From contig OY759599.1 of NCBI GenBank assembly GCA_963662465.1, positions 5,632,001 to 5,696,000 of the forward strand: DNA of 64,000 nucleotides, read 5' to 3'. The position numbers and the translations under genes were made by a program. Each line of letters starts with the position of its first letter. The first letter of the stretch is position 1. Origin of the DNA: Desulfatiglandales bacterium. GTDB lineage: Bacteria > Desulfobacterota > DSM-4660 > Desulfatiglandales > Desulfatiglandaceae. The notes under the pieces are model-generated. The model was not told the origin of the DNA. It worked only from the letters and a program-made list of their open reading frames with translations, and searched no databases. Below are positions 1 through 64,000 of this stretch, one piece after another.

Positions 1-376
1 TGCGCGCCAGTATTTCCAATCGATCCGGCAATTTAACCATGTAATCGTTGGCGCCCAGCGCAAATGCTTCCGCTTTGGTCAGGGCATCTTCCTTACTGGA
101 CAGCACGATCAACGGCACATGCCGTGTTGCGGGATTGGCACGATAATAACGCACCAGGGTCAAGCCATCGATTTCGGGCATGACCAGATCCTGAAGAATC
201 ACCGTGGGATGAATCCGGTTGGCGGTCTTGATGGCCTTGGTGGGGTCCTGACAAAAATGAAAATCAATATCCTGTTCTGGGACCAGCATGCGGCGTAGGG
301 CTTCGCCGATCATGTGCTGATCATCCACCAGTAAAACGGTAATGCGGTGTTGGGTGAGCAATGCTCTATCAGACAT
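1..376 (-). CDS. Response regulator receiver domain, WspR-like (partial, runs off window start)
   Basis: Manual translation from ATG at 376: MSDRALLTQHRITVLLVDDQHMIGEALRRML...VILQDLVMPEIDGLTLVRYYRANPATRHVPLIVLSSKED...GANDYMVKLPDRLEILAR; REC motifs; directly downstream of a cheB/wspF gene. Confidence 0.8.
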   Translation of the reverse strand, partial: MSDRALLTQHRITVLLVDDQHMIGEALRRMLVPEQDIDFHFCQDPTKAIKTANRIHPTVILQDLVMPEIDGLTLVRYYRANPATRHVPLIVLSSKEDALTKAEAFALGANDYMVKLPDRLEILAR

Positions 377-412
377 AAAAATTCCTGTTTGTCGGGTTGT
401 CGTTAAAAATAT

Positions 413-1420
413 CTATATACGCCGCAAAATCGCCGGCGCCACCTGTTGAATCGGCAGGATTTCCGAGACGGTCCCCAGATCCCGAGCTGCCTTGGGCATG
501 CCGTAGACAACGCTGGTCGCCTCATCCTGAGCAATGGTGTGCCAACCCACGCGATGCAGCATTTTCATGCCTTCAGCGCCGTCTCTCCCCATCCCCGTCA
601 ACAGGATGGCAATGCCCCTTGAAGGCCAATGCGCCGCAACGCTTTGAAACAATACATCCACGGAAGGACGAAAAGGAATGGCGATGGGTTCTTTGCTGTA
701 AGCCAGGGTAAGGCCGGATGTCAAAATAAGGTGGTCGTTTTTCCCGGCCAGAAGCGCCGTTGCACGGGTCGGTCGCATGCCTTCTTCCGCCAGGCGAACT
801 GTCAGGGGACTTTGATCATTGAGCCATCTGGCCATCCCGGCGGAAAATTCGCCGTCAACATGCTGGGCCATGACAATGCCCGCTTCGAGATTCGCCGGAA
901 GCCGGCTTAGAATCTCCGCCAGTGCTTTGGGTCCCCCGGTGGAGGCGCCGATAACAATAAGCGACGAGACTTTTAAAATCGAGGCGCCCCGTACAGAGAC
1001 TTGCATGGGACGCACGGACGAATTCCGACTCAGCTTTTCGATCATGGCAATTTTTTTTAACAGTGCCTCCCGGCTTTTCCGGGCGTCTTTTCCGCTCCCC
1101 ATTATAGGGGTGTTGATGGCATCCAGCGCCCCCTGGCCCATGGCTTCAAAAACTTTTCCCGCATGGTCTTCCAGCGTGGCGGTCACCACCAGGATGGGGC
1201 ATGGCGAGGCAAGCATGATTCTACGGGTTGCTTCCACGCCGCCCATGTCCGGCATGAACAGGTCCATGAGAATCAGGTCGGGGGTATCGGCTTCACATTT
1301 TCGGATCGCTTCGACACCGGTGCGAGCCACCCAGGCTACCTGATGGACGGCGCTGTCCGAGACAATTCTTCGCAGAATTTCCACGGCCAGGGATAAATCA
1401 TTCACAATGGCAATCCGCAT
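413..1420 (-). CDS. cheB: Chemotaxis methylesterase CheB/WspF (REC + methylesterase)
   Basis: REC N-terminus; catalytic motifs GASTGGP, AQHVD, LTGMGRDGA, QDEATSVVYGMP. Confidence 0.95.
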   Translation of the reverse strand: MRIAIVNDLSLAVEILRRIVSDSAVHQVAWVARTGVEAIRKCEADTPDLILMDLFMPDMGGVEATRRIMLASPCPILVVTATLEDHAGKVFEAMGQGALDAINTPIMGSGKDARKSREALLKKIAMIEKLSRNSSVRPMQVSVRGASILKVSSLIVIGASTGGPKALAEILSRLPANLEAGIVMAQHVDGEFSAGMARWLNDQSPLTVRLAEEGMRPTRATALLAGKNDHLILTSGLTLAYSKEPIAIPFRPSVDVLFQSVAAHWPSRGIAILLTGMGRDGAEGMKMLHRVGWHTIAQDEATSVVYGMPKAARDLGTVSEILPIQQVAPAILRRI

Positions 1421-1423
1421 GGT

Positions 1424-4400
1424 TTATGCGTCTCCAATCAGATTGACGGCAGCTTGAATAAATGAGTCGTCCTGAAAACTGCTCTTGGTCAAATAATAGT
1501 TGGCCCCGGCCTGCAGGCCCGCCAGACGGTCCTCTTCCTTGTCCTTATAGGAAACGATGATTACGGGAATGCTTTTAAGTTGGGAGTGGCGCTTGATCTG
1601 GGCCACAAATTCAATGCCGTTCATTCGCGGCATATCCACGTCGCTGATGACCATATCATAGCTGCCGGAGCGAACCGCATTCCATCCATCCACCCCGTCA
1701 ACCGCCGTATCCACCTGATAGCCCCTGCTTTCAAGCAGTTTCCGTTCCATCTCCCGAACCGTAAATGAATCATCCACCACCAGAATCCGTTTGTGTTTTG
1801 CGGCTTCAATGGCGTCAAAGGATTTGCTTAATTTGCGGAGCCTTCGCCCTGCCAGAAGATTGTCAATGGAACGAACCAGATCCTCCACATCAAAAATCAG
1901 CACGGGGGAACCATCCATCATCACGGCCACGGAGCTGATATCGGGCACCTTGCCCAACCTGGGGTCCAGGGGCCGCACCACCAGGTCGCATTCTCCCAGA
2001 AATTTATCAACGGCCAGGCCATAGGCATTCAGCCTATCGCTCAACACCACGACGAGCCATTTGTCCCGGTTCTCCAGTGGCGTTTCCAATTCCAGTACAT
2101 TATGGATATCCACCAGGGCGATATTGCTGTCGTCAAACCTGAAATACTGACGGTCTTCCACGATCTCCATATCCGCCGGCGACAGTTCCAGGCAACGATC
2201 GATCCGGGCCAGGGGAAAGGCGTAGGGTTCGCCGGCAATCTCAACTAAAAAAGTGCGCACCACGGAAAGGGTCAGGGGCAACTCGATATGGAAGGTCAAC
2301 CCCTCCCCGGGTTTTGAAACTGCGCGGACCACGCCCCCTACTTCATGGACCATGTTGTGCACCACATCCAACCCTACGCCGCGACCGGATATCTCGGTGA
2401 CGTTTCCGGCCGTTGAAAATCCCGGCAAAAACAAAAACGCCATCAATTCAGGTTCGGTCATTTTAACGGCCATTTCCTTTGTGGCCATCTTTTTCTGGAC
2501 GATATTTCGCCTCAGTTTTTCCAGGTCGATGCCCCGTCCGTCATCTTTAACGGTGATCATGAGCATCCCCGATCGGTGAGACGCTTCCATTTGCAAAAGC
2601 CCGGTTTCCGGCTTTCCCGCGGCCACTCTTTCTTCGGGGGATTCAATACCATGGTCCAGCGCATTGCGGACCAGATGATTCAGGGGGGCATCCAGTTTTT
2701 CCAGGATATCCCGGTCCACTTCCGTGGATTTCCCGTTGATCTCAAGCCGAACCTTTTTGCCCAGATCTCGCGCAAGATCCCGAACCAGCCTTGGAAATCC
2801 CTGAACCCCATCGGAAAAGGGCCTCATACGGACCGAAATAACTTCATGATAAATGCGGTCGGACAGGGCGGCTGTGGCGCCGGTAAAAATTTCGAACTGG
2901 TTCAAGCGATCCGCCAGCTGAAGGGTACAGGCCCGGGTCTTTTCCCGTGCCCGCAGGACCAGTTCCTGGGCCAGATCGTTTTGCCCCTTCCCCATGATGG
3001 TTTCCTGCAGCCCATCCAGGAGGGTCAGCAACTCTGAATGGTTTCTTTTCAGTTCCAGAAGGGATTCCGAAAAGGTGGGAAGCCATCCGGCGCCCACCAC
3101 CACTTCCCCGGCCTGCCCCATGAGCCGTTCGATCTTGGCGGCGGTAACGCGCACCGTCCGGTCCGGACCTTCTGATTTCCGTGGGGCCGGTCTTTTTTCA
3201 GAAGCTTCCCGTGGAACCGGTTTCATATCCACGGTTTCCACCAGGGAAAAATCGTTTTCACCGGAAGATGGTGCAACTTCCCGATGGTTTTCTCGGAGTG
3301 TTTCTTCCACCGGGGATACGGGAATCGGCGCTTCGCCATGAATAATAGCGGTTATTGCAGCCATCAGGGAATCAATTTCTTCGCTATGTCGGCCTACCCA
3401 GTCCGGTTCCCCATCATGGACATCCGCAATGCGAATCAGGATATCTACAATCCGGAGCAGAATGTCGATCTGCTCCGATCCCAGCAGCACGACGCCTTTT
3501 TGCGCCGCGACAAAACAGTCCTCCATGGCATGAGCGACTTTGACCGCGACATCCAGACCCACAATCCTGGCGCCGCCCTTGATGGAATGGGCGGCTCGCA
3601 TCAAGGCTTCAAGCTGATCTGTGGCTCCGGGATTGTTTTCAAGGGCCAGAAGGCCGTCATTTAAAACGGCCACATGGGTTTCCACCTCCGCCTGAAAAAG
3701 ATCCAGCATGGCAGGATCCGTCATGGGGGTAAAACCTGTTTGGCTGGGCGGCTGATGCTCTTGTTTGATGTCTGCTTCCTGATGATCTGATTCAAGGACC
3801 ACGGGGACTGTGGACGTTTCCCGGGATTCAAACCGCTCGGGAACAACGTCCGGTCGCGCGGAAACAATCCCCATGATGGCGGTTTTGACTTGCTCAACCT
3901 TCTTCTTCTGATGGGACAACCATGCGGACTTGCCTTCACCCACATGTTCAGCGATACGGTTCAGCATGTCAACGCCTTGAAAAAGAATATTGATCTTACC
4001 GGAATCCAGTCTGAGCCGCCCCTTCTGGGCAGCCAGCAAACAATCTTCCATGGCATGGGCAATACCGGCGGCTTCATCCTGTCCCACAATCCTGGCCGCT
4101 CCTTTGAGGGAATGGGCGGCCCGCATCATGGCGTCCAGTTGTTCCATGGATCCCGGATCCTGCTCCAGAGCCAGCAGTCCATCATTTAAAACGGCCACGT
4201 GGTTCTGGGTTTCCGTTTGAAAAAGGCCGCACATGGCCGGGTCGAGTACGAACTCTTCCTTATTTTGCGACGCATCTTCAACACGGGGCGCCGGCGTATC
4301 AACAGGGGGCGCCGAGCCTGGCGTCGGTCCGGCGGGATGGACCTCTCCGGGGGCGGGAGATGTTTCATGGGGCGTATCGATGGAGAAATGCCGGGTCTTA

Positions 4401-4795
4401 TCTATCCAGGCATCGATCTCTTCAGCATGCTCATCCCACCAGGGCAATTCTCCCTCAGGGGTCGTTTGAACCATTGATTCCAGAATTTCAAGCCCTTCAG
4501 ACATCAGTTTGCGTCCGGCTTCATCCAGTAAAAATTCGCCCTTATTGGCCGCCACAAAAACATTTTTCAAGGCATGGGAAACCGCCGCGGCGCCATCAAG
4601 ATCAACAATTTGCGCGCCCCCCTTGATGGCCTGAACTGCGGGGATCATGTTTTGAAACCGGATCAGATCTTGTGGGTTGGTAGCCAGGGCCTGAAGGCCG
4701 TCACGGAGGGTCAAGACATGCCGTTTGACCTCGGAACGAAAGAGATCCATCATGGCGAAGTCACCCTCTCCGACTTGTTCACGCCCGTTGTTCAC
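1424..4795 (-). CDS. cheA: Hybrid CheA/WspE histidine kinase (three Hpt-like domains, HATPase, CheW, REC)
   Basis: AAHSLKGAARIV and AAHSIKGGARIV Hpt motifs; HLVRNALDHGIE; DDGRGID; SGRGVGLDVV; C-terminal REC. Confidence 0.93.
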   Translation of the reverse strand: MNNGREQVGEGDFAMMDLFRSEVKRHVLTLRDGLQALATNPQDLIRFQNMIPAVQAIKGGAQIVDLDGAAAVSHALKNVFVAANKGEFLLDEAGRKLMSEGLEILESMVQTTPEGELPWWDEHAEEIDAWIDKTRHFSIDTPHETSPAPGEVHPAGPTPGSAPPVDTPAPRVEDASQNKEEFVLDPAMCGLFQTETQNHVAVLNDGLLALEQDPGSMEQLDAMMRAAHSLKGAARIVGQDEAAGIAHAMEDCLLAAQKGRLRLDSGKINILFQGVDMLNRIAEHVGEGKSAWLSHQKKKVEQVKTAIMGIVSARPDVVPERFESRETSTVPVVLESDHQEADIKQEHQPPSQTGFTPMTDPAMLDLFQAEVETHVAVLNDGLLALENNPGATDQLEALMRAAHSIKGGARIVGLDVAVKVAHAMEDCFVAAQKGVVLLGSEQIDILLRIVDILIRIADVHDGEPDWVGRHSEEIDSLMAAITAIIHGEAPIPVSPVEETLRENHREVAPSSGENDFSLVETVDMKPVPREASEKRPAPRKSEGPDRTVRVTAAKIERLMGQAGEVVVGAGWLPTFSESLLELKRNHSELLTLLDGLQETIMGKGQNDLAQELVLRAREKTRACTLQLADRLNQFEIFTGATAALSDRIYHEVISVRMRPFSDGVQGFPRLVRDLARDLGKKVRLEINGKSTEVDRDILEKLDAPLNHLVRNALDHGIESPEERVAAGKPETGLLQMEASHRSGMLMITVKDDGRGIDLEKLRRNIVQKKMATKEMAVKMTEPELMAFLFLPGFSTAGNVTEISGRGVGLDVVHNMVHEVGGVVRAVSKPGEGLTFHIELPLTLSVVRTFLVEIAGEPYAFPLARIDRCLELSPADMEIVEDRQYFRFDDSNIALVDIHNVLELETPLENRDKWLVVVLSDRLNAYGLAVDKFLGECDLVVRPLDPRLGKVPDISSVAVMMDGSPVLIFDVEDLVRSIDNLLAGRRLRKLSKSFDAIEAAKHKRILVVDDSFTVREMERKLLESRGYQVDTAVDGVDGWNAVRSGSYDMVISDVDMPRMNGIEFVAQIKRHSQLKSIPVIIVSYKDKEEDRLAGLQAGANYYLTKSSFQDDSFIQAAVNLIGDA

Positions 4796-5457
4796 TGAAG
4801 ACTCCTTTTAAGGTTGTAAAGCAGCAGTTCATCATCGAGCAGCGCCACATGTTTTTCCTCCCACTTAAAAATGCCCTTTGTAAAGGTGGATTTGCATTTG
4901 GCAATGGTCACCGGCACATTCTGGAGCAAGCCGGGATTGAAATGATGGATGCCATGGATTTCATTGACGGGAAAGACCCATTGCTCGCCGTCCTTTCCCG
5001 CCACCATCAGTCGTTTTTTGGACTTTTCCGCTTTGCCCTTTTCAGGGGTCTCTTCCTCCAGATTCATAAGATGTTTTAAAGAAACGCATAATTGAATTTC
5101 GCCATGCACATTGACAAGGCCCAGCAATACGGGAGTTTTTCGATGGGGAAGCGTATGGATACTCACGTCGTCGATTATTTCCGCAAACAACCCGGCGGGA
5201 AGCGCCATCCATTCCGACTCAACACGAAATACCACCACCGCAATGGCGCCTGCCGGCTCTTCGCCCTTTTTTTTCACAAGGACGCTGCCCCATTCTTCCT
5301 TGTATTCCTCGGGAAGGGCCCGCTCCAGGAGATTCCGGCCGGCCTGGGTGAACACCTCGCAATTGCGACAGTGGATGACCTGTTCAAGCCTGGGGCACCG
5401 GGGCATTTCCCGTCCCCAGACCCCTATCCGTTTCCAACATCGGTCTTTAGTTTGCAT
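4792..5457 (-). CDS. CheW-like scaffold, WspD type
   Basis: N-terminal CWKRIGVWG...CPRL...HCRNC motif typical of WspD; CheW domain (LLGLVNVHGEIQLCVSL). Confidence 0.88.
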   Translation of the reverse strand: MQTKDRCWKRIGVWGREMPRCPRLEQVIHCRNCEVFTQAGRNLLERALPEEYKEEWGSVLVKKKGEEPAGAIAVVVFRVESEWMALPAGLFAEIIDDVSIHTLPHRKTPVLLGLVNVHGEIQLCVSLKHLMNLEEETPEKGKAEKSKKRLMVAGKDGEQWVFPVNEIHGIHHFNPGLLQNVPVTIAKCKSTFTKGIFKWEEKHVALLDDELLLYNLKRSLQ

Positions 5458-5589
5458 GGTTTATTCTCGATGACATATTCTTTGAGGGTTTAGATCGTTG
5501 TGTTTCAGGACCTTTATAGGCATACATACCCTCATGAAGATATATTGCTTGCCGATAGTTACCCAAACAATAGTATTCCATAGCATTGT

Positions 5590-6699
5590 TTAAGTTTGGA
5601 AACAGGCGCCATATCGTCCTGTGAGAAATCGATTTCGAATATTCAATGAGCCGACATAGTCAGCCTGTTCTGAAAAACCACATTTCAGACATTTGAAATT
5701 CTCTCCATTTCGATTTTCCCGCCGAGTGTGATTGCAAACCGGACACATTTGACTCGTTTTCCAGGGATTTACACTTCTAAAAGCAACACGGTTATTTTCA
5801 GTGTGTTTTTGGATAATTCCCAAAAGTTCCCTGTAGTTCCAGTTACTCAGCGTCTTTCTGAACTCTTTTGATCTGCCGTTGGCAGATTTTTTTAAATGAT
5901 GTAATTTTTCAACAATAACCAGTCTCAAATCCTTATGGTTAAAATATTCTTTCACAACCTGATTCATGCAGTACTTCAAAGTTTTTTTGGCTCTGATGTA
6001 TGCTTTTGATCCCTGTCTCTTGCATTTTATATGGGTAATCAAAGACTTGATATCACTACCCAGGAATTCTTTATCGGAAGTGGCAACAAGATGATTGATA
6101 CCCACGTCCATTCCAATAACGGCGCCGGACTCTTTTTTGGATTTCACCTCTTTTTCAAATGAAAATTGGATGTATGTTCGAGTGATTACAATGGATGATG
6201 ATAATTTCCAGGAATCGAATTGATTGTAATGCCTATGTTTTTTTACAGGGATTGAGATTTTGATTTTGTTGCCGATTGAAGAAAGGATAATCCAGACATC
6301 AAAAGAATTTCTCCCCTGTTTTATCGACACAATTTGAGAGGAAAGTATCATTCTGCGGGCATTGTGGCGTGGTTGCACTTTTTCATTGAATACGGTATCG
6401 TCTTCCAGTATCCGCTCAACTTCCAGCTCCAGATTGCTTTTGTTCCTGTGCTGATCATTGGATTTGCACATGGACAATGCTTCCCGTGCCGCACACTGCT
6501 TCATTCTCGCGGACAACCATGTAAACGGCAGGTTATATCCATCTTTCGTGAGGTCTTTTTTGTTGAAATCATTCAACCAGAAAATATCTATGAAAAAATT
6601 GACGCCTCGTGAATATTCTTCCATCACTTCAACAAGTTGTCTTTTTTTATTTGCGGTCAAAAACTTCAAACTGCATTTACTCGACCTTTTTATCTTCAT
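5590..6699 (-). CDS. tnpB: TnpB RNA-guided endonuclease of an IS607-family element
   Basis: RuvC-I GMDVGI, RuvC-II VIVEKL, Zn finger CPVC...CLKC, RuvC-III QADYVGSLNI; AT-rich relative to flanks. Confidence 0.9.
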   Translation of the reverse strand: MKIKRSSKCSLKFLTANKKRQLVEVMEEYSRGVNFFIDIFWLNDFNKKDLTKDGYNLPFTWLSARMKQCAAREALSMCKSNDQHRNKSNLELEVERILEDDTVFNEKVQPRHNARRMILSSQIVSIKQGRNSFDVWIILSSIGNKIKISIPVKKHRHYNQFDSWKLSSSIVITRTYIQFSFEKEVKSKKESGAVIGMDVGINHLVATSDKEFLGSDIKSLITHIKCKRQGSKAYIRAKKTLKYCMNQVVKEYFNHKDLRLVIVEKLHHLKKSANGRSKEFRKTLSNWNYRELLGIIQKHTENNRVAFRSVNPWKTSQMCPVCNHTRRENRNGENFKCLKCGFSEQADYVGSLNIRNRFLTGRYGACFQT

Positions 6700-6860
6700 T
6701 GGGCAAATGCCTGATCAATTGTTCAGTTTTTCTTCTGCTTCCAGTTTTTTATATACTTGAATCCAAATCTCATCAATCGATCTTTATGCTCTATGATTAT
6801 ATGGGTGAGTTCCATATCATTCAAGCGTTTTTTCAGTTTTGGACGGTTATCATTGCTCGT
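6683..6860 (-). pseudogene. tnpA: IS607 TnpA serine recombinase remnant (5'-truncated, internally deleted)
   Basis: Minus-strand translation SNDNRPKLKKRLNDMELTHIIIEHKDRLMRFGFKYI matches the IS607 resolvase motif (NxxRxxL...EHKDRLxRFGF); a separate frame gives the C-terminus KTEQLIRHLPNEDKKVE overlapping the tnpB start. Confidence 0.8.
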
Positions 6861-6868
6861 CTTTAAAA

Positions 6869-7712
6869 CTCAAGAGTCTGGAGTTTACAGCCGTCATGCC
6901 GCCAAAGGCATGGCGTGATACGTAGCCTTTCTCCTCTTTGACATAATTATTCGATAAATCGCGTTATTCCTGAAAGCGCAGAAATTATGGAAGTACTCCT
7001 GTTGGATGACGGATCTTACAACTTCTTCTGATGGTATTGATGAAGTCACGGTTCGTAACCATCCCCGATATTTCTCCCAAATCGTTTCATGGAAATTCAA
7101 AGAAAGGATCTGAAGAATGCCGGTAGCAATGCAGGCAAAATTCATAAACGCCTCAATGGCATCGGCTGCCTGCCGAATCAATCTCTGTGAACGTGGGTCG
7201 TTTACTGAAGAAAGATCGCTCAAGTTTTGTTTTCCAATACGTGGCCAAGCGCTGGTCCAAAACCGATAGAAGAACGCCCCAATCAAATGTTTCAGCACTT
7301 TGAAATTGACTTCTATTTTAAAACGGTAACTGTATGCCTGTATGATATCAGACGGCAACAGTTTAAGGTCTGAACACATTAAGGATGAATTTCTCTGAGC
7401 CATCACAAACCAGCACGAAACGGACCTTTTCGCCTATGGGTCTCCAGATCAAATCCAGGCAAAGAAAGGAAGCTTCTTTACTCTGCCCGTAAATCACGAT
7501 TGTCGTTTCCTCAAAACGATCGGCCATAGATTCAAATAAGTCCATGAGACAAAGTTTGATGCCATATGTTCGTGGCCTGCCGGGCCCTCCGGTACTTGGC
7601 GGTGGATCTTCGTAAGCCACCACATTGCTTTTAGCCCTGGTGACCACATGAATAAGACGTCTGCCTTGGTCGTCCAAAGTCTCTTTCAGGATTGAAAACA
7701 CTGGCCCCACGG
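6869..7712 (-). mobile_element. Truncated, frameshifted DDE transposase (IS701/IS4-like) with probable right end at about 6869-6890
   Basis: ORFs 7363-7710 (VTRAKSN...GRPRTYGIKL) and 6894-7406 (YSYRFKIEVNFKVLKHLIG, YxxRxxIE motif) in different frames; N-terminus missing. Confidence 0.72.
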
Positions 7713-8499
7713 CAAAATCAAAGTATATGGCCTGACCTATAGGGAATTTTTACTGTTTCATGGTTTGGAAAAAGGCCCGGAAAGCTTGAAAAATTACATG
7801 AAATTCGGCGGACTTCCTTATCTGAGGCATCTTCCACTGGATGATGCCGTAATTTTTGATTATCTGCGCAACATTGTCGATGCGATACTGCTCAAAGATA
7901 TTGTTGCTCGCTATGATATCCGCAACGTAACTTTTCTCCAGCGTCTGACAAGATTTTTGGCTGATAATGTGGGTAGCCTGGTTACCGCAAGAAAGATCAG
8001 TTTATACCTCAAATCCCAAAAATTAAAAATTTCTCACAACCTGGTGATCGACTATTTGTCCTACCTTTCCAATGCCTTGCTGGTATTTCCCGCCAGACGC
8101 TGCGATATTGTCGGTAAAAAGATTTTCGAGATCGGCGAGAAGTACTATTTTGAAGATCTCGGCATCAGGCATGCTCTGGTGGGATTTCGAGCGACGGATA
8201 TCAATAAAATTTTAGAAAATGTGGTTTTCATGCATCTGAAGACCGCGGGATACGATGTAACCGTCGGTCAAATCGGTAAGCAGGAGGTGGATTTTGTTTG
8301 CGAAAAAGCGGGCGAACAACTGTATATCCAGGTGGCCTATTTGATTCCCAATGACAAAGTCAGAGACCGGGAATTCGGCAATTTGCTGGCGATCCCCGAC
8401 AACTTCCCGAAAAAAGTTGTCACAATGGATGCGATCCCCGGCGCCTCCTATCACGGCATTGAGCATGTTCATATAGAGGATTTTTTGTTATCCCTTTGA
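7713..8499 (+). pseudogene. AAA_14/DUF4143 ATP-binding protein, N-terminally truncated
   Basis: YMKFGGLP...DAILLKDIVARY...KYYFEDLGIRH...LENVVF...EVDFV...IQVAY; Walker A region absent; frame begins abruptly at the IS junction. Confidence 0.75.
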
Positions 8500-8609
8500 A
8501 TTGTGATCTTGGCGCCCCTATGGGGCCTCCCTTCTAAAAAAATTAAAAGAGTAACCAATGAGATGTAATGATGCATCTCTAAGGGGATGCCCCTTTCGAA
8601 GGCCATGAT

Positions 8610-8978
8610 TTGAACATGGGGCGATTGAAGCTGGTCTTCGGCCTTCGGGAGCTTTCCACCCGCATTGGAAAACTGGTGACCGTGGTGGGCTGGCCCTTGA
8701 CCAGCAAGACGGTTCATGACAAAGACGGCAGACCCATGAAATTCATGACCTTTGAAGATTTGACCGGCACCTGCGAAGTGGTTTTTTTCCCGGATGTGTA
8801 CCACCGGTTCTGCAACATATTGAATCTGCAACGTCCCGATGTGCTTCGGGGAAAGGTGGCGGAACACTTTAGTGCTTTGAGCCTGACGGTGAATGGTGTG
8901 GAGATTTTAAGCCGGTCGAATTTGCGATATCCGTCGGCTCCGCCATGGGCCCAAGACTCGATACGGGTGGGTCGCTAA
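8610..8978 (+). pseudogene. DNA polymerase III alpha (DnaE/DnaE2) C-terminal OB-fold fragment
   Basis: VTVVGW...KTVHDKDGRPMKFMTFEDLTGTCEVVFFPDVY resembles the DnaE OB domain; rest of gene missing. Confidence 0.7.
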
Positions 8979-9060
8979 CCCTTACGGAAAGCCATTACCG
9001 GTCTCCTTCCCGACAGGGACTTTCACCCCGCAAGATACACCGAGGTCGCATCCGCGCATC
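8945..9060 (-). ncRNA. Group II intron 5' end (domain I start) remnant, no RT ORF
   Basis: Minus strand reads TGCGCGGATGCGACCTCGGTGTATCTTGCGGGGTGAAAGTCCCTGTCGGG...GTAAGGGTTAGCGACCCACCCGTATCGAGTCTTGGG, which resembles, from memory, the 5' segment of bacterial group II introns. Confidence 0.55.
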
Positions 9061-9140
9061 CGGGTCAGACCGCAGAAACGTACTGTTTATTCAGATATTT
9101 ACGTTACAAAAATAGGTGTTTTTAGAGGCTATATCGTCCT

Positions 9141-9470
9141 TTATATATCAACAAATCGTTTCATGAGAATATCTTCAACATTTCTTCGGGAATCTATAAC
9201 AGACAAAACATATACTTCTTGCTCTGATATCCTGTATATTAATCTCCACGGCACAATAATTAATTCACGATATTGTGTGATTCCTTGATCATAAAGCTCG
9301 GAAACAATTCGGCCTCTTTCAGGCAGAGAATACAAGTCTGAGGCTTGTTTTCTGTTTTTTTTTAATATGTTTAGGGCATTCCGAGGGTTATCCTCAGCCA
9401 TATATTCAATGATTTTTTTTAAGTCTTTTTCTGCTACACTGCCCCAAACCACATTGTATTTCGTACTCAT
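9141..9470 (-). CDS. Type II TA toxin, RelE/ParE family
   Basis: AEKDLKKIIEY...PERGRIV...YRELIIVPWRLIYRI...VYVLSVIDSRRN; overlaps the antitoxin stop. Confidence 0.88.
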   Translation of the reverse strand: MSTKYNVVWGSVAEKDLKKIIEYMAEDNPRNALNILKKNRKQASDLYSLPERGRIVSELYDQGITQYRELIIVPWRLIYRISEQEVYVLSVIDSRRNVEDILMKRFVDI

Positions 9471-9748
9471 TTCAATTTAGTTTCCAATGACTTTTCAATA
9501 TCGTTGAATACTTCTTCTTGCGATTTCACCTTTCCATTTCGCAGATCATTTTCACCTTGTGAAATTAGTTTTAATATGCCAATCGCATTTCGCATATCTT
9601 CATAACTTTTAATGTCTTGAAGGACTGCTCTGGGTTCACCATTTTGAGTAATAATTACAGGCCGATGGGTTGTGTTTATTTGGTTCAACAGATCAGCTGC
9701 TTTTGATTTTAAATATGTAACAGGTTTTATATCATCTATAATATGCAT
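9467..9748 (-). CDS. Type II TA antitoxin, Phd/YefM family
   Basis: MHIIDDIKPVTYLKSKAADLL...RPVIITQNGEPRAVL; GGAGG RBS upstream of ATG 9748. Confidence 0.88.
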   Translation of the reverse strand: MHIIDDIKPVTYLKSKAADLLNQINTTHRPVIITQNGEPRAVLQDIKSYEDMRNAIGILKLISQGENDLRNGKVKSQEEVFNDIEKSLETKLK

Positions 9749-9901
9749 TTCATCACCTCCATTCAGTCCGAATATAGTACCATCTTCAGACCGGACGTCA
9801 AGGTTATTTTGCTGACTGCCGGGTAGCCAGGGGCTCAAGCCTCCAGTAAGGTTTCCCTTATTACGTGGATTCCCAAGGTTGTAGAGAACGCCCATCATTT
9901 T

Positions 9902-10630
9902 TTGGGCTTTTCCTACCAGGCCAATATATCCATGCTGATTTCCTCCTTTGAGCTACCCAACATGCTGGGCGGCAACGCCCGGGTAGACCCGAATTCCGCG
10001 GGCGCTCAGAATACCTATGCGGCCAAAGGCGAAACGCCGCCGCCCTTTTCCATGGAACCGGAAAAAGCGACCCGTATTGTAAAAGAATGGGCCCGACACC
10101 TGGGCGCCGATCTGGTGGGCGTCTGCAAATATGGATCCCCGATGGGCCTACAGCCACAAGGGTGAGATCCATTACGGTGAGTGGAAAGAATGGGGCAGTG
10201 CCATTCCGGAACCGCTCCCCACACCCCGGCGGTGGTGGAAAGCGGATACAATTATGCCCGTGGCGCCTACATCACCACCATCCTGAGCCAGTGGTTTGGC
10301 CGCATGGGATACCGGGCCGTAGCCAAGCATAATCGTCATTATGACCTGCTCATGGTGCCCCTGGCCGTTGATGCGGGACTTGGGGAGCTGGGCCGGCAAG
10401 GATATCTCATAGCGGATAAATTTGGTCCCCGTATACAGCTCTTTGCGGTTCAAACAGACATGCCGCTTGTGCCGGACCTGCCTGTGGACCTGGGTGCGGA
10501 AAAATTCTATGAACGCTGCTTCAAATGCGCCGAATCCTGTCCCTCCCGCTCTATTCCCCGGGAGCGCCGAAAGACCGTTGAGCGAGGGCTTCTGCGCTGG
10601 AAACTTAATGATGACAGCTATTTTGATTAC
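9902..10630 (+). pseudogene. Reductive dehalogenase (RdhA)/QueG-like cobalamin Fe-S protein remnant, frameshifted
   Basis: ARHLGADLVGVCK; PLAVDAGLGELGRQGYLI...FGPR; first Fe-S motif reads FYERCFKCAESCP (first Cys lost); second motif truncated. Confidence 0.7.
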
Positions 10631-11347
10631 TTCGGAATTGATCCGGCATCCCTTTCCATTAACAAGATCACCTGCGCGGGGGAGCCCGGCGCGGGAATTC
10701 CCAGCACCAAGAAACGGATTGAGGAGGCCTGGGAAGCCAAGGTCTTTGATCATGCGGGGGCCACGGAGATCGGCGCCTGGTCTTTTGAGTGTGCGGATCA
10801 GCCTCACGGCATGCATGTGAACGAGGGACTCTTTCTGGTGGAGATCGAAGACCTGGAGACCGGAAAGATCATTGAAGAACCCGGGTATAGGGGCAAAATG
10901 ATCATCACAGCCCTGGATCGTCAGGCCCAACCCTGCGTCAGGTTCGACTCCAAGGATATTATCGAATGGGATCCCGACCCCTGCTCCTGCGGCAGAACCT
11001 TTCGGCTGATCAAGGGAGGCGTGGTGGGCCGGTCCGATGATATCACCAAGGTTAAGGGAGTACTCCTGGCGCCGTCCGCTATTGAGGAAGTGGTGCGGGA
11101 CATCGAAGGGCTGGGCGATGAATTTGAGGTGGTGGTGGACAAGATGGGAGACATGGATCGTATTGCCCTCAAGGTGGAATTGCTTCCCGGAACTGAAAAT
11201 CGACAAGAGGAAATCGAGGGTCAACTGGTGAATCAGCTCAGAAACAAAACCAATCTGAGGTATAACCTGAGCTTCCACGAATATGAATCACTCCCGAGAT
11301 ACGAAGTGAAGGCCAAGTGGTTCAAAGATTTGAGAAAAACCCATTAA
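10631..11347 (+). pseudogene. Phenylacetate-CoA ligase (PaaK-like) C-terminal half, fused in frame to the RdhA remnant
   Basis: GIDPASLSINKITCAGEPGA...DHAGATEIG...CSCGRT...GRSDDITKVKGV...LPRYEVKAKWFKDLR; N-terminal half absent. Confidence 0.8.
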
Positions 11348-11367
11348 AGAAAAAAGGGGGATGCAAC

Positions 11368-11544
11368 ATGTCTGAAATAGACCTTCAAGAGATCATTCGT
11401 AAAGTGCTTTCGCTGAAAGATATGGCCGAAGATGTCAATGGCCTTTCGGAGGATTTCCCCGCGGTTCGGCGGAATATCCGGCGCGTCATGGCCAGCATCA
11501 AAATGCCTGAAATCAATACGGTTGATTTGATTCAGGATAAATAG
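11368..11544 (+). CDS. Small hypothetical protein (58 aa)
   Basis: ORF MSEIDLQEIIRKV...FPAVRRNIRRVMASIKM with a GGGGG RBS directly after the paaK-like stop. Confidence 0.55.
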   Translation: MSEIDLQEIIRKVLSLKDMAEDVNGLSEDFPAVRRNIRRVMASIKMPEINTVDLIQDK

Positions 11545-11564
11545 TACCTTTTGATTCACGGCCC

Positions 11565-11590
11565 GTAGGGGCGGACCTATGTGTCCGCCC
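11565..11590 (+). repeat. GTAG-family REP palindrome
   Basis: GTAGGGGCGGACCTATGTGTCCGCCC; near-identical inverted copy at 44904-44929. Confidence 0.8.
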
Positions 11591-11659
11591 TTTATACCTG
11601 CCTACATCATTTTTTTATATTGCACCCAGGCCGCCCAGCGACCGCGTCGGAAGGATCGG

Positions 11660-11881
11660 TTATTTTTTGGATGGCGCATCCGGAATTTCATTGTACTTTT
11701 TCACCTGCTGATCAGCGATCTTTCCGATATCTTTCTTCATTTTCTGGTACTGCTTAACGTCTTGGTTCCCAGTGACTTTGTCGACTACTTTTTCACCGCT
11801 ATCGCACCCGGCCAGGATAAAAATACCGGCCATCATCAGCAACAGTCCCATAAACAGGCCATTTAGGGTTATGCGTTTCAT
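11660..11881 (-). CDS. Small lipoprotein
   Basis: MKRITLNGLFMGLLLMMAGIFILAGC lipobox; AGGAGG RBS. Confidence 0.7.
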   Translation of the reverse strand: MKRITLNGLFMGLLLMMAGIFILAGCDSGEKVVDKVTGNQDVKQYQKMKKDIGKIADQQVKKYNEIPDAPSKK

Positions 11882-12109
11882 TTTTAGGCTCCTCCTTAGA
11901 AAATAGGCGAATGCTCCCACAAGCGCTTAAATTTACCCATCGGCTGCCAATTCGCCTTCTGTTATTATTCTTTTTCCTTTATATAACATTTGTTTCATTT
12001 TATACTGAAAAAAGTAAATGATGGATCTTCAAATTTGGTTTTTTTGATGAACAAAGAAGCCCGAAGATAATTGCTCATCTCCGGGTTTCATAGACCGGAG
12101 GATATGCGT

Positions 12110-13423
12110 ATGAACAAAAGAAGAGGGAGAAACACCATAAGGGTTCTTGCACTGCTTTTTGCCTTTTCCTTTATGTTTTTCAGCCAGGCCGTTGCCGCTG
12201 AAAAAGCAGAGGATCTTCAGGTAAAAGGGCAGGTGAAAGCGGTTACAAACAAAGCCAAGACCGTATCTGTGAATGTCAAGGACAAAGGGGTCATGCTGTT
12301 TAAGTTTAACGACAGCACAAAGTTTATCAACTTTACCAAAACCAAGGAAATCAAATATCCCACGGCAGTGGTGGTTAAATATAAGGTTGAGGGGCCGAAC
12401 AATGTGGCCCTCTCCATCAAAAAGGCACTGATTTCTCTCCCCAATGGCGTGACGGAAATCAAGACCGACGACGTGGCCGCGCTGGTTGAAAAAGGGCCGG
12501 AAGCCGAGAACTACTTTCTGGTGGATGCCAGGCCGGCCACCGTCGCCTCCGCCGGACATATTCCCACGGCGGTTTCCATCCCCATTAATCTGCTGGAGAA
12601 AAAGGGCGCTGAGCTGCTGCCCCCGGACAAAAACAAGCTGCTCATTTTCTATTGCGGCGGCCCCACATGAGGCATGAGTCCTAAATCCGCCGGTCTGGCG
12701 AAAAAATGGGGCTACGAAAATGTCAAAGTGTATGTGCAGGGCATTCCCAACTGGAAAAAAACAGGACACCATACCGTTTCCACCGCTGACTACGTGAGAA
12801 CGGCCAACATCGTTTTAATCGACCTGAGGGCGCCCGCTGCCGTCACCGCAGGCCATATCCCCCGGGCCGTCAGCATCCCCGCCGGCAAGCTTGACGCAGC
12901 CAAAGATCAATTTCCAGAGTCCCTCACCGCACCCATTGTTTTTTATTCCGACAACATGGCGGAATCCATAAAGGCCGTGGAAACCGCTCGTGGATGGCGG
13001 TATAAGAATGTCACCCTGTTGGATTTCCCGGGCATTATTTCATGGAAAGAAAAGGGATACGATGTCAAGACGGGTCCCGCCGCCGAGGAAATCGTTTATG
13101 TGAGGAAGCTGGAACCCGGACAGATCAGCATTGCCAATTTTGAAGCGGCGTTAAAAACCCAGGCCATTACGGTCATTGATGTTCGTGGCCCCGCGGAGTA
13201 TGCCGCGGGACACTTCCCCGGCGCCATGAATATTTCCCTTGATGAACTGCCCACAAAGATAGGCGAAATCCCCCGGGATAAGTTTGTCATCGTCCATTGC
13301 AAGACCGGCGTCCGCGGGGAAATGGCCTATCTGCTCCTCAAGGAGAAGGGGTATGACGTGAAATATCTCAAGGCCGGTTGCCGGTGCAAATCGGATGGTA
13401 CCTATATGATCTGGGAAATGTAG
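12110..13423 (+). CDS. Exported triple-rhodanese selenoprotein (in-frame UGA at 12668-12670 read as Sec)
   Basis: ORFs 12071-12670 and 12674-13423 share a frame, giving FYCGGPT-UGA-GMSPKSA; SECIS-like hairpin follows; signal peptide; rhodanese motifs DARP..GHIP, DLR..GHIP, DVR..GHFPGA, VHCKTGVRG. Confidence 0.88.
12677..12712 (+). promoter_or_regulatory. Bacterial SECIS element
   Basis: AGTCCTAAATC-CGCC-GGTCT-GGCG-AAAAAAT-GGGGCT: upper stem CGCC/GGCG with a G-first loop about 20 nt after the UGA; lower stem AGTCC/GGGCT. Confidence 0.75.
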
Positions 13424-13447
13424 CCCAACGAATCCAACCTTGATTTT

Positions 13448-13479
13448 CCCCGCCGCCTTTAAGGGACGGGGTTTTTTTT
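13448..13479 (+). terminator. Rho-independent terminator
   Basis: CCCCGCC...GGGACGGGG stem followed by a T8 run after the rhodanese stop. Confidence 0.65.
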
Positions 13480-13558
13480 GAGCGGTTTCCGGTTCCCATG
13501 CCGGTGCGTGGGAACCGGACGAACGGCCCATCAGCATCACCATCTGAACTTTTTTGCC

Positions 13559-13587
13559 TTGACGGTTTAATTTGTAATAATTATAAA
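13559..13587 (+). promoter_or_regulatory. Sigma70-type promoter for the YeeE gene
   Basis: TTGACG-N17-TATAAA. Confidence 0.5.
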
Positions 13588-13637
13588 CCCATAGAACTCA
13601 ATCAGGACAAAGACCTTAACACTCTTGGAGGATTGCC

Positions 13638-14825
13638 ATGACTGAAGAAAAGGAAGAAAGCGTGATGGGGGGCATTCTGAAACGTTCCTACGCCATCGTA
13701 TTTTACGAAAACTGGCCCATCCGGCTGGGGGGCATCCTCATCGGCATCATGAGCGTGCTGACCTTTGCCTGGGCCAGGCCATGGGGCGTTGTGGGAGGCC
13801 TTAGAAACTGGGCGGACTGGGTTTTTCATCAAGTGGGGCTCTACGACAAGGCCCCCGTTTCTCCGCTTATTTCCACCAACTCGATCCTGACCCTGGGGCT
13901 CCTCTGGGGGGCCTTCGGTGCGGCGCTCCTGTCCAAGCAGTTCGCCATTCGCAAGGCCCCCGGTCGTGAATTGATCAAAGGGGTGGTGGGCGGCTGCTTC
14001 ATGGGCGTCGGTTCCGCCATGGCCGGCGGCTGCAACGTGGGCGGTTTCTATATCGCCAGCAGCGCCCTCTCCTTTGCGGGGCTTGCCATGCTGGTGGGCT
14101 TGATTGCCGGCGCTTACCTGGGGCTGCGATACCTTTACTGGGAAATGATGCACCTGCCCTCGTCACCGCCCAAAGGCGGCGGCGCCAAAAAAGTCAACCT
14201 CCTGTTCCTGGAACCCTATATCGGCGCCGTGGTTTTCCTGGGCGCCCTGGCAGCCACATGGTTCTATGCCCGGGAAGCCTATACACGGGTGGGAGGGCTG
14301 CTGTTGTGCGGCATCGCCTTCGGCATCATCATTCAGCGAACCCGGTTCTGTTTTGTCCGTTGCTTCCGAGATCCTTTCATGACCGGGGAAGGGGACATGG
14401 TCAAGGCCGTCGCCTTCAGCATAATCATCGGCGTCTTAGGCTTCGCGGCCCTCAAATGGACCGGCCTCAGGCCGGAAAATGCCTATGTAACCCCCACCTT
14501 CTGGTTCGGGAGTCTTGTGGGGGGCGTCATCTTCGGCTTCGGCATGCTCATCTCGGGCGGCTGTGGGTCCGGAAGCGTATGGCGAGCCGGAGAGGGACAC
14601 GTCAAACTCATGGTGGTAGTGATCTTTTTTGCAGCCACCAACTCCCTGTTCAAGACTTTGATCAATTCGTCGTCGGGTTTCAAGGCCCTCTTGGGAAAAC
14701 GGGCCTTCATGCCGGATGTCATGGGATACAAATGGGCGGTAATTGCCCTAATTGTCATTTTCCTGCTCTACGCCCTGATTGCCCAGTGGAATGAGGAAAC
14801 AGATAAATTCACCGTTGAAATGTGA
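13638..14825 (+). CDS. YeeE/YedE (TsuA-like) thiosulfate/sulfur/selenium transporter
   Basis: Multi-TM; AMAGGCNVG, QRTRFCFV, ISGGCGSG conserved Cys motifs. Confidence 0.9.
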   Translation: MTEEKEESVMGGILKRSYAIVFYENWPIRLGGILIGIMSVLTFAWARPWGVVGGLRNWADWVFHQVGLYDKAPVSPLISTNSILTLGLLWGAFGAALLSKQFAIRKAPGRELIKGVVGGCFMGVGSAMAGGCNVGGFYIASSALSFAGLAMLVGLIAGAYLGLRYLYWEMMHLPSSPPKGGGAKKVNLLFLEPYIGAVVFLGALAATWFYAREAYTRVGGLLLCGIAFGIIIQRTRFCFVRCFRDPFMTGEGDMVKAVAFSIIIGVLGFAALKWTGLRPENAYVTPTFWFGSLVGGVIFGFGMLISGGCGSGSVWRAGEGHVKLMVVVIFFAATNSLFKTLINSSSGFKALLGKRAFMPDVMGYKWAVIALIVIFLLYALIAQWNEETDKFTVEM

Positions 14826-14898
14826 TGCTGGTTTTTCCTTTTCCTTACCCTTTTTTTTTGATATTCTTGTGAGAATAAAACTTTTTTGGAGGGTCACA

Positions 14899-15753
14899 GT
14901 GGTCAATACATGGAAATTTTGCAAAAAAGCAACCGTCTCCTTTTTAATAGCCTTTGTTTTAGCCCTCATTTCACCCATGGCAACGTTGGCCCTTGAAAAA
15001 AAACTGACCAATTCCCTGGGTATGGAATTTGTTCTGATTCCGACCGGAACATTCACCATGGGCAGCCCGCTGAATGAACCCGGACGAGATCGAGATGAAG
15101 TGATGCATACCGCCGAAATTAGCCGGCCTTTTTATTTGCAGACCACCGAAGTGACGGTCAAGCAATGGCGTGATATCATGGGAAGATCCTTTTTTGGCCG
15201 CAAAAGAGGATCTGACAATATGCCCGTGGTGAGGATTTCCTGGCAGGACTGCATTAAATTCATCAAAAAACTGAATGCCCGCAACGACGGCATCTACCGA
15301 CTTCCCACCGAGGCGGAATGGGAATACGCGTGCAGGACCGGCAATCATACGGCCTACAGCACAGGCGACAACATCAGTTGCGACCGTGCCATGTATGCCA
15401 ACAACACCCTGAAAAGTGCGGATTGCGTGAAGGTCGTGGAATCAAAAGGACTGCCGCCGGATGAGCCGGCCCCGGTAAAAAGCTATGCGCCCAACGCCCT
15501 GGGGCTCTACGACATGCACGGAAATGTCTGGGAATGGTGCGAGGACTGGTATCATCCCTACAAAACAGATGTTGCCGTAAAGCCCCAAGCCCAGGGTGAA
15601 ACCCCATCCATTGAAACTGGAACCGATAAAGTGCGAAGGGGGGGAAGCTGGTACGGAACCGATACTAGGTGCCGCTGCGCCAATCGGAATTTCAGTCATT
15701 TTGCCAACCGATATCAAACCACGGGGTTTCGGCTGGTGCGAGAAGTAAAATAA
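14899..15753 (+). CDS. Exported FGE-sulfatase (SUMF1-like) domain protein
   Basis: TNSLGMEFVLIPTGTFTMGS, TTEVTVKQW, YRLPTEAEWEYAC, GLYDMHGNVWEWC, RGGSW, GFRLV; probable GTG start with signal peptide. Confidence 0.88.
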   Translation: MVNTWKFCKKATVSFLIAFVLALISPMATLALEKKLTNSLGMEFVLIPTGTFTMGSPLNEPGRDRDEVMHTAEISRPFYLQTTEVTVKQWRDIMGRSFFGRKRGSDNMPVVRISWQDCIKFIKKLNARNDGIYRLPTEAEWEYACRTGNHTAYSTGDNISCDRAMYANNTLKSADCVKVVESKGLPPDEPAPVKSYAPNALGLYDMHGNVWEWCEDWYHPYKTDVAVKPQAQGETPSIETGTDKVRRGGSWYGTDTRCRCANRNFSHFANRYQTTGFRLVREVK

Positions 15754-15786
15754 TTCTAGAAATCTGTGAAAGGAACATGAGCTGCT

Positions 15787-16923
15787 ATGAGACTCCATGA
15801 ATATGAAGGGGCGGATATTTTTGAAAGCATGAAGATCCCGGTACCGAGACGAGATGTCGCGGAATCCGTGGAAGATGCCGTGCGAATCGCGGGAGAAATC
15901 GGATACCCGGTGATTCTCAAGGCCCAGGTGCTGGTGGGAGGCCGAGGCCTGGCCGGGGGTATCAAGACCGCCCACAATCCGGAAGAACTCGAAGATCTGG
16001 CGGGAGATCTTTTTGGAAGCCATATCAAGGGACTCAAGGTCCGTAAGATCCTGGTGAGTGAAAAGGCCGATATTGTCAAAGAATTGTATATCGGCATCAC
16101 CATTGACGGATATTCGGGAAAACCGGTGGTGGTGGCCAGCACCGAAGGCGGCGTTCACATCGAGGCGGTAGCGGAAATGTCTCCTGATAAGATTGCCTCA
16201 TTTCATGTGGACCCCGGTTTCGGATTTTATCCCTATCATGCGCGGAACCTTTTCAGAAAACTCGGACTCTCCCAGCGCACCTTGATTTCATGCGCGGATG
16301 TGACCGTACAACTGTACAAGATCTTCACCCGCCTTGAAGCCCTTCAGGTGGAAATCAACCCCCTGGCGTTGCTGTCCAACGGCGGCGTAATGGCCGTGGA
16401 TTCGGTCCTGGAAATTGATAATTCCGCCCTTTCGAGAATCAAACATCCCCTTCCCGATTACTGGCAACGGATTGAAAACTCCCTGGAACGCAGGGGCAAG
16501 GAAATTGGCGTGACTTACGTGGACCTGGACGGAGACATCGGTCTGATCAGCTCAGGCGCCGGTTTGGGCATGGCCAGCATGGACATTATCGGACAGCAAC
16601 TTAGTCCCGCCAATTTCCTGGAAACCGGCGGAGGCATTACCGCCCAACTGCTCTACAAATGCATGGATCTGGTGACCACCAAAAAACGTATCAGAGGTCT
16701 GCTGATCAATATTTACGGCGGCATCAATCCAATCCATGAGGGCGCCAAAGGCGTGGTTCAATATATTAAGGACAACCATCTGACCATCCCCATCGTGGCC
16801 AAGGCCCTGGGAAATCATCAGGAGGAAACATGGGAGATTCTTCGCTCGGGCGGGGTCCATGTGGTAACCGATGCGGCTACTGAAGTGGCTGTTGCGCGAC
16901 TGGTTGAACTGGTAGGGACATAG
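15787..16923 (+). CDS. sucC: Succinyl-CoA synthetase beta-like subunit (ADP-forming acyl-CoA ligase)
   Basis: MRLHEYEG, KAQVLVGGRGLAGGI, EINPL, SGAGLGMASMD, PANFLETGGG. Confidence 0.85.
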   Translation: MRLHEYEGADIFESMKIPVPRRDVAESVEDAVRIAGEIGYPVILKAQVLVGGRGLAGGIKTAHNPEELEDLAGDLFGSHIKGLKVRKILVSEKADIVKELYIGITIDGYSGKPVVVASTEGGVHIEAVAEMSPDKIASFHVDPGFGFYPYHARNLFRKLGLSQRTLISCADVTVQLYKIFTRLEALQVEINPLALLSNGGVMAVDSVLEIDNSALSRIKHPLPDYWQRIENSLERRGKEIGVTYVDLDGDIGLISSGAGLGMASMDIIGQQLSPANFLETGGGITAQLLYKCMDLVTTKKRIRGLLINIYGGINPIHEGAKGVVQYIKDNHLTIPIVAKALGNHQEETWEILRSGGVHVVTDAATEVAVARLVELVGT

Positions 16924-16997
16924 ACGATTTGCACCGGACACGAGAGATGACGGTTATCGGTTTACGGTTACACAAACGAAAATATTGAGGATTTACA

Positions 16998-17870
16998 ATG
17001 AGCATATTTATGAATGACCATACCCGGGTCATTGTTCAGGGAATCACTGGAAAGATCGGCAGCGTACAAACGCGCTGGATGTTGGAATACGGAACGGCCG
17101 TGGTGGGTGGCGTAACGCCCGGAAAAGGGGGAAAGACCGTTGAGGGATTGCCGGTTTTTGACAGTGTGGAAGAGGCCGTAAAAGAAACCGGGGCCAATGC
17201 CTCCGTTTTTTTTGTGCCGGCCGCCTTTGTGCTGGATGCCTTTTATGAAACAGTGGATGCGGGCGTCGAACTGATCGTGATCGTTCCGGAACATGTGCCT
17301 GTACACGATGTCATGAAAATGCGGGCCTATTTAGAGGGCAAAAGCGTTGTGGCCCTGGGGCCTACCACGCCGGGGATTCTGGTTCCCGGAAAAGGAAAAA
17401 TGGGCATCATGCCCGCGTCGCTCTTTGCCCCCGGTCGAGCCGGCATCATTTCCAGAAGCGGCACCCTTTCCTATGAATTCGCGGGCATCCTGTCTGAAAA
17501 AAACGTCGGACAGAGTACGGTCGTGGGCATGGGGGCCGATCCGGTTGTACTGACCAATCTGTCCGATATCCTCAGGCGTTTTGAAAAAGACGATGACACC
17601 GGAGGCGTAATTATCGTGGGAGAAGTGGGCGGAGACCAGGAAGAACAGGCGGCCGAATTTATCTCTACACGCATGAAAAAACCTGTCGCCGCCTATATTG
17701 CCGGACGTTTCTCACCTCAGGGAAAACGCATGGGACATGCGGGGGCTATCGTGCGAGGTTCAGCGGGGACGGTGGAAGGGAAATGCGAGGCGCTTCAAGC
17801 CGCCGGCGTTACGGTGCTGGAAAGCCCTGCGGCGGTCGCCGATTGGGCCATTGAAAATCACCTTCAGTAA
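16998..17870 (+). CDS. sucD: Succinyl-CoA synthetase alpha-like subunit
   Basis: VIVQGITGK, GGVTPGKGG, SRSGTLSYE, KRMGHAGA (phospho-His). Confidence 0.88.
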   Translation: MSIFMNDHTRVIVQGITGKIGSVQTRWMLEYGTAVVGGVTPGKGGKTVEGLPVFDSVEEAVKETGANASVFFVPAAFVLDAFYETVDAGVELIVIVPEHVPVHDVMKMRAYLEGKSVVALGPTTPGILVPGKGKMGIMPASLFAPGRAGIISRSGTLSYEFAGILSEKNVGQSTVVGMGADPVVLTNLSDILRRFEKDDDTGGVIIVGEVGGDQEEQAAEFISTRMKKPVAAYIAGRFSPQGKRMGHAGAIVRGSAGTVEGKCEALQAAGVTVLESPAAVADWAIENHLQ

Positions 17871-17921
17871 ACCGATTTTAACCGGTTGTTTTTAATCGAG
17901 AGCGGGTCAAAAGAAAAAGCA

Positions 17922-18809
17922 ATGGCGGATATCAAAACCTGGTTTCTGGCCACGAGGCCCTGGTCCTTTTCCATGTCGGCCATTTCCGTCACCATCGGTT
18001 CGGTGTGGGGCGTGCAAAGCGGATTTTCCTTTGGGGGCTATTTTCTGGCGTTGCTGGGGATGGTAGCCCTGCATGGCGCCACGAATTTACTGAACGACTA
18101 TTATGATGTGAAAAACGAGGTGGACACGCCGACGGCCCCGACGGTCAAATACCGACCCCATCCCCTGGTGGAAAATACCGTCGGACTGCGGCAGGTGCTG
18201 GCTTTTTCACTGGTCCTTTATGCTATCGGCATTGCCGCGGGCTGGTATCTGACCGCCACGCGCGGCTGGCCAATCCTGCTGATCGGGGTCGTCGGGGTTC
18301 TGACGGCCATTTCCTATACCGCACCGCCCCTCAATCTCAAATACCATGCCCTGGGAGAACCTGCGGTATTTCTGTTATGGGGCCCCCTGGCCATGGTGGG
18401 CGCCCATTACGTTCAAACCCAGCGTGTTGATCCCGCTATTTTACTGGTATCGCTCCCCTTCGGAATCCTGGTGGGCCTGGTGCTGTTGGCCAACAACATT
18501 CGGGACATGGCTTTTGACAAAAAGCAGGGCATCAAGACCCTGCCCGTACTTCTGGGAGGACACGGAGGACGTCTGGTTTATGGCGGGCTCATCTTCGCCG
18601 CCTTTCTGGGGATGGCACTCATGAGCCTTTTGGGCCCCTTGAGCTATTGGTCCCTTCTGGTCCTTCTAGCCCTGCCCCTGGTAAGACCTGTTTTCCGCAT
18701 TGTATCGGGAGATTGCCCGCCCGATGCGGACGCCCGAACCGCCAAGCTGGATACGGCCTTTGGGGTCCTGCTCCTGATTTCCCTTCTGTTAGAGAGATGT
18801 TTCGGATAA
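17922..18809 (+). CDS. menA: 1,4-dihydroxy-2-naphthoate polyprenyltransferase (UbiA family)
   Basis: WFLATRPWSF, NLLNDYYDVKNEVD, YTAPPLNLKY..LGE, LANNIRDMAFDKKQGIKTL. Confidence 0.82.
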   Translation: MADIKTWFLATRPWSFSMSAISVTIGSVWGVQSGFSFGGYFLALLGMVALHGATNLLNDYYDVKNEVDTPTAPTVKYRPHPLVENTVGLRQVLAFSLVLYAIGIAAGWYLTATRGWPILLIGVVGVLTAISYTAPPLNLKYHALGEPAVFLLWGPLAMVGAHYVQTQRVDPAILLVSLPFGILVGLVLLANNIRDMAFDKKQGIKTLPVLLGGHGGRLVYGGLIFAAFLGMALMSLLGPLSYWSLLVLLALPLVRPVFRIVSGDCPPDADARTAKLDTAFGVLLLISLLLERCFG

Positions 18810-19432
18810 CCAAAGACGATACGGACCTGTTCCCGCTGATGCTGTGCATGGGCGTCGCCGCCGTTTGCTGGTTTTTTGCCTTTTTTGTGCCCTACGGCAA
18901 CTTCTGGATTAAAATCAGCGCGTCGGCCCTCTGCCTGACCATTCTTGCGGTTATTTTCGGGGGATGGCCACTGACGTTCAAGGATCTGGATGGACGCGCT
19001 TTCCTGTGGGGAATCCTTTCCGCCCTGTGCCTTTATGGCATTTTCCTGGCGGGAAACACCGTCTCGAACATTATCTTTCCTTTTGCCGGGGACCAGGTGG
19101 CCGCCATCTACGCCAAGGGGGAAAACACCCCCGGATGGGCCATCGGCCTCCTATTGCTTTTTGTCACCAGCCCCGCCGAGGAGATTTTCTGGCGGGGATT
19201 TCTTCAGCGCCGCCTGATGCTTCGCCTGGGGTCCTTCTGGGGATGGATTATCGCATCCGTTCTTTATGCCGCCGTGCATATCTCTTCCCTGAATTTCATG
19301 CTTGTGGGCGCGGCAGGGGTTGCCGGCCTATTCTGGGGACTCCTGTATTGGCGACTTAAGACCCTCTGGCCCGTGGTGATATCCCATGCCGTCTGGACCT
19401 GCCTCGCGTTTGCGGTGGCCCCCATTCATTGA
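18797..19432 (+). CDS. CPBP (CAAX/Abi) intramembrane metalloprotease
   Basis: PAEEIFWRG, YAAVH, SHAVW motifs; multi-TM. Confidence 0.85.
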   Translation: MFRITKDDTDLFPLMLCMGVAAVCWFFAFFVPYGNFWIKISASALCLTILAVIFGGWPLTFKDLDGRAFLWGILSALCLYGIFLAGNTVSNIIFPFAGDQVAAIYAKGENTPGWAIGLLLLFVTSPAEEIFWRGFLQRRLMLRLGSFWGWIIASVLYAAVHISSLNFMLVGAAGVAGLFWGLLYWRLKTLWPVVISHAVWTCLAFAVAPIH

Positions 19433-19739
19433 CCCATCCCGGCCCGGCCGCTATCTTGAGGAGAAGACTCGTACCCCGGGGTCTTTTTGACCCTAACAAC
19501 CCGTTTTCCATTTTCGACAGGATGTCCGAAGGAAGCTTTTCCAATTCTTCCTCGTATTTTTCCTGCATTCGAATGGAATTTTCCAATTCTTCTTTCAATA
19601 CGCCTTTTATTGCCATAGCAATTCCCTTGGTTACCATACAAAGAAGATATTACAGCAATTCGTATGGTAACCCCAAGGCCACGAGAAAAACACCTTAAAC
19701 GTTCATAGCACCGGTAATTTCAGAATTTCCGGTTTATTC

Positions 19740-19937
19740 CCAATCTCAGAACAACATGGACTGCAGGAGAAGATTGTCGGCCTGGAACGTAAAAAGCGCA
19801 ACCTGCGCAAACGCATATTTGACATTGAATACGAAATCGCCGACAAATGTGAACAACTGGTGGAGGCACTGGAAAAAAGGATGCAACAGAAGACAACGGT
19901 CAAAGGGCTATTTACCATTCGCTGGAACGTTGTCTGA
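19740..19937 (+). pseudogene. C-terminal fragment of an SNF2-type helicase associated with type III RM loci
   Basis: LQEKIVGLERKKRNLRKRIFDIEYEI...LEKRMQQKTTVKGLFTIRWNVV*; LFTIRW terminus is characteristic. Confidence 0.55.
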
Positions 19938-19969
19938 AACGCTCAACAATTGAAGAATTTCCTTCTCAT

Positions 19970-20646
19970 GCTATGAAGACATCCTGCTCATTCAGCATGT
20001 GGCTGCAGAACTGCTGAAACGCTATTGCTACCATTATTACAACTATTCCAAGCGTGCCTACATCGAGCCCAGACTGGAACTGCGGGAATTGACTGGAACC
20101 GATGACAATTTTCCCGAACGTGACGAGAAACGAACGGATGGTTTCTGGTGCGATTACCAGGTTGTCGTGGACGGGGATGAGCAGACGCTGATCAACAGCA
20201 TCGAGCAGATCAAACAAGATATTGCTGCCAAAAAGAAGGATGGCATCGAGCTCTTTCTGCTTCGTAACATGAGCCGGGGCAAGGGTGTCGGTTTTTTCGA
20301 GGCAGGCCGGTTTCATCCCAACTTTATCCTGTGGATGCTGAAGGACGGCAAACAGTACGTCACCTTCATCGACCCTCACGGTCTGCTCCATGGGAGCGGG
20401 ATCGGCGATGAAAAGATCAAATTGCATAAAGGCATCAAGGAAATCGAGAAGCGTCTCAATGACCCGGAAGTGATCCTCAACAGCTTCATCCTCTCGTGGA
20501 CCAAATACCCGCAATTGAAATGGAACAAAGAACAGAAAGAGCTTGAGGATATGCATGTTCTTTTCATGCAGGACGACAGGGATCAATATATTGATAAGCT
20601 TTTTGATAACCTGAGAGGGCAAGCGGGCGGTGCGATGATCAATTGA
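19970..20646 (+). pseudogene. Type III restriction (Res) subunit C-terminal fragment
   Basis: LFLLRNMSRGKGVGFFEAGRFHPNFILW...TFIDPHG nuclease region; helicase part missing. Confidence 0.65.
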
Positions 20647-20654
20647 TAATCGCG

Positions 20655-20856
20655 TCACCTATGATTTCGATCTTTATATTGATTGCATCGGACGCAAGCG
20701 TAGATCAGGTTATCCTGATCATCATTTCCATCCGCTGCTTGCGGCCGATAATGGTCGATGGTGAGTTCACCGCCCACTGTGATCTCGGTTACGCCACAGT
20801 AACCGCATCGCCGTTCGAAGCGGTCCCTTATGGTTTTAAACTGGGGATGGGGCAAT
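20655..20856 (-). pseudogene. HNH endonuclease, C-terminally truncated
   Basis: RCGYCG...LTIDHYRP...NLIYACVRCNQYK. Confidence 0.7.
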
Positions 20857-21157
20857 TTTCCAGGCTGCTCAATTCCAGACCCATCAACGCCATGCAGGCG
20901 CCTTCCAAAGTCCAAATCTGACGATCAAGCCGATGGGTTCTAGCCTGGAGTTGAGCGTTAGTTGTTTCGAGATTTTCAACTTCAGACTTCAGCCGACGCA
21001 ACATCAATAAGTCACCGTTTTTCATATGCTTTTTCTCGTCAGCATCCAAGTCACTCAATCCTGCCTCGTAGGTCTCTCTCTCGCCGGGGTCCAAATCCTC
21101 TCCTTTGGCAGTGCGCACATGCAGTTGCCACCATCTCTCATGGGTTGATTGATCCAT
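20828..21157 (-). CDS. Hypothetical coiled-coil protein coupled to the HNH gene
   Basis: 109-aa ORF overlapping the HNH start. Confidence 0.55.
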   Translation of the reverse strand: MDQSTHERWWQLHVRTAKGEDLDPGERETYEAGLSDLDADEKKHMKNGDLLMLRRLKSEVENLETTNAQLQARTHRLDRQIWTLEGACMALMGLELSSLENCPIPSLKP

Positions 21158-21349
21158 CGTTTGCGCTCCTTTTTACCAGATGAGATGATAAAACCTCACT
21201 TTTTTAAGAAACGAAGTATAAATAAAACGGTCTTAAAGATCAAGGAAGTTCCGACTATTTCGACCAGCAGGTTAGGCTGATCGCCAGCCAGGCCAGGGTG
21301 ATGTTTCATCTGAGCTGTCTCTACAAAGCCCTTGGGGGCAGGTGGGCCT

Positions 21350-22204
21350 CTAAGAATTCGCTGACATTCGGCCCATGAAATAGGCGGCAACCAGGGTTCC
21401 CAAAACGGTGACCAGGGAGTAGGCAAATACCGCCGCGGGCGCTACGGTTCCCGCAAAATTGGCGGATGCCGCCACCAGGGCTGCCGGAGCATTGCGCACT
21501 GTGGTATTTAAAGCCAGAGCCTTTTTTTCCCCCTTATGGGGTCCTCCCATGAACCAGCCTATGACCAGACAGGTTGTAAAAAGGACAACACTGCCAACCG
21601 CGGCCCGCCAACCGAACAGCGCAAGGGTGTGGTAATGGGTCAGTATAATCAGGGAACAAGCCCCCAGAACCAACAAATTGTTCAGAACACGAAGGGGTCC
21701 GGCGATTTTCCGGCTGACAGCGGGCTGCCAATGGTTCAGCGCCAGCCCGGCTGAAAGGGGCAGGAGTTGACCCAGGGCCACGACCTTCATGATTTTCAGA
21801 TAATTTACATTAAGGAGCTCTCCTTCCGTAAATCCTGCCATCAGTAGCTTGAGCACAGCTGGAGAAATTACGGTGGAAAGGGCGGCCAGGAGGATCATGA
21901 GGCCGATGGATAGGGGAACATCGCCCTTGGCCAGGGCCGTGAAAGGAGGCCCCATGGGGGCCCCTGAAAAAACCACTCCTATCAGGAAACCCGCAGCCAC
22001 CAAGGGATCCGGCCTGAACAGGAGAAGAAGGCCAAAGGCCGCAAATGGCGCCAGCAGGAAATTCGTGACCAACCCCTTCCAAACGATTGCCCTTTTTTTT
22101 AGGGAATCCGTCAACTGGGTCGTGGTCACGGACGAGCCCATATGAAACATGAGGCATAAAAGCCAGATAAACGTAACCGTATCGGTAACCTGGTTCAACA
22201 TCAT
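21350..22204 (-). CDS. Bile acid:sodium symporter (BASS) family transporter
   Basis: GLVTNFLLAP, GAPMGPPFTALAKGD, TVRNAPAAL; about 9 TM. Confidence 0.88.
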   Translation of the reverse strand: MMLNQVTDTVTFIWLLCLMFHMGSSVTTTQLTDSLKKRAIVWKGLVTNFLLAPFAAFGLLLLFRPDPLVAAGFLIGVVFSGAPMGPPFTALAKGDVPLSIGLMILLAALSTVISPAVLKLLMAGFTEGELLNVNYLKIMKVVALGQLLPLSAGLALNHWQPAVSRKIAGPLRVLNNLLVLGACSLIILTHYHTLALFGWRAAVGSVVLFTTCLVIGWFMGGPHKGEKKALALNTTVRNAPAALVAASANFAGTVAPAAVFAYSLVTVLGTLVAAYFMGRMSANS

Positions 22205-22218
22205 TCAAGCTGCTCCGG

Positions 22219-23175
22219 TTATGCCTGTTCCAGCCTGTCCACTGCCTTCTTGATTTTCAGAACGGTCACATCCGCCAGTTTCCGGAGGCTTTCCACCTCT
22301 TCAGCGGAATAGGCGTAAAACCCCTTGCCCGTCTTCATGCCCAAGTCTCCTTTTGCCACCATGTCTTCCAGGATTTTGGGTGGTTTGAATCCGTCTTCCC
22401 CGGTTTTATCATGAACATATCTAAAAAGGTTCAAAGAGGTGTCCAAACCCGCATAATCGGCCATTCGAATGGGGCCGATGGTGCAGAGACGCAGGGCAAA
22501 GCCATTCTGAATCACGGTGTCCACATCTTCCGCCGAACAGACGCCCTTTTCCACCAGGGTCAAGGCCGCCCGGAACATGGCGGCCTGAATATAGTTGTGA
22601 ATAAAAGCGGGGTGTTCTTTTAAAACCACGGTTCGTTTCCCGATGCCATCCAAAAGACTTAATGCCAGTTCAACCGTTTTCGGGGAAGTCTTCCTGCCGG
22701 GGACCACCTCCACCACCGGCATGAGGTGAGCCGGAATAAACCAGTGGGTCACAATGGCCCTTTCAGGGTATTTCATCTCGGAAGCAATTTCGTCAATGCT
22801 CATGGAACTGGTGTTGGACGCCACGACGGTTTCTTTGCCGCAAAGCTCGCCGCACCGCTTGAACACATCCCGCTTGATATTCAGATTTTCAGGTACCGAT
22901 TCGGTCACATAATGGGCACTGCCCATGACCTCCTCCCAGTCCAGGGTGAAATGGATGCGGGATACGGCTACATCCGCTTTTCCCTGGTCCAGTACGCCCT
23001 GTTCCACCATGAGGCGGATATTGGACTCAAGCCGCTTTCGAGCATTTGCAAGGCTTGCCTGCTGCGTATCCAGCGCCTTTATCTCATACCCACTGCCCGC
23101 AAATGCCAGGGCAATATCCGGCCCCATAATACCCATACCCACCACTGCTACTCGTTTAATGTCTTCAACCTGCAT
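22219..23175 (-). CDS. 3-hydroxyacyl-CoA dehydrogenase family protein
   Basis: GMGIMG Rossmann, ESVPENL, ASNTSS, HWFIP..VVEVV, D..GLD, G.LG.KTGKGFY. Confidence 0.9.
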   Translation of the reverse strand: MQVEDIKRVAVVGMGIMGPDIALAFAGSGYEIKALDTQQASLANARKRLESNIRLMVEQGVLDQGKADVAVSRIHFTLDWEEVMGSAHYVTESVPENLNIKRDVFKRCGELCGKETVVASNTSSMSIDEIASEMKYPERAIVTHWFIPAHLMPVVEVVPGRKTSPKTVELALSLLDGIGKRTVVLKEHPAFIHNYIQAAMFRAALTLVEKGVCSAEDVDTVIQNGFALRLCTIGPIRMADYAGLDTSLNLFRYVHDKTGEDGFKPPKILEDMVAKGDLGMKTGKGFYAYSAEEVESLRKLADVTVLKIKKAVDRLEQA

Positions 23176-23190
23176 GGCGATTCTCCTCCT

Positions 23191-24129
23191 CTATTTTCCC
23201 TTGTCCCGCTTCTCAAAAGCACGATTCACAATTCCCTGAAGTCTTTCCATGGTTTCTTTTGTCGGCGGCTTGAAATCCCTCAACTGATAAATTCTCCCCA
23301 GAAAACCGTACTTGGTTTCCCCCAACCGGTGGTAGGGCAACAGCTCATAACTGATCACATTTTCATGGGGAAGGATAAATGCCAGCACGGCCCGCACATG
23401 ACTTTCGCTATCGTTTATGCCCGGCATAATGGGACTGCGCGCCAGGAAACGCTTATCTTTAAACGTGCTATAGGCCCTTTCCAGATTCGCGAGGATCCGA
23501 CTATTGTCCACCCCCGTCCATTTTTGGTGCCGGACGGGATCCATGAGTTTAAGGTCGTGAAAGATGGTGTCCACATGGGGCAGGACCATTTCCATGGCCT
23601 TCCAGGGCACATTGCTTGCAGTCTCAATGGCGGTACTGAGCCCCCGGACACGGGCTTCCTGAAGGAGGGCCGCCGAAAACCGGGGCTGACACAAACAATC
23701 CCCGCCGCTTAGCGATAGACCCCCGCCGCTTTCCCGGTAGAAGGCATTGTCCTGTTCCACCTCCTCCAACACCTGTTCCACCGTCATCTCTTTCCCGAAT
23801 CGATAGAGAGCCATGGAAGGGCAGACGTCCACGCAAAGACCGCAGTTGGTGCAAAGATCCCAATTGATTTTCATCCGGTCGCTGGGAGAAAGGGTAAAAA
23901 TAGCGGATTCGGGGCAGATCTCCCTGCAGGCGCCGCAGGCGTCTTCCCCGATGCATTTATGGGGGTTATAGGCCAGTTCCGATTTGGGATGGATGCTCTC
24001 GGGATTACAGCACCACTTGCAGCGAAGGGAACATCCTTTCAGAAAAACCGTGGTGCGAATACCAGGCCCATCATGAAGACTGAAATGCTGAATGTTTAAG
24101 ACCGTGCCCGTTTGCTGGTTCTTCGCCAT
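23191..24129 (-). CDS. Glycyl-radical enzyme activase (radical SAM with ferredoxin insert)
   Basis: HDGPGIRTTVFLKGCSLRCKWCCNPE; two ferredoxin-type Cys motifs (CIGEDACGACREICP, CTNCGLCVDVCP); ELLPYHRLG. Confidence 0.95.
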   Translation of the reverse strand: MAKNQQTGTVLNIQHFSLHDGPGIRTTVFLKGCSLRCKWCCNPESIHPKSELAYNPHKCIGEDACGACREICPESAIFTLSPSDRMKINWDLCTNCGLCVDVCPSMALYRFGKEMTVEQVLEEVEQDNAFYRESGGGLSLSGGDCLCQPRFSAALLQEARVRGLSTAIETASNVPWKAMEMVLPHVDTIFHDLKLMDPVRHQKWTGVDNSRILANLERAYSTFKDKRFLARSPIMPGINDSESHVRAVLAFILPHENVISYELLPYHRLGETKYGFLGRIYQLRDFKPPTKETMERLQGIVNRAFEKRDKGK

Positions 24130-24144
24130 GAAGCAAATCCCCCT

Positions 24145-25224
24145 TTATTGTGAATCCCCAAGGGATATGCCCAGGGCCCGTGCTACCTGAACCAATTCAC
24201 GGCCGTGGGGTTGCACAAAAATCAGGTCAGGGGGTTGAAAGGCCGTCATGACGCCGATTCGACCGTCCTTCAGGGCGCGGACAGCGGCGGCGCCGTAGCC
24301 CACACCCAGCTGACGGTCCACGGCCGTGGGGTTGCCGCCGCGAATCAGTTGACCCAAAACCAGGGGAAAGGTCTCCTGAGCCATCCGTCTCTGCAATTCA
24401 AGGGCCACGCTTTCAGCCACCAACCCTGACTGGTCCATCACATGACTGCCCTCGTTTAACAGTGGGTTTTCACCTTTTGCGGGAGAGGCCCCTTCCGCCA
24501 CGACCACCATGGCCACGGGCCATCCCCGCCGCAATTTTTCCTGGAGCCGTGTGGCCACGGACCCCAGGTGGTAAGGAATTTCCGGAATCAGGATAGCATC
24601 GGCGGGAAGCGCCATGCCCCCTTGCAGGGCCAGCCAGCCGGCGTGGGTTCCCAGCACCTCCACCACGGCGATTCGACCCAGCGTTTCCGCCGCGGTTCGA
24701 GCCCGGTCGAGGGTTTCCACCACATAGGCAAGGGCACTGTTAAACCCGAAGGACAGGGTGGTTCCCGCCACATCATTTTCCACCGCCTTAGGCACACACA
24801 CCAGGGGAAGCCCTTTCCGAGCCAGTTTCCAGACCATACCCAGTTCTTTAAGCCCCAGCACGGAAATGATGCCGTCAATGCCTGCTGCTTCTACGTTTTG
24901 AAGCAGGGTATCGCTCAGATCTTTTTCCACGATCTGGTTGTCCGGGTCCACCACCTGGACCCGAAAGGGGTCGATGGGGTGCGTTGTGCTCAGAATACCC
25001 CTCGAAAGGACGGCAGGGTTCTCAATTTTCAGGGGGGAGAGAGAAACCATGCCCCCCTCTTCATATCGGTCCGGAAAAAGCAATCCGTCAAAGCCGTCGC
25101 GGATGCCCACCACCTCCCAGCCCAGTTCAAAGGCGGCCCGAACCACGCCCGTAAATACCGCGTTCAGGCCCGGTACATACCCTTCCCCCACATTCACCGC
25201 AATCCGCTTTATTTTCGAACCCAT
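24145..25224 (-). CDS. PfkA-fold protein with divergent active-site motifs
   Basis: PGLNAV, GIRDGFDGL, PKAVEND, EVLGTHAGWLAL, LIPEIPY, VVVAEGA, IRGG. Confidence 0.8.
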   Translation of the reverse strand: MGSKIKRIAVNVGEGYVPGLNAVFTGVVRAAFELGWEVVGIRDGFDGLLFPDRYEEGGMVSLSPLKIENPAVLSRGILSTTHPIDPFRVQVVDPDNQIVEKDLSDTLLQNVEAAGIDGIISVLGLKELGMVWKLARKGLPLVCVPKAVENDVAGTTLSFGFNSALAYVVETLDRARTAAETLGRIAVVEVLGTHAGWLALQGGMALPADAILIPEIPYHLGSVATRLQEKLRRGWPVAMVVVAEGASPAKGENPLLNEGSHVMDQSGLVAESVALELQRRMAQETFPLVLGQLIRGGNPTAVDRQLGVGYGAAAVRALKDGRIGVMTAFQPPDLIFVQPHGRELVQVARALGISLGDSQ

Positions 25225-25260
25225 GCCCTGTTCTCCTCCGACTTCCGACTGCTGCCCCCT

Positions 25261-27756
25261 CTACATATCATATTCAGTGCGAGCAATGATCTCATTCTGA
25301 GTGGCCGGATCCAGCTCCGAAAAAAAGGCCGAGTATCCTGCGACCCGAACGATGAGGTTTCGGTATTTTTCCGGATCTTTCTGGGCCGCCCGCATGGTCT
25401 CGGCGGAAATGCAGTTCATCTGAATATGCCAGATCTTGAGATTATACCACCCCCGGATGAGGGAAACCAGTTTTTGAGTGCCCGCATGCCCCTGCAGGGG
25501 ACCGGGAGAAAGCTTGATATTTAAGAGAGGCGAACACCAGTGTTTGGAATCGTGTGGAACAAATTTGCTCACGGAGTTAAGGAGCGCCGTAGGCCCCATG
25601 GTGTCATATCCCTGTTGAGGACCTGCCCCCTCGGACAGGGGTTCTCCGGCCCTGCGTCCGTTGGGCGTGGCGCCGGTGGCCTGCCCCAGAACAATGTGGG
25701 TGGTGACGGGAAGCACCCGGAGTTCCCAGTTGCGGCCCACCACGTTGTTGGGATTATCGAGCTTTCCGATCTCGTCCACCATGAACCGGTTGATCCGGAC
25801 CATCATGAGGTCGGCCTCAGCATCGTTGTTTCCCCATTTGGGGGCGCTGATGCAGAACTGGCGAATCTTTTCCTTTCCTTCCCAGTTTTTCTCGACAGCC
25901 TCCAGAAGTTCGGCCATGGTGAACCGTTTTTCATCAAAGACCCGTCTTTTGATGGCCACCAGGGAATCGCACAGGGTGCCCGAACCGATCATGTCGATGT
26001 TGACCAGGGACACAAGGTCTTTGTTCGTAAATCCCACGCCGCTTCGCATGGCATCCTTCATTTCCCGCATGAACGGCTCATTGACGATGCTGCTGAGAGG
26101 CGACGCGATGTAGCGGGAGCGATAGCCTTCATAAAGAATATTACGATCAAAGACCATTTTCAGATGATAGCGCATCTGCCGGGCCCAGGCCTCCCAGACC
26201 GCTTCAAAGGTTTCGAATTGTTGAGGGTCTCCCGTCCTGAGCCCAACGGTTAGGTCCCCGAGCCTTCGAATTCTACCGTCATTGAGGGCCATCTCCAGGG
26301 ATGCAACCTGGTTATTGTAAGTACTGCCACAGTTGTACACTTCACTTCGAATCTGCCGGCATTCCATACATCCGTTCACGGTCCAGTCGTTGGCCAGGTG
26401 CAGTGGAACGCCCTTGGCCAGATACATGGGTATCACCACCTCGTCGTTAAGCAGCTTGGGATAACCCTGGCCCTCTTTGATGGTTTCGGCAATATCGTAG
26501 AAAAGCCTGTCCGGAGTGTTGGAGTGGATCCTGACCGCCAGATCGGGCATGGTCAGGGCCACGCCGCTTTTGGATTTCAGAAAAAGGTAGGTCAGTTCAT
26601 TGCTGGCATCGCGACCGTCGGTTGTCTGGCCTCCGAGGGTCACACACTCAAAATGCGCGAAACCGGACGTGGACCCCGCGATATGCCCCGCCAGGGGCAT
26701 GAAGATGTATTGGTACATCTTGAGGTTGAGCATGCGGATCAGATCCAAGGCCTCCTCGTCCGTAATGCGGCCCTCCTCCCGGTCTTTTTTGTAATAGGGG
26801 TACAGGTACTGGTCCATGCGCCCGTTGCCCACATTGCCGCCGATATTGAGCTCGATCCGGGTCCAGACCTGCAACCACCACTGACATTGAAGGGCCTCTC
26901 GAAAGGTACGGGCCGGATGCTCGGGTACTTGTCGGCAGATGGCGGCGATTTCCGTCCACTTGGCGATCACTTCAGGGTTTTCGGCCTTCTGAGCCAAAGC
27001 CTCGGCCTTGTGGGCGTATCGGTTTGCCCATGTGACAACCGCCTCACAGGTGAGCAGGCCGGCCTCGATGAAATCATTTTTTTCCGAACATCGGGGGTCC
27101 GTGGGCATGAGGGACGCGCGCATTCCCTCCAGTTCCTTTCGAATGCCCGCAAAGCCTTTCTTGAGAACACGCTCGTAGTCCAGGGTCCAGTTCTGGCTGG
27201 ACCTGCCGGTGCCGGTTTCCACATAAACGCCGGTGGGCTTTCCGTCTTTTGTCCATCCAAAATCATAGGCGGCGGGGGCGTTTGCCCGCAGCAGGCTCAT
27301 GAAGTTCACATCCAGGGCATGTTCCCGCCAATAGGGGATGATGTCCGATTCCATGACCGGCCAGTCGGAAGGGTCAATAAACGGTTCGGATGGAGCGGGG
27401 TCGTCCTTGACCATTCTTTTGAGCGATGCGTATCCTCCGCCATCGCACTCGGCAAAGGGGACCACGTAGCGACCCACCCATGGGGCAGGGGAACCCACAA
27501 TCTCCTCATCGGGATCGATGAAGACGGGAATGCGCTCCGCGAAGGCTTTGAGGAATTTGGCGTGGCGCAGGTTAATGGGCTGCCCTTCCGTTTCCCGGTA
27601 CACATCGGTCAGGATTTTTGTCCGTTCCACCAGCAGACGTATGGGCAGACTTCGAATGCGCTCCAGCAGTCGATCAAATCCCGGACTGGTCCTGACCCAG
27701 GTGGATTTTCCCTGTGCAATGGCTTTTTCCTGGGCGGTGAGTTCCCCAGTATCCAT
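25261..27756 (-). CDS. Glycyl radical enzyme, IslA/HpsG-related clade, substrate unknown
   Basis: GRMDQYLYPYY, Cys loop NGCMECR, Gly loop LIVRVAGYSAFF; RSSQNW and YPKLLNDE motifs of the sulfonate-lyase clade. Confidence 0.92.
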   Translation of the reverse strand: MDTGELTAQEKAIAQGKSTWVRTSPGFDRLLERIRSLPIRLLVERTKILTDVYRETEGQPINLRHAKFLKAFAERIPVFIDPDEEIVGSPAPWVGRYVVPFAECDGGGYASLKRMVKDDPAPSEPFIDPSDWPVMESDIIPYWREHALDVNFMSLLRANAPAAYDFGWTKDGKPTGVYVETGTGRSSQNWTLDYERVLKKGFAGIRKELEGMRASLMPTDPRCSEKNDFIEAGLLTCEAVVTWANRYAHKAEALAQKAENPEVIAKWTEIAAICRQVPEHPARTFREALQCQWWLQVWTRIELNIGGNVGNGRMDQYLYPYYKKDREEGRITDEEALDLIRMLNLKMYQYIFMPLAGHIAGSTSGFAHFECVTLGGQTTDGRDASNELTYLFLKSKSGVALTMPDLAVRIHSNTPDRLFYDIAETIKEGQGYPKLLNDEVVIPMYLAKGVPLHLANDWTVNGCMECRQIRSEVYNCGSTYNNQVASLEMALNDGRIRRLGDLTVGLRTGDPQQFETFEAVWEAWARQMRYHLKMVFDRNILYEGYRSRYIASPLSSIVNEPFMREMKDAMRSGVGFTNKDLVSLVNIDMIGSGTLCDSLVAIKRRVFDEKRFTMAELLEAVEKNWEGKEKIRQFCISAPKWGNNDAEADLMMVRINRFMVDEIGKLDNPNNVVGRNWELRVLPVTTHIVLGQATGATPNGRRAGEPLSEGAGPQQGYDTMGPTALLNSVSKFVPHDSKHWCSPLLNIKLSPGPLQGHAGTQKLVSLIRGWYNLKIWHIQMNCISAETMRAAQKDPEKYRNLIVRVAGYSAFFSELDPATQNEIIARTEYDM

Positions 27757-27806
27757 CTTTTTCTCCCTGTTTTTTGAGCTGTTAGCTCTTAGCTAAAAGC
27801 TGGAAA

Positions 27807-28733
27807 CTATCCCTTTAGAAAATCAGGATTCGCAAACTCCGGGTCGGGATAAGTGTAAAAGCCTTTTCCAGTCTTGACCCCCAATTCTCCCTTATCAACC
27901 ATGGCCTTGAGGGCATCGGGCGGACGATCCCTTTCCTCCCCGGATTCCAGGTAGTAGCTCATCTCCACATTGTAGGTTACATCCAGGCCGTTAATATCCA
28001 TCTGACCAAAGGGTCCGACAGGCAATCCGTAAGCCACCATCCAGGCCCGGTCGATGTCCCGGAAATCCACAAACCCGTCAGCCCACATATACAGAACCTG
28101 TCGTTTAACGGACCGCCACACACGGTTAAAGCAGAAACCGTAAATCTCCTTTCTGACCGTAAGGGGAATGCAGCCGATGGCGGAAATCCATTGCTTTCCC
28201 GCTTCCAGGGTTTCGGGGCTCGTTTGACTACCCCCCATGATGTCCACCATGTTGATGCCCGTTACCGGCGTATAGAAATGCAGATTCAGGCATTTTTCGG
28301 GTCGTTTTGTGGCATCCTCGATCCTTGAAATGGGAATGGTGGAGCTGTTGCTGGCCAGGATGGCCCTGGAAGGGGCCAGGGCATCCATCTCTTTGAATAC
28401 CTTCCGCTTGAGTTCCAGATTTTCGGGCACCGCCTCGATGACCAGATCGGCATCCTTCAGGGCATCGGCCATGACGGAGGCGGTTTGTACTTTTGAAATA
28501 GCGCCGTTCCACTGTTCAATAGGGACCACAGGCCCTTTCTTGCGGGCGGTCATGATGCCTTCAAACTGCGCGACCGAGCGCTCAAAGGCCCCTTTCGTGT
28601 TGTCATAGACCGTGGCCTTGAAGTCAAAACAGGCGGCCTGAACGGCAATCTGGGCACCCAGAATGCCTGCGCCGATGATGGTTACCTGCAAGATTTGCAT
28701 GGTTTCAGGATAATTGAAAGTTTTTTCGTTCAT
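27807..28733 (-). CDS. 3-hydroxyacyl-CoA dehydrogenase family protein (second paralog)
   Basis: GAGILG, IEAVPENLELK, ASNSST, LHFY, GELGVKTGKGFY. Confidence 0.88.
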   Translation of the reverse strand: MNEKTFNYPETMQILQVTIIGAGILGAQIAVQAACFDFKATVYDNTKGAFERSVAQFEGIMTARKKGPVVPIEQWNGAISKVQTASVMADALKDADLVIEAVPENLELKRKVFKEMDALAPSRAILASNSSTIPISRIEDATKRPEKCLNLHFYTPVTGINMVDIMGGSQTSPETLEAGKQWISAIGCIPLTVRKEIYGFCFNRVWRSVKRQVLYMWADGFVDFRDIDRAWMVAYGLPVGPFGQMDINGLDVTYNVEMSYYLESGEERDRPPDALKAMVDKGELGVKTGKGFYTYPDPEFANPDFLKG

Positions 28734-28842
28734 TCTTTTCCCTCCTTATTTTTTGAGACCAAATCTGCGTATCACGCAAATCCTCGTTGAGCCCAATTCT
28801 TTACCATTGACCATTTATCGGGATTTTGATATTTTTTCCAGC

Positions 28843-29079
28843 ATGAAACCAATCCGATACGATTGCCATGCTAGAAAGTGGATGAAAGACCGCCATGTTC
28901 ATGATGACGAAGTCAGGGTTGCCATTGAAAACCCCGACTTCATGGAGCAAAGCGTAAAAGGACGTATCAATGCCTTCAAATTCCTTAATAAAAGATATTT
29001 GAGAGTCACTTTTAAGAAGGAATTGGACCACGTATTGGTGATCACGGTAACCATAAGGAAAAAACCTTTCAAGGAGTAA
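28843..29079 (+). CDS. DUF4258-type putative toxin
   Basis: IRYDCHARKWMKDR...AIENPD...LRVTF...LVITV; paired with a DUF2283 gene. Confidence 0.7.
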   Translation: MKPIRYDCHARKWMKDRHVHDDEVRVAIENPDFMEQSVKGRINAFKFLNKRYLRVTFKKELDHVLVITVTIRKKPFKE

Positions 29080-29083
29080 CTCG

Positions 29084-29302
29084 ATGAAAATCGAATACAG
29101 CAAAGGGATTGATGCCTTATATATTCGGCTTAGAGAAGTCCGTATTTCCGACTCCATGGACATAGAAGAAGGCGTAACAGTTGACCTGGATGAAAAAGGC
29201 CATATCGTCGGCATCGAAATCCTGGACGCAAGTGAAAAAATGGCTATCTCTGATCTTTTCAACATCCATATCGAAAACTTCCCACTTGAAAAGGTAGCCT
29301 GA
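29084..29302 (+). CDS. DUF2283-type putative antitoxin
   Basis: MKIEYSKGIDALYIRL...VDLDEKGHIVGIEILDAS. Confidence 0.85.
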   Translation: MKIEYSKGIDALYIRLREVRISDSMDIEEGVTVDLDEKGHIVGIEILDASEKMAISDLFNIHIENFPLEKVA

Positions 29303-29348
29303 TCCATTTTCTTGTCCCACCCGCCTGGCATAGCCTGTCACTTCAATC

Positions 29349-31136
29349 CTAACGCCAGCGGGTACGCTCAAATTTCCCCGTTATGGCCGCATTCACCACA
29401 TCCCGGCGTGTGCCCAGCCAGTTTTTGGGGAAACCGATGCCTGACCCGAGGGTAGCCATCTTGAGGCTGTCGGTGGCATAGACCAGGGATTCAGCCACCT
29501 GGAAGTCCCGGTCGATCATACCGGGACAGCAGGAGTGAACTACCCGGGCCCCGCTTTTTTCCACGGCTTCCACCAATCCCGCCTTTTTGGCGGCGCTGTA
29601 CATGATATAGTCCGTATATAACCAGAGACGCTTTTTCACCTTCTGCCCATTCAGGAGTTTGGCCAGTTCGACGAATTCCTCAAGGGTCAAAAACGGGCAC
29701 CCCACCACCGCCACATCGATTTCACGATTCTCGGTCTGATGGATGCCGTGGAAAAGGGCGCGTAAATCCGCCTTGCCGATTTGAATGCGCTCTACATCAG
29801 CGGGAATTTCACCCCCGAAAGCATCCTCAAGGGTCTGGGCTTCGGGGGTAATGCCCACAATGTGGATCATGGGGTAGGTCAACGCCGGGGAGACGCAGGC
29901 ACAGAATGCCTTGGCCTGCTCGTTGGTCATCTCCTTGAGACCCGCCACTACCGGCACCCGGTCCACGGCCCGAAAGCCGATGGCGCCTCCCAGGGCAACA
30001 AAGTCGCCGATATCCAGCAATTCCGGAAGAACTTCGGGGGCCACCTCAAAGAGCATCTGTCCCTTCCGATTTTTCCAGAGATGCATGCCGTATTCGGGCA
30101 TGACGCCGGTAATAGCAGCATAGAGGACCATGTTGGCGGGGTCGCGATTCACCCTGGCCCCCAGCATGGTATTGGTGTAGGCCGCGTGGTTGCTTTCGCT
30201 GGTCACATGGCATTCCCCGAACCGTGCCACGCTCATGTGCATGTAAGGGATGCAGGTGGGGATCACATGAACCCCCATGGACTTCAGATTGTCATGAACC
30301 GGCTTCATGGCCTCATACACTTTTCGGGCAGGGGTCCGAACCTTGTAATGCCAGGGCATGCCAAGGTCGTCCACCAGTTCGTCCGCTATGAAGGTACTCT
30401 CCAACGTAGTGGGAACGGCCACTTTGGCGTCCAGTTTCGCAAATTCCTCATAAATGGGCCAGGCGCCGATGACCAAACCTTCAGTCTTCCAGTCGGAAAA
30501 TACATGGGCTGAACGAATTTTGGCCATTTTTGTGGAACCCATCCCCTGACCGAATTTCACCAGTCGCTCCATGGCCACCTGTTTGGCTTTGCCGCGCTTG
30601 CCCGCCAGCATCTCCTGTTCATGGGATGTCAGTTGGAGACAGTCTTTTTTCCAGCCCCTTGCCTTCTTTCTCTCCGGTGTTACCTCTTCCGCGGCCGCTT
30701 CCTTTGAACAAACCTCGACAATGGCCTCTCCGCCGGCTTCAGGCGCCGTAATCTTGACCCGGTCTCCTGTTTTTATGGTTTGGCAAGGATCCAGGTCAAA
30801 ACCGTCCACCGCCGGGATCCCAGCGTCCACGGCGCCCCCCACGCTGATGGGATGAACCGTCCGACAGATCAGGGCCTTGGGACCTTTGCCGGTGATCTTG
30901 CATTTGAAATACAGCCCCCAGGCGCCTCCCGTGGAAAAAATATCGGTATCATAAACAATGATCTTCCCAGCATAGCTCTGACCCATCAGAGGGTGGCCGT
31001 TCATACGGATCACGCCGTCGGATCCGATGGCATTAAAAAGATGACTCAATTTTTCGGTGGTGACCAGGGCCTCCCCTTCGACCTCGCCTTCAACGCGCGT
31101 GATACCATGAAGAACTTTGCTTGGTTTTTGTTCCAT
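29349..31136 (-). CDS. Aconitase X, fused swivel (DUF126) + catalytic (DUF521) domains
   Basis: GEVEGEALVT swivel start; EMLAGKRGKAKQVAM; TCIPY; ESNHAAYTNTMLGARVNR; AAITG..P.YGMH; HIVGITPEA; GCPF; ATDSLK. Confidence 0.87.
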   Translation of the reverse strand: MEQKPSKVLHGITRVEGEVEGEALVTTEKLSHLFNAIGSDGVIRMNGHPLMGQSYAGKIIVYDTDIFSTGGAWGLYFKCKITGKGPKALICRTVHPISVGGAVDAGIPAVDGFDLDPCQTIKTGDRVKITAPEAGGEAIVEVCSKEAAAEEVTPERKKARGWKKDCLQLTSHEQEMLAGKRGKAKQVAMERLVKFGQGMGSTKMAKIRSAHVFSDWKTEGLVIGAWPIYEEFAKLDAKVAVPTTLESTFIADELVDDLGMPWHYKVRTPARKVYEAMKPVHDNLKSMGVHVIPTCIPYMHMSVARFGECHVTSESNHAAYTNTMLGARVNRDPANMVLYAAITGVMPEYGMHLWKNRKGQMLFEVAPEVLPELLDIGDFVALGGAIGFRAVDRVPVVAGLKEMTNEQAKAFCACVSPALTYPMIHIVGITPEAQTLEDAFGGEIPADVERIQIGKADLRALFHGIHQTENREIDVAVVGCPFLTLEEFVELAKLLNGQKVKKRLWLYTDYIMYSAAKKAGLVEAVEKSGARVVHSCCPGMIDRDFQVAESLVYATDSLKMATLGSGIGFPKNWLGTRRDVVNAAITGKFERTRWR

Positions 31137-31250
31137 ATTTTCCTCCAGGATAATGGTAGATGATTGACTAAAGCCCTCGTGCCGCCGAACGTTCCTTGGA
31201 AATCAGGTCCCCATCCAGCTTGAAGTAGTCCCAGGCCCTCTCCTCCCTGA

Positions 31251-33632
31251 TTATGTTTGCTGTGAACTGTCTTGATGCAAATCCTTCAGACCTTCCGCGG
31301 ACCGGATATGCAGGTCCAGTTGCGGAAAGGATATTTCGATGTTGTTTTCCCTGAAAATACGGGTGATGTGGTAGCGTACCTCCGAGTCGGCATATCGGTC
31401 GGACCAACCCTTGATCCATAGCCTGAGGGAAAAAACCAGGGTGTTGTCGCCGAAATCGAGAAATCGGACTCTCGGAGGCGGTCGATCGATCACCTTGGCG
31501 CTTTGTTTGGCGGCTGAAAGGAGCAGTTCGGTCACTTTTTCCACATCGGAGCCGTAGGCCACGCCAATTTTGATTTCCTGGCGGTAGCGCCGGTCCGCAT
31601 GGCTCCAGTTGATCATTTTCTGCGATATCAACAGGGAATTGGGCACAAAGATGGTGGCCCCTGAAAACGCTTTGACAAGGGTATTGCGAATGGTCACTTT
31701 CCTGACATGCCCTCTGATATTGTCGATTTCCACCAAATCCCCCGGCTGAAGGCTTCTCCCAAACAGGAGAATTAATCCGCCGATGAAATTGTTCACGATG
31801 TTCTGCAACCCGAAACCCAAGCCCACGGAAAGGCCTCCGGCGATAACGGCCAGGTTTCTGAAGGAGATGCCCAGAAGTCCCAACGCGGCCAAAACGAACA
31901 GGGACCAGAGTACGTAGGTGACAATGGTGTCCAGGGACTGCACCGAACCCGAATCCAAGTCCCGGTGGCGTTCCGGCAGTTTGGTTAAAGCCGAACGTGC
32001 CAGGGCAATGCCGGCGCGAACCGCAAACAGGAGGGAAAAAATACAGATAATGCGATAGATGCTGAAGGTGAAGTTATCCCAGCCGACCCGATAACGGATG
32101 ACGTCCAGAAAAAGTGACCCTCCCCCCACAAAGATAAAGATCCAGGCAAGACTCAATAACAGCAGGGTCAAAAAGATCAGTGGAAACCCCAGACCCCGTA
32201 TAGCCACGGGGGAATGAGCATCCAAAGGTATTTTTTTGCGCTGCCGACGAGAACCGATCTTCCCCAATCCGACACTGAGCCCCTTGGCCAGACGAACATT
32301 CAGCGATAGCAACAGCAACAGCATCCCTATCAGAACAGATAGATAACCCCAACCCAGGAAGGCCATAAAGGCCAGCATCGGCATGGCCGCAACGAGAATG
32401 GCCCTGGATATATTTGCCCAACGCTCGTTTTTCGTCTTGGCGCGGGCATAGTGCCAACACAGGACCAAAAGCCAGATCGACCACACCGGGATAAACGTTT
32501 CCTCCGGAATATGAAGCGACTCCAGAAGGGCGCAGACGGAGACAGCGGCCCAGAGTGGGATCAAACGATGGGGTTCAGAATCCTGATCGGGGAAGAATAA
32601 ATGCCGCAGATTTCGAGAAAGGGAGATCAGGCCGTAAACCAGAATCACCGTTACCGCCGTTGAAAAAAATGCTGACGGAAAAAGCCCCGTGGAAGAAACA
32701 CCCAGGAGGATGCCGGCGCTTGCGGCACAGGACAGGAGGAAGGGGAGCAGTTGAATGTCCTTCAGACTTTCGAACCGCTTTTCGATCCGTTTCAGAAAGG
32801 CGATGGACATTCCCAGAAAGAGCAGGAAAAACAATACAATTTTGGACATAAACATCGTCCATCCCATCCCCTTCAAGTCGATGGGTTCCAGGAGATAAAT
32901 ACCGAATCCGGATGCCCATTTCCAGGCAGCGGTGAGCCCCGATGACCAGGCTGGGGCCGAAAAAAAGCTGGCGGTGCGCCTCAGCAAATGGGTTTCCAAA
33001 ACCCGATTGGATTCCTGCTCAATTCGAGCCCGGTCTTTTTCCAAAAGAAGGATAAAGCTCTCGGCAGCCTCAAGCCCCTTGGTCAAACCGAGGGTCATGG
33101 GTTGGAGTTTGGCTTGCAGAGCCGCCAGATCGTTCAAATAGGCCTTTACCGCCATATCCATGTGGGGGCCCAATTGTTTGATGGGATTCTCTTCCTGATT
33201 GAGTTTGCGGAACAAATCGGCCAGGTTCTCCATTTGTCGCACCACGGACGCTTTTTCCTGTTTGAATGGTGAAACGAGCCTGTCCGCTTCACGTTCAAAC
33301 CAACCCAGAACACCCAGGATATCCTGTAAGATAAGCGGGTTTCCAGACCTGAGATCAAAATAGAGCATGAGCTTTTCAAACCGGGATCTTAGCAGGTACA
33401 GGTGTTTTTGAAGGTTTGACAGTCGATCCGGCAGTTTTAAGGCCAACTGGTCCACGGCTTTGGCGGTCTCGGTAAGCTCCTGGTGCTGACGTTTCAGCAA
33501 TTCGTCCCAACTGTCGGGTTCATTTCCGGAAGGGTTGCAGGCGAGAAGAGACATCAGCATCAAAACCAAAAAAAAAAGGTGAAGATGCGTTTGATCTCTT
33601 CTGATAACCTTTTTTTTTCGCTTACAGCTCAT
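31251..33632 (-). CDS. Large MscS/MscK-family mechanosensitive channel
   Basis: GGLSVGLGFGLQNIVNNFIGGLILL, VPNS, IGVAYGSD, ISFPQLDLH; lipoprotein-like N-terminus. Confidence 0.9.
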   Translation of the reverse strand: MSCKRKKKVIRRDQTHLHLFFLVLMLMSLLACNPSGNEPDSWDELLKRQHQELTETAKAVDQLALKLPDRLSNLQKHLYLLRSRFEKLMLYFDLRSGNPLILQDILGVLGWFEREADRLVSPFKQEKASVVRQMENLADLFRKLNQEENPIKQLGPHMDMAVKAYLNDLAALQAKLQPMTLGLTKGLEAAESFILLLEKDRARIEQESNRVLETHLLRRTASFFSAPAWSSGLTAAWKWASGFGIYLLEPIDLKGMGWTMFMSKIVLFFLLFLGMSIAFLKRIEKRFESLKDIQLLPFLLSCAASAGILLGVSSTGLFPSAFFSTAVTVILVYGLISLSRNLRHLFFPDQDSEPHRLIPLWAAVSVCALLESLHIPEETFIPVWSIWLLVLCWHYARAKTKNERWANISRAILVAAMPMLAFMAFLGWGYLSVLIGMLLLLLSLNVRLAKGLSVGLGKIGSRRQRKKIPLDAHSPVAIRGLGFPLIFLTLLLLSLAWIFIFVGGGSLFLDVIRYRVGWDNFTFSIYRIICIFSLLFAVRAGIALARSALTKLPERHRDLDSGSVQSLDTIVTYVLWSLFVLAALGLLGISFRNLAVIAGGLSVGLGFGLQNIVNNFIGGLILLFGRSLQPGDLVEIDNIRGHVRKVTIRNTLVKAFSGATIFVPNSLLISQKMINWSHADRRYRQEIKIGVAYGSDVEKVTELLLSAAKQSAKVIDRPPPRVRFLDFGDNTLVFSLRLWIKGWSDRYADSEVRYHITRIFRENNIEISFPQLDLHIRSAEGLKDLHQDSSQQT

Positions 33633-33874
33633 ACCGGTCCTCCCTGAGGATTGTTCATTTCTAATAAGTTCGGTGGGAAATACCTCATTTCAGTAACATG
33701 AGATAACAAACGACTGCGAAAAGGCAAGGGAAAAATTGTTGACAATAATCGAAAGATATTAAATCATTCGGGAAAGCCTATCAAATGGTCCCCCCCATTT
33801 TTTTCTGGAAGGACTTTTTCATGAACACCCAGACATATAACGTTCAGGATGCCAAAAACAAGGGAGGCGTCAAA

Positions 33875-35419
33875 ATGAAAAAACTGCCTGTCAGCATTAG
33901 CAATCTCAGGGAAATTATAGAGGAAGGCTACGCGTATGTGGATAAATCCGGATTTGTCCATGAATTGACGGAAAAAGGCAAATACTATTTTCTTTCCAGA
34001 CCACGGCGTTTCGGAAAATCCCTGTTCATAGACACCCTCAAGGAGGCTTTCGAGGCCAATGAGGATCTCTTTCGCGGCCTTTGGCTGCAGGATCACTGGA
34101 ACTGGAAAAAACGCTTCCCCGTAATCCACATCTCCTTTGGCAGCGGCGTCATCAGGAACCGTGAAGAGCTTGACCGAAGGATCATGGATATTCTTTACCG
34201 AAACGAGAGGGCTTTGGGGGTTATCTGCAAACAACCGAACGACATCCCAGGCTATTTTGGTGAGCTGATTCGCAATAGTGCGAAAAAATACGGTCTGCGC
34301 ACCGTTGTTCTGATCGATGAATACGATAAGCCCATTCTGGATAATATCTCCGACGGCGCCATGGCTTTCGAAGTTCGAGAAGGGCTGAAAAATCTATATT
34401 CCGTCATCAAGGACAGCGACGCCCATATTCAGTTCGCCTTTCTTACCGGCGTATCCAAGTTCTCAAAGGTGAGCCTGTTTTCAGGCCTGAACAACCTCAA
34501 GGATATTACCTTGGACCCGCAATATTCCACGATCTGCGGTTATACCGAACCTGAGATGACCGCGGTATTTTCTGAACATCTGAAAGACAAATCCCTGGCG
34601 GATATCCGCAAGTGGTATAATGGGTACGCCTGGCTTGGAGAAAAGGTATATAATCCCTTCAGTATTCTGAATTATCTTCAGGACGGCACTTTTCGCAACT
34701 ACTGGTTTGAGACGGGCACACCCGAATTTCTAATAAAGTTGGTCCTTGCCAAAAGATATCTCGTTCCCGGCTTGCAGCATACGCTTGCCACGGAAAGTCT
34801 TTTGGGGAGTTTCGATATCGACGCCATCGAGATCGAGACCCTCATGTTTCAAACCGGATATCTGACCATTCAGGAGAAACAGCAGTTCGGCAATATGACG
34901 GCATACCGCCTGGATTTTCCGAATCTGGAAGTAAAAATGAGTTTTACCGATAGCGTCTCAGCCTATCTGTTGAACCGGCGTCCCGCGCATGAACGGTACA
35001 AAATCGATTTATACCAATCCCTTGCATCCGGCAGAATAAATGAGATCGAACGGGTCTATCGCGGCCTGTTTTCCGCCATTCCCCACGACTGGTACCGCAA
35101 GAACAAATTGTCCGAATACGAAGGATATTACGCCTCCATCTTCTACTGCTACTTTACCGCCCTCGGCCTGGATGTGATTGCCGAGGATACGACCTGTCGC
35201 GATCGCATCGACATGACGGTGAAAATGGACAACAAGGTCTATATCTTCGAATTCAAGGTGGTGGACATCGACAAGACCCCCGGAACGGCACTGGAACAGA
35301 TCAGACAAAAAGGATATGCCGACAAATACCGCTCAAGCACCTCCGAGATCTACCGGATCGGCGTGGAATTCGACCGCAATGAGCGCAATATCGTCCGGTT
35401 CGAGTGGGATCGGGGGTAA
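33875..35419 (+). CDS. AAA-ATPase-like + PD-(D/E)xK nuclease protein
   Basis: YVDKS, LSRPRRFGKSL, LIDEYDKP, TGVSKFS..SGLNNL, EGYYAS, RIDM...FEFK, ALEQI..KGY. Confidence 0.9.
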   Translation: MKKLPVSISNLREIIEEGYAYVDKSGFVHELTEKGKYYFLSRPRRFGKSLFIDTLKEAFEANEDLFRGLWLQDHWNWKKRFPVIHISFGSGVIRNREELDRRIMDILYRNERALGVICKQPNDIPGYFGELIRNSAKKYGLRTVVLIDEYDKPILDNISDGAMAFEVREGLKNLYSVIKDSDAHIQFAFLTGVSKFSKVSLFSGLNNLKDITLDPQYSTICGYTEPEMTAVFSEHLKDKSLADIRKWYNGYAWLGEKVYNPFSILNYLQDGTFRNYWFETGTPEFLIKLVLAKRYLVPGLQHTLATESLLGSFDIDAIEIETLMFQTGYLTIQEKQQFGNMTAYRLDFPNLEVKMSFTDSVSAYLLNRRPAHERYKIDLYQSLASGRINEIERVYRGLFSAIPHDWYRKNKLSEYEGYYASIFYCYFTALGLDVIAEDTTCRDRIDMTVKMDNKVYIFEFKVVDIDKTPGTALEQIRQKGYADKYRSSTSEIYRIGVEFDRNERNIVRFEWDRG

Positions 35420-35507
35420 ACGCAGGGGGGGCTTACCTGATCCCATCTTCTTTTCCCCTTCACCTTTAACAAAAGGTTTTCCTCTTAATAGCTAACAACT
35501 TCAAAAA

Positions 35508-36815
35508 TCATTTCGTCATCATATTCGGCAGCAAAAGCGCCAGATCCGGAAAAACGGTAACAAGAATCACCACCGCGAATATAGCCAGCAGAAACGGGGC
35601 CACACCGCGAAAAATGGTCTCCACCGGTACACCCTTGGCAACACCCGCCACCGTAAAGATATTCAGGCCCATGGGAGGGGTGATTAGTCCCGCCTCCATC
35701 ATCAACACCGCGATCACACCAAACCAGATGGGGTTGAACCCCAATGCCAGAATCACCGGATAAATGACCGGCATGGTCAAAACCATCATGCTGATGGCGT
35801 CCAGAAAACAGCCTAGAAACATGTACATAAGAATAACAACGGTGTGAATCACATAGGGGGAAACATCCAGGGTTCCGGCCCATTCGGCCACCTGCATGGG
35901 AATGGTGGACAGCGCCAGAAAATAACTGAACACATTGGCCCCGGCCACGAGAAACAGCACCATAATGGAAATGTGTACCGATTCCTGAAGGGCGTTGGTG
36001 AGATTTTTCCAGGTCAGTTTCTTTTTGAAAAGGGCGATCAACAACAGCACCGTAGCCCCGATGGCGCCTGCTTCCGTGGGTGTAAAGAAGCCTCCGTAGA
36101 TCCCTCCCATGACCAGCAAAAAGACCGCCAGGGGTTCCCATACCTTCAGAAGGGCGGCAAATTTAACGCGCCGGGAAACGGATTCAAGGTTCGCCGGCGC
36201 CAGGGCCGGATTGATCTTCACCATGAAGACCACGATCCCCACATAGGCCAGCGCCAGGGTCAAACCGGGGAAAATGCCTGCCACCAGCAGCTTCCCAATG
36301 GACTGCTCGGTCAGCATGCCGTACACGATGAACCCGATGCTCGGTGGGATCAAAAACCCCAGCGTGCCCCCTGCGGCGATGCTGCCCGTGGCTAGTCGGG
36401 GATGGTATTTATATCGCTCCATTTCGGGCAGCGCCACGGTCCCCATGGTGGCCGCCGTGGCCACGGATGAACCGGAAACCGCTGCAAATCCGGCACAGGC
36501 CCCGATGGTAGCCACGGCAAGCCCTCCGGGCAACCGCCGCAACCATTTATCGAAGGTATTGTAGAGGTCCTTGGTCATACCCGAACTTGCCGCGAACCCC
36601 CCCATGACGATGAAGAGGGGAATCACCGTGTAGGGGAAATAGGCACTGACCTCGTAAACGGTTCGGGAGACCATTGGAAGCGCCGCTTCAATGCCGGACA
36701 GATAGGCAACCCCCGCAAAGCCCACGAACATTAAGGCATAGGCGATATGCATGCCGAGGAAAAGCAGCAGAAACACCAGGGCCGTGCCCATGATGCCGAT
36801 GGTCACAGGATCCAC
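35508..36815 (-). CDS. dctM: TRAP transporter large permease DctM
   Basis: FAAVSGSSVATAA, GTLGFLIPPS, FTPTEAGA, GLITPPMG. Confidence 0.95.
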   Translation of the reverse strand: MDPVTIGIMGTALVFLLLFLGMHIAYALMFVGFAGVAYLSGIEAALPMVSRTVYEVSAYFPYTVIPLFIVMGGFAASSGMTKDLYNTFDKWLRRLPGGLAVATIGACAGFAAVSGSSVATAATMGTVALPEMERYKYHPRLATGSIAAGGTLGFLIPPSIGFIVYGMLTEQSIGKLLVAGIFPGLTLALAYVGIVVFMVKINPALAPANLESVSRRVKFAALLKVWEPLAVFLLVMGGIYGGFFTPTEAGAIGATVLLLIALFKKKLTWKNLTNALQESVHISIMVLFLVAGANVFSYFLALSTIPMQVAEWAGTLDVSPYVIHTVVILMYMFLGCFLDAISMMVLTMPVIYPVILALGFNPIWFGVIAVLMMEAGLITPPMGLNIFTVAGVAKGVPVETIFRGVAPFLLAIFAVVILVTVFPDLALLLPNMMTK

Positions 36816-36817
36816 GG

Positions 36818-37291
36818 TTATCTCCTTACCAGTTTCCGGATAGCATCCACCAGGTCAAGCACCAGTTCCAGACAAAGAAAGACCCCGGCCACCGACACCA
36901 GCAGCCTGAAAGGGTATTGGGGCACTCGCAGCATATCCGAAACCGTGCGCTCTTCCATGCCCACCACCCAGCCCTGCCAGGCCATAACGGCGATAATGAA
37001 CAGACTCAGAAGGGTGGTCAAAATCTGAAGCGTCAGAGCCGCCTTTTCCGGAAGGCGAGACGTCAGCATGGTCACACGCACATGCCCCCCCACCTGGTGG
37101 GTGTAGGCAATTCCCAAAAGCATAAATATCGCCAGCATATAACTTGACAGTTCCATGGAACCGGGAATAGGCTTGGACCAGATGGCCCGACCCACAACCT
37201 CCCCGCTGGTCAGCAACATCATGGGGATCAGAAAAAACATGCCCACATAGTTTAAAGAAAAGGTAATACGTTGTATGATTTTCCGTATCAT
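36818..37291 (-). CDS. dctQ: TRAP transporter small permease DctQ
   Basis: 4 TM; EVVGR, ELS, GHVRV. Confidence 0.92.
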   Translation of the reverse strand: MIRKIIQRITFSLNYVGMFFLIPMMLLTSGEVVGRAIWSKPIPGSMELSSYMLAIFMLLGIAYTHQVGGHVRVTMLTSRLPEKAALTLQILTTLLSLFIIAVMAWQGWVVGMEERTVSDMLRVPQYPFRLLVSVAGVFLCLELVLDLVDAIRKLVRR

Positions 37292-37338
37292 CTTTTGCCG
37301 CTCCGTTTCGGTTGGGTGTAAGGTATCAGGTTAAAATG

Positions 37339-38400
37339 CTATTTTTTCCATTCCGGCGGCATGGCCACACAGGTTACCCCTGCATCCGTCGCGGCCTGGT
37401 CATACACGAGGACCGTCTTCTTGGCGGGAAGGCCCTTTTGTTCCAGATCCGCCACCCATTTTTTGGTGACATCCTGGAAACGGGCGAACCATTTCTTTTC
37501 CTGGTCCTGGGGCAGCTTGTAAAGCTTTATGCCCTTTGCCTCGATTTCCTTCATCATGGTCTTGTACACCGCCTGATTGAGACCGCCCGTGGTGCGAAAG
37601 GGATTGCCGCACACCTCTTCGATGATGACTTTAAGATCATCGGGGGTTTTTTCCCAAACTTTTTTGTTCATGATCACCCCTTCGGACACACAACCAAAGG
37701 TGGCTACCACGCCGTATTTGGCCACTTCATAGAGCTTGAAAGCTAAAACCAGGGGGGGGCAGGTTACCAGGCCGTCGATGGCGCCGGTTTCAAGGGAAAG
37801 GTACGCATCGCCCAGAGGCATGAACACCGGTTCCGCGCCCAGTGCCTTGATATACTGAGTCTGCAGACCGCCGGGGGCCCTGATTTTCATGCCTTTGAGG
37901 TCTGCAAGGGAATGGACCGGTTTTCGGGTCCACAAAAAGGCCTGGATGCAACCATTCAACTCTATGACTTTTACATCTTTAAACTCTTCTTCCAATGCGC
38001 CCTTGTACACCTTGTTGCCGATGTCAACGGCCACGTCTTTCCCATCCACCCAGGCCGCAAGGGACAAGACGTCGGTCAATGGAAACCTGCCCGGGGTCCA
38101 GGTGGCGGTAAAATACCCCATATCGGACATGCCGTTACGCACAATATCAAAATGTTCCGGGCCCTTACCGAGTGCGCCCCCCGCATAGAGAGTAGTCGTA
38201 ATACGGCCGTTGCTGCGCTTTTCCAGTTCCGCCAGCATGGGCTTCCACACCGTCTTCACTTCCCGGCTTGCGGGCGGATGCCATGTGGAGAATTTCAGGT
38301 GAATCTCACCATCCGAATCCGCCATTGCGATCGCGGGCAGAACCATGGCCAGGAAACCCACCAGCAGAAACCCCTCAAACAAACCTTTTCCTTTTTTCAT
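37339..38400 (-). CDS. dctP: TRAP substrate-binding protein DctP
   Basis: Signal peptide; DLKGMKIR, LGAEPV.MP..Y.SLETGAIDG. Confidence 0.92.
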   Translation of the reverse strand: MKKGKGLFEGFLLVGFLAMVLPAIAMADSDGEIHLKFSTWHPPASREVKTVWKPMLAELEKRSNGRITTTLYAGGALGKGPEHFDIVRNGMSDMGYFTATWTPGRFPLTDVLSLAAWVDGKDVAVDIGNKVYKGALEEEFKDVKVIELNGCIQAFLWTRKPVHSLADLKGMKIRAPGGLQTQYIKALGAEPVFMPLGDAYLSLETGAIDGLVTCPPLVLAFKLYEVAKYGVVATFGCVSEGVIMNKKVWEKTPDDLKVIIEEVCGNPFRTTGGLNQAVYKTMMKEIEAKGIKLYKLPQDQEKKWFARFQDVTKKWVADLEQKGLPAKKTVLVYDQAATDAGVTCVAMPPEWKK

Positions 38401-38651
38401 TCCCGATACCTCCTTAAAAAATTTGGTTGCCGTTCAAAAGACAAAAAAACCGTCCCATGATTCCTTATCCTTGATGGCTTCTATGCTCTTTCTCTAATGC
38501 CGAACCGATGAGAGGCTGTATGTAGTATCTAAAGGTTAGATATCAGGTTATCAAGGGAAAAATTTAGGATTAGCCGTTTCCGGTTTTTTATATTAAATTG
38601 TCTTTAAATTCATAAAATAAAACGCTAACGGCCAAAACAAAATCGCTTAGA

Positions 38652-39113
38652 ATGGGAAAAACAATGAAGGGGACCATTTCCAGGGAAAGAGCGGCATTTT
38701 TAGAAAAGGACTATGCACGCGGATTTATACAATACTGCCAGTTTAAACCCGAGGTCATCCAATATGGCTTTTTTCAGTCCCGGGTGACCATCAGGGAACA
38801 TCACCGGCAACAGGACACTTTTATTCACGCGGGGGTGATGGCCGCCATAGCCGACCATACAGCAGGATACGCGGCTTTTACAACGGTCTCGGAGGAATTT
38901 CAGATCCTGACCATTGAATTCAAAATCAATTTCCTGAAACCGGCCCATGGCAAAGCCCTGGTGTGTCGGTCAAAGGTCATTCGCGGGGGAAAACAGATCA
39001 TCATCGCGGAATCGGAAGTTTTTGATATTCATGAAGGAACGGAGACCATGAGCGCCAAGGCCATGGTGACCCTCATGGCCGTTCACAGAGAGAAGCTTAA
39101 ATCAAAAAGCTGA
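38652..39113 (+). CDS. PaaI-family thioesterase
   Basis: HRQQDTFIHAGVMAAIADHTAGYA, TIEFKINFLKPA. Confidence 0.9.
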   Translation: MGKTMKGTISRERAAFLEKDYARGFIQYCQFKPEVIQYGFFQSRVTIREHHRQQDTFIHAGVMAAIADHTAGYAAFTTVSEEFQILTIEFKINFLKPAHGKALVCRSKVIRGGKQIIIAESEVFDIHEGTETMSAKAMVTLMAVHREKLKSKS

Positions 39114-39821
39114 TGCGATCTCATCTGCCACCCGTTTCGCCGCGTCCCGAGGATCTTTCGCGTCCCGGATAGGGCGACCGATGACCACATAGTCGGATCC
39201 ATTCCTGACAGCGTCCGCCGGGGTGACAATACGTTTCTGGTCGTCTTTGTCCACCAGGGTCCAGGCTGGACGAATGCCGGGGGTTACCGCAATGAGGTCA
39301 GCGCCCATGGCCTTTTTGACCATCCCCACTTCCAGGCCGGAACAGACCACCCCATGGCAGCCGGCATCTTTTGCCAGCCTCGCCTTTTGAAGCACCAGGG
39401 CTGATATATCGTTGGCATATTCATCCCTGTATCCCAGGGCTTTCAGCTTTTCCTGGTTGAGGCTAGTGAGAACGGTAATGGCCAGAATTTTGGTATTGCC
39501 GGGATTGTTTTCCGCAGCGCTTTTGAGGATGTCGTCCCCCTCATCGCAGTGAACCGTCACAAACGCGGGGTGATGAAGGCTGGCGGCGCGAAAGGCCCGC
39601 TGCACTGTGGCGGGAATGTCATGCAACTTGAGATCCAGGAATATCCCAGCGCTGCTCACGTCACCAATGGCTTTGAGAATCTTCGGGCCCTGTGAAATGA
39701 ACAACTCCAGACCCACCTTGAAAAGACCCACCTCTTCTTTCAGAGTTTCCACATAGCCCATGGCCTGATCATAGTCGGGAAGGTCCAGGGGAAAGACAAT
39801 ATAGTCCTTGGGGGTTTTCAT
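39102..39821 (-). CDS. pyrF: Orotidine-5'-phosphate decarboxylase
   Basis: FKVGLELF, FLDLKLHDIPATV, VTPGIRP, DQKRI.TP, VIGRPI. Confidence 0.97.
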   Translation of the reverse strand: MKTPKDYIVFPLDLPDYDQAMGYVETLKEEVGLFKVGLELFISQGPKILKAIGDVSSAGIFLDLKLHDIPATVQRAFRAASLHHPAFVTVHCDEGDDILKSAAENNPGNTKILAITVLTSLNQEKLKALGYRDEYANDISALVLQKARLAKDAGCHGVVCSGLEVGMVKKAMGADLIAVTPGIRPAWTLVDKDDQKRIVTPADAVRNGSDYVVIGRPIRDAKDPRDAAKRVADEIASAF

Positions 39822-39931
39822 AATTTTCCTCGTTCGGATATTTTGGAGTTTAAAAAGGATTTCGATTATGATAGAAGTTAATAGTTGACATGGTCGAAAA
39901 AAACAACCATATTACGTGAATTCAATTTTGG

Positions 39932-40007
39932 GCCACCGTAGCTCAGTTGGTAGAGCACCTCACTCGTAATGAGGATGTCTGCGGTTCGATTCCGCACGGT
40001 GGCTCCA
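39932..40007 (+). tRNA. tRNA-Thr(CGT)
   Basis: GCCACCG acceptor stem, AGCTCAGTTGGTAGAGC D-arm, CCTCA-CTCGTAA-TGAGG anticodon arm, GGTTCGATTCC T-arm, encoded CCA. Confidence 0.97.
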
Positions 40008-40030
40008 ATAGAAAAAATTTTGTTCAAGTC

Positions 40031-40414
40031 CTACGCGGCTCTTTTCTGATATTTTTCAGCAATTTTTACTTTCTTTCCGTATTTTTCACAATAGAAACGA
40101 ATACATTCCGGTGCTATATCAATTGCTTTTTCGTCATACAATCCTGTTTCTGGATTTAACCAGATAAGAGTATAGTCACCTTTTACCAATTCAAATCTAC
40201 TTTTATCTCGAAGTGGCAAAAAAACTTCTCCAGGATTTTCCTCAACTATCAGAGAATAAAAATCCAATTCATAGATTGATACATCCAAATTTTCCTCAAA
40301 CCATAATCTCAAGATATAATCTTTTACATACTCGGCTTTGAGGAGTCCTCGTTCAAATTTATTTTTCCAGTTTGATTCATCTGCAGCATATTCAGACCAT
40401 TCTTTCCATTTCAT
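40031..40414 (-). CDS. DUF2442-like protein (putative TA partner)
   Basis: AEYVKDYILRLWF...FLPLRDKSRFELV...TLIW...DIAPE; AT-rich. Confidence 0.7.
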   Translation of the reverse strand: MKWKEWSEYAADESNWKNKFERGLLKAEYVKDYILRLWFEENLDVSIYELDFYSLIVEENPGEVFLPLRDKSRFELVKGDYTLIWLNPETGLYDEKAIDIAPECIRFYCEKYGKKVKIAEKYQKRAA

Positions 40415-40419
40415 GATAT

Positions 40420-40690
40420 TTACCCCACAATTGATACAAGTTGATTAATCATAGCAAGCTTCCATTGTTCAAGTAGTTCCTGTTCATGGACATCTACCCA
40501 TACTTCCACCATTTTTTTCAATTTCAGAGGTAGGCCTTTACCGGGTTTCATCCATTTTTTTGTTCTGATTTCATAACGATAACTTTTCACGTCATTCTGA
40601 TATTTGATATGAACATGCGGCGGTGCATGATCATTATAATTCATCAGTACTATCAGTGTACTTTTTTAAAGGGATACGATACAGGCGGCA
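40420..40690 (-). pseudogene. DUF4160-like protein; probable frameshift in an A6 run near the start
   Basis: MPPVSYPFKK then a frame change to LIVLMNYNDHAPPHVHIKY...ELLEQW. Confidence 0.65.
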
Positions 40691-40731
40691 TAATTTATTA
40701 CTCTCTCATTTTGATTCTCATTCATAAAGAG

Positions 40732-40790
40732 GTATGACGTTAAATTGTGCGGTGTGGCTTTTTGCGTCCGCACCAGTGCCGGGTTATATG
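40732..40790 (-). other. Integron attC-like recombination site
   Basis: Minus strand ATATAAC-CCGGCACTGGTGCGGACGCAAAAAGCCACACCGCACAATTTAAC-GTCATAC: R''/R' boxes with an internal TGCGG/CCGCA stem; sits just after a stop codon and before the next ORF. Confidence 0.7.
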
Positions 40791-40792
40791 AA

Positions 40793-41209
40793 TTTAACCG
40801 GATAGGTACTCTAATAACTCAGCATTTGCGGCGTTTTTTATTAGTCTTGCTCTCACGGGACCAACATTATATTTTAGCAATTAAATTTGACTCAGTATTC
40901 TGATGTAAATCTTCGATCGTATTTATGCCAGCTTCTTGAAGCTTTTCTTTTCGCCAGCGTGTAAGCATTTGCAGAACTGTTATTGGTTTCTTAAGCATGT
41001 GTTCCAACGAAATTTGTAGAGCTTGCTTCAATCTGTGCACTTACTACGTTCAGCAACTCACGTTCATTAGTATCCGCAATGGTCTCTGAAAATTCAAAAA
41101 AACAGGATGCATAGTGGTGTACCTTTCCAAACGATTCAGTGTTTTGAATAGTATTATTGAAAGTGTCTTGGCAACGCATATTAATTTTTTCGAAATATTC
41201 TTGGCTCAT
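40793..41209 (-). pseudogene. AT-rich cassette gene fragments (C-terminus with HhH-like segment; separate N-terminal fragment at 40991-41209)
   Basis: KLQEAGINTIEDL...VGPVRARLIKNAANAELLEYLSG* ends a few nt before the attC; frameshifted. Confidence 0.5.
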
Positions 41210-41244
41210 CGTGGATTTGCGTGAAATTTGGCTTCTGAGCCGAT

Positions 41245-41304
41245 TGTAGGTGCGACTTTAGTCGCACATTAAGCCTACCCTGTGCGACTAAAGTCGCACC
41301 TACA
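41245..41304. repeat. REP doublet (perfect 24-bp inverted repeat)
   Basis: TGTAGGTGCGACTTTAGTCGCACA-N12-TGTGCGACTAAAGTCGCACCTACA. Confidence 0.85.
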
Positions 41305-41717
41305 GCCCGAACCGAAACAACCCAAAGCGCGGTTTCACGTTAATCCGCAATGAACCATATTCTTTAGCATTCGTTGGATCTTATCTTTTGTTATGAACCA
41401 TACACACTGCAAAATGATCAGCGTAATCTGAATGAGGGATATCACCGATGCCCAAAACCGGCGAGAGCCGCTTTATACCCAAAACTTTGCCGGATTTTCA
41501 AAAGCACTCCCCAAACAATGAAGCCTGCATTGCTTACCTCTCACCAAGAGATTCCCCGGTGGCTTTTTATGCAGCCATTATAGATAATACGAAGATAATG
41601 CAGGACTACCAGGGAGGACACATTTTGAAAGCCCCACCTGCAAATTGCATTTTTTTTGATTTAATGCAACTGGATCTCTCACAGGCAAATTATTGCACAT
41701 AACGACCTTCCTTTTGA

Positions 41718-42185
41718 CTATGAAGTCGACATCAGGATATTGATCTGCTGGTCCGTCATGTCGATCCCATCCTTGAAAACATCGAGAGTCCGATAGAAAA
41801 CCTGTTTTTTTATCCCTTCGGCCAGCACATTGTAGGTAAACAAAATCTGCCGCTTGTGGCCCCTGACCAGCCGTCCTATGTTCAGCTTTTCGTTGAGCTG
41901 TTCCAGATCGTCATCATCCAGAAATTGAGCACCAAGCCGTCCCAGGGCATAGGCCTGAAGGCTGAAGCAGTTAATGAATCCCATGGACAGGGGAATCCGG
42001 TAGAAAAATACCGCCACAAAGGAAAGACCCATCTGAAAAATGAGACAGTTATCACGTTCCCGAATGATAAAGTTCCGCTCCTCTATCCATTTTTTGACCT
42101 GCCCCTTCAGGATTGGCGAGGGACGCTCTTCCGGAAGGAAGTTGATAAAGGCGCCGGTTTCCGATTCAGGCGGAAGGGTTTTCAT
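41718..42185 (-). CDS. Hypothetical protein, possibly YbjN/T3SS-chaperone-like fold
   Basis: LEQLNEKLNIGRL segment; overlaps the end of the lysozyme gene. Confidence 0.5.
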   Translation of the reverse strand: MKTLPPESETGAFINFLPEERPSPILKGQVKKWIEERNFIIRERDNCLIFQMGLSFVAVFFYRIPLSMGFINCFSLQAYALGRLGAQFLDDDDLEQLNEKLNIGRLVRGHKRQILFTYNVLAEGIKKQVFYRTLDVFKDGIDMTDQQINILMSTS

Positions 42186-42981
42186 CTGTATCAGCCCTCC
42201 CATCACCCGCTAGATAATAACCGGTCGCCCTTCTGAAAGCTTCCGAGGTTTTTGCCCCAGCGTAGCCGTCCACTTTCACATAGACCCCCGGAAGGGTATT
42301 TAGAAATCCCTGGAGGCCCGCGGCATGCGACGTTTTTTCCCGGGGTGCATATCTCAAAAGCGGCATTGCCGTTTCAGGCGGCGGGGCTTCCAACTCCGGA
42401 TCAAAGACCGCCAGGCCTTTCTCCGCCATTCTTCTCAATACCACGGCCGCCCCCATCTGGCGGGATACCGCCGTGTTGGAAAAGGTGCCGTCAGCCACAT
42501 ATTTACCGCGGGCGTAGTGTTGGGAATAACTCCACAAGTAGGGGGAAAGGACCTCCGGATGCCATTTTCGATACCCCCATCCATTGTATCCTTCCAGCTT
42601 GTAAAGGGTCCCTGGAACGCTCCAATCGTTCCAGCGGTCCATCCGCTCCAACCGAAGGGCGTCCATGGCGCTTTCCTCCCAGGTGAAGGGCGGAGTGCCG
42701 GTGCGTGGATGGCCCGAAGGCACGTGTATCGTTCTTTTTGTTAGGGGATCACCATTGTGCAAGTGCCGGTCAAACCCTGAAGACGCCTCCATCAGATGAA
42801 TCACCGCAATCACAAACCAGGGGATTTCAAGCACGTCGGCCACCCGCTGGTAACGTCCCAGATTTGAAACGATTCTTCCTACAATTGACGATACTTCCGC
42901 TGTCCGGGTTTCCCTGATGATGCAGGTGTCGAACAAACGCCGGTAATCCGCTCGCAACCCCTCGGTCAATTTCATGAACAT
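42166..42981 (-). CDS. Lysozyme-family peptidoglycan hydrolase with C-terminal PG-binding segment
   Basis: IPWFVIAVIHLMEAS...HLHNGDPL...FTWEESA...LEGYNGWGY...SPYLWS...GKYVADG; VDGYAG.KTS. Confidence 0.85.
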   Translation of the reverse strand: MFMKLTEGLRADYRRLFDTCIIRETRTAEVSSIVGRIVSNLGRYQRVADVLEIPWFVIAVIHLMEASSGFDRHLHNGDPLTKRTIHVPSGHPRTGTPPFTWEESAMDALRLERMDRWNDWSVPGTLYKLEGYNGWGYRKWHPEVLSPYLWSYSQHYARGKYVADGTFSNTAVSRQMGAAVVLRRMAEKGLAVFDPELEAPPPETAMPLLRYAPREKTSHAAGLQGFLNTLPGVYVKVDGYAGAKTSEAFRRATGYYLAGDGRADTDENPSA

Positions 42982-43036
42982 TTCTCCTGCAAGCTGTCGT
43001 CTTTTTTATGGTTCAAAGGCCATTTAAGATGTAGCA

Positions 43037-43065
43037 TTGACGCAAAATTTTCCTAAGTATACACT
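43037..43065 (+). promoter_or_regulatory. Sigma70-type promoter
   Basis: TTGACG-N17-TACACT upstream of the TIGR02757 gene. Confidence 0.45.
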
Positions 43066-43179
43066 GTCGGCACCGAGGGAGTCCATATGGAAAAAACCCG
43101 TGTTCAAAAAATCGGGCTTTTAATCAAGTCATTTTCCTAGGACCCGGCGTTTCAATGATCACCATTTGCGAGAAACCCC

Positions 43180-43980
43180 ATGACCGATTGCAACCGCATA
43201 ACCGTAAGCCGACAGGAACTCGAACGGCTCTTTGCCCTTTACCATAACCGTCAATGGGTTCATCCGGATCCCCTCGAATTTCTGTATTTGTACCGGGAAA
43301 AAAAGGACCGGGAAATGGTGGGGCTCATCGCCTCTTCCCTGGCCTACGGTCGGGTGACCCAGATTTTGAAAAGCGTATCCACCGTGCTTGAAAAAATGGG
43401 GCCTTCCCCCTGTGATTTTGCCCTGTCATCCACTGATGCCACACTTGAAAAGACCTTCGCGGGGTTTAAACACCGGTTTACTACGGCGAAAGATCTTGTA
43501 ACCCTCCTGCGGGGCGCCGGGTCGGTTTGCAAACATTATGGTTCTTTGTACAACTGCTTTATGGAAACCTACCGTGACCGGCAAGACACCGTCCATGAAG
43601 CACTGTGTTTTCTGGTGAGCGAACTGAGAAAAGCGAGCGGCGGAAGCGCCAACAGTCTTCTACCATTGCCGGAAAGAGGGAGTGCAAGCAAAAGACTGCA
43701 CCTTTTTCTTCGCTGGATGGTGCGAAACGATCAGGTGGATCCGGGCGGCTGGCATGATGTGAGCCCGAGCAAACTCATTGTTCCGCTTGACACGCACATG
43801 CACCGCATCTGCTCACAGCTCCATATGACCGCCAGAAAACAGGGAGATCTGAAAACGGCCATGGAAATCACCCATGCATTCAGGGAACTGGCGCCGGAAG
43901 ATCCCGTCAAATACGATTTTGTCCTCACCCGGCTCGGCATTCGCAAAGACTGCGATCCGGGGGAATTGTTTTCAAATTAA
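43180..43980 (+). CDS. TIGR02757 family (HhH-GPD-like) protein
   Basis: DPLEF, LAYGRV, SASKRLHLFLRWMVR, VPLDTH, PEDPVKYDF. Confidence 0.9.
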   Translation: MTDCNRITVSRQELERLFALYHNRQWVHPDPLEFLYLYREKKDREMVGLIASSLAYGRVTQILKSVSTVLEKMGPSPCDFALSSTDATLEKTFAGFKHRFTTAKDLVTLLRGAGSVCKHYGSLYNCFMETYRDRQDTVHEALCFLVSELRKASGGSANSLLPLPERGSASKRLHLFLRWMVRNDQVDPGGWHDVSPSKLIVPLDTHMHRICSQLHMTARKQGDLKTAMEITHAFRELAPEDPVKYDFVLTRLGIRKDCDPGELFSN

Positions 43981-44852
43981 AGGGCCCGGGACCATTCCGG
44001 TCGGAGATCGATATTCCCCGCCAGGGCGCTGTCAATCTGGGCCAGGGCCGCGTCCTTTCCCTTGGGAAGCCGGGCCTTGATGGGCAGATAATTGGAAGCA
44101 TGGTTAGAGAAAAACATCCCTCTACTGAGCTGGGTATTGGCGATCATCTCTCGCAATTCAACCAGGGTTTCCTTTTCGTTAAGGAGCCGAAAGTCACCCC
44201 GTTTGTATTCATCATGGAGTGGGGTTCCCGGCATCACCATGACGGTGAGGGCCCCCACGTAATTGGGATCCATGGCGCTCAAAACTTCCCCCGTGGCCCT
44301 GGCGTGCTGAAGGGAGAGCTTCGGGTCATTTCCCGCAATGCCCAGGAGTACCGTGACGGAGAGCTTGATGCCCGCTTCCCGGACCTTTCGGCCCATGTTG
44401 ATGAGATGCTGGGCCGTTGCACCCTTTCGGATCTTTTTGAGCAGGGGATCATCGCCTGTTTCCACCCCCATATAAATAATGCCGAGCCCGTTATCATGAA
44501 GGGCTTTCAGGTCTTCGGGGCTTTTCATGTTGATCCCCTTGGCATTTCCATAGGCCCCCACCCGTTTCACCCAGGGGAGGTGTTCTCGAATGCGGTCCAG
44601 TATCCACATGAGCCGTTTCTGGGGAACGATCAGGGCATCCCCATCCATAAGGAAAACCCGATCCTGTCGTTTCATGTATTTGCCGGCAAAAAGGATATCC
44701 GATAGAATAATTTTATCGTCTTTGATAGTAAATCGTTTGTCGTTGTAGGTCCCACAAAAGGTGCACTTGTTATGGGAACATCCCAGGGTCACCTGAAGCA
44801 GGATGCTGTAGGCCTCACTGGGAGGTCTGATGCAGTTGCCGTCATAATGCAT
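43977..44852 (-). CDS. Radical SAM protein
   Basis: IRPPSEA.S.LLQVT.GCSHNKCTFC; F.SNHASNYL. Confidence 0.9.
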   Translation of the reverse strand: MHYDGNCIRPPSEAYSILLQVTLGCSHNKCTFCGTYNDKRFTIKDDKIILSDILFAGKYMKRQDRVFLMDGDALIVPQKRLMWILDRIREHLPWVKRVGAYGNAKGINMKSPEDLKALHDNGLGIIYMGVETGDDPLLKKIRKGATAQHLINMGRKVREAGIKLSVTVLLGIAGNDPKLSLQHARATGEVLSAMDPNYVGALTVMVMPGTPLHDEYKRGDFRLLNEKETLVELREMIANTQLSRGMFFSNHASNYLPIKARLPKGKDAALAQIDSALAGNIDLRPEWSRAL

Positions 44853-44903
44853 CCCTTCACTTTCCATTTTCTTTTTCTCCTGTTATGGGCAGATATTTTG
44901 AAT

Positions 44904-44974
44904 GGGCGGACACACAGGTCCGCCCCTACGATCGGTTGCATTTTCATGGGCAAACACGGGGGTCTTGCCCCTAC
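44904..44974 (-). repeat. Two tandem GTAG REP units; the second overlaps the hpnH stop codon
   Basis: GGGCGGACACACAGGTCCGCCCCTAC and GGGCAAACACGGGGGTCTTGCCCCTAC. Confidence 0.75.
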
Positions 44975-46008
44975 GATCGGTGGCGGCGCCAATGGACCTT
45001 CAGGGCTTTCAGAGGGTTCTTGGCGGAATCCATGACCGCCGTGGGTTCGAAACCGCTGTGGAGCATGCAGTGGGTGCATCGAGGATCCCGACCCACGCCG
45101 TATTTTGACCAGTCCGTGTTTTCCATCAACCCCCGGTAAGTATCTTCATAACCATCGTTGATAAGGTAGCAGGGTTTTTGCCAGCCAAAAATGTTCCGAG
45201 TGGGATTCCCCCAGGGGATACAGGCGTAATCCTGGTTTCCTTCCAGAAAATCCAGATACAGACTGCTGTGATTGAACCGCCAGGACTTTTTTTTCCCCAG
45301 CATAAAAATGGATCGAAATAATTTTTTGGCTTCATCCCGATTGAAAAAATGTTCCTGGTCCGATGCATTTTCATAGTTAAAAGCAGACGCAACGGTCATG
45401 GCTTCCACCTGAAGAGACGTCAGCAGATCAAACAATTGACCCGCACTCTCGGCGGTTTCCCCCTTAAACAGGGTGGTGTTGGTGGTAACCCGAAACCCTT
45501 TTGAAATTAAAAGCCTAATGGCCTTTACAGCATTTTCAAATACCCCTTTACGGCCCACCCTTGCGTCATGACGTTCGTTGAGCGCATCCAAATGAACATT
45601 AAATGTGAGATAAGTATTGGGTTCGAACTCATCAATCCGTTTTTGAACGAGAAGGGCATTGGTACACAAGTATACGAATTTTTTCCGGGCCGCAAAGCCT
45701 TTGGCTATTTCCGCTATTTGTGGATGCATGAGGGGTTCACCGCCCGCAATGGACACCACGGGGGCGCCACATTCCTCCACCGCAGCCATGCACGCATCCA
45801 AGCTCATGCGTTTTTTAAGGATTTCCTCCGGGTAGGCAATTTTTCCGCAGCCTTTGCAGGCCAGGTTACAGCGGAAAAGAGGTTCAAGCATCAGCACCAG
45901 GGGAAATCGCCCGTTGCCGTTTGAACTGAACCGTTTTCTACCGACATAGGCGCCGATACGCGCCTTTTGAATAAATGGTATTCCCAAATACAGCTCCTTA
46001 TTCCTCAA
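44971..46008 (-). CDS. hpnH: Adenosylhopane synthase (radical SAM)
   Basis: FPLVLMLEPLFRCNLACKGCGKI, SIAGGEPL, YLCTNA, C.PWGNPTRNIFGWQKPCYL, C..CM.HSGFE. Confidence 0.95.
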   Translation of the reverse strand: MRNKELYLGIPFIQKARIGAYVGRKRFSSNGNGRFPLVLMLEPLFRCNLACKGCGKIAYPEEILKKRMSLDACMAAVEECGAPVVSIAGGEPLMHPQIAEIAKGFAARKKFVYLCTNALLVQKRIDEFEPNTYLTFNVHLDALNERHDARVGRKGVFENAVKAIRLLISKGFRVTTNTTLFKGETAESAGQLFDLLTSLQVEAMTVASAFNYENASDQEHFFNRDEAKKLFRSIFMLGKKKSWRFNHSSLYLDFLEGNQDYACIPWGNPTRNIFGWQKPCYLINDGYEDTYRGLMENTDWSKYGVGRDPRCTHCMLHSGFEPTAVMDSAKNPLKALKVHWRRHRS

Positions 46009-46736
46009 TTATCATGCGTTTCCATTTTACACAGTTGCTTCATCAGGTCCAGTGCCTGTTGCCATGGTCCTTCCCGCCCGCTACAGGGGGGCATGCAGAT
46101 CAAAATTTTTCGCAACTGGTCGCAGGCCGGCCCCGGTTCTTCATCTTCCAAATACGCCTTGGCGAGTCCCAGACGATTTTCAAAAAAATCGGGATCCCGC
46201 ACAACGGCGCGTTTGTAATGGGCCAGCGCCTTTTCCAAATCTCCAATGCTGACAGGGGGTCCGGGCGCCCGCAGATAGAGTTCCCCCAGCATTCGATCCG
46301 GACCGCCATGATCCAGTTGGGGACTCAGGCGGGCCGCCTCAAGGGCAGACCGTTCGATGACCGGCGCCAGAGCCAACCCCCTCAAGGTATCGTTTTCAGC
46401 TTCAAGTCCAGCCAGGTAAGCGGCCAGGTAATGGGCCATACCGTTTTCAGGGTCACGGGCAACAGCTGCTTCGGCCAGCTTGCGCCCTTTCAGAGCGTTT
46501 TCAAGTCGTATGACCCGGGTTTTTCCGTTTTGTGCCAGCACGGCGTAACAGCGAGCCGCCTGAACTGCCGCTCCCGATTTTCCAGCGTCCTTTTCCCACA
46601 ACACGGCCTGATCCCGGGTGCAGGGAGACCACAGAGTGGTTTCTTCCCCGTCCGGCAACCGCATGACGTCCCGGGTCGAGGCGCAGGCCGTGAGGAATAA
46701 AAAGATCATCCACAGGCTACGGAATAAAACAGCCAT
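46005..46736 (-). CDS. TPR/TatT-like lipoprotein (BstC-like)
   Basis: Lipobox LTAC; GGPDRMLGELYLRAPGPPVSIGDLEKALAHYKRAV motif. Confidence 0.7.
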   Translation of the reverse strand: MAVLFRSLWMIFLFLTACASTRDVMRLPDGEETTLWSPCTRDQAVLWEKDAGKSGAAVQAARCYAVLAQNGKTRVIRLENALKGRKLAEAAVARDPENGMAHYLAAYLAGLEAENDTLRGLALAPVIERSALEAARLSPQLDHGGPDRMLGELYLRAPGPPVSIGDLEKALAHYKRAVVRDPDFFENRLGLAKAYLEDEEPGPACDQLRKILICMPPCSGREGPWQQALDLMKQLCKMETHDN

Positions 46737-47568
46737 TTTCTTTATCGCTTAACCGAAATTGCAACAGGTCCAGGTCCGCGGGTCCAAAGCCGTCCGTTTG
46801 TAAGAGGGTCAGAAGTTTTTCGGCGCTTGCGTCCCCTTTCATCCCCTGCAGGACCCCGGCCAGTTTTTTCATGGTTTCATTGGCTGAACCAAACCAGATC
46901 ACCGGGCTTACGGGCAACTCCCGGGAAGTGTGCATCACTTTGATCTTTTTACCAACCGACAGGGTTTGAACGGTTCCATACTGAACCCGATCCAGCACCA
47001 CCCCGCTGGTTTTGCCCTTAACCACCGAGCGGAGAGATCTCAGGGGACGAAAGGTCCCCTCAAGGGTAAAGGGCAATCGATCCGGAAGGCATCCAAACAA
47101 TAAGCAGGCGGCCGCCTTGTTTTCAAACAGCATGTTCCCAAGAATTTTGCCGTTCAGGGATTGCCAGTCCGATCCCGCATCCTCATGGGCCATCAGGCGC
47201 CAGACATCTTTTATAAATCCGCCCGGCCGCGTAGCGGCCATGGGCGTCATTTGAAAACGGCGGGCATACCGGGCGTAAACCCCTAATTGTACAATTCCCC
47301 ATACCGGCGGCGAGGATGTCAGAAACGCCAGGGCAGGTTCCAGTTGGTTGAAATAACGACCCCGAAGGGTTACGCCAGGCCCCATTTTCCGCTGAATATA
47401 ATCAGCCAGGGCATCCATCGCCGGACGCGCTTCCGCTTCCGTTCCCGGCTGACCCGGCTGGATCACCGCAAAATCCAGATTGCCCCCCTCGGCATGCCCA
47501 TTCACGGACCCGAAAAGCATGGCAAAAAAGAACAATACGGCCCCATATTTTTTCATGGCATTCCTCAC
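46717..47568 (-). CDS. Periplasmic PhnD/SsuA-like binding protein (BstB-like)
   Basis: Signal peptide; ALADYIQRKMG; SVVKGKTSGVVLD; TSRELP..P SBP pattern. Confidence 0.6.
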   Translation of the reverse strand: MRNAMKKYGAVLFFFAMLFGSVNGHAEGGNLDFAVIQPGQPGTEAEARPAMDALADYIQRKMGPGVTLRGRYFNQLEPALAFLTSSPPVWGIVQLGVYARYARRFQMTPMAATRPGGFIKDVWRLMAHEDAGSDWQSLNGKILGNMLFENKAAACLLFGCLPDRLPFTLEGTFRPLRSLRSVVKGKTSGVVLDRVQYGTVQTLSVGKKIKVMHTSRELPVSPVIWFGSANETMKKLAGVLQGMKGDASAEKLLTLLQTDGFGPADLDLLQFRLSDKENGCFIP

Positions 47569-47578
47569 TTTTCACTCT

Positions 47579-50428
47579 TCACTCTTCACTTTTCGTAAAC
47601 CGTCCCATCAATTTCAGAATCGGCGGCAGCACGAACAGGCACGCCAACATGCCCATCAAAGAGCCCAGCACCATGATGCTTCCCAGGCTGGCCAGCCCCC
47701 GGTGGTGCGCAAACAGAAGCCCGCCGAAACCGATCATGGTGGTGGTAAAACTCAGGGCCACGGCGGTGGGGGTACTCGTGTAAAAAAGTCCGCCAACCCC
47801 GGGCTGCCTGGGACGATCCGCCAGCAGAGGTTCAATTTCCCGCCACCGGGCCAGGAAATGAACCCCCCCGTCCACGCCGATGGCAATGAGAATGGGAATG
47901 GCAAAAAAGTTGGCCAGATTGAAATGAAGCCCCAGCCACCCCATCAACTCCAGCAGCCATAGCATACTTACGCCCAAAGGTAAAATGGTAAGCATCACGT
48001 ATCGCACCGAACGGGCATAAGCCCAAAGAATCAGACACACCAACAGGATGGTCAGGGCCGCCGCCCGGAGAAACGTACTGTGCATCAACTGGGCCGACTC
48101 ATATACCCCCACGGGAACCCCACTCACATGAGGGGCCACCTTCCGCAGGGCCGCCACAAAATGGCCCAGCGCATCAAAATCCCATACGTCTCCCGTGGGA
48201 CTGATTTTGATCTGGTAGCTCCCATCCTTGCCCACATAGAGATCTCTGAGGCTGGGCGGAAGGTTTTCGGGCGTCACCGATTTGGCCCCGAGCCATCGTT
48301 TTAATTGTTTAAGGGATGTCATGATATCCCGCGCCAGTGCCGTCTCCAACCCATCAAGGCGACCTGCCCGGTCGGGATATCGCTCCAGTTGTTCAATGGC
48401 GGCAGCCACGGCTTCCATATTTTTTCCCACGAGGGGAAGTTCTTGTTTAGCCCCGGCAACAAAGAGCTTTTCCTCCAGGTTTTCCAGGGCCTCGGACAGC
48501 CGTAAAAGCGCTGCAATAAGCGATTTCGGGTTGAGAGGATGTTTTGTCGGGAATTGATCCGGGACTTTTTCGAGGGCCCTGGCCGCTCTTTGGTATTCCG
48601 CTGATTTTTCTTCCTGTTTATCCGGAATAAAATCGAGAACGCTTTCCACCCGGCCCACGGAGGGAATGGTCTTGAACTTCCGGGCCAAATCTTTGACCTG
48701 TTCCAGGGTTTTGGCCGAAATGATGGCATACCAGGTGCTTTCGTCGGCGGTTTCAACCAGTATCCTTTCATATTCCACGGATTCCAGCCCTCGGGCCTGA
48801 AGTTCCAGCAGATTGTAGTTGAAGCGCACCTTGAAGAGCCCGGGAAGGGCCAGAAGGGTCAGGACCAGGAGAATGCTCAACACCAGTTTAGGGCGTTTAA
48901 AAAAACGCTCCAGAAAGGGCATGGCGCTAATCCTGGGCATGGAGGAAGGGAAAAGCTTGTTTTTGCCGGCCAACAGAAGCATGGCGGGCAACACCATCAT
49001 CATGGATGCCAGGCAGAGGAGTACGCCGGTGCCGCCGATAAGACCCAGTTGCGCCAGGCCGATGAAGTCAGACCCCAGAACCGAATAAAATGCGCAGACC
49101 GATGTAACAGCCCCCAGAATCACCCCGGGGCCGGTTCTGAAAAGAGACGCCCGAACCGCATCTTCCACGCCGAGACCCTTGCCATGAGCTTCCACATAGC
49201 GCATGACCATATGAATGCCGAAATCCACGCCGATGCCCACCAGCACCAGGGCAAAAATCACGGACAGCAGATTCAATTCTCCCACGGTGACCGTGGCAAA
49301 CCCGAAACTCCAAGCCATGGCCAGGACCAGAGAGAACAACACCAGAAACGGCCTGAGCCATCCATGGAGGACAATCATGAACAGCACCCCCACAAACAGT
49401 ACGGCAATGACGGACGCCCGCGTCATGTCCCGGTCCGTGGTTTCCATCTCATCCGCCTGAAGCGCCGGTCTTCCGGTGAGCCCCACAGCCAGACCGGGGA
49501 ATTCCGCGCGGGTCGCGTTAAGGGCCTCGCGCACCACCGCAAGCGGCTTTCCGATGACATCCAGGGCGCCGAAATCCTTGATCGGCAGGATGCGCATAAC
49601 CAGCAATCGGCCGGAAGCGGAAAAGAAATACTCGCCTCCACCCTGGCTGAGATCAAACAGCGAGCAGTCGCTTTCCTTTCCCGACAAAGCCTCATCCACG
49701 TTATCCAAAAGGTTCCCGAGCAGCCCGAGGGCCTGCCCCATCATCGCAGGGTCCATATCAGTGACAAGTGACGCCCCCTGCCCCCCGACCTCCGACCTCT
49801 GACCTCTGACCTCTGACCTCCGACCTCCGACCTCCGACCTCTGACCTCCGACCTCCGACCCCTGCCCTTCAAGAAGCCCCGCCGCCATGCCAAAGAAACC
49901 GGCCAGGGACCCGTCCCGAACCCACTGATCCACGAAAGGCGCTAGAAAACGAAGGGTTCCGGAAAGGGTTTTTGCCTCTTCGGGAGAAGCAAAAAGGAGC
50001 GCGCCGTCGCCCAGACCCCGGGCCAAAATACGGTAGTAAACCGCCTGAATAAGTGTTGGGTGTTCCGCGAGACGCACATTCAACTGTTCCGCAAACTGAA
50101 TGGCCTGTTTTTTTCCTGCCTCGGTTCCGCCTGTTTGAATGACCACGAAAAGATATTCCTGGTCTCCAAAATTCTCAAGGTGGTCCAGATATGTTTTTTG
50201 AAAGGGAACGGAGGGTGAGACCAGGCAATCCTGATTGCTGTTCAGGTGTAGAAAAAAAACGGAAACGAGCGCTGAAACCAATGCCAGCACAATCCCTGAA
50301 ACAATAATAGCGCCGGGATGGGCATGAACCATGCGCCAAAGTGGGTTCAGCAAGTAATTCCGTCGTTTGGGGACTGGGTTCATGCGGTTCTGGCCGTTCG
50401 GAGTCCCATGTTTTTGACCGTTGCCCAT
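47579..50428 (-). CDS. hpnN: MMPL/RND hopanoid transporter (HpnN/BstA-like)
   Basis: GLTGRPALQADE, LNLLS..F...LVGIGVDFGIH...RY, N.ANFFA.P.LIAIGVD, TT.IGFGGL...HRGLASLG. Confidence 0.85.
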   Translation of the reverse strand: MGNGQKHGTPNGQNRMNPVPKRRNYLLNPLWRMVHAHPGAIIVSGIVLALVSALVSVFFLHLNSNQDCLVSPSVPFQKTYLDHLENFGDQEYLFVVIQTGGTEAGKKQAIQFAEQLNVRLAEHPTLIQAVYYRILARGLGDGALLFASPEEAKTLSGTLRFLAPFVDQWVRDGSLAGFFGMAAGLLEGQGSEVGGQRSEVGGRRSEVRGQRSEVGGQGASLVTDMDPAMMGQALGLLGNLLDNVDEALSGKESDCSLFDLSQGGGEYFFSASGRLLVMRILPIKDFGALDVIGKPLAVVREALNATRAEFPGLAVGLTGRPALQADEMETTDRDMTRASVIAVLFVGVLFMIVLHGWLRPFLVLFSLVLAMAWSFGFATVTVGELNLLSVIFALVLVGIGVDFGIHMVMRYVEAHGKGLGVEDAVRASLFRTGPGVILGAVTSVCAFYSVLGSDFIGLAQLGLIGGTGVLLCLASMMMVLPAMLLLAGKNKLFPSSMPRISAMPFLERFFKRPKLVLSILLVLTLLALPGLFKVRFNYNLLELQARGLESVEYERILVETADESTWYAIISAKTLEQVKDLARKFKTIPSVGRVESVLDFIPDKQEEKSAEYQRAARALEKVPDQFPTKHPLNPKSLIAALLRLSEALENLEEKLFVAGAKQELPLVGKNMEAVAAAIEQLERYPDRAGRLDGLETALARDIMTSLKQLKRWLGAKSVTPENLPPSLRDLYVGKDGSYQIKISPTGDVWDFDALGHFVAALRKVAPHVSGVPVGVYESAQLMHSTFLRAAALTILLVCLILWAYARSVRYVMLTILPLGVSMLWLLELMGWLGLHFNLANFFAIPILIAIGVDGGVHFLARWREIEPLLADRPRQPGVGGLFYTSTPTAVALSFTTTMIGFGGLLFAHHRGLASLGSIMVLGSLMGMLACLFVLPPILKLMGRFTKSEE
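49773..49863. repeat. Heptamer tandem repeat (GACCTCY) inside hpnN
   Basis: Ten GACCTCC/GACCTCT units at 49787-49856 plus degenerate flanking units; encodes GSEVGGQRSEVGGRRSEVRGQRSEVGGQG. Confidence 0.95.
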
Positions 50429-51756
50429 GCGGATCCGGGAAATTTATGGGCATCCTTCAAAACGTCGTCCAAGGCGCCCAGAAAATAGTCGGCATCGGCC
50501 TGGTTGATCACCAGGGGCGGAAGAATTTTCACCGTGTCGAGACCATGCCCGGCCACCTGGGTCAGAATATGGTGTTTCTCCAACAGGGGCATAGTAATCA
50601 TCTGGCAAAAAAGATCCACGTTCATTTTGTGCAGCAGTTTCCATCCCGTCTTGAGAGAAAGAGATGCGGGTTTGCCGAACTGAATACCGATCATGAGCCC
50701 TTTTCCACGAATTTCGTGAACCAGCTCATAACGTTCGGCCATTTCACTGAGCCCTTTTTCCAGATAAACCCCTATCGTTTCCGACTGTTGGACCAGGTTT
50801 TCCCGTTCAATCACCCGCAAGGTGGCCAGACCGGCTGCCATGGCCAGATCATTTTGACCAAAAGTGTTGGAATGGGCAAAACACCGGTCCATGCTGTCAA
50901 AGAGCTTTCCATGGATGTTGCGGCGTGTTATTACAGCGCCGACGGGAATATATCCGCCGGAGAGGGATTTTGAAATCACCAGGATATCGGGCGTCACATC
51001 CCAATGGTTCACCGCAAACATGCGCCCCGTTCGGCCCAATCCGGTTTGAACTTCGTCAGCAATCAGCAGTGCGCCATACCGGTCGCAAAGGCTTCGGGCG
51101 CCGGGAAGGTAGTCCGAATCCGGAACAAACACCCCTTTGCCCTGGATGGGTTCCACAATAAAGGCAGCCGCATCCCCTCCTGAAAGAGCGTTTTCGAGGG
51201 CCTCTAAATCGTTGAAGGGAATGGGCACGCAGTTGGGCAACAGGGGTTCGTTGCGTCCCCGGAACTCCTCATTCCCATTAACGGAAAGGGCGCCCAGCGT
51301 CAACCCGTGAAAGGCCCGTTCACAATAAATGATTTTGCTTTTTCCCGTGGCCTGCCGCGCCATCTTGAGGGCCCCTTCCACCCCTTCGGCTCCCGAATTG
51401 GTGAAAAACACCGCTTCCAGATTCCCCGGAGCCAGACCGGCCAGTGCCTCGGCCAGAAGTCCCGAGATGATGCCCACATCCATCTGCACCATACTGGCCG
51501 GCGCCATATCGATAACATCTTTTAAGACCTGAGCTACCAGGGGATGGTTTCTTCCGATGTTGAACACACCGAACCCGGCCAGAAAGTCAAGTACCTCCCG
51601 GCCCTGTTCATCCGTCAGCCGCGCCCCTCGGCCCATGGTATAATTTCGATTGTAACCGATCACCTCCAGCACTCGCACAAATTGGGGGTTCACATAGCGA
51701 CGATGCAGCGCGTAGGTTTCGTTGAGACGGCTTTTTACAAGAGATGCAATATTCAT
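50380..51756 (-). CDS. hpnO: Class III aminotransferase, aminobacteriohopanetriol synthase type
   Basis: YVNPQFVRVL, DFLAGFGVF, FTNSGAEGVEGALK, DEVQTGLGRTG, SKSLSGG; hopanoid context. Confidence 0.85.
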   Translation of the reverse strand: MNIASLVKSRLNETYALHRRYVNPQFVRVLEVIGYNRNYTMGRGARLTDEQGREVLDFLAGFGVFNIGRNHPLVAQVLKDVIDMAPASMVQMDVGIISGLLAEALAGLAPGNLEAVFFTNSGAEGVEGALKMARQATGKSKIIYCERAFHGLTLGALSVNGNEEFRGRNEPLLPNCVPIPFNDLEALENALSGGDAAAFIVEPIQGKGVFVPDSDYLPGARSLCDRYGALLIADEVQTGLGRTGRMFAVNHWDVTPDILVISKSLSGGYIPVGAVITRRNIHGKLFDSMDRCFAHSNTFGQNDLAMAAGLATLRVIERENLVQQSETIGVYLEKGLSEMAERYELVHEIRGKGLMIGIQFGKPASLSLKTGWKLLHKMNVDLFCQMITMPLLEKHHILTQVAGHGLDTVKILPPLVINQADADYFLGALDDVLKDAHKFPGSAWATVKNMGLRTARTA

Positions 51757-51902
51757 TATGTTATAAGATTCGCCCGGCGCAATTCGATAGAAAGCTCCAG
51801 CGAAAAGAGTTCCTTTCATTTTTTTTGGGGAAGTGTAAGAAAACCAAGGGGTCATGTCAAGGTGCAAAGCGAAGAGGGACCAACCCGCGCACATATCTTG
51901 TT

Positions 51903-53027
51903 TTACCCGCTTTTCTCCCCATAAGCCCGCCCCTTCCATTTCGCGCCCTTTCCCTGCCAATAGCGAATGGCCGAGGTCCAGGTCATGGCCAGGAACAACA
52001 TGCCGATTACGGGCATGAAAAAAGCCCATTTCCAGGACAACCGGTAGAACTTCAATGTGGGGAGATAGCCCAGCATCATAAAACAGAAGCCGCACAGGGA
52101 TCCCATTACGGCCGTAACGGATGGGAAAAAGAGACCCATAACAGGCATTCCAAACATAAGGATCATAGCGCCGGTCACCAACAGCAACAGGGTTACAGTG
52201 TAGTGCAGCTGATGAAAGGCGGTTCTGGCCACCATGTTCCAGATGACCCCGGGCCGGTCATAGGCCCGAAGGCTTAAGGCGGAGTGAGAAAGTCCGATCC
52301 AGGTGCGGCCTCCAATGGATTTGACCTTCCGGGCCAGGGCGCAGTCGTCGATCAGCTGCCCCCGTACCGAAGCAAAACTCCCAATGGCCCTGAGCATGTC
52401 GGTTCTAATCAGGATGCATCCGCCCGCTGCCGCTGCCACCCGGGGGAAAGAGGAGTTGGAGAGGCGGAAGGGGTAGAGGAGCTTGAAAAAGTAAATGAAC
52501 GCCGGCATCAAGAGTCGTTCCCACGGAGAAACCATGCGGAGGGACGCCATCAGGGAAATCAAATGGACCCGTCTGGTCATCATTTCCCGGCGAAGTCTTA
52601 CAAGGATGCCCGGTTTGAGTCCTATATCCGCATCCAGCAGGAGTACAAGGGGTGTATCCACCTGTTGGAATCCCTGCTCAAGAGCCCACAGCTTGCCGCT
52701 CCAGCCTTTGGGAAGGGGCCTTCCCGAAACAATTTTCAAATCGATTTCCGCCATATTTTCGGCAAGGGATGTCGTTTTATCATCGGATTGATCGTCCACC
52801 AGGATCACCTTAAGATGATTTCCCTGCGCCATGACGCCGGAAAGCGTGGTTTGAATCACTTCAGCTTCATTCCTCGCAGGAATAAGAACCGTGATGTTGC
52901 TCAAATCTTCCCGGCAATCGTCCGGTTCCCCATCCAGAAATTCCCGAGTGGACCAGGGCCGCCAGGGAAGAAGAAGGATGATGAGCCAAAGAAACGCTCC
53001 GATGAAGGTTAGAAGGGTCAAGTACAT
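51903..53027 (-). CDS. hpnB: Hopene-associated glycosyltransferase
   Basis: IPARNEA, VDDQSDD, GWSGKLWAL, DADI, AAAAGGC, LIDDCALA, IWNMVARTA, WKGR. Confidence 0.9.
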   Translation of the reverse strand: MYLTLLTFIGAFLWLIILLLPWRPWSTREFLDGEPDDCREDLSNITVLIPARNEAEVIQTTLSGVMAQGNHLKVILVDDQSDDKTTSLAENMAEIDLKIVSGRPLPKGWSGKLWALEQGFQQVDTPLVLLLDADIGLKPGILVRLRREMMTRRVHLISLMASLRMVSPWERLLMPAFIYFFKLLYPFRLSNSSFPRVAAAAGGCILIRTDMLRAIGSFASVRGQLIDDCALARKVKSIGGRTWIGLSHSALSLRAYDRPGVIWNMVARTAFHQLHYTVTLLLLVTGAMILMFGMPVMGLFFPSVTAVMGSLCGFCFMMLGYLPTLKFYRLSWKWAFFMPVIGMLFLAMTWTSAIRYWQGKGAKWKGRAYGEKSG

Positions 53028-53869
53028 GGTGGTATATCCTGTGTATTTTCAAAAGATGACGGAAATTCAAGGTAGTAATCCGCTTCCGTTTTTTTCCCCC
53101 GTTTCAAACAGCCGGCGCCGTAGATGCGGCACTTGCGGGAAAGCGTTTCGGTTGCGGATTTCCGTTGCGCTTCATTTAATGGGCTTTCCCGGAGCAGCTT
53201 CACCAGGGCTTTGATCCTGAATCGGTCCATCCCTTTAAAACGAGCGGACAATTGATCCGCATGCCCCCCCTCCTTGACGATGAGACTTTTCCCCATCAGG
53301 TAAACCGGATAACGGCACGCGATCCTGAGCCAGAGATCATAATCTTCACAGGCCGGTAAATCTTCATCAAAAACGCCCACTTCCTGAAAGAGTTCGCGTC
53401 TAAGCATCACCGCCGAAGGACTCACCAGACAAAGCGCAAGGGATGCCTCAAACACATCGCCGGAAAGTTTCAAATGCCGTTTTCCGGGATTGGCGCGCCG
53501 ACCGTTTCTGATCCATGTCTCTTGGGTCTGACAGATCATGGCATTGGGGTTTTGCCCAAAAAATGCGGTTTGCGCGCCGAGTTTATCGGGTAACCAATAA
53601 TCATCGGAATCCAGGAAGGCGATCAGCGGGGCGCTTGAAAGCGCAATTCCCGTATTCCTTGCGGCGGAGACCCCTCGATTGACATCGTGAGCGACATATT
53701 GAATGCGATCCTTGAATTGAGCCAGAACCTTTTCCGTATGGTCGGTGGACCCGTCGTCCACCACAATCATCTCATAGTCCGTAAAACGCTGGTATAGAAC
53801 CGACGAAACGGCTCTGGCCGTTTTTGCGGCCCGGTTAAAGGTGGGGATAATAACGCTGACGGCTGCCAT
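53018..53869 (-). CDS. GT2 glycosyltransferase
   Basis: SVIIPTFNR, VVDDGSTD, GVSAARN, AFLDSDD, CEDYDLWLR. Confidence 0.92.
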   Translation of the reverse strand: MAAVSVIIPTFNRAAKTARAVSSVLYQRFTDYEMIVVDDGSTDHTEKVLAQFKDRIQYVAHDVNRGVSAARNTGIALSSAPLIAFLDSDDYWLPDKLGAQTAFFGQNPNAMICQTQETWIRNGRRANPGKRHLKLSGDVFEASLALCLVSPSAVMLRRELFQEVGVFDEDLPACEDYDLWLRIACRYPVYLMGKSLIVKEGGHADQLSARFKGMDRFRIKALVKLLRESPLNEAQRKSATETLSRKCRIYGAGCLKRGKKTEADYYLEFPSSFENTQDIPPCT

Positions 53870-53881
53870 AACAAAACCCCG

Positions 53882-55600
53882 TTATAATAAGACGAGAAGC
53901 CCCGCCAGCAAAAAATTGGCTTCCACCAGGGCCTCCAGGGCAACCCCGGTAGAGAGCCATTGCTTTTCATAAGAAAAAAGACAAAGCAGCAGGGTCAACA
54001 GGGGGATGAGCATAAGACAAAAAAGTGAATTTACCAGAGCCAACAGGGTGCTGAATATCAGCAGCAGCGCCGTAGCCAGGAGAACCATTTTGAACAGGCG
54101 CAGCGTCTTTTTTTCACCCAGGGTAATGGGCAGGGTCTCAGCGCCCACCATCAGATCCCCCTGAAGCTGGAACAGGCTGAAAAGAATCGCCCTGGCGTAA
54201 CTAAATGAAAATACGACAAGGCAAGCCACCAAAATACTCAATACCGGACCGGATCCGCCACTGAAAAGGGGCAGAATTACCATAACCGCCATCCAGGCAA
54301 GCGCTTCGGACAGACTTCGTGATCCGGGAATATCTTTTATTTTAACAAAGCGATAGCGATTTTTAGTTCCTTCGGGAATCAGGGGGATACTGTATACAAT
54401 CCCCAAAAGGCTCAAGCCGATCAGGGCCATAAGGGTCCCCGGCCCCACCCAATAAGAAAGAAGCAGGGCAATGCCGATGGCAACCGATCCCATAAGGATC
54501 AACAAGCCTTTGGTGTTATTTTGAAACGTGGCGCGATCGGGATCATTGTAGGAAGCCGCCCCCTTGTCCAGAAACCGGTTGAAAACATGCATGGCATAGA
54601 TATAAAGGGCCGCCATGAAGGGAAAAATCAGACCGGTTTTTCCGCCCGCAAGACACAAGGCCGCATACGCGAAGGAAAAAGCGCCGAATGCCGCCGCCAG
54701 GTTGCTCAACACCAGGAATCGAAAAACACGCTTGACCCGGCGGACAAACGGCGCTTCTTTTCGGTCCCGGATGTTTTCTATTTCCCTCAGGACGTTTTTG
54801 ATAAGCCAGTGAGGGGTGGAGGCGCCGGCCGTCAAACCGATCACATCCATTTGCGAAAGGACTTCCCGGGGCAGTTCCTTTTCCGTTTCCACATGGAATG
54901 TGGGAAGGTTTTGTTCTTCGGAGATTTTGGCCAGTCGCTGGGTGTTGGCGCTGTGATACCCACCGACCACCACGACCCCTTCCACCTGTCCTTTAAAGGT
55001 GCGGACTTCCTGTTGTCTTTCATGAGTGGCATCGCAGATGGTATCAAATACCTGGATGTCCGGAAACCGATCCCGCAGGGCCGAAACAATCGCTTTAAAA
55101 TCTTCATCATCCTGGGTGGTCTGAGCAACCACAAAGGGATGCGCCAGTTGAGGGAGACCTGCCACATCCTCTGTTTTCTGGATGACATGGGCGGGTTTCT
55201 TGCTGTACCCCATAAGTCCGATCACTTCAGCGTGGTTTTTGTCGCCCACAATGATGGTGGAGCGATCCTTGCCGGACTGGTGGCGGATAATGGCCTGAAC
55301 CCGGGTAACCTTGGGGCATGTGGCGTCGATGACCTTGAGCCCCGAATTCTGGAGCGCTTCCCGTTCATGGGGCGGAATGCCATGGGCCCGAATGATAATA
55401 CGACCGGCGGTAAGTCCGGCGGCGTCATCAATGGCTTTGATGCCCTTGGTTTCGAGGAGATTCAGAACTTGTTTGTTGTGGATGAGCGGCCCAAAGGTAA
55501 ACAAGGGGCCCTCCTTTTTATTGGATTCGGCCATGACCATTTCCATGGCCCGGCGCACCCCCATGCAGAAGCCCGCTGTCTTGGCCAATACGACTTTCAT
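53882..55600 (-). CDS. ispH: HMBPP reductase IspH fused to a UbiA-like membrane domain
   Basis: AGFCMGV, IHN, RAHG, DATCP, TICDAT..RQ, GG..SANT, TAGASTP; C-terminal multi-TM domain with QGDLMVG.ETLP. Confidence 0.92.
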   Translation of the reverse strand: MKVVLAKTAGFCMGVRRAMEMVMAESNKKEGPLFTFGPLIHNKQVLNLLETKGIKAIDDAAGLTAGRIIIRAHGIPPHEREALQNSGLKVIDATCPKVTRVQAIIRHQSGKDRSTIIVGDKNHAEVIGLMGYSKKPAHVIQKTEDVAGLPQLAHPFVVAQTTQDDEDFKAIVSALRDRFPDIQVFDTICDATHERQQEVRTFKGQVEGVVVVGGYHSANTQRLAKISEEQNLPTFHVETEKELPREVLSQMDVIGLTAGASTPHWLIKNVLREIENIRDRKEAPFVRRVKRVFRFLVLSNLAAAFGAFSFAYAALCLAGGKTGLIFPFMAALYIYAMHVFNRFLDKGAASYNDPDRATFQNNTKGLLILMGSVAIGIALLLSYWVGPGTLMALIGLSLLGIVYSIPLIPEGTKNRYRFVKIKDIPGSRSLSEALAWMAVMVILPLFSGGSGPVLSILVACLVVFSFSYARAILFSLFQLQGDLMVGAETLPITLGEKKTLRLFKMVLLATALLLIFSTLLALVNSLFCLMLIPLLTLLLCLFSYEKQWLSTGVALEALVEANFLLAGLLVLL

Positions 55601-56586
55601 GTGGTTTCATCTCCTGATATCTTTTGTATGGCGGCAAAATACCGGTCCAGTGCCGCCATCATGGTTTTAAAATCCTGGATGTCGGTAAAAGCGCCGCGAA
55701 AACGGCTGCTGTGAGGCAGCCCTTTGGTGTACCCTAAAAGCAACCCCCGCATGAGTTTAGAGGCTCTGTTTTCACCAATGATACTTGACAGCAGCGCAAA
55801 ATGTGTCGCGATGACATTCCTTCTTTCGGGTAAATCGGGGAAGCGTGCCTCCAGACCTTGTTCAAGGTCCAGAATCTGCTTGAATATCCATGGGTTTCCC
55901 ATGGCGCCCCGACCGATCATAACGCCGTCGCATCCGGTTTCTTCCCTCATTTGAAGGGCCAATTCCGGTTTAAACACGTCCCCGTTGCCAATGACGGGAA
56001 TGGTCAGACTTTTTTTGACTTCCCGGATGATCCGCCAGTCCGCCTGCCCTGAAAACCCCTGGCTCACAAACCGGGGGTGGACGGTGATGGCATCCGCACC
56101 ACAATCCTCAATGATCCCTGCGATTTCAAGAAAATTCGCCTCATGGTCGGACCATCCTCCCCGGATTTTCACGGTCAGGGGAACCGTGCAGTCCTTACGA
56201 ACGGCCGTGACCATATCCCGCACCGCGGCCGGATTTCGAAGCAGCGCACCGCCGGACCCGTTCTTGACCACCTTTCTGGCGGGGCATCCCATATTGATGT
56301 CCACCATGTCGGCGCCTTTTTCAACCGCAATCTCGGCCGCCATGGCCATGATTTGAGGGTCTGCACCGAATATTTGTACGGAAAGGGGCTTTTCCTCTGA
56401 AGAACCATCCAGGTAACGAAAGGTTTTTTCATGGCCTCTTGAAAGACCTACGGCACTCACCATCTCAGTAACCACGAGACCGGCCCCCAACCGCTTGGCG
56501 ATCAAGCGAAAGGGCGGGTTGGTAATGCCCGCCATGGGGGCCATGATGAGCCGGTTTTTGAGTAAGAGATTGCCTATTTTTAACAT
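55597..56586 (-). CDS. dusB: tRNA dihydrouridine synthase B
   Basis: APMAGIT, DINMGCP, VKIR.GW, GNGDV, GVMIGRG..GNPWIF. Confidence 0.93.
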   Translation of the reverse strand: MLKIGNLLLKNRLIMAPMAGITNPPFRLIAKRLGAGLVVTEMVSAVGLSRGHEKTFRYLDGSSEEKPLSVQIFGADPQIMAMAAEIAVEKGADMVDINMGCPARKVVKNGSGGALLRNPAAVRDMVTAVRKDCTVPLTVKIRGGWSDHEANFLEIAGIIEDCGADAITVHPRFVSQGFSGQADWRIIREVKKSLTIPVIGNGDVFKPELALQMREETGCDGVMIGRGAMGNPWIFKQILDLEQGLEARFPDLPERRNVIATHFALLSSIIGENRASKLMRGLLLGYTKGLPHSSRFRGAFTDIQDFKTMMAALDRYFAAIQKISGDETT

Positions 56587-56689
56587 GGTGTCGGTTCACA
56601 AAGCTTGACGTTGTTGGTCTTGTTGCTATTCATGACATTTATTCCTGATCCGCGGACGACGCAGGTTTTCGCTGATTCTTTTTGGAGGC

Positions 56690-57110
56690 TTCGATCTGTT
56701 TCAGCTCCCGCACAGCACAGACCTTCAGTTCGGCCCGTTTGCTTTCCTCAATCGCGTAGTCGCTGGCCCCGTCATCACAGTTTCGTTGCCGCGTAGTATT
56801 GCGGATGTCGGCAAAGAATTTTCTCCTCCCGCCGCGAGGCGTCCGGCAGATAGACAAAGTTGCGGATCACATCACAGAGGCGGGTCGGGTGAAACAGACC
56901 CTTGATTATGGAATAAAGCGAGTCGATCCCGTCTTTTTCGATCAGGTCGCCGCCAGCCGTCTTGCGCCAGCCGTAGAAAAATTCATAGGGTGCAAAAAAC
57001 GCACCCGCCTTATTGCTCTCGTAGAGATCCGCCGCCGAATAGGCCTCCAACTGCCGAATCACCGCCTCGATTTCAACTGGCGTGATGCCGTCTTTCGCAT
57101 ACTGCACTTA
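56690..57110 (-). pseudogene. hsdR: Type I restriction HsdR fragment
   Basis: AGAFFAPYEFFYGWR...GLFHPTRLCDVIRNF...KILCRHPQYYAATKL; most of gene deleted. Confidence 0.75.
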
Positions 57111-57264
57111 TGTAATCGACGCTGTCGAGTTTAAGTGACCCGATTCCTATGTTTTTCGAAGTGAGGTACTGAATCCCATAAATTGTTCTTTCAACTTTGG
57201 CATGCGCACCATCACCTAGCTGGCAGACTTCTCCGATTGAAGTATGAGTCCACTCACTCCCCAT
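57105..57264 (-). pseudogene. hsdS: Type I specificity subunit HsdS N-terminal fragment
   Basis: MGSEWTHTSIGEVCQLGDGAH...YLTSKNI...DYIS, then joins hsdR sequence. Confidence 0.75.
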
Positions 57265-58183
57265 AACCCAACCCCTCCAAACCCTTCCGAATCACCTCAT
57301 CCAGTTTTTTCAGCATTTCCAATGCGCCGATTTCAAGCTTTGAGAAGGCGAACCATTTTTTACCCAAATCTTTCAGGGATGCGCCGATATGATAGATTTC
57401 GTTTTCATCGATGATCATAAAGCGGTCGTGCGACTCCGCAAAACGTTTAATGGAAATCGGCGAGTATTGCTGGTTGTGTTTTTTCAGATCCAAAGCGAGC
57501 TGCTTTGAAATAGACTTGGTGTAAATCGTACAGGAAATGTCTACAGATCGCTTGCTGAGCAGGGTTAAGACAGAATCATCAATATAGTTATCTATCAAAA
57601 CCAGAGATAGTTCGGCTTTTCGAATCAGATCGCAAACAAAGGTATAGGCATCGTACACCTGACCATCATAAAAAATGCCTTGTTTGGGAACTTCATTATG
57701 CAGTTCCAATGCCTGAAACAATCGTTCGAAATTCTTTTCGGTTTCGGATTCAAAAGCAATTTGGCAGCGTTCTACGGAGTCCAAACGGGCAAAAATCTGG
57801 GCGTTGTTCTGGATGAAGCGGCGCATTTCCACAAAAGCATTGATAATTTTGATGCTTACCTTAATGGCTGTTTCACTTCGCAAAACCGCGGAAAGCATGG
57901 AGACTCCCTGCTCAGTAAAGGCGAAGGGATTGACCGTGGAATGCTTCAGCGATTTGAACCGGTCGCAATTTGCGACCAGTTGTGCTTTTTCGGCATCATT
58001 TAATTGGAATCTAAATTCTTCTGGGAAACGGGTGATATTCCTTCTTACCTGCTCATTGAGACGTTTGTTTTCGACCTGATAGATTTGAGCCAGATCTTTA
58101 TCGATCATCACCTGAACACCACGAAAGGTAAAAATCATACACTGTATGTTCTCAAGCAGAACCATTTGATTTGCATCTTCCAT
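57254..58183 (-). CDS. ORF6N-domain protein with C-terminal PLD-like (HDRF) domain
   Basis: RGVQVMID.DLA..Y.V...LNEQV.RN..RFP..F.FQL, FTEQGVSMLS.VL.S; IDNY, HDRFMIID, GASLKDLGKK. Confidence 0.88.
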   Translation of the reverse strand: MEDANQMVLLENIQCMIFTFRGVQVMIDKDLAQIYQVENKRLNEQVRRNITRFPEEFRFQLNDAEKAQLVANCDRFKSLKHSTVNPFAFTEQGVSMLSAVLRSETAIKVSIKIINAFVEMRRFIQNNAQIFARLDSVERCQIAFESETEKNFERLFQALELHNEVPKQGIFYDGQVYDAYTFVCDLIRKAELSLVLIDNYIDDSVLTLLSKRSVDISCTIYTKSISKQLALDLKKHNQQYSPISIKRFAESHDRFMIIDENEIYHIGASLKDLGKKWFAFSKLEIGALEMLKKLDEVIRKGLEGLGYGE

Positions 58184-58191
58184 AACTACTC

Positions 58192-58911
58192 TCAGTACCC
58201 CAACTGCTTCAGATTTTCCTTAATCACATCATCTAACTTTGCCGACTCTTCCATCTGCCCATAAAGCGTCTGGCTCATCTCCGTCATCTTGGTCTCAAAG
58301 GGAATGCCGTCGTCCTCAAGAGCCGCTGCACCGACGTAACGGCCGGGCGTGAGCACGAAGTCGTGCTTCCGCATCTCTTCAAGGGTTACGGATTTACAAT
58401 AACCGGCTTGGTCTTCATAGACGCCGTCTTTCACCTCCCCGCGCCAGGCGTGATACGTTTTGGCAATGGCGGCAAATTTACCGAGGAAATATTCATAAAC
58501 CCGACCGACCACGTCCTCCTCCTTATCCCGGACCGTGTCGATATTGTTGATCGCATCGATCAGGGCGGAGAGCTTGCTGCCATCCGCCGTCAGGGCCGAG
58601 TCGATCTTGATCGCGATATCGCCCTGCTTGGCGTGCTGCTGAATATAGCTCCAGCGGGATGTCTCCGGCAGGTAGAAGACGTTCTTCATGGTGTAGAACT
58701 CTACCATGTTGATGTATTTCTCCTTACCCTCCGCAATCAGCTCAGCACGACGCTCCTCAAACTTATCCGAAACGAACTTGAGAAAGATCAAGCTCAGCAC
58801 CACGTGTTTGTATTCGGAAGACTCGACACTGCCCCGCAACCGGTTGGCGGAATCCCACAGGGACTCTTCGAAGCCTTTATCGTTTTTTGGAGATGCTTTT
58901 TTCTGAGCCAT
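58192..58911 (-). pseudogene. hsdM: Type I methyltransferase HsdM with large in-frame internal deletion
   Basis: N-terminus (LW.SANRLRG...YKHVVL.LIFLK) and C-terminus (LTPGRYVG) present; SAM-binding and NPPF motifs missing; 239 aa. Confidence 0.85.
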
Positions 58912-58955
58912 TATTAACCCTGAAATTACTGAAAGATCAAAAAGTAGTTTACACT

Positions 58956-59014
58956 TGTAGGTGCGAATTTATCCGCACATGAATTTAAGTTGTGCGGCTG
59001 AAGCCGCACCTACA
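58956..59014. repeat. REP doublet (imperfect inverted repeat)
   Basis: TGTAGGTGCGAATTTATCCGCACA...TGTGCGGCTGAAGCCGCACCTACA; same family as 41245-41304. Confidence 0.8.
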
Positions 59015-59236
59015 TCGTGCAAATGATTGGAAAACGGTAAATGTAAACCAAGAAATGAAAGATGCCTAATCTATCTGCATTTTTTTGCCGATGATGAGAT
59101 CCGATTAAATTTATTCCCATTTCCGCTTTTGCACACACTTTTTGCCGTGGCGCTTCGTTTCTGATCCTAAGACGGATCAAACAAAATTAGATCCCAAAGA
59201 TACGATCTATGAAATAGCGACCAAACTTTTTTCTTC

Positions 59237-60088
59237 CTATTTGGTTCGGGAATATGAAGATTTTAAAATTTCGGCAATAGCTTTAGATTCCAGAAAGTTT
59301 CTACCTGTTGTTTGAACAGCAATACCAAGTCCTTTATCAGTATGGGTAAGAACGATTTCAATCAAGCCATTTGCATCAACCGATTTAATGAAGTCCCGCT
59401 GGTTTGGATTAAAAGGAAGAGAATTGACTATAGCTGTAACATAAGGAGACATTCGTAGACGTTTTGAGAACCGATCTAGCACATCTTTTCCGTGGTCGTT
59501 ACATAAATTTATGGGTTTTTCTCCTGATTCAAGTGATGATTTTACCAAGGAGACAGGCTGGTGTTTTTCCAACCATTTTTTCATAATAAGCGACTTGAAA
59601 TGTTGTGGTTCCGAGACAGATAAAATGATCGGCGTACATACCACTTCGTCCTTATTTGAAATTATTATCTGATGTTCAATCTTTTTCCAATACTTTTCTG
59701 ATTCAAAACCGATACAAATGGTATCTTTCAAATATGCCGCAGCCAAACCAATGGATTCTTTTTCGTTACCGTTGTAGCATATAACATATCGATTCTCAAT
59801 ATACCGACCTTCTTCAGGAGTATCTTCATCAATAAAAGGATGCTTTCCAAGTCCTAAGAGTACTGAGCCAAGAGTCCGGCTTTGGGGGGTTTCGTTACAA
59901 AATTGTTGCAAAGACATGCCATCGGTCAATTGAAGGTCACCCATATATGTTTCAAGTCGTATTCTTTTGTTAAAGAATGAATGCCTTTCTTTATAGGTAC
60001 TTATAAACTGTTTTACCCGTTGAAATACCTCACCAAAATCAGGCGCTAAAGGAGATATAGTCAGCTCATTAAAAATTAGATCCTTCAT
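59237..60088 (-). CDS. Hypothetical protein, probable effector of a Menshen-like defence trio
   Basis: AT-rich 283-aa ORF translationally coupled to the ATPase gene; no family recognised. Confidence 0.7.
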   Translation of the reverse strand: MKDLIFNELTISPLAPDFGEVFQRVKQFISTYKERHSFFNKRIRLETYMGDLQLTDGMSLQQFCNETPQSRTLGSVLLGLGKHPFIDEDTPEEGRYIENRYVICYNGNEKESIGLAAAYLKDTICIGFESEKYWKKIEHQIIISNKDEVVCTPIILSVSEPQHFKSLIMKKWLEKHQPVSLVKSSLESGEKPINLCNDHGKDVLDRFSKRLRMSPYVTAIVNSLPFNPNQRDFIKSVDANGLIEIVLTHTDKGLGIAVQTTGRNFLESKAIAEILKSSYSRTK

Positions 60089-60089
60089 A

Positions 60090-61178
60090 TCAAACCAACT
60101 TCAGCAGCTGATTATTCCATTCTTCCAGAAATTCCTCCGGGTATTCACTCAATTCACCATTCTTATCAACCTGAATATTGATAATATCAGTATACTGTTC
60201 ATCCTTTGTCGTGACTTTATGAAACCACGGACATTGAACATCGACACAGGATATATGCTTCTCTTTTACTGCCACTCGAATACCATTGATAATGTGGTCG
60301 CTGTGGGTTTCCACAAGAAGCTGTGCGCCTGATGCGGCAACAAGAGCCATCAACTTGCCCAGTTTAGCCTGACCACGGGGGTGAATATGCGCTTCCGGAT
60401 TTTCAATAATAACGATTTGATCTCTTTCTGCTATGAGCAACGCAACAATAACAGAGAGGACATATGAAATTCCGAATCCAACATTTGTTGGTTTAAATGC
60501 TTGTGTTCTGCCTTTTTGAAGCTCAAACTCGTAGTTCAATAATATTTTATCAGCACCGGGCACTTCTGTGACATTGATTTTTATTCCGGGAGAGATTTCT
60601 CCAAGCCAGGCATTAACCTGATTTGCAAGAAAGGGTGATGACATTGCCGGGTGAAAACGTTTGGGATCTACTTTCAGTCGATTCCCATTCACCGAAAGAA
60701 AATGCGAGCTATATTGCCCGTATGAACCAAGAATCCGGTCTTTCACAAAATTTTGAGACATATCATACATTATTGAGGGTCCAAGACGGTCAGCTGAGAT
60801 ATATTGAAGATTATTGATATAGCTATCAATATTTTCTTCTGTGGCATTTCCTTTCACTCGATTTAACGCGTTGCTTTCAGAAGCCCATTCAAACTCGTAC
60901 TCTGCACATTTACTTTTATCCCATTCAAGATAAAAATGAATAACCTCATCCTTGGCAAATTGGTACAAGGCATCGTATCCTTTTCCAATATCAACTAAAT
61001 CCCCCTTGAGTTCCAATTTACATGTGCTACTAAGGTAGCTCTGCCTAAGCAATAACAGAACTTGGATTAACGAACTTTTGCCCATTCCATTAAGGCCGGC
61101 AAGGATATTCAATCGTTTTAAAGGCATATCAATATCTTTAAGCGACTTGAAATTTTTCACACTGATTTTATTGATCAT
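60090..61178 (-). CDS. AAA_21/ABC-type ATPase with DUF3696-like C-terminus
   Basis: NFKS, GLNGMGKSS, NVGFGISY, IENPEAHIHP, VETHSDH, G.LSEYPEEF.EEW. Confidence 0.88.
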   Translation of the reverse strand: MINKISVKNFKSLKDIDMPLKRLNILAGLNGMGKSSLIQVLLLLRQSYLSSTCKLELKGDLVDIGKGYDALYQFAKDEVIHFYLEWDKSKCAEYEFEWASESNALNRVKGNATEENIDSYINNLQYISADRLGPSIMYDMSQNFVKDRILGSYGQYSSHFLSVNGNRLKVDPKRFHPAMSSPFLANQVNAWLGEISPGIKINVTEVPGADKILLNYEFELQKGRTQAFKPTNVGFGISYVLSVIVALLIAERDQIVIIENPEAHIHPRGQAKLGKLMALVAASGAQLLVETHSDHIINGIRVAVKEKHISCVDVQCPWFHKVTTKDEQYTDIINIQVDKNGELSEYPEEFLEEWNNQLLKLV

Positions 61179-62307
61179 TGAGAATCCCTTTTACTAATTT
61201 TTCAATTTCTGAAAAACGCTTGATGACTCGAGTCTTGTCACCTGTTGCTTGTGAAATTGCTGAGATAAAGGCATCGTCTGTTCGGCACAAATTTGCAAAT
61301 TTTTCTAAAACCAAGGCGCCGTTTTTTATCAGCGTACTTCTCTCCTCGTCAGATCGATTTGCTAAAGCAACCGCCCAAATTTCAAAGATCGATTTATTAA
61401 TTGGCTTTCTTCTTTCCGGATACTGATCTGCTTTTCGGAAGGCCCAGTTTCCAAAAATCTTTTTCGAGGTCCGCATTGATTCTCGGAATGACCCCTTAAT
61501 AGAGATAAGCTCTTTTTCGTTTTTTTGTTCAATTTTATCCATTGAATCATTCATGAATGATTCAAGGTCGGGGGAATAATCCACTGGAGGAGTAATATAG
61601 AATGCCACAAAACGGTTAATAAATTCCCTGTCGAGCATTCTTTTGGGATTTATTTTATTTTCGGTGGCGACTTTGAATTCATTTAGGTTAGCTAGTTCAT
61701 GTATGAATCTTGACGAAACCCCCTGGTAAAGAGCGTGTCTGATTTCTTGTTGTTCTAAAACTAAACCACCCGTATTAATACGTCGGAAGATATTATATTT
61801 CACTTTCTTTGGTGTTCCAGGGTTGATTATATAAGCCGTTACCTGAGTTTGGTCGATAATTCTTTTAAGCGGTCTTTCAAGGTCGGTATATTTTTTTCTC
61901 TCAAGGTCTTTTAAAAATTCAAGTCCTGTTAAACGAAGTTTTTTATCTACTATGAAATTCTGTATACAACTTAGTCGTTGCAAGCCGTCAACGACTAACC
62001 ATTTGTTGGTATCCTCAGCATCAAAATAAAATGCCGGCAACGGGAACTTAACCAAAATTGATTCAATTAACCGGCTCTGTTGAACTGGCGACCATAAATT
62101 ACCACTCCGCTGAAAATCAGGATTCATATCAATCTCAGATGGAGACTCTTTCAGCATATCCACTAAGTTTGAAATTGTTGGAAATTCGCGTGTGATATTG
62201 ATTTCAGAAGGATTGAACGGCTCACGCATCAATTCAGACCCGGTATCTTCCTCTTCGACTGGAATTTCCCTATATAATTCAGGATTTTCAGTATTGTTTA
62301 TCATCAA
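61168..62307 (-). CDS. DUF262 (ParB-like) domain protein
   Basis: PDFQR...W...QSRLIESIL..PLP.FY, VVDGLQRL, IFRRINTGG..L..QEIR. Confidence 0.9.
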   Translation of the reverse strand: MMINNTENPELYREIPVEEEDTGSELMREPFNPSEINITREFPTISNLVDMLKESPSEIDMNPDFQRSGNLWSPVQQSRLIESILVKFPLPAFYFDAEDTNKWLVVDGLQRLSCIQNFIVDKKLRLTGLEFLKDLERKKYTDLERPLKRIIDQTQVTAYIINPGTPKKVKYNIFRRINTGGLVLEQQEIRHALYQGVSSRFIHELANLNEFKVATENKINPKRMLDREFINRFVAFYITPPVDYSPDLESFMNDSMDKIEQKNEKELISIKGSFRESMRTSKKIFGNWAFRKADQYPERRKPINKSIFEIWAVALANRSDEERSTLIKNGALVLEKFANLCRTDDAFISAISQATGDKTRVIKRFSEIEKLVKGILNDQ

Positions 62308-62313
62308 ATTTCA

Positions 62314-62946
62314 TTATTTAGGGGTAATCGCTCCCACGGGGCAGATATCCACGCAGGCCAGGCATTGTTCGCAGGAAACAGCGTCCGATTTTTGCGTGCC
62401 ATAAAAACGGATCACCGTTTTAAACCCCCGGTCGGCAAAATCCATCATGGGGACCCCATGGGTCTTACGGCAAACCTGGATGCATTTTCCGCACAGGACG
62501 CACCGGTTGGGGTGGTGGTTTAGAAAAGGATGATCATCCGTTGTTTCCAGATCTTTCAGGGAAATTTCCAAGCGTTTGGGCTTGAGACCCACCTTCAGGA
62601 ATCGGGCAATTTTCTGCAGCTCGCACTTTTTGTTGGCCGGGCAATGGCCGCAGTCCACATGGTGAACGGACAACAGCAGTTCCAGTGCTGTTCGCTGCAA
62701 TCGCCGCACAGCCGGGCCATCGGTTTTGACGACCATTCCCGCGGCCGCTTCCACCTGGCATGAGGGGACCGGTTGCTCGCGTCCCTCAATTTCCACGAAA
62801 CACAATCGGCAGGAAGCGGGTGGATGTTCCAGCATATCCATGTAACACAGGTTGGGAATATACACCTCATGGTCAAGGCAGGCCTTGAGTAGATTAGCGC
62901 CTTCCGCTACCTGGATTTCCCTGTTGTCCACAACGATTTTGATCAT
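62314..62946 (-). CDS. 2Fe-2S/4Fe-4S subunit (NuoG/HoxU N-terminal-like)
   Basis: IPNLC...ASCRLCFVE...SC; H..DC..C....CELQ; CVLCGKCIQVC; CEQCLACVDICP. Confidence 0.88.
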   Translation of the reverse strand: MIKIVVDNREIQVAEGANLLKACLDHEVYIPNLCYMDMLEHPPASCRLCFVEIEGREQPVPSCQVEAAAGMVVKTDGPAVRRLQRTALELLLSVHHVDCGHCPANKKCELQKIARFLKVGLKPKRLEISLKDLETTDDHPFLNHHPNRCVLCGKCIQVCRKTHGVPMMDFADRGFKTVIRFYGTQKSDAVSCEQCLACVDICPVGAITPK

Positions 62947-62974
62947 GTTCATCCCGATATTGAATTTCCAATTT

Positions 62975-64000
62975 TCAATCCTGGGTCGGCCGCTCCACAA
63001 TGGGCGCCAGATGCGGTGGTGATACCCTCCTGACCGCATTATACTCCGGCGGACAGGCCGTCTGGCATTCACCGCATTTGACGCAGAGGGTCTGGTCCAC
63101 CCCTTTTTTGCGATTCCGGGTGGTAAAGATGGCTTCCACGGGACAGCAACCCACACAGGCATCGCACCCCCGTGCGCATTTATCCAGGTCAATATAAAAG
63201 GCCGTCAAAGCACGGCACATGCAGGCGGGACACCGTTTTTCCTTGATGTGGGCCTCATATTCGTCCCTGAAATATTTGAGAGATGTCAGCACCGGGTTGG
63301 GCGCCGTCTTCCCAAGGCCGCACAGGGACCCTGCCTTGATGTCTTTACTGAGCGCTTCCAGGGTTTCCAGATCGCCCTCACGTCCCTCCCCCTTGGTGAT
63401 GCGCACCAGAATTTCCAGCAGATGATGGGTGCCCACACGACAGAAGGTGCATTTGCCGCAGGATTCAGCCTGGGTAAAATCCAGGAAATACCTTGCCACA
63501 TCCACCATGCAGGTGTTTTCATCCATGACCACCATACCACCGGAACCCATCATGGCCCCGGCCTGGGTCAGGGAATCGAAATCGATGGGGGTGTCCAGAA
63601 ACGCCGCCGGCAGGCATCCCCCGGAAGGTCCGCCAATCTGCACCGCTTTAAACGCTTTTTTCTTGGGAACGCCGCCGCAGATATCAAAAATGAGGGTGCG
63701 CAGCGTCACACCCATGGGAATCTCCACCAGGCCGGCATGCAGCACATTGCCCACCACCGAAAAGATGGCGGTGCCCGGGCTCTTTTTCGTTCCGACTTCG
63801 CGATACCACTCAGCCCCGTGGGCCATCAGGAGAGGAACAGTGGCAAAGGTTTTCACATTGTTGATGACCGTGGGTTGCCCCCAAAGGCCTTTTTGCACCG
63901 GAAAGGGGGGACGGTAGGTGGGCATGCCGCGACTTCCCTGGATGGACTGAATGAGAGCCGTTTCCTCACCGCACACAAAGGCGCCTGACCCTTGAAAAAC
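62975..64000 (-). CDS. NuoF/HoxF-like NADH-binding flavoprotein subunit (partial, runs off window end)
   Basis: GAFVCGEETAL, QIGGPSGG, ESCGKCTFCR.G, SLCGLG, C-terminal ferredoxin. Confidence 0.92.
   Translation of the reverse strand, partial: VFQGSGAFVCGEETALIQSIQGSRGMPTYRPPFPVQKGLWGQPTVINNVKTFATVPLLMAHGAEWYREVGTKKSPGTAIFSVVGNVLHAGLVEIPMGVTLRTLIFDICGGVPKKKAFKAVQIGGPSGGCLPAAFLDTPIDFDSLTQAGAMMGSGGMVVMDENTCMVDVARYFLDFTQAESCGKCTFCRVGTHHLLEILVRITKGEGREGDLETLEALSKDIKAGSLCGLGKTAPNPVLTSLKYFRDEYEAHIKEKRCPACMCRALTAFYIDLDKCARGCDACVGCCPVEAIFTTRNRKKGVDQTLCVKCGECQTACPPEYNAVRRVSPPHLAPIVERPTQD

Follow-up and report, generated by a model that had tools for sequence, protein, structure and literature searches.

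Which reaction is catalysed by a glycyl radical enzyme (GRE) whose gene lies among those of an aconitase X (AcnX), two hydroxyacyl dehydrogenases (HAD-1 and HAD-2) and a PFK-fold protein? The question is raised by positions 21350..31136 of the window, the 64,000-nucleotide stretch of a Desulfatiglandales genome analysed here. An earlier note on this DNA had described seven minus-strand genes, and all seven ORFs were found on that strand, each preceded by a purine-rich, ribosome-binding-like stretch. They are separated by gaps of 50, 36, 15, 15 and 14 nt, with one exception of 615 nt between acnX and HAD-2. This gap is filled by two genes on the opposite (plus) strand that the earlier reader had not listed, encoding a DUF4258 protein (28843..29079; PF14076, E 2.6e-5, 24.9 bits, just under the cut-off of 25) and a DUF2283 protein (29084..29302; PF10049, E 2.3e-17). 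The pair, which we take to be toxin–antitoxin-like, has a GC content of 0.42 versus 0.53–0.60, and no such pair separates acnX from HAD-2 in the related loci L001 and L094, where the distance is 99 and 24 nt, respectively. It is an insertion outside the pathway. In the 8.16 Mb genome, tblastn detected no second GRE, activase or AcnX, and literature searches turned up no description of the cluster.

The oxygen-sensitive GRE (25261..27756, minus strand; 831 aa; PFL-like and Gly_radical domains, PF02901 and PF01228) carries the residues of the PFL-like eliminase/isomerase class: C463-x-E465 and G807 are kept in 16/16 sequences of its clade, and an activase gene is adjacent. A second Glu (E464) is present in only 6/16. 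The clade comprises 15 clusters at 66–90% identity, everything outside is at most 45% identical, and the tree gives it a branch of its own (SH-aLRT 100; stem of 0.72 changes per site). Its best solved matches are three C–S lyases (5YMR, 6LON and 7KQ3; 624–651 bits), with the next class at no more than 423 bits. R185 (15/15) and R680 (16/16) align to R189 and R678 of IslA (7KQ3), sulfonate ligands described as specific to the IslA group in the available parts of PMC8473560 and PMC6453916. However, HypD also carries an Arg at the R185 position, so the arginines alone are no proof of a sulfonate.

Around these residues, the IslA pocket is changed by the substitutions I192→Q188, Q193→N189, T312→G307, W374→F369, V680→L682 and F682→V684, with Q188 and N189 each found in 15/15 clade members. 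In IslA, Ile192 lies near the sulfonate, and Gln193, whose Q193A variant is inactive, and Val680 are both essential (PMC8473560, in part). Identity with IslA/IseG is ruled out by the separate branch, by the replacement of Gln193, Trp374, Val680 and Phe682, and by an identity of 40–45%, compared with the roughly 60% that delimits GRE clusters (PMC6453916, in part). HpsG is ruled out as well: against its profile NF048011 the GRE scored 819 bits and two other clade members 817 and 849, all below the cut-off of 1000, and the Arg-Gln-Arg triad is broken by an Asn in place of HpsG Gln187. The resemblance to HpsG (6LON, 647 bits) extends to both arginines and a roomier pocket suited to a substituted carbinol. 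Known C–O cleavers (GD, PD, HypD and HpfG) were also rejected, the HypD and HpfG profiles giving 470 bits (cut-off 1100) and 409 bits (cut-off 1000). N189 and G307 occupy the positions of HypD His160 and Asp278, and therefore no proton donor for a leaving hydroxyl is evident there; sulfite as a leaving group would need none. The profile score and the separate branch thus bear out the placement of this GRE outside the characterised isofunctional clusters. Judged by sequence, the clade is an uncharacterised branch beside IslA, IseG and HpsG, with its radical machinery intact and its pocket rebuilt and roomier.

The partner genes give further indications of the substrate. AcnX (29349..31136, minus strand; 595 aa; fused swivel and AcnX domains, PF01989 and PF04412) is a predicted Fe–S (de)hydratase of a beta-hydroxy acid. 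In alignment with 7CNP/7CNR it keeps S68, T69, E314, S315, K559 and the three TkAcnX-type cysteines C295, C480 and C537 (residue roles from PMC8184944, in part); all of these except T69 were recorded in 4/4 aligned orthologues, which points to a competent enzyme. It is fused as in type I and has the Ser base, Glu and Lys, with three Cys ligands as in type II, and the carboxylate/3-OH recognition residues are retained. Unlike the characterised enzymes, which it matches at only 122–127 bits, it is linked to a GRE. A hydroxyproline-type AcnX is ruled out, as Trp35, Asp203, Cys510 and Tyr534 are missing and NF051439 gave 223 bits (cut-off 700). TkAcnX acts on mevalonate 5-phosphate (PMC8184944, in part); the phosphate-binding positions of that dehydratase (Gly48-Val49-Ser50, Asn53 and Asn79) differ here, but the region aligns poorly. 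No mevalonate-pathway or hydroxyproline context was recognised around this AcnX.

The two dehydrogenases, HAD-2 (27807..28733; 308 aa) and HAD-1 (22219..23175; 318 aa), both 3HCDH proteins on the minus strand, fall below all NCBIfam cut-offs. The best solved relative of HAD-2 is a diketoreductase (4DYD) and that of HAD-1 is 5-formyl-3-hydroxy-2-methylpyridine-4-carboxylate dehydrogenase, a formyl-pyridine dehydrogenase (4OM8). No CoA ligase or transferase is encoded among the seven genes. As non-CoA carbonyl oxidoreductases are the nearest relatives of both HADs, the cluster probably does encode enzymes that handle carbonyls. The claim that aldehyde and alcohol dehydrogenases are absent therefore has to be revised, although classical types are indeed lacking among the seven. 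Profile searches likewise revealed no microcompartment gene among them. The last gene encodes a predicted BASS/SBF secondary transporter (21350..22204, minus strand; 284 aa; PF01758; TIGR00841 73 bits, cut-off 326). The statement that the cluster lacks TRAP or ABC uptake systems holds for the seven genes but not for the relatives L001 and L094, where TRAP genes are continuous with the gene run; in the window, a set of TRAP genes is found 4.4 kb upstream, beyond mscS and an opposite-strand gene.

We tentatively favour, at somewhat less than an even chance, a cluster built around a radical C–S lyase whose substrate, a secondary hydroxysulfonate, exceeds isethionate in size and is delivered by stereo-inversion through two dehydrogenases and by AcnX, with the PFK-fold protein aiding the activase. 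This draws on features read directly from the DNA, namely the gene set, its synteny, the intact radical machinery, the retention of both arginines and of the CxE glutamate, the lost kinase motifs and the linkage of the PFK-fold protein to one activase clade. The substrate would have the form HO-CH(R)-CH2-SO3-, and the products would be a ketone and sulfite, the latter used for respiration. By analogy with IslA and HpsG, the Cys463 thiyl would take a hydrogen from the carbinol carbon while Glu465 deprotonates the hydroxyl, and the ketyl radical would expel sulfite held by Arg185 and Arg680. Gln188 and Asn189 may stand in for IslA Ile192 and Gln193, with Gly307, Phe369 and Val684 opening space for R. 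The carbinol likely comes from the two dehydrogenases, which would form it or invert its configuration. Two different NAD(P) oxidoreductases might act together as a racemase via the oxo compound, so that both enantiomers would reach a stereospecific lyase. HpsO and HpsP form such a racemase for DHPS ahead of the stereospecific HpsG, and Bilophila wadsworthia lacks hpsOP (PMC13335735, in part); unlike that pair, HAD-1 and HAD-2 are 3HCDH-family proteins. AcnX likely supplies the carbinol by hydration or dehydration. As guesses, candidate substrates are 3-sulfolactate, 2-hydroxypropanesulfonate and 3-hydroxy-4-sulfobutyrate.

In favour of C–S cleavage, the nearest structures are all C–S lyases, and R185, R680, C463, E465 and G807 are conserved despite the long stem. 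In addition, each of the three subclade-A genomes searched for dsrA (G000, G405 and G410) has it. Against it, the Gln193 essential in IslA is Asn throughout and Val680 is Leu, and the AcnX residues and the HAD, BKACE and BASS families suggest carboxylates, so that a sulfonate would fit only as their isostere or as an additional group. Furthermore, the single subclade-B genome, G451 (of unstated completeness), yielded no dsrA, nor did three of six genomes with other GRE clades linked to the PFK-fold protein (G152, G878 and G906), and no known sulfonate-pathway genes were recognised in any related locus. The earlier proposal of a hydroxy-acid or sulfonate substrate undergoing redox, dehydration and radical elimination stays the best reading, as an inference.

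The carboxylate-handling partners are an argument for a rather unlikely alternative, in which the GRE breaks a C–O or C–N bond by elimination in a carboxylic acid with functional groups at C2 and C3, for instance dehydrating a 2,3-dihydroxy acid. With the carboxylate held by the arginines, hydrogen abstraction at C3 would be followed by loss of the hydroxyl or amine at C2 to give a 3-oxo acid; the HADs would reduce this to a 3-hydroxy acid, AcnX would dehydrate it to an enoate and BKACE, where present, would split the 3-oxo acid. Every partner family would then work on one C1–C3 beta-hydroxy/beta-oxo carboxylate skeleton, in keeping with the AcnX residues, and the lost Gln, which binds a third oxygen, may suit a two-oxygen anion. 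A BKACE gene (PF05853) lies upstream of acnX in L001 and L094, and the closest two paralogues of HAD-1 in the genome sit in operons of HAD, ABC and BKACE-like genes; the failure to detect dsrA in the subclade-B genome also fits. However, the window contains no BKACE, and the BKACE-like genes elsewhere in this genome are 32–34% identical to that of L001. The absence of His and Asp at the HypD positions, the scarcity of E464 and the nearest characterised enzymes, C–S lyases throughout, also argue against elimination of a hydroxyl or amine.

Among relatives, GRE homologues co-occur with the PFK-like, activase, HAD and BASS genes as expected, AcnX being found in one subclade only. The PFK-fold protein and activase are encoded beside the GRE in 7/8 related loci long enough to judge; neither was seen beside it in L004/L005. 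AcnX is present in 4/4 intact subclade-A relatives but in 0/3 loci of subclade B, and the GRE reaction therefore does not require it. The seven genes are thus no invariant unit: only subclade A has AcnX and HAD-2, whereas subclade B carries an SDR in their place. Two carbinol/carbonyl oxidoreductases are encoded at every locus seen at sufficient length, as HAD-1 with HAD-2 (window, L002/L003 and genome G405), SDR with HAD-1 (L004/L005 and L011) or two SDRs (L006). HAD-2 orthologues are 69–84% identical (L001, L002, L094 and L096), and HAD-1 orthologues occur in both subclades.

This variability allows an improbable alternative without a single pathway, in which a mobile cassette of GRE, PFK-fold protein, activase and BASS transporter acquired AcnX and the dehydrogenases of a separate hydroxy-acid route. 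The PFK-fold protein, activase and BASS transporter are found with three unrelated GRE clades; BASS homologues occur in L003, L006, L009, L011, L015 and L096, and BASS genes accompany other GRE clades as well. Gene order varies among L002, L006 and L011, G405 has one acnX–HAD-2–BASS run with no GRE between (L096), and the cluster is patchy, present in 2/10 same-genus genomes. However, the divergence of the AcnX (71–87%) and HAD-1 (50–75%) orthologues parallels that of the GRE (69–88%), their genes stay adjacent despite rearrangements, and a split AcnX precedes a sister-clade GRE (L067).

The PFK-fold protein (24145..25224, minus strand; PF00365) had been proposed as a member of the pathway. 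Its sequence replaces GGDG, TIDND and MGR, which we take to be PFK motifs, with LGLK, AVEND and LGT, and LGH is replaced as well. The catalytic Asp of GGDG, the Thr and Asp of TIDND and the Met and Arg of MGR are kept by 0/110 homologues and by all ten true PFKs from the fetched loci that served as controls. A 6-phosphofructokinase is thus ruled out; the nearest true PFKs are 36–42% identical, and TIGR02483 gave 255 bits (cut-off 431). Compared with aligned homologues, this pseudo-PFK is 11 codons short near its 3' end. At 24200–24213 the window has 12 letters, whereas a contig from a public run, otherwise identical over 21000–31500, and a related-strain contig have 45; the short form (33 nt missing) is therefore most likely an assembly defect.

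The pseudo-PFK gene lies directly 5' of the activase gene in 16/16 loci, eight of them found through the PFK search alone, while 0/25 GGDG-type PFK genes have an activase match downstream. The activase (23191..24129, minus strand; radical SAM; TIGR02494 330 bits, cut-off 174) has a CX3CX2C motif (C33/C37/C40) and an eight-Cys ferredoxin insert, as in IslB/IseH, and scores 389 bits against the HpsH profile NF048010, below the cut-off of 430. It groups with the activases that accompany pseudo-PFK genes; the 12 with such a linkage make up a single clade (100/100), although their cognate GREs are 29–92% identical. With its kinase motifs gone and its gene following the activase across unrelated GRE clades, the pseudo-PFK is likely an accessory of the activase, as predicted from these patterns, and not a pathway enzyme. 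Extra proteins in GRE systems have precedents in HPAD gamma, BSS beta/gamma and MASS beta/gamma/delta, but these are small Fe-binding GRE subunits (PMC13450708, in part), whereas the protein considered here is a kinase-fold polypeptide of 370 aa tied to the activase. The terms 'phosphofructokinase' and 'aconitase' are absent from the main text of that review.

Very improbably, the pseudo-PFK could be an active kinase with an altered site that phosphorylates a pathway intermediate, an option that the earlier note's pathway would permit; the arginines of the GRE would then bind a phosphorylated substrate. Its strong conservation (mean column identity of 71% over 110 sequences) and an invariant Glu-Asn where Asp-Asn stood would fit, as would the sugar phosphates used by the GRE isomerases YbiW and PflD (PMC13450708, in part) and the phosphorylated substrate of TkAcnX. 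However, five catalytic or substrate-binding residues are gone in 110/110. Moreover, the gene is tied to a single activase clade even where the active site of the GRE is entirely different, a pattern not expected of a kinase specific for one substrate.

Also very improbable is a 3-hydroxy-acid formate-lyase, in which a C3 ketyl radical breaks C1–C2 and the CO2 radical anion yields formate beside a methyl ketone (3-hydroxybutyrate giving acetone and formate), although a 3-hydroxy acid would be isosteric with isethionate, share the AcnX/HAD substrate class and need no leaving-group acid, and L011 has upstream genes that, by eye from motifs, are presumably acetoacetate-decarboxylase-like and 3-hydroxybutyrate-dehydrogenase-like. 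These neighbours may be unrelated, the scission step is probably uphill by our own estimate, and no such reaction appears among the eliminases and isomerases in sections 5.6, 5.7 and 7 of PMC13450708.

The cluster thus differs from the IslA/IseG systems in having no microcompartment and in its partners, AcnX, two HADs, a BASS transporter and a pseudo-PFK. Radical C–S lyases are known only for isethionate and DHPS according to section 5.6.3 of PMC13450708. Possible, though somewhat unlikely, is a new anaerobic pathway on one beta-hydroxy-oxyanion skeleton, in which the GRE performs an undescribed C–S or even C–C (formate-releasing) cleavage and its activase clade has a dedicated kinase-fold third component. 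Databases label the GRE-clade proteins formate C-acetyltransferase and the pseudo-PFKs 6-phosphofructokinase, and these labels mislead metabolic models. With the same anion clamp in a rebuilt pocket, the GRE clade, found in sulfate reducers and soil or peat bacteria, is a defined target in the search for another sulfonate sink or for a radical reaction not seen before; the substrate search is narrowed by its partner genes to beta-hydroxy sulfonates and carboxylates. Poor activase reconstitution is described as a main bottleneck (PMC13450708, in part). If its accessory role is true, the kinase-fold partner of these activases of sediment and soil bacteria would add a third component to the machinery that installs the glycyl radical and would explain the failure of some activases expressed alone.

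The open reading frames and gene families that the earlier note had assigned to the cluster at 21350..31136 were confirmed: seven co-oriented minus-strand genes encode AcnX, HAD-2, a glycyl radical enzyme (GRE), a phosphofructokinase (PFK)-like protein, an activase, HAD-1 and a BASS transporter. The gaps, described as mostly short, measure 14-50 nt in five of six cases. The remaining one, between acnX and HAD-2, spans 615 nt and contains a low-GC plus-strand DUF4258/DUF2283 pair that is missing there in two relatives. A 176-aa minus-strand ORF at 28801-29331, considered as an eighth gene, is the antisense shadow of this pair. On the 3' side of the BASS gene, a 109-aa coiled-coil ORF (20655-21157, minus strand) is overlapped by an ORF that we take from its motif to be HNH-like, and 19999-20646 (plus strand) holds what looks like part of a type III restriction subunit, with no Pfam match. 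The cluster is located in an insertion-prone spot. An MscK-like mechanosensitive channel gene (31251-33632) lies 114 nt upstream of acnX; this mscS gene was rejected as a pathway member, having no homologue in related loci. The window lies on a single 8.16 Mb contig, and tblastn detected only one GRE, one activase and one AcnX in its genome, in which dsrA is also present. Scans for promoters and terminators scored close to the chance level (17 versus 9.9 +/- 2.9 and 24 versus 20.9 +/- 4.4, respectively). A fraction of 0.05 of the words was present in a single RNA run, as short pieces only and mainly from relatives, which is no sign of expression.

The closest solved relatives of the GRE are the C-S lyases IseG (651 bits), HpsG (647) and IslA (624), the next scoring 423. 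Among the best 120 matches listed (7,999 best candidates scored), 15 were 66-90% identical and the others 40-45%. In a 38-row tree, the 14 rows of this clade form one branch (SH-aLRT 100, length 0.72), divided into subclade A, which includes the window, and subclade B; the IslA/HpsG-like sequences and another uncharacterised group stand next to it, and the tree does not order these three. The closest GRE-bearing kin are labelled Desulfobacteraceae and Desulfatiglandales. Active-site statements rest on alignment to the isethionate sulfite-lyase 7KQ3, with the IslA residues that PMC8473560 names. By this mapping, R189, R678, C468, E470 and G805 of 7KQ3 are kept (R185, R680, C463, E465 and G807), while I192, Q193, T312, W374, V680 and F682 are replaced (Q188, N189, G307, F369, L682 and V684), and all of these residues are conserved in 15/15 or 16/16 clade sequences. 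Given this pattern, the GRE is predicted to keep the anion clamp and eliminase chemistry in a larger pocket, and by the same alignment it is neither an IslA nor an HpsG. The earlier expectation that it stands outside the characterised families is borne out by a score that falls short of the cut-off for HpsG (819 against 1000 bits), its own branch and the differing pocket residues.

Several other GREs were retrieved. A same-genus genome bearing the new clade (G405) also encodes, on its contig C4 (locus L073), a canonical IslA-type GRE scoring 1538 bits on NF048011; the two types therefore coexist and probably differ in substrate. A second uncharacterised group (loci L066, L068, L087 and L088), 40-42% identical to the window's GRE, has both arginines and the Asn and is often accompanied by a FabG-like SDR and a carboxymuconolactone-decarboxylase-family gene. 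Its L066 member clears the HpsG HMM cut-off (1015) though its pocket differs; the HpsG model thus over-annotates. A GRE homologue in genome G421 (L051, 1486-3855) has Thr aligned at the radical glycine position and may be an aminoacyl radical enzyme such as PMC11528403 describes.

Fifteen loci were retrieved in two scans of the collection, and 12 of them belong to the window's GRE clade (L002/L003, L004/L005 and L007/L008 were counted once each). The synteny recurs, as had been anticipated: the PFK-like gene (hereafter pseudo-PFK) and the activase gene adjoin the GRE gene in seven of eight loci (L003, L006, L007, L009, L010, L011 and L015), being absent in L004/L005; L001 is cut. HAD-1 was found in L003, L004/L005, L009, L010, L011 and L015, and is absent from L006 (L007 is cut); BASS was found in L003, L006, L009, L011 and L015. 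Co-occurrence of AcnX with the GRE held in part. AcnX (71-87% identical) is present in all four subclade-A relatives whose 5' flank is intact (L001, L002/L003, L007/L008 and G405, where AcnX and the GRE cluster parts lie on separate contigs); the subclade-B loci (L004/L005, L006 and L011) are without it and have an SDR after the GRE, L006 having a second SDR before it. In the fifth subclade-A relative, G410, AcnX was not matched and the GRE is interrupted by a transposase-like gene, beside which the remnant (L015, 9114-11263) has lost its 5' half; this is a decaying copy. At L067, a split two-gene AcnX (14732-16700; 31% and 50% identical to the window's) precedes a sister-clade GRE accompanied by pseudo-PFK, activase and BASS, so the AcnX-GRE pairing reaches beyond the window's clade. 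Both L001 and L094 continue on their upstream side with genes for a BKACE, a TRAP transporter and a 4Fe-4S protein, to which L094 adds a divergent sigma-54 activator. The window has a TRAP transporter at 35508-38400, farther upstream than the MscK-like gene; its binding proteins are 23-27% identical to those of the relatives, and it was rejected as their orthologue. The clade is patchy (2/10 same-genus genomes; 0 of 50 other relatives searched). Contigs C44, C178, C237, C313 and C311 of G405 (L009, L010, L094-L096) carry two cluster copies with GREs about 90% identical, which may be due to duplication or to mixing within the bin (8% contamination).

HAD-1 and HAD-2 share 29% identity and both fall under every NCBIfam cut-off. 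Their best matches are formyl-pyridine dehydrogenase (4OM8) and diketoreductase (4DYD), respectively, both of which presumably act on non-CoA substrates. The two nearest HAD-1 paralogues in the window's genome (38% and 35%) lie in operons (contig C1, 5821944-5829581 and 1113110-1119781) that combine a dehydrogenase of the HAD family with an ABC transporter of the branched-chain type and a BKACE-like gene; these would be further uncharacterised 3-hydroxy-acid routes. BASS is a weak family match and also accompanies other GRE clades, and therefore says little about the substrate. Compared with the residues given in PMC8184944, AcnX retains its serine base, the Glu/Ser and Lys residues through which a carboxylate and a 3-hydroxyl are recognised, and three cysteines arranged as in TkAcnX, and is without the hydroxyproline-specific residues.

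The catalytic partners would all fit one skeleton, HO-CH(R)-CH2-X-, where X is a sulfonate or a carboxylate. With X a sulfonate, the GRE reaction would be that of IslA and HpsG, in which hydrogen abstraction and Glu-assisted ketyl formation are followed by sulfite loss, leaving a ketone (PMC13450708, section 5.6). Sulfite loss would require no proton donor, and none is evident at the HypD positions. The two oxidoreductases per locus resemble HpsO/HpsP, a known two-component DHPS racemase, and stereochemical processing ahead of desulfonation is described as frequent (PMC13335735 and PMC13436972, respectively). We tentatively favour, by analogy, a sulfonate C-S lyase with IslA/HpsG-type chemistry fed by two oxidoreductases. 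Three points count against it: Gln is replaced by Asn at an essential site, AcnX and BKACE are biased towards carboxylates, and dsrA was not found in the subclade-B genome. In the main rival, a 2,3-difunctional acid would undergo radical dehydration or deamination, and HAD, AcnX and BKACE would then process the resulting 3-oxo acid. This rival would accommodate the carboxylate bias and appears less likely, the nearest characterised relatives of the GRE all being C-S lyases. Less likely still are a fortuitous combination of two modules, set against the recurring AcnX-GRE pairing, and a formate-releasing C-C lyase.

The window's pseudo-PFK gene appears 11 codons short. At 24200-24213 it has 12 letters, compared with 45 in a public-run contig and a related strain, and the 45-letter form restores the length of all homologues; the contig matches the window at every other position of 21000-31500. 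The shortening is likely an assembly defect, and 3' pseudogenisation was rejected on the basis of the 45-letter form; the assembly may itself derive from that public run. Compared with ten true PFKs from the fetched loci, none of 110 family members kept the GGDG Asp, the TIDND Thr or catalytic Asp, or the MGR Met or Arg. The gene lies directly 5' of the activase gene in 16/16 distinct loci, kin included, eight of which came from the PFK search alone; no activase match was found downstream of 25 GGDG-type PFK genes (one with only 270 nt of flank). Twelve linked activases, kin that are not independent, share 58-90% identity and group in a single clade (100/100), with ten unlinked activases outside. 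The GREs that go with these twelve range from 29 to 92% identity and differ in their active sites. Lacking the motif residues and following one activase clade across divergent GREs, the protein is, as judged from sequence, not a pathway kinase, and an unusual active kinase is improbable; it would more probably be a helper of the activase.

A distant GRE group, 28-30% identical (L069, 5894-8515; L070, 12361-14653; L088, 6942-9458), shares the pseudo-PFK/activase unit and has an atypical Cys loop, from which the CxE glutamate is absent in L069 and L070. Two loci have a second pseudo-PFK copy, after the activase and before a 4Fe-4S gene. A protein of ~360 aa with C-terminal 4Fe-4S motifs recurs in these GRE loci, confirmed by Pfam in L094 (13394-14467) and L088 (13206-14363) and judged by eye in L001 (3995-5077), L069 (8512-9804) and L070 (6967-7791); its gene is twice directly behind a second pseudo-PFK copy, and the protein might supply electrons to the activase. 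No pseudo-PFK/activase fusion was seen among nine longer or odd representatives scanned (of 150 listed). Best matches to a pseudo-PFK in a plasmid search were at most 41% identical, pseudo-PFK was found in one of 301 genomes of the class of genome G451, and ESM Atlas returned PFK and AcnX family names only.

Such an enzyme is not listed in sections 5.6, 5.7 and 7 of a 2026 GRE review (PMC13450708), whose main text is without the terms phosphofructokinase and aconitase, and the passages covered of PMC11528403 do not mention phosphofructokinase. In agreement with the earlier note, no characterised GRE locus with these partners and no description of the gene set was found in the literature covered; subscription papers and supplements, outside that scope, might show the clade in a network figure. 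From its sequence, the accessory pseudo-PFK would be a protein type not found in print, and the cluster is a real, conserved and uncharacterised GRE system.

What the first reader, a model, noticed from the sequence alone, without database searches (positions are those of the whole stretch)
25261..27756. GRE keeps the two sulfonate-binding Arg positions but has a rebuilt pocket
Seen: RSSQNW, GFAHFECV, NGCMECR, ELRVLPVTTH. From my recollection of Bilophila IslA (RSSIQW, GYAHWEAV, GCIEIR, DARYVPFTSH), the catalytic Cys and Glu and both anion-binding Arg residues are kept, while Gln becomes Asn, Trp becomes Phe and Phe becomes Val. The reference motifs are from memory and need an alignment. Inference: a lyase or dehydratase for a bulkier oxyanion substrate (sulfonate, sulfate, phosphate or phosphonate) than isethionate.
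Basis: partly seen in the sequence, partly recalled or inferred. Interest (0 to 1): 0.75.

Follow-up and report, generated by a model that had tools for sequence, protein, structure and literature searches.

The report
Uncharacterised sulfonate-lyase-like glycyl radical enzyme
This gene encodes an oxygen-sensitive radical enzyme related to those that cut sulfite off small sulfonates, but with a roomier, more polar pocket and its own set of partner genes for hydroxy-acid chemistry, so it probably acts on a larger substrate that has not been identified.

Summary
Observation confirmed. The 831-aa minus-strand glycyl radical enzyme (GRE) is closest to IseG, HpsG and IslA (38-41% identity).

This pocket is identical in 15 of 15 full-coverage members of a 16-cluster clade (66-90% identity) that fails IslA/HpsG membership tests. 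W→F and F→V say little; Q→N with T→G matters.

The clade travels with an activase, a kinase-dead PFK look-alike, 3-hydroxyacyl-CoA-dehydrogenase-like enzymes, aconitase X, a BASS transporter and sometimes a β-keto-acid cleavage enzyme. These suggest 3-hydroxy/3-oxo acid chemistry.

Best reading (0.45): a C-S lyase for a larger polar β-hydroxysulfonate, perhaps a sulfonated 3-hydroxy acid. Rivals: carboxylate-anchored dehydratase (0.2), sulfate/phosphate-ester lyase (0.15), plain isethionate/DHPS lyase (0.1), phosphonate migration (0.07). No substrate is shown. My paper searches found no description. The scan had already noted GRE plus dead-PFK operons on other DNA, one with aconitase X and BASS.

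The parts
25261..27756 (-). Glycyl radical enzyme, 831 aa, IslA/HpsG branch, uncharacterised subfamily (P0001)
27187..27204 (-). RSSQNW, residues 185-190: R185 (=IslA R189), Q188 (=I192), N189 (=Q193)
26641..26664 (-). GFAHFECV, residues 365-372: F369 (=IslA W374)
26356..26376 (-). NGCMECR, residues 461-467: thiyl C463 and base E465 (CXE motif)
25696..25725 (-). ELRVLPVTTH, residues 678-687: R680 (=IslA R678), L682 (=V680), V684 (=F682)
25330..25347 (-). RVAGYS glycyl-radical loop, G807
24145..25224 (-). PfkA-fold protein lacking kinase residues; directly before the activase in 8 of 8 clade loci that hold it. The window copy is 33 bases short near its 3' end, apparently an assembly error
23191..24129 (-). 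GRE activating enzyme (radical SAM CX3CX2C plus ferredoxin-like insert); TIGR02494 over cut-off, HpsH model NF048010 389 against cut-off 430
22219..23175 (-). 3-hydroxyacyl-CoA-dehydrogenase-like protein (HCDH2); best solved match is the non-CoA enzyme 4OM8; in 7 of 12 clade loci
21350..22204 (-). BASS/SBF-family sodium symporter; in 5 of 12 clade loci
27807..28733 (-). Second 3-hydroxyacyl-CoA-dehydrogenase-like protein (HCDH1); best solved match is diketoreductase 4DYD; in 2 of 12 clade loci and in L086
29349..31136 (-). Fused aconitase X (swivel + AcnX); keeps the Ser base, Glu-Ser and Lys that bind a 3-hydroxy acid; below the cis-3-hydroxyproline dehydratase cut-off (223 against 700); in 5 of 12 clade loci

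Best explanation
A glycyl-radical 1,2-eliminase of the C-S lyase branch that acts on a β-hydroxyalkanesulfonate larger and more polar than isethionate or DHPS. The best guess is a sulfonated 3-hydroxy carboxylic acid of four or more carbons, such as 3-hydroxy-4-sulfobutanoate or a sulfo-aldonate. Mechanism, inferred by homology to IslA: the activase puts a radical on G807; it passes to C463; the thiyl radical takes H from the carbinol carbon; E465 deprotonates the OH; the ketyl radical expels sulfite held by R185, R680 and N189; the product radical takes H back, giving a ketone (a 3-oxo acid if the substrate is a 3-hydroxy acid). The partner enzymes would then make or use the hydroxy and oxo acids: aconitase X as (de)hydratase, NAD(P) dehydrogenases, and a β-keto-acid cleavage enzyme in some loci. 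Sulfate reducers could respire the sulfite. Shown: fold, catalytic residues, pocket residues, clade and gene context. Inferred: bond cleaved, substrate, order of steps, role of the dead PFK.
For: The closest solved enzymes by sequence and fold are the three C-S lyases. R189, Q193 and R678 anchor the sulfonate in all three (review section), and Arg678 reaches in from a β8 position too distant to touch substrate in CutC or HypD. Both Arg are kept in 15 of 15 full-coverage clade members, although some related lineages lost one. Arg plus Asn is a common way to bind sulfonates. Nominal pocket volume gain is about 158 Å3 over IslA against 51 Å3 for HpsG, and the new residues are amides (Q188, N189, N586). 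The neighbours point to 3-hydroxy/3-oxo acids: AcnX residues, dehydrogenases nearest to non-CoA enzymes, and BKACE in L035 and L086. BKACE plus a dehydrogenase handle a free 3-hydroxy acid in deoxyribonate catabolism. The host has dsrA over cut-off, as do 2 of 3 related genomes tested. Relative G129 carries two matches to this GRE and, separately, an IslA-signature enzyme with phosphotransacetylase, which argues for a different job.
Against: Q193A kills IslA, and Q193 was called the distinguishing residue for the sulfite leaving group; Asn is untested there. No extra Arg or Lys for a second anion was seen at the pocket positions examined. The cassette holds no sulfur-specific gene that is conserved; YeeE/rhodanese genes lie near it in the window and in L086 but are only 26% alike. 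The alphaproteobacterial MAG with the cassette gave no dsrA and no AcnX match (completeness unknown). G000 has no BKACE orthologue (best 31-33%). I know of no natural 3-hydroxy-4-sulfobutanoate (own knowledge). PMC8473560 itself warns that GRE pockets are hard to predict from sequence.
Confidence: 0.45

Rival explanations
1. The two Arg hold a carboxylate, not a sulfonate. The enzyme is a radical dehydratase of a 2,3-dihydroxy acid (aldonate, tartrate-like or dihydroxybutyrate type) that gives a 3-oxo acid for the dehydrogenases and BKACE.
For: Every recognisable partner enzyme and both transporter types (BASS, TRAP) are carboxylate-type. The Arg189 position binds substrate through water in HypD. 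The cassette occurs in a genome where dsrA was not found. A C1 carboxylate sits on C2 just as the sulfonate does in isethionate (inference).
Against: Loss of water needs an acid. The β1 site is His in HypD and Asp in CutC, and His164 protonates the leaving OH in glycerol dehydratase; here it is Asn. Among the characterised GREs in the papers read, the β8 Arg is described only for C-S lyases.
Confidence: 0.2
2. A lyase for a sulfate or phosphate monoester of a vicinal diol: the leaving oxyanion is one atom longer than sulfite, and Q→N and T→G make room for it.
For: The shortened residues flank the oxyanion site. Radical loss of a β-phosphate or sulfate is chemically easy (own knowledge). One known AcnX acts on a phosphorylated 3-hydroxy acid. 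The dead PFK keeps Arg/Lys at two sugar-phosphate positions in 106 of 107 rows each.
Against: No GRE of this bond type is listed in the review sections read or turned up. The PFK-like protein cannot plausibly phosphorylate. The phosphate-binding segment of archaeal AcnX is not conserved in this AcnX. No kinase or sulfatase is conserved in the cassette.
Confidence: 0.15
3. An ordinary isethionate or DHPS sulfo-lyase whose substitutions are tolerated drift.
For: The catalytic four and both Arg are intact. W374F, F682A and I192A variants of IslA remain active. It is the only GRE found in G000.
Against: Identity is 38-41%, against thresholds of about 60-62% for the IslA/IseG cluster. It scores 812-849 bits against a cut-off of 1000 in 12 of 12 clade members tested. 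Seven positions differ together and are fixed in the clade. There are no acetaldehyde or hydroxyacetone-processing or microcompartment genes, and a separate IslA-type locus exists in G129.
Confidence: 0.1
4. A migration-type enzyme, for example cleaving the C-P bond of a 2-hydroxyalkylphosphonate by 1,2-shift and release of phosphite.
For: Dawson et al. argue that IslA should bind hydroxyethylphosphonate but that Gln193 and Thr312 sterically block migration. Exactly these two are cut back here to Asn189 and Gly307, with Gly in 16 of 16 clade rows.
Against: No phosphonate or phosphite genes lie in any of 12 clade loci. There is no residue like the migration-assisting Glu287 of ethanolamine ammonia-lyase that I could identify. 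Gly at the T312 position also occurs in clades that keep other pocket types. No GRE precedent was found.
Confidence: 0.07

Closest known systems
IseG (PDB 5YMR; PMC6453916) and IslA (PDB 7KQ3; PMC8473560, PMC6386719), isethionate sulfite-lyases
   Same: Fold (TM 0.92-0.93), Gly loop, CXE motif, both anion-binding Arg; 41% and 38% identity.
   Different: I192Q, Q193N, T312G, W374F, Y587N, V680L, F682V; a 4-residue insertion before β7; far below the 60-62% cluster threshold; partner genes are AcnX, HCDH-like enzymes, dead PFK and BASS, not acetaldehyde-processing or microcompartment genes.
HpsG, DHPS sulfo-lyase (PDB 6LON; known to me through PMC13450708 and PMC8473560 only)
   Same: Same catalytic residues and Arg pair; a β-branched aliphatic residue (Ile in HpsG, Val here) replaces IslA Phe682, and a small residue replaces Thr312 (Ala in HpsG, Gly here); 40% identity.
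   Different: HpsG keeps Gln and Trp; NF048011 score 818.7 against cut-off 1000; nominal pocket about 108 Å3 roomier than HpsG at four positions.
HypD, CutC, glycerol and propanediol dehydratases, HpfG (other GRE 1,2-eliminases)
   Same: CXE motif; Phe at the W374 position in CutC and HypD; Arg at the β1 position in HypD.
   Different: About 29-30% identity and much weaker scores; they have His or Asp at the β1 site where this enzyme has Asn; β8 Arg not described for them.
Uncharacterised 'R-x-x-Q-N' GRE clades (P0026, P0055, P0093, P0107, P0111, P0242; loci L079-L081)
   Same: Asn, Phe or His, Gly or Ser and both Arg at the same pocket positions; sister group in the tree (SH-aLRT 97); dead PFK plus activase next to them, with SDR, AcnX or BASS in some.
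   Different: Only 40-43% identical; different β6-β7 residues; equally unstudied.

Membership tests
Glycyl radical enzyme superfamily (PFL-like) | PFL-like barrel with C-terminal glycyl loop and active-site Cys | tested here: met
   PF02901 480 bits and PF01228 91 bits; C463 and G807; model matches solved GREs
Glycyl radical enzyme superfamily (PFL-like) | Dedicated radical SAM activase encoded nearby | tested here: met
   23191-24129, TIGR02494 330.5 against cut-off 174.35
GRE 1,2-eliminases | [quoted passage not shown] | tested here: met
   C463-M-E465; Cys and Glu invariant in 121 of 121 rows
GRE C-S lyases (IslA/IseG/HpsG) | Two sulfonate-binding Arg (IslA R189, R678) | tested here: met
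   R185 and R680; both in 15 of 15 full-coverage clade rows
GRE C-S lyases (IslA/IseG/HpsG) | Sulfonate-binding Gln (IslA Q193, HpsG Q187) | tested here: not met
   Asn189 in the window and in 15 of 15 clade rows
GRE C-S lyases (IslA/IseG/HpsG) | Release of sulfite from a 2-hydroxysulfonate | not testable with these tools
   needs an assay
IslA/IseG isethionate lyases | Clusters at about 60-62% identity with IslA/IseG | tested here: not met
   38-41%; thresholds from PMC6453916 and PMC6386719
IslA/IseG isethionate lyases | Trp374, Thr312, Val680, Phe682 | tested here: not met
   F369, G307, L682, V684
NCBIfam NF048011 (HpsG model; also passes IslA-signature proteins) | Score of at least 1000 bits | tested here: not met
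   818.7; 0 of 12 clade members pass, 35 of 38 other homologues tested pass
PfkA 6-phosphofructokinase (neighbour gene) | GGD ATP loops, TIDND catalytic Asp, MGR motif | tested here: not met
   Catalytic Asp is Glu in 107 of 107 rows; no Arg at the MGR position among the listed residues; GGD lost (canonical numbering recalled)
[quoted passage not shown] | NF051439 score of at least 700; pyrrolidine-binding Trp35/Asp203 | tested here: not met
   222.8 bits; Trp35 segment differs

The most novel reading that the evidence does not exclude
The enzyme breaks a bond type not yet known for glycyl radical enzymes: elimination of sulfate or phosphate from an ester, or C-P cleavage by 1,2-migration made possible by cutting back the two residues (Q193, T312) said to block migration in IslA. 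It would work in a pathway with aconitase X and a kinase-dead PFK-fold helper of the activase.
Probability: 0.2. Interest if true: 0.85.

Novelty: new variant of a known kind. Interest (0 to 1): 0.55.

Why it matters
Only two reactions of C-S-cleaving glycyl radical enzymes are described, on isethionate and DHPS (review section). This clade and its Asn-pocket sisters (33 of the 121 top homologue rows) show that the two-Arg branch has more chemistry. The conserved pocket and cassette give a short substrate list and a clean test. A hit would add an anaerobic route for a larger organosulfonate or other oxyanion in sediment sulfate reducers and soil bacteria, and would test whether Q193 and T312 really gate elimination against migration. 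It would also correct automatic annotation, which names such proteins 'formate C-acetyltransferase', '(2S)-3-sulfopropanediol dehydratase' or 'isethionate sulfite-lyase'.

Tried and rejected
1) Idea that the Asn/Phe/Val pocket is ancestral and IslA's derived. The first tree (127 rows, 6 added from order-level loci) put the clade at the base but warned of long-branch joins. With 17 representatives of 50% clusters added (46 rows; quick tree, as the careful search did not finish) the clade nested with the other Asn clades. Rejected. Neither tree holds IslA, IseG or HpsG themselves; IslA-type rows were recognised by their pocket signature.
2) The PFK neighbour as a kinase that makes a phosphorylated substrate: catalytic residues are lost.
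3) The 11-residue gap in the window's PFK-like protein as a biological feature: contigs of X1 and X4 have 45 letters where the window has 12, so it is most likely an assembly error.
4) The 176-aa ORF at 28801-29331 as an operon gene: no family hit and no match in any locus; it overlaps two small plus-strand genes.
5) The window's TRAP genes (35508-38400) and the rhodanese/YeeE/SucCD genes as cassette members: not syntenic orthologues in the loci.
7) Expression: no RNA holder listed; no evidence either way.
8) Promoter/terminator scan: 18 promoter-like sites against 10.4±3.7 in shuffles and 23 terminator-like sites against 19.8±4.9; nothing usable.
9) The HpsG primary paper (Liu 2020 PNAS) was not held, so HpsG residues binding the C3-OH were not checked. 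Supplements of PMC8473560 (Fig. S3, S9) and PMC6386719 (Fig. S11, S15) were not opened and may bear on pocket conservation and substrate range.
10) Paper searches with no description of this clade or cassette: GRE + aconitase X, 0 papers; GRE + phosphofructokinase + three more terms, 2 unrelated; judged from listings only.
Full report
OBSERVATION. The coordinates hold one intact minus-strand ORF of 831 aa, the only GRE that tblastn finds in the 8.16-Mb genome (one match also). The four motifs start at residues 185, 365, 461 and 678, and RVAGYS at 804. The best solved relatives by sequence are IseG 5YMR (651 bits), HpsG 6LON (647) and IslA 7KQ3 (624), then CutC (423). An AlphaFold2 model from a 121-row alignment (pLDDT 92.4, pTM 0.92) gives the same three first by Foldseek, at 38-41% identity and TM 0.92-0.93. 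Counting along that alignment: R189=R185, I192=Q188, Q193=N189, T312=G307, T313=N308, W374=F369, C468=C463, E470=E465, Y587=N586, R678=R680, V680=L682, F682=V684, G805=G807. A contig of run X1 (probably the source sample, so not independent) is identical over the gene, and a strain in another study (X4) covers it in two contigs with about 4% differences.

HOW MUCH EACH CHANGE MEANS. From PMC8473560 (passages and sections 12, 13, 15): R189, Q193 and R678 bind the sulfonate, and R189E, R678E, Q193A, E470Q and V680A are inactive. W374F, F682A and I192A stay active. Phe is the usual residue at the W374 position in other eliminases, and W374 lies about 6 Å from substrate. HypD also has Arg at the R189 position. 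Q193 and T312 are said to block migration. Arg plus Asn is a common sulfonate-binding mode. PMC6453916 (passages) names IseG Phe680, Ile190 and Thr310 (IslA F682, I192, T312 by the two-residue offset) as van der Waals contacts. HpsG has Leu, Gln, Ala, Trp and Ile at the I192, Q193, T312, W374 and F682 positions. So W→F is uninformative, F→V resembles HpsG, and the telling changes are Q193N, T312G, I192Q and Y587N. Summed residue volumes (recalled table) at I192/Q193/T312/F682 are 158 Å3 below IslA, against 51 Å3 for HpsG. This is bookkeeping, not a cavity measurement.

A DEFINED SUBFAMILY. The homologue search lists 15 clusters at 66-90% identity, then drops to 45% (120 best of 1849 shown, from 7999 candidates scored). 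A profile of these 16 sequences against 1.84 billion 50%-representatives finds one at 1716 bits and the next at 858. All 15 rows that cover the ten pocket positions read R-Q-N-G-F-C-E-R-L-V; the 16th is a fragment that agrees where present. None of 12 clade members reaches the NF048011 cut-off (812-849 against 1000), while 35 of 38 other homologues do. My first tree placed the clade at the base, with a long-branch warning. A second tree with 17 added representatives nests it (support 100) with six other Asn-type rows (SH-aLRT 97) in an 18-row Asn group (91) (quick search). The Asn pocket therefore looks derived, as 'rebuilt' implies. The clade is rare and patchy: 50 of 209 genomes of the order have some GRE at E≤1e-100, but only G000, G129 and G134 have this one. 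One alphaproteobacterial MAG and 8 metagenome contigs add to it.

GENE CONTEXT. In the window the minus strand runs AcnX, HCDH1, GRE, PFK-like, activase, HCDH2, BASS, with gaps of 14-50 bases from HCDH1 onward. In the 12 loci with a clade GRE: PFK-like 8, activase 8, HCDH2 7, AcnX 5, BASS 5, a shared SDR 4, HCDH1 2, BKACE 1. Many contigs end inside the cassette, and several loci are not independent (L001/L003 are one MAG; L036/L037 are near-identical). Gene order differs in L004 and L040, so this is more than recent synteny. L035 and L086 extend the unit upstream with BKACE, a TRAP system and a ferredoxin-domain protein, and L086 adds a sigma-54 activator; L086 ends before the GRE. G000 lacks a BKACE orthologue (31-33%). 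The AcnX keeps the Ser base, Glu-Ser and Lys that recognise the carboxyl and C3-OH in both solved AcnX types, but not their specificity residues (PMC8184944 passages). HCDH2 is closest to the non-CoA dehydrogenase 4OM8 (190 against 170 bits) and HCDH1 to diketoreductase; the Lys-rich stretch that I recall as CoA-binding is not kept in HCDH2. A dehydrogenase plus BKACE is how deoxyribonate, a free 3-hydroxy acid, is proposed to be degraded (10.1101/205583 passages). The PFK-like protein has Glu for the catalytic Asp in 107 of 107 rows and has lost the MGR Arg and the GGD motif, yet keeps Arg/Lys at two sugar-phosphate positions in 106 of 107. It lies directly before the activase in 8 of 8 clade loci. 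In the five other genomes fetched for its close homologues it again sits beside an activase and near a GRE, three of the Asn type and two of distant types. It is thus a general partner, not a clue to this substrate. The host has dsrA, as do the genomes of L001 and L002; that of L004 gave no dsrA or AcnX match (completeness not given). G129 also holds an IslA-signature GRE (1538 bits) next to phosphotransacetylase.

MECHANISM AND RIVALS. Shown: a complete GRE eliminase with its activase and an anion site of two Arg in a roomier, amide-rich pocket. Inferred from IslA: H abstraction at a carbinol carbon, Glu-assisted ketyl formation, loss of the neighbouring group, carbonyl product. I put 0.45 on sulfite loss from a larger polar β-hydroxysulfonate; about half of that goes to a sulfonated 3-hydroxy acid giving a 3-oxo acid, which would tie in AcnX, the dehydrogenases and BKACE. 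Rivals: a carboxylate-anchored dehydratase of a 2,3-dihydroxy acid (0.2; fits the neighbours but lacks the acid residue at β1); a sulfate or phosphate ester lyase (0.15); an ordinary isethionate/DHPS lyase (0.1); migration chemistry on a phosphonate (0.07; Q193 and T312 are both cut back, but no phosphonate genes lie nearby). Against my reading: Asn for the essential Gln is untested, no second cationic site was seen, no sulfur gene is conserved in the cassette, and one host may not respire sulfite.

KNOWN AND NEW. It works like IslA/HpsG but fails membership on Gln, Trp, identity and HMM score. The 2026 review (PMC13450708; outline and sections 26, 30, 33) lists only IslA/IseG and HpsG as C-S lyases and says whole clades remain untested. 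PMC6386719 (passages) reports that IslA turns over no other sulfonate tested. PMC11528403 (passages) has no mention of phosphofructokinase. Verdict: a real, well-defined, uncharacterised variant of a known enzyme kind with a testable substrate list; interest 0.55.

Noticed in passing
window 24200-24213: The window has 12 bases where contigs of runs X1 and X4 have 45, shortening the PFK-like protein by 11 residues relative to all 16 relatives aligned; probably an assembly error in this genome.
   Followed up: yes
window 28714-29302 (+): Two small plus-strand genes inserted between AcnX and HCDH1: a weak DUF4258 hit (23.2 bits, cut-off 25) and a 72-aa protein that looks like DUF2283 (recalled, not scanned). 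A toxin-antitoxin-like pair absent from L035, L036 and L086.
   Followed up: partly
P0007-P0013, P0016: The soil-type half of the clade has Gln for His687 in 8 of 8 rows, and 6 of these 8 have a second Glu in the Cys loop (GCEE).
   Followed up: no
L002 9114-11446 (G134): The GRE here is truncated at its 5' end next to a transposase-like ORF, and the PFK-like and HCDH2 genes are broken: a decaying copy.
   Followed up: partly
L004 5045-7764: A patatin, an acetoacetate-decarboxylase-like ORF (recalled; no family hit) and a 3-hydroxybutyrate-dehydrogenase-like SDR lie just upstream of the cassette. This fits an acetoacetate product but is a common cluster and may be chance.
   Followed up: partly
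window 12071-15753 (+) and L086 356-1180: Rhodanese, YeeE/YedE sulfur-transport and FGE-sulfatase-domain genes lie near the cassette in the window, and a YeeE gene in G129, only 26% alike.
   Followed up: partly
L083 (G586): A distant GRE with two PFK-like genes flanking its activase; several appear frameshifted.
   Followed up: no
P0022, P0039, P0040, P0067, P0244, P0245, P0247, P0248: Other members of this branch have lost one or both Arg, so the branch holds further unknown pockets.
   Followed up: no
window 53882-55600 (-): A LytB/IspH domain fused to a UbiA prenyltransferase domain, near HpnH, an MMPL transporter and glycosyltransferase-like ORFs of a hopanoid-type cluster.
   Followed up: no
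window 5590-6699 (-): TnpB/Cas12f1-like protein in a lower-GC stretch.
   Followed up: no
NCBIfam NF048011: The model named '(2S)-3-sulfopropanediol dehydratase' passes IslA-signature proteins at 1540-1620 bits and several Asn-type clades at 1001-1155, so its name over-assigns function.
   Followed up: partly
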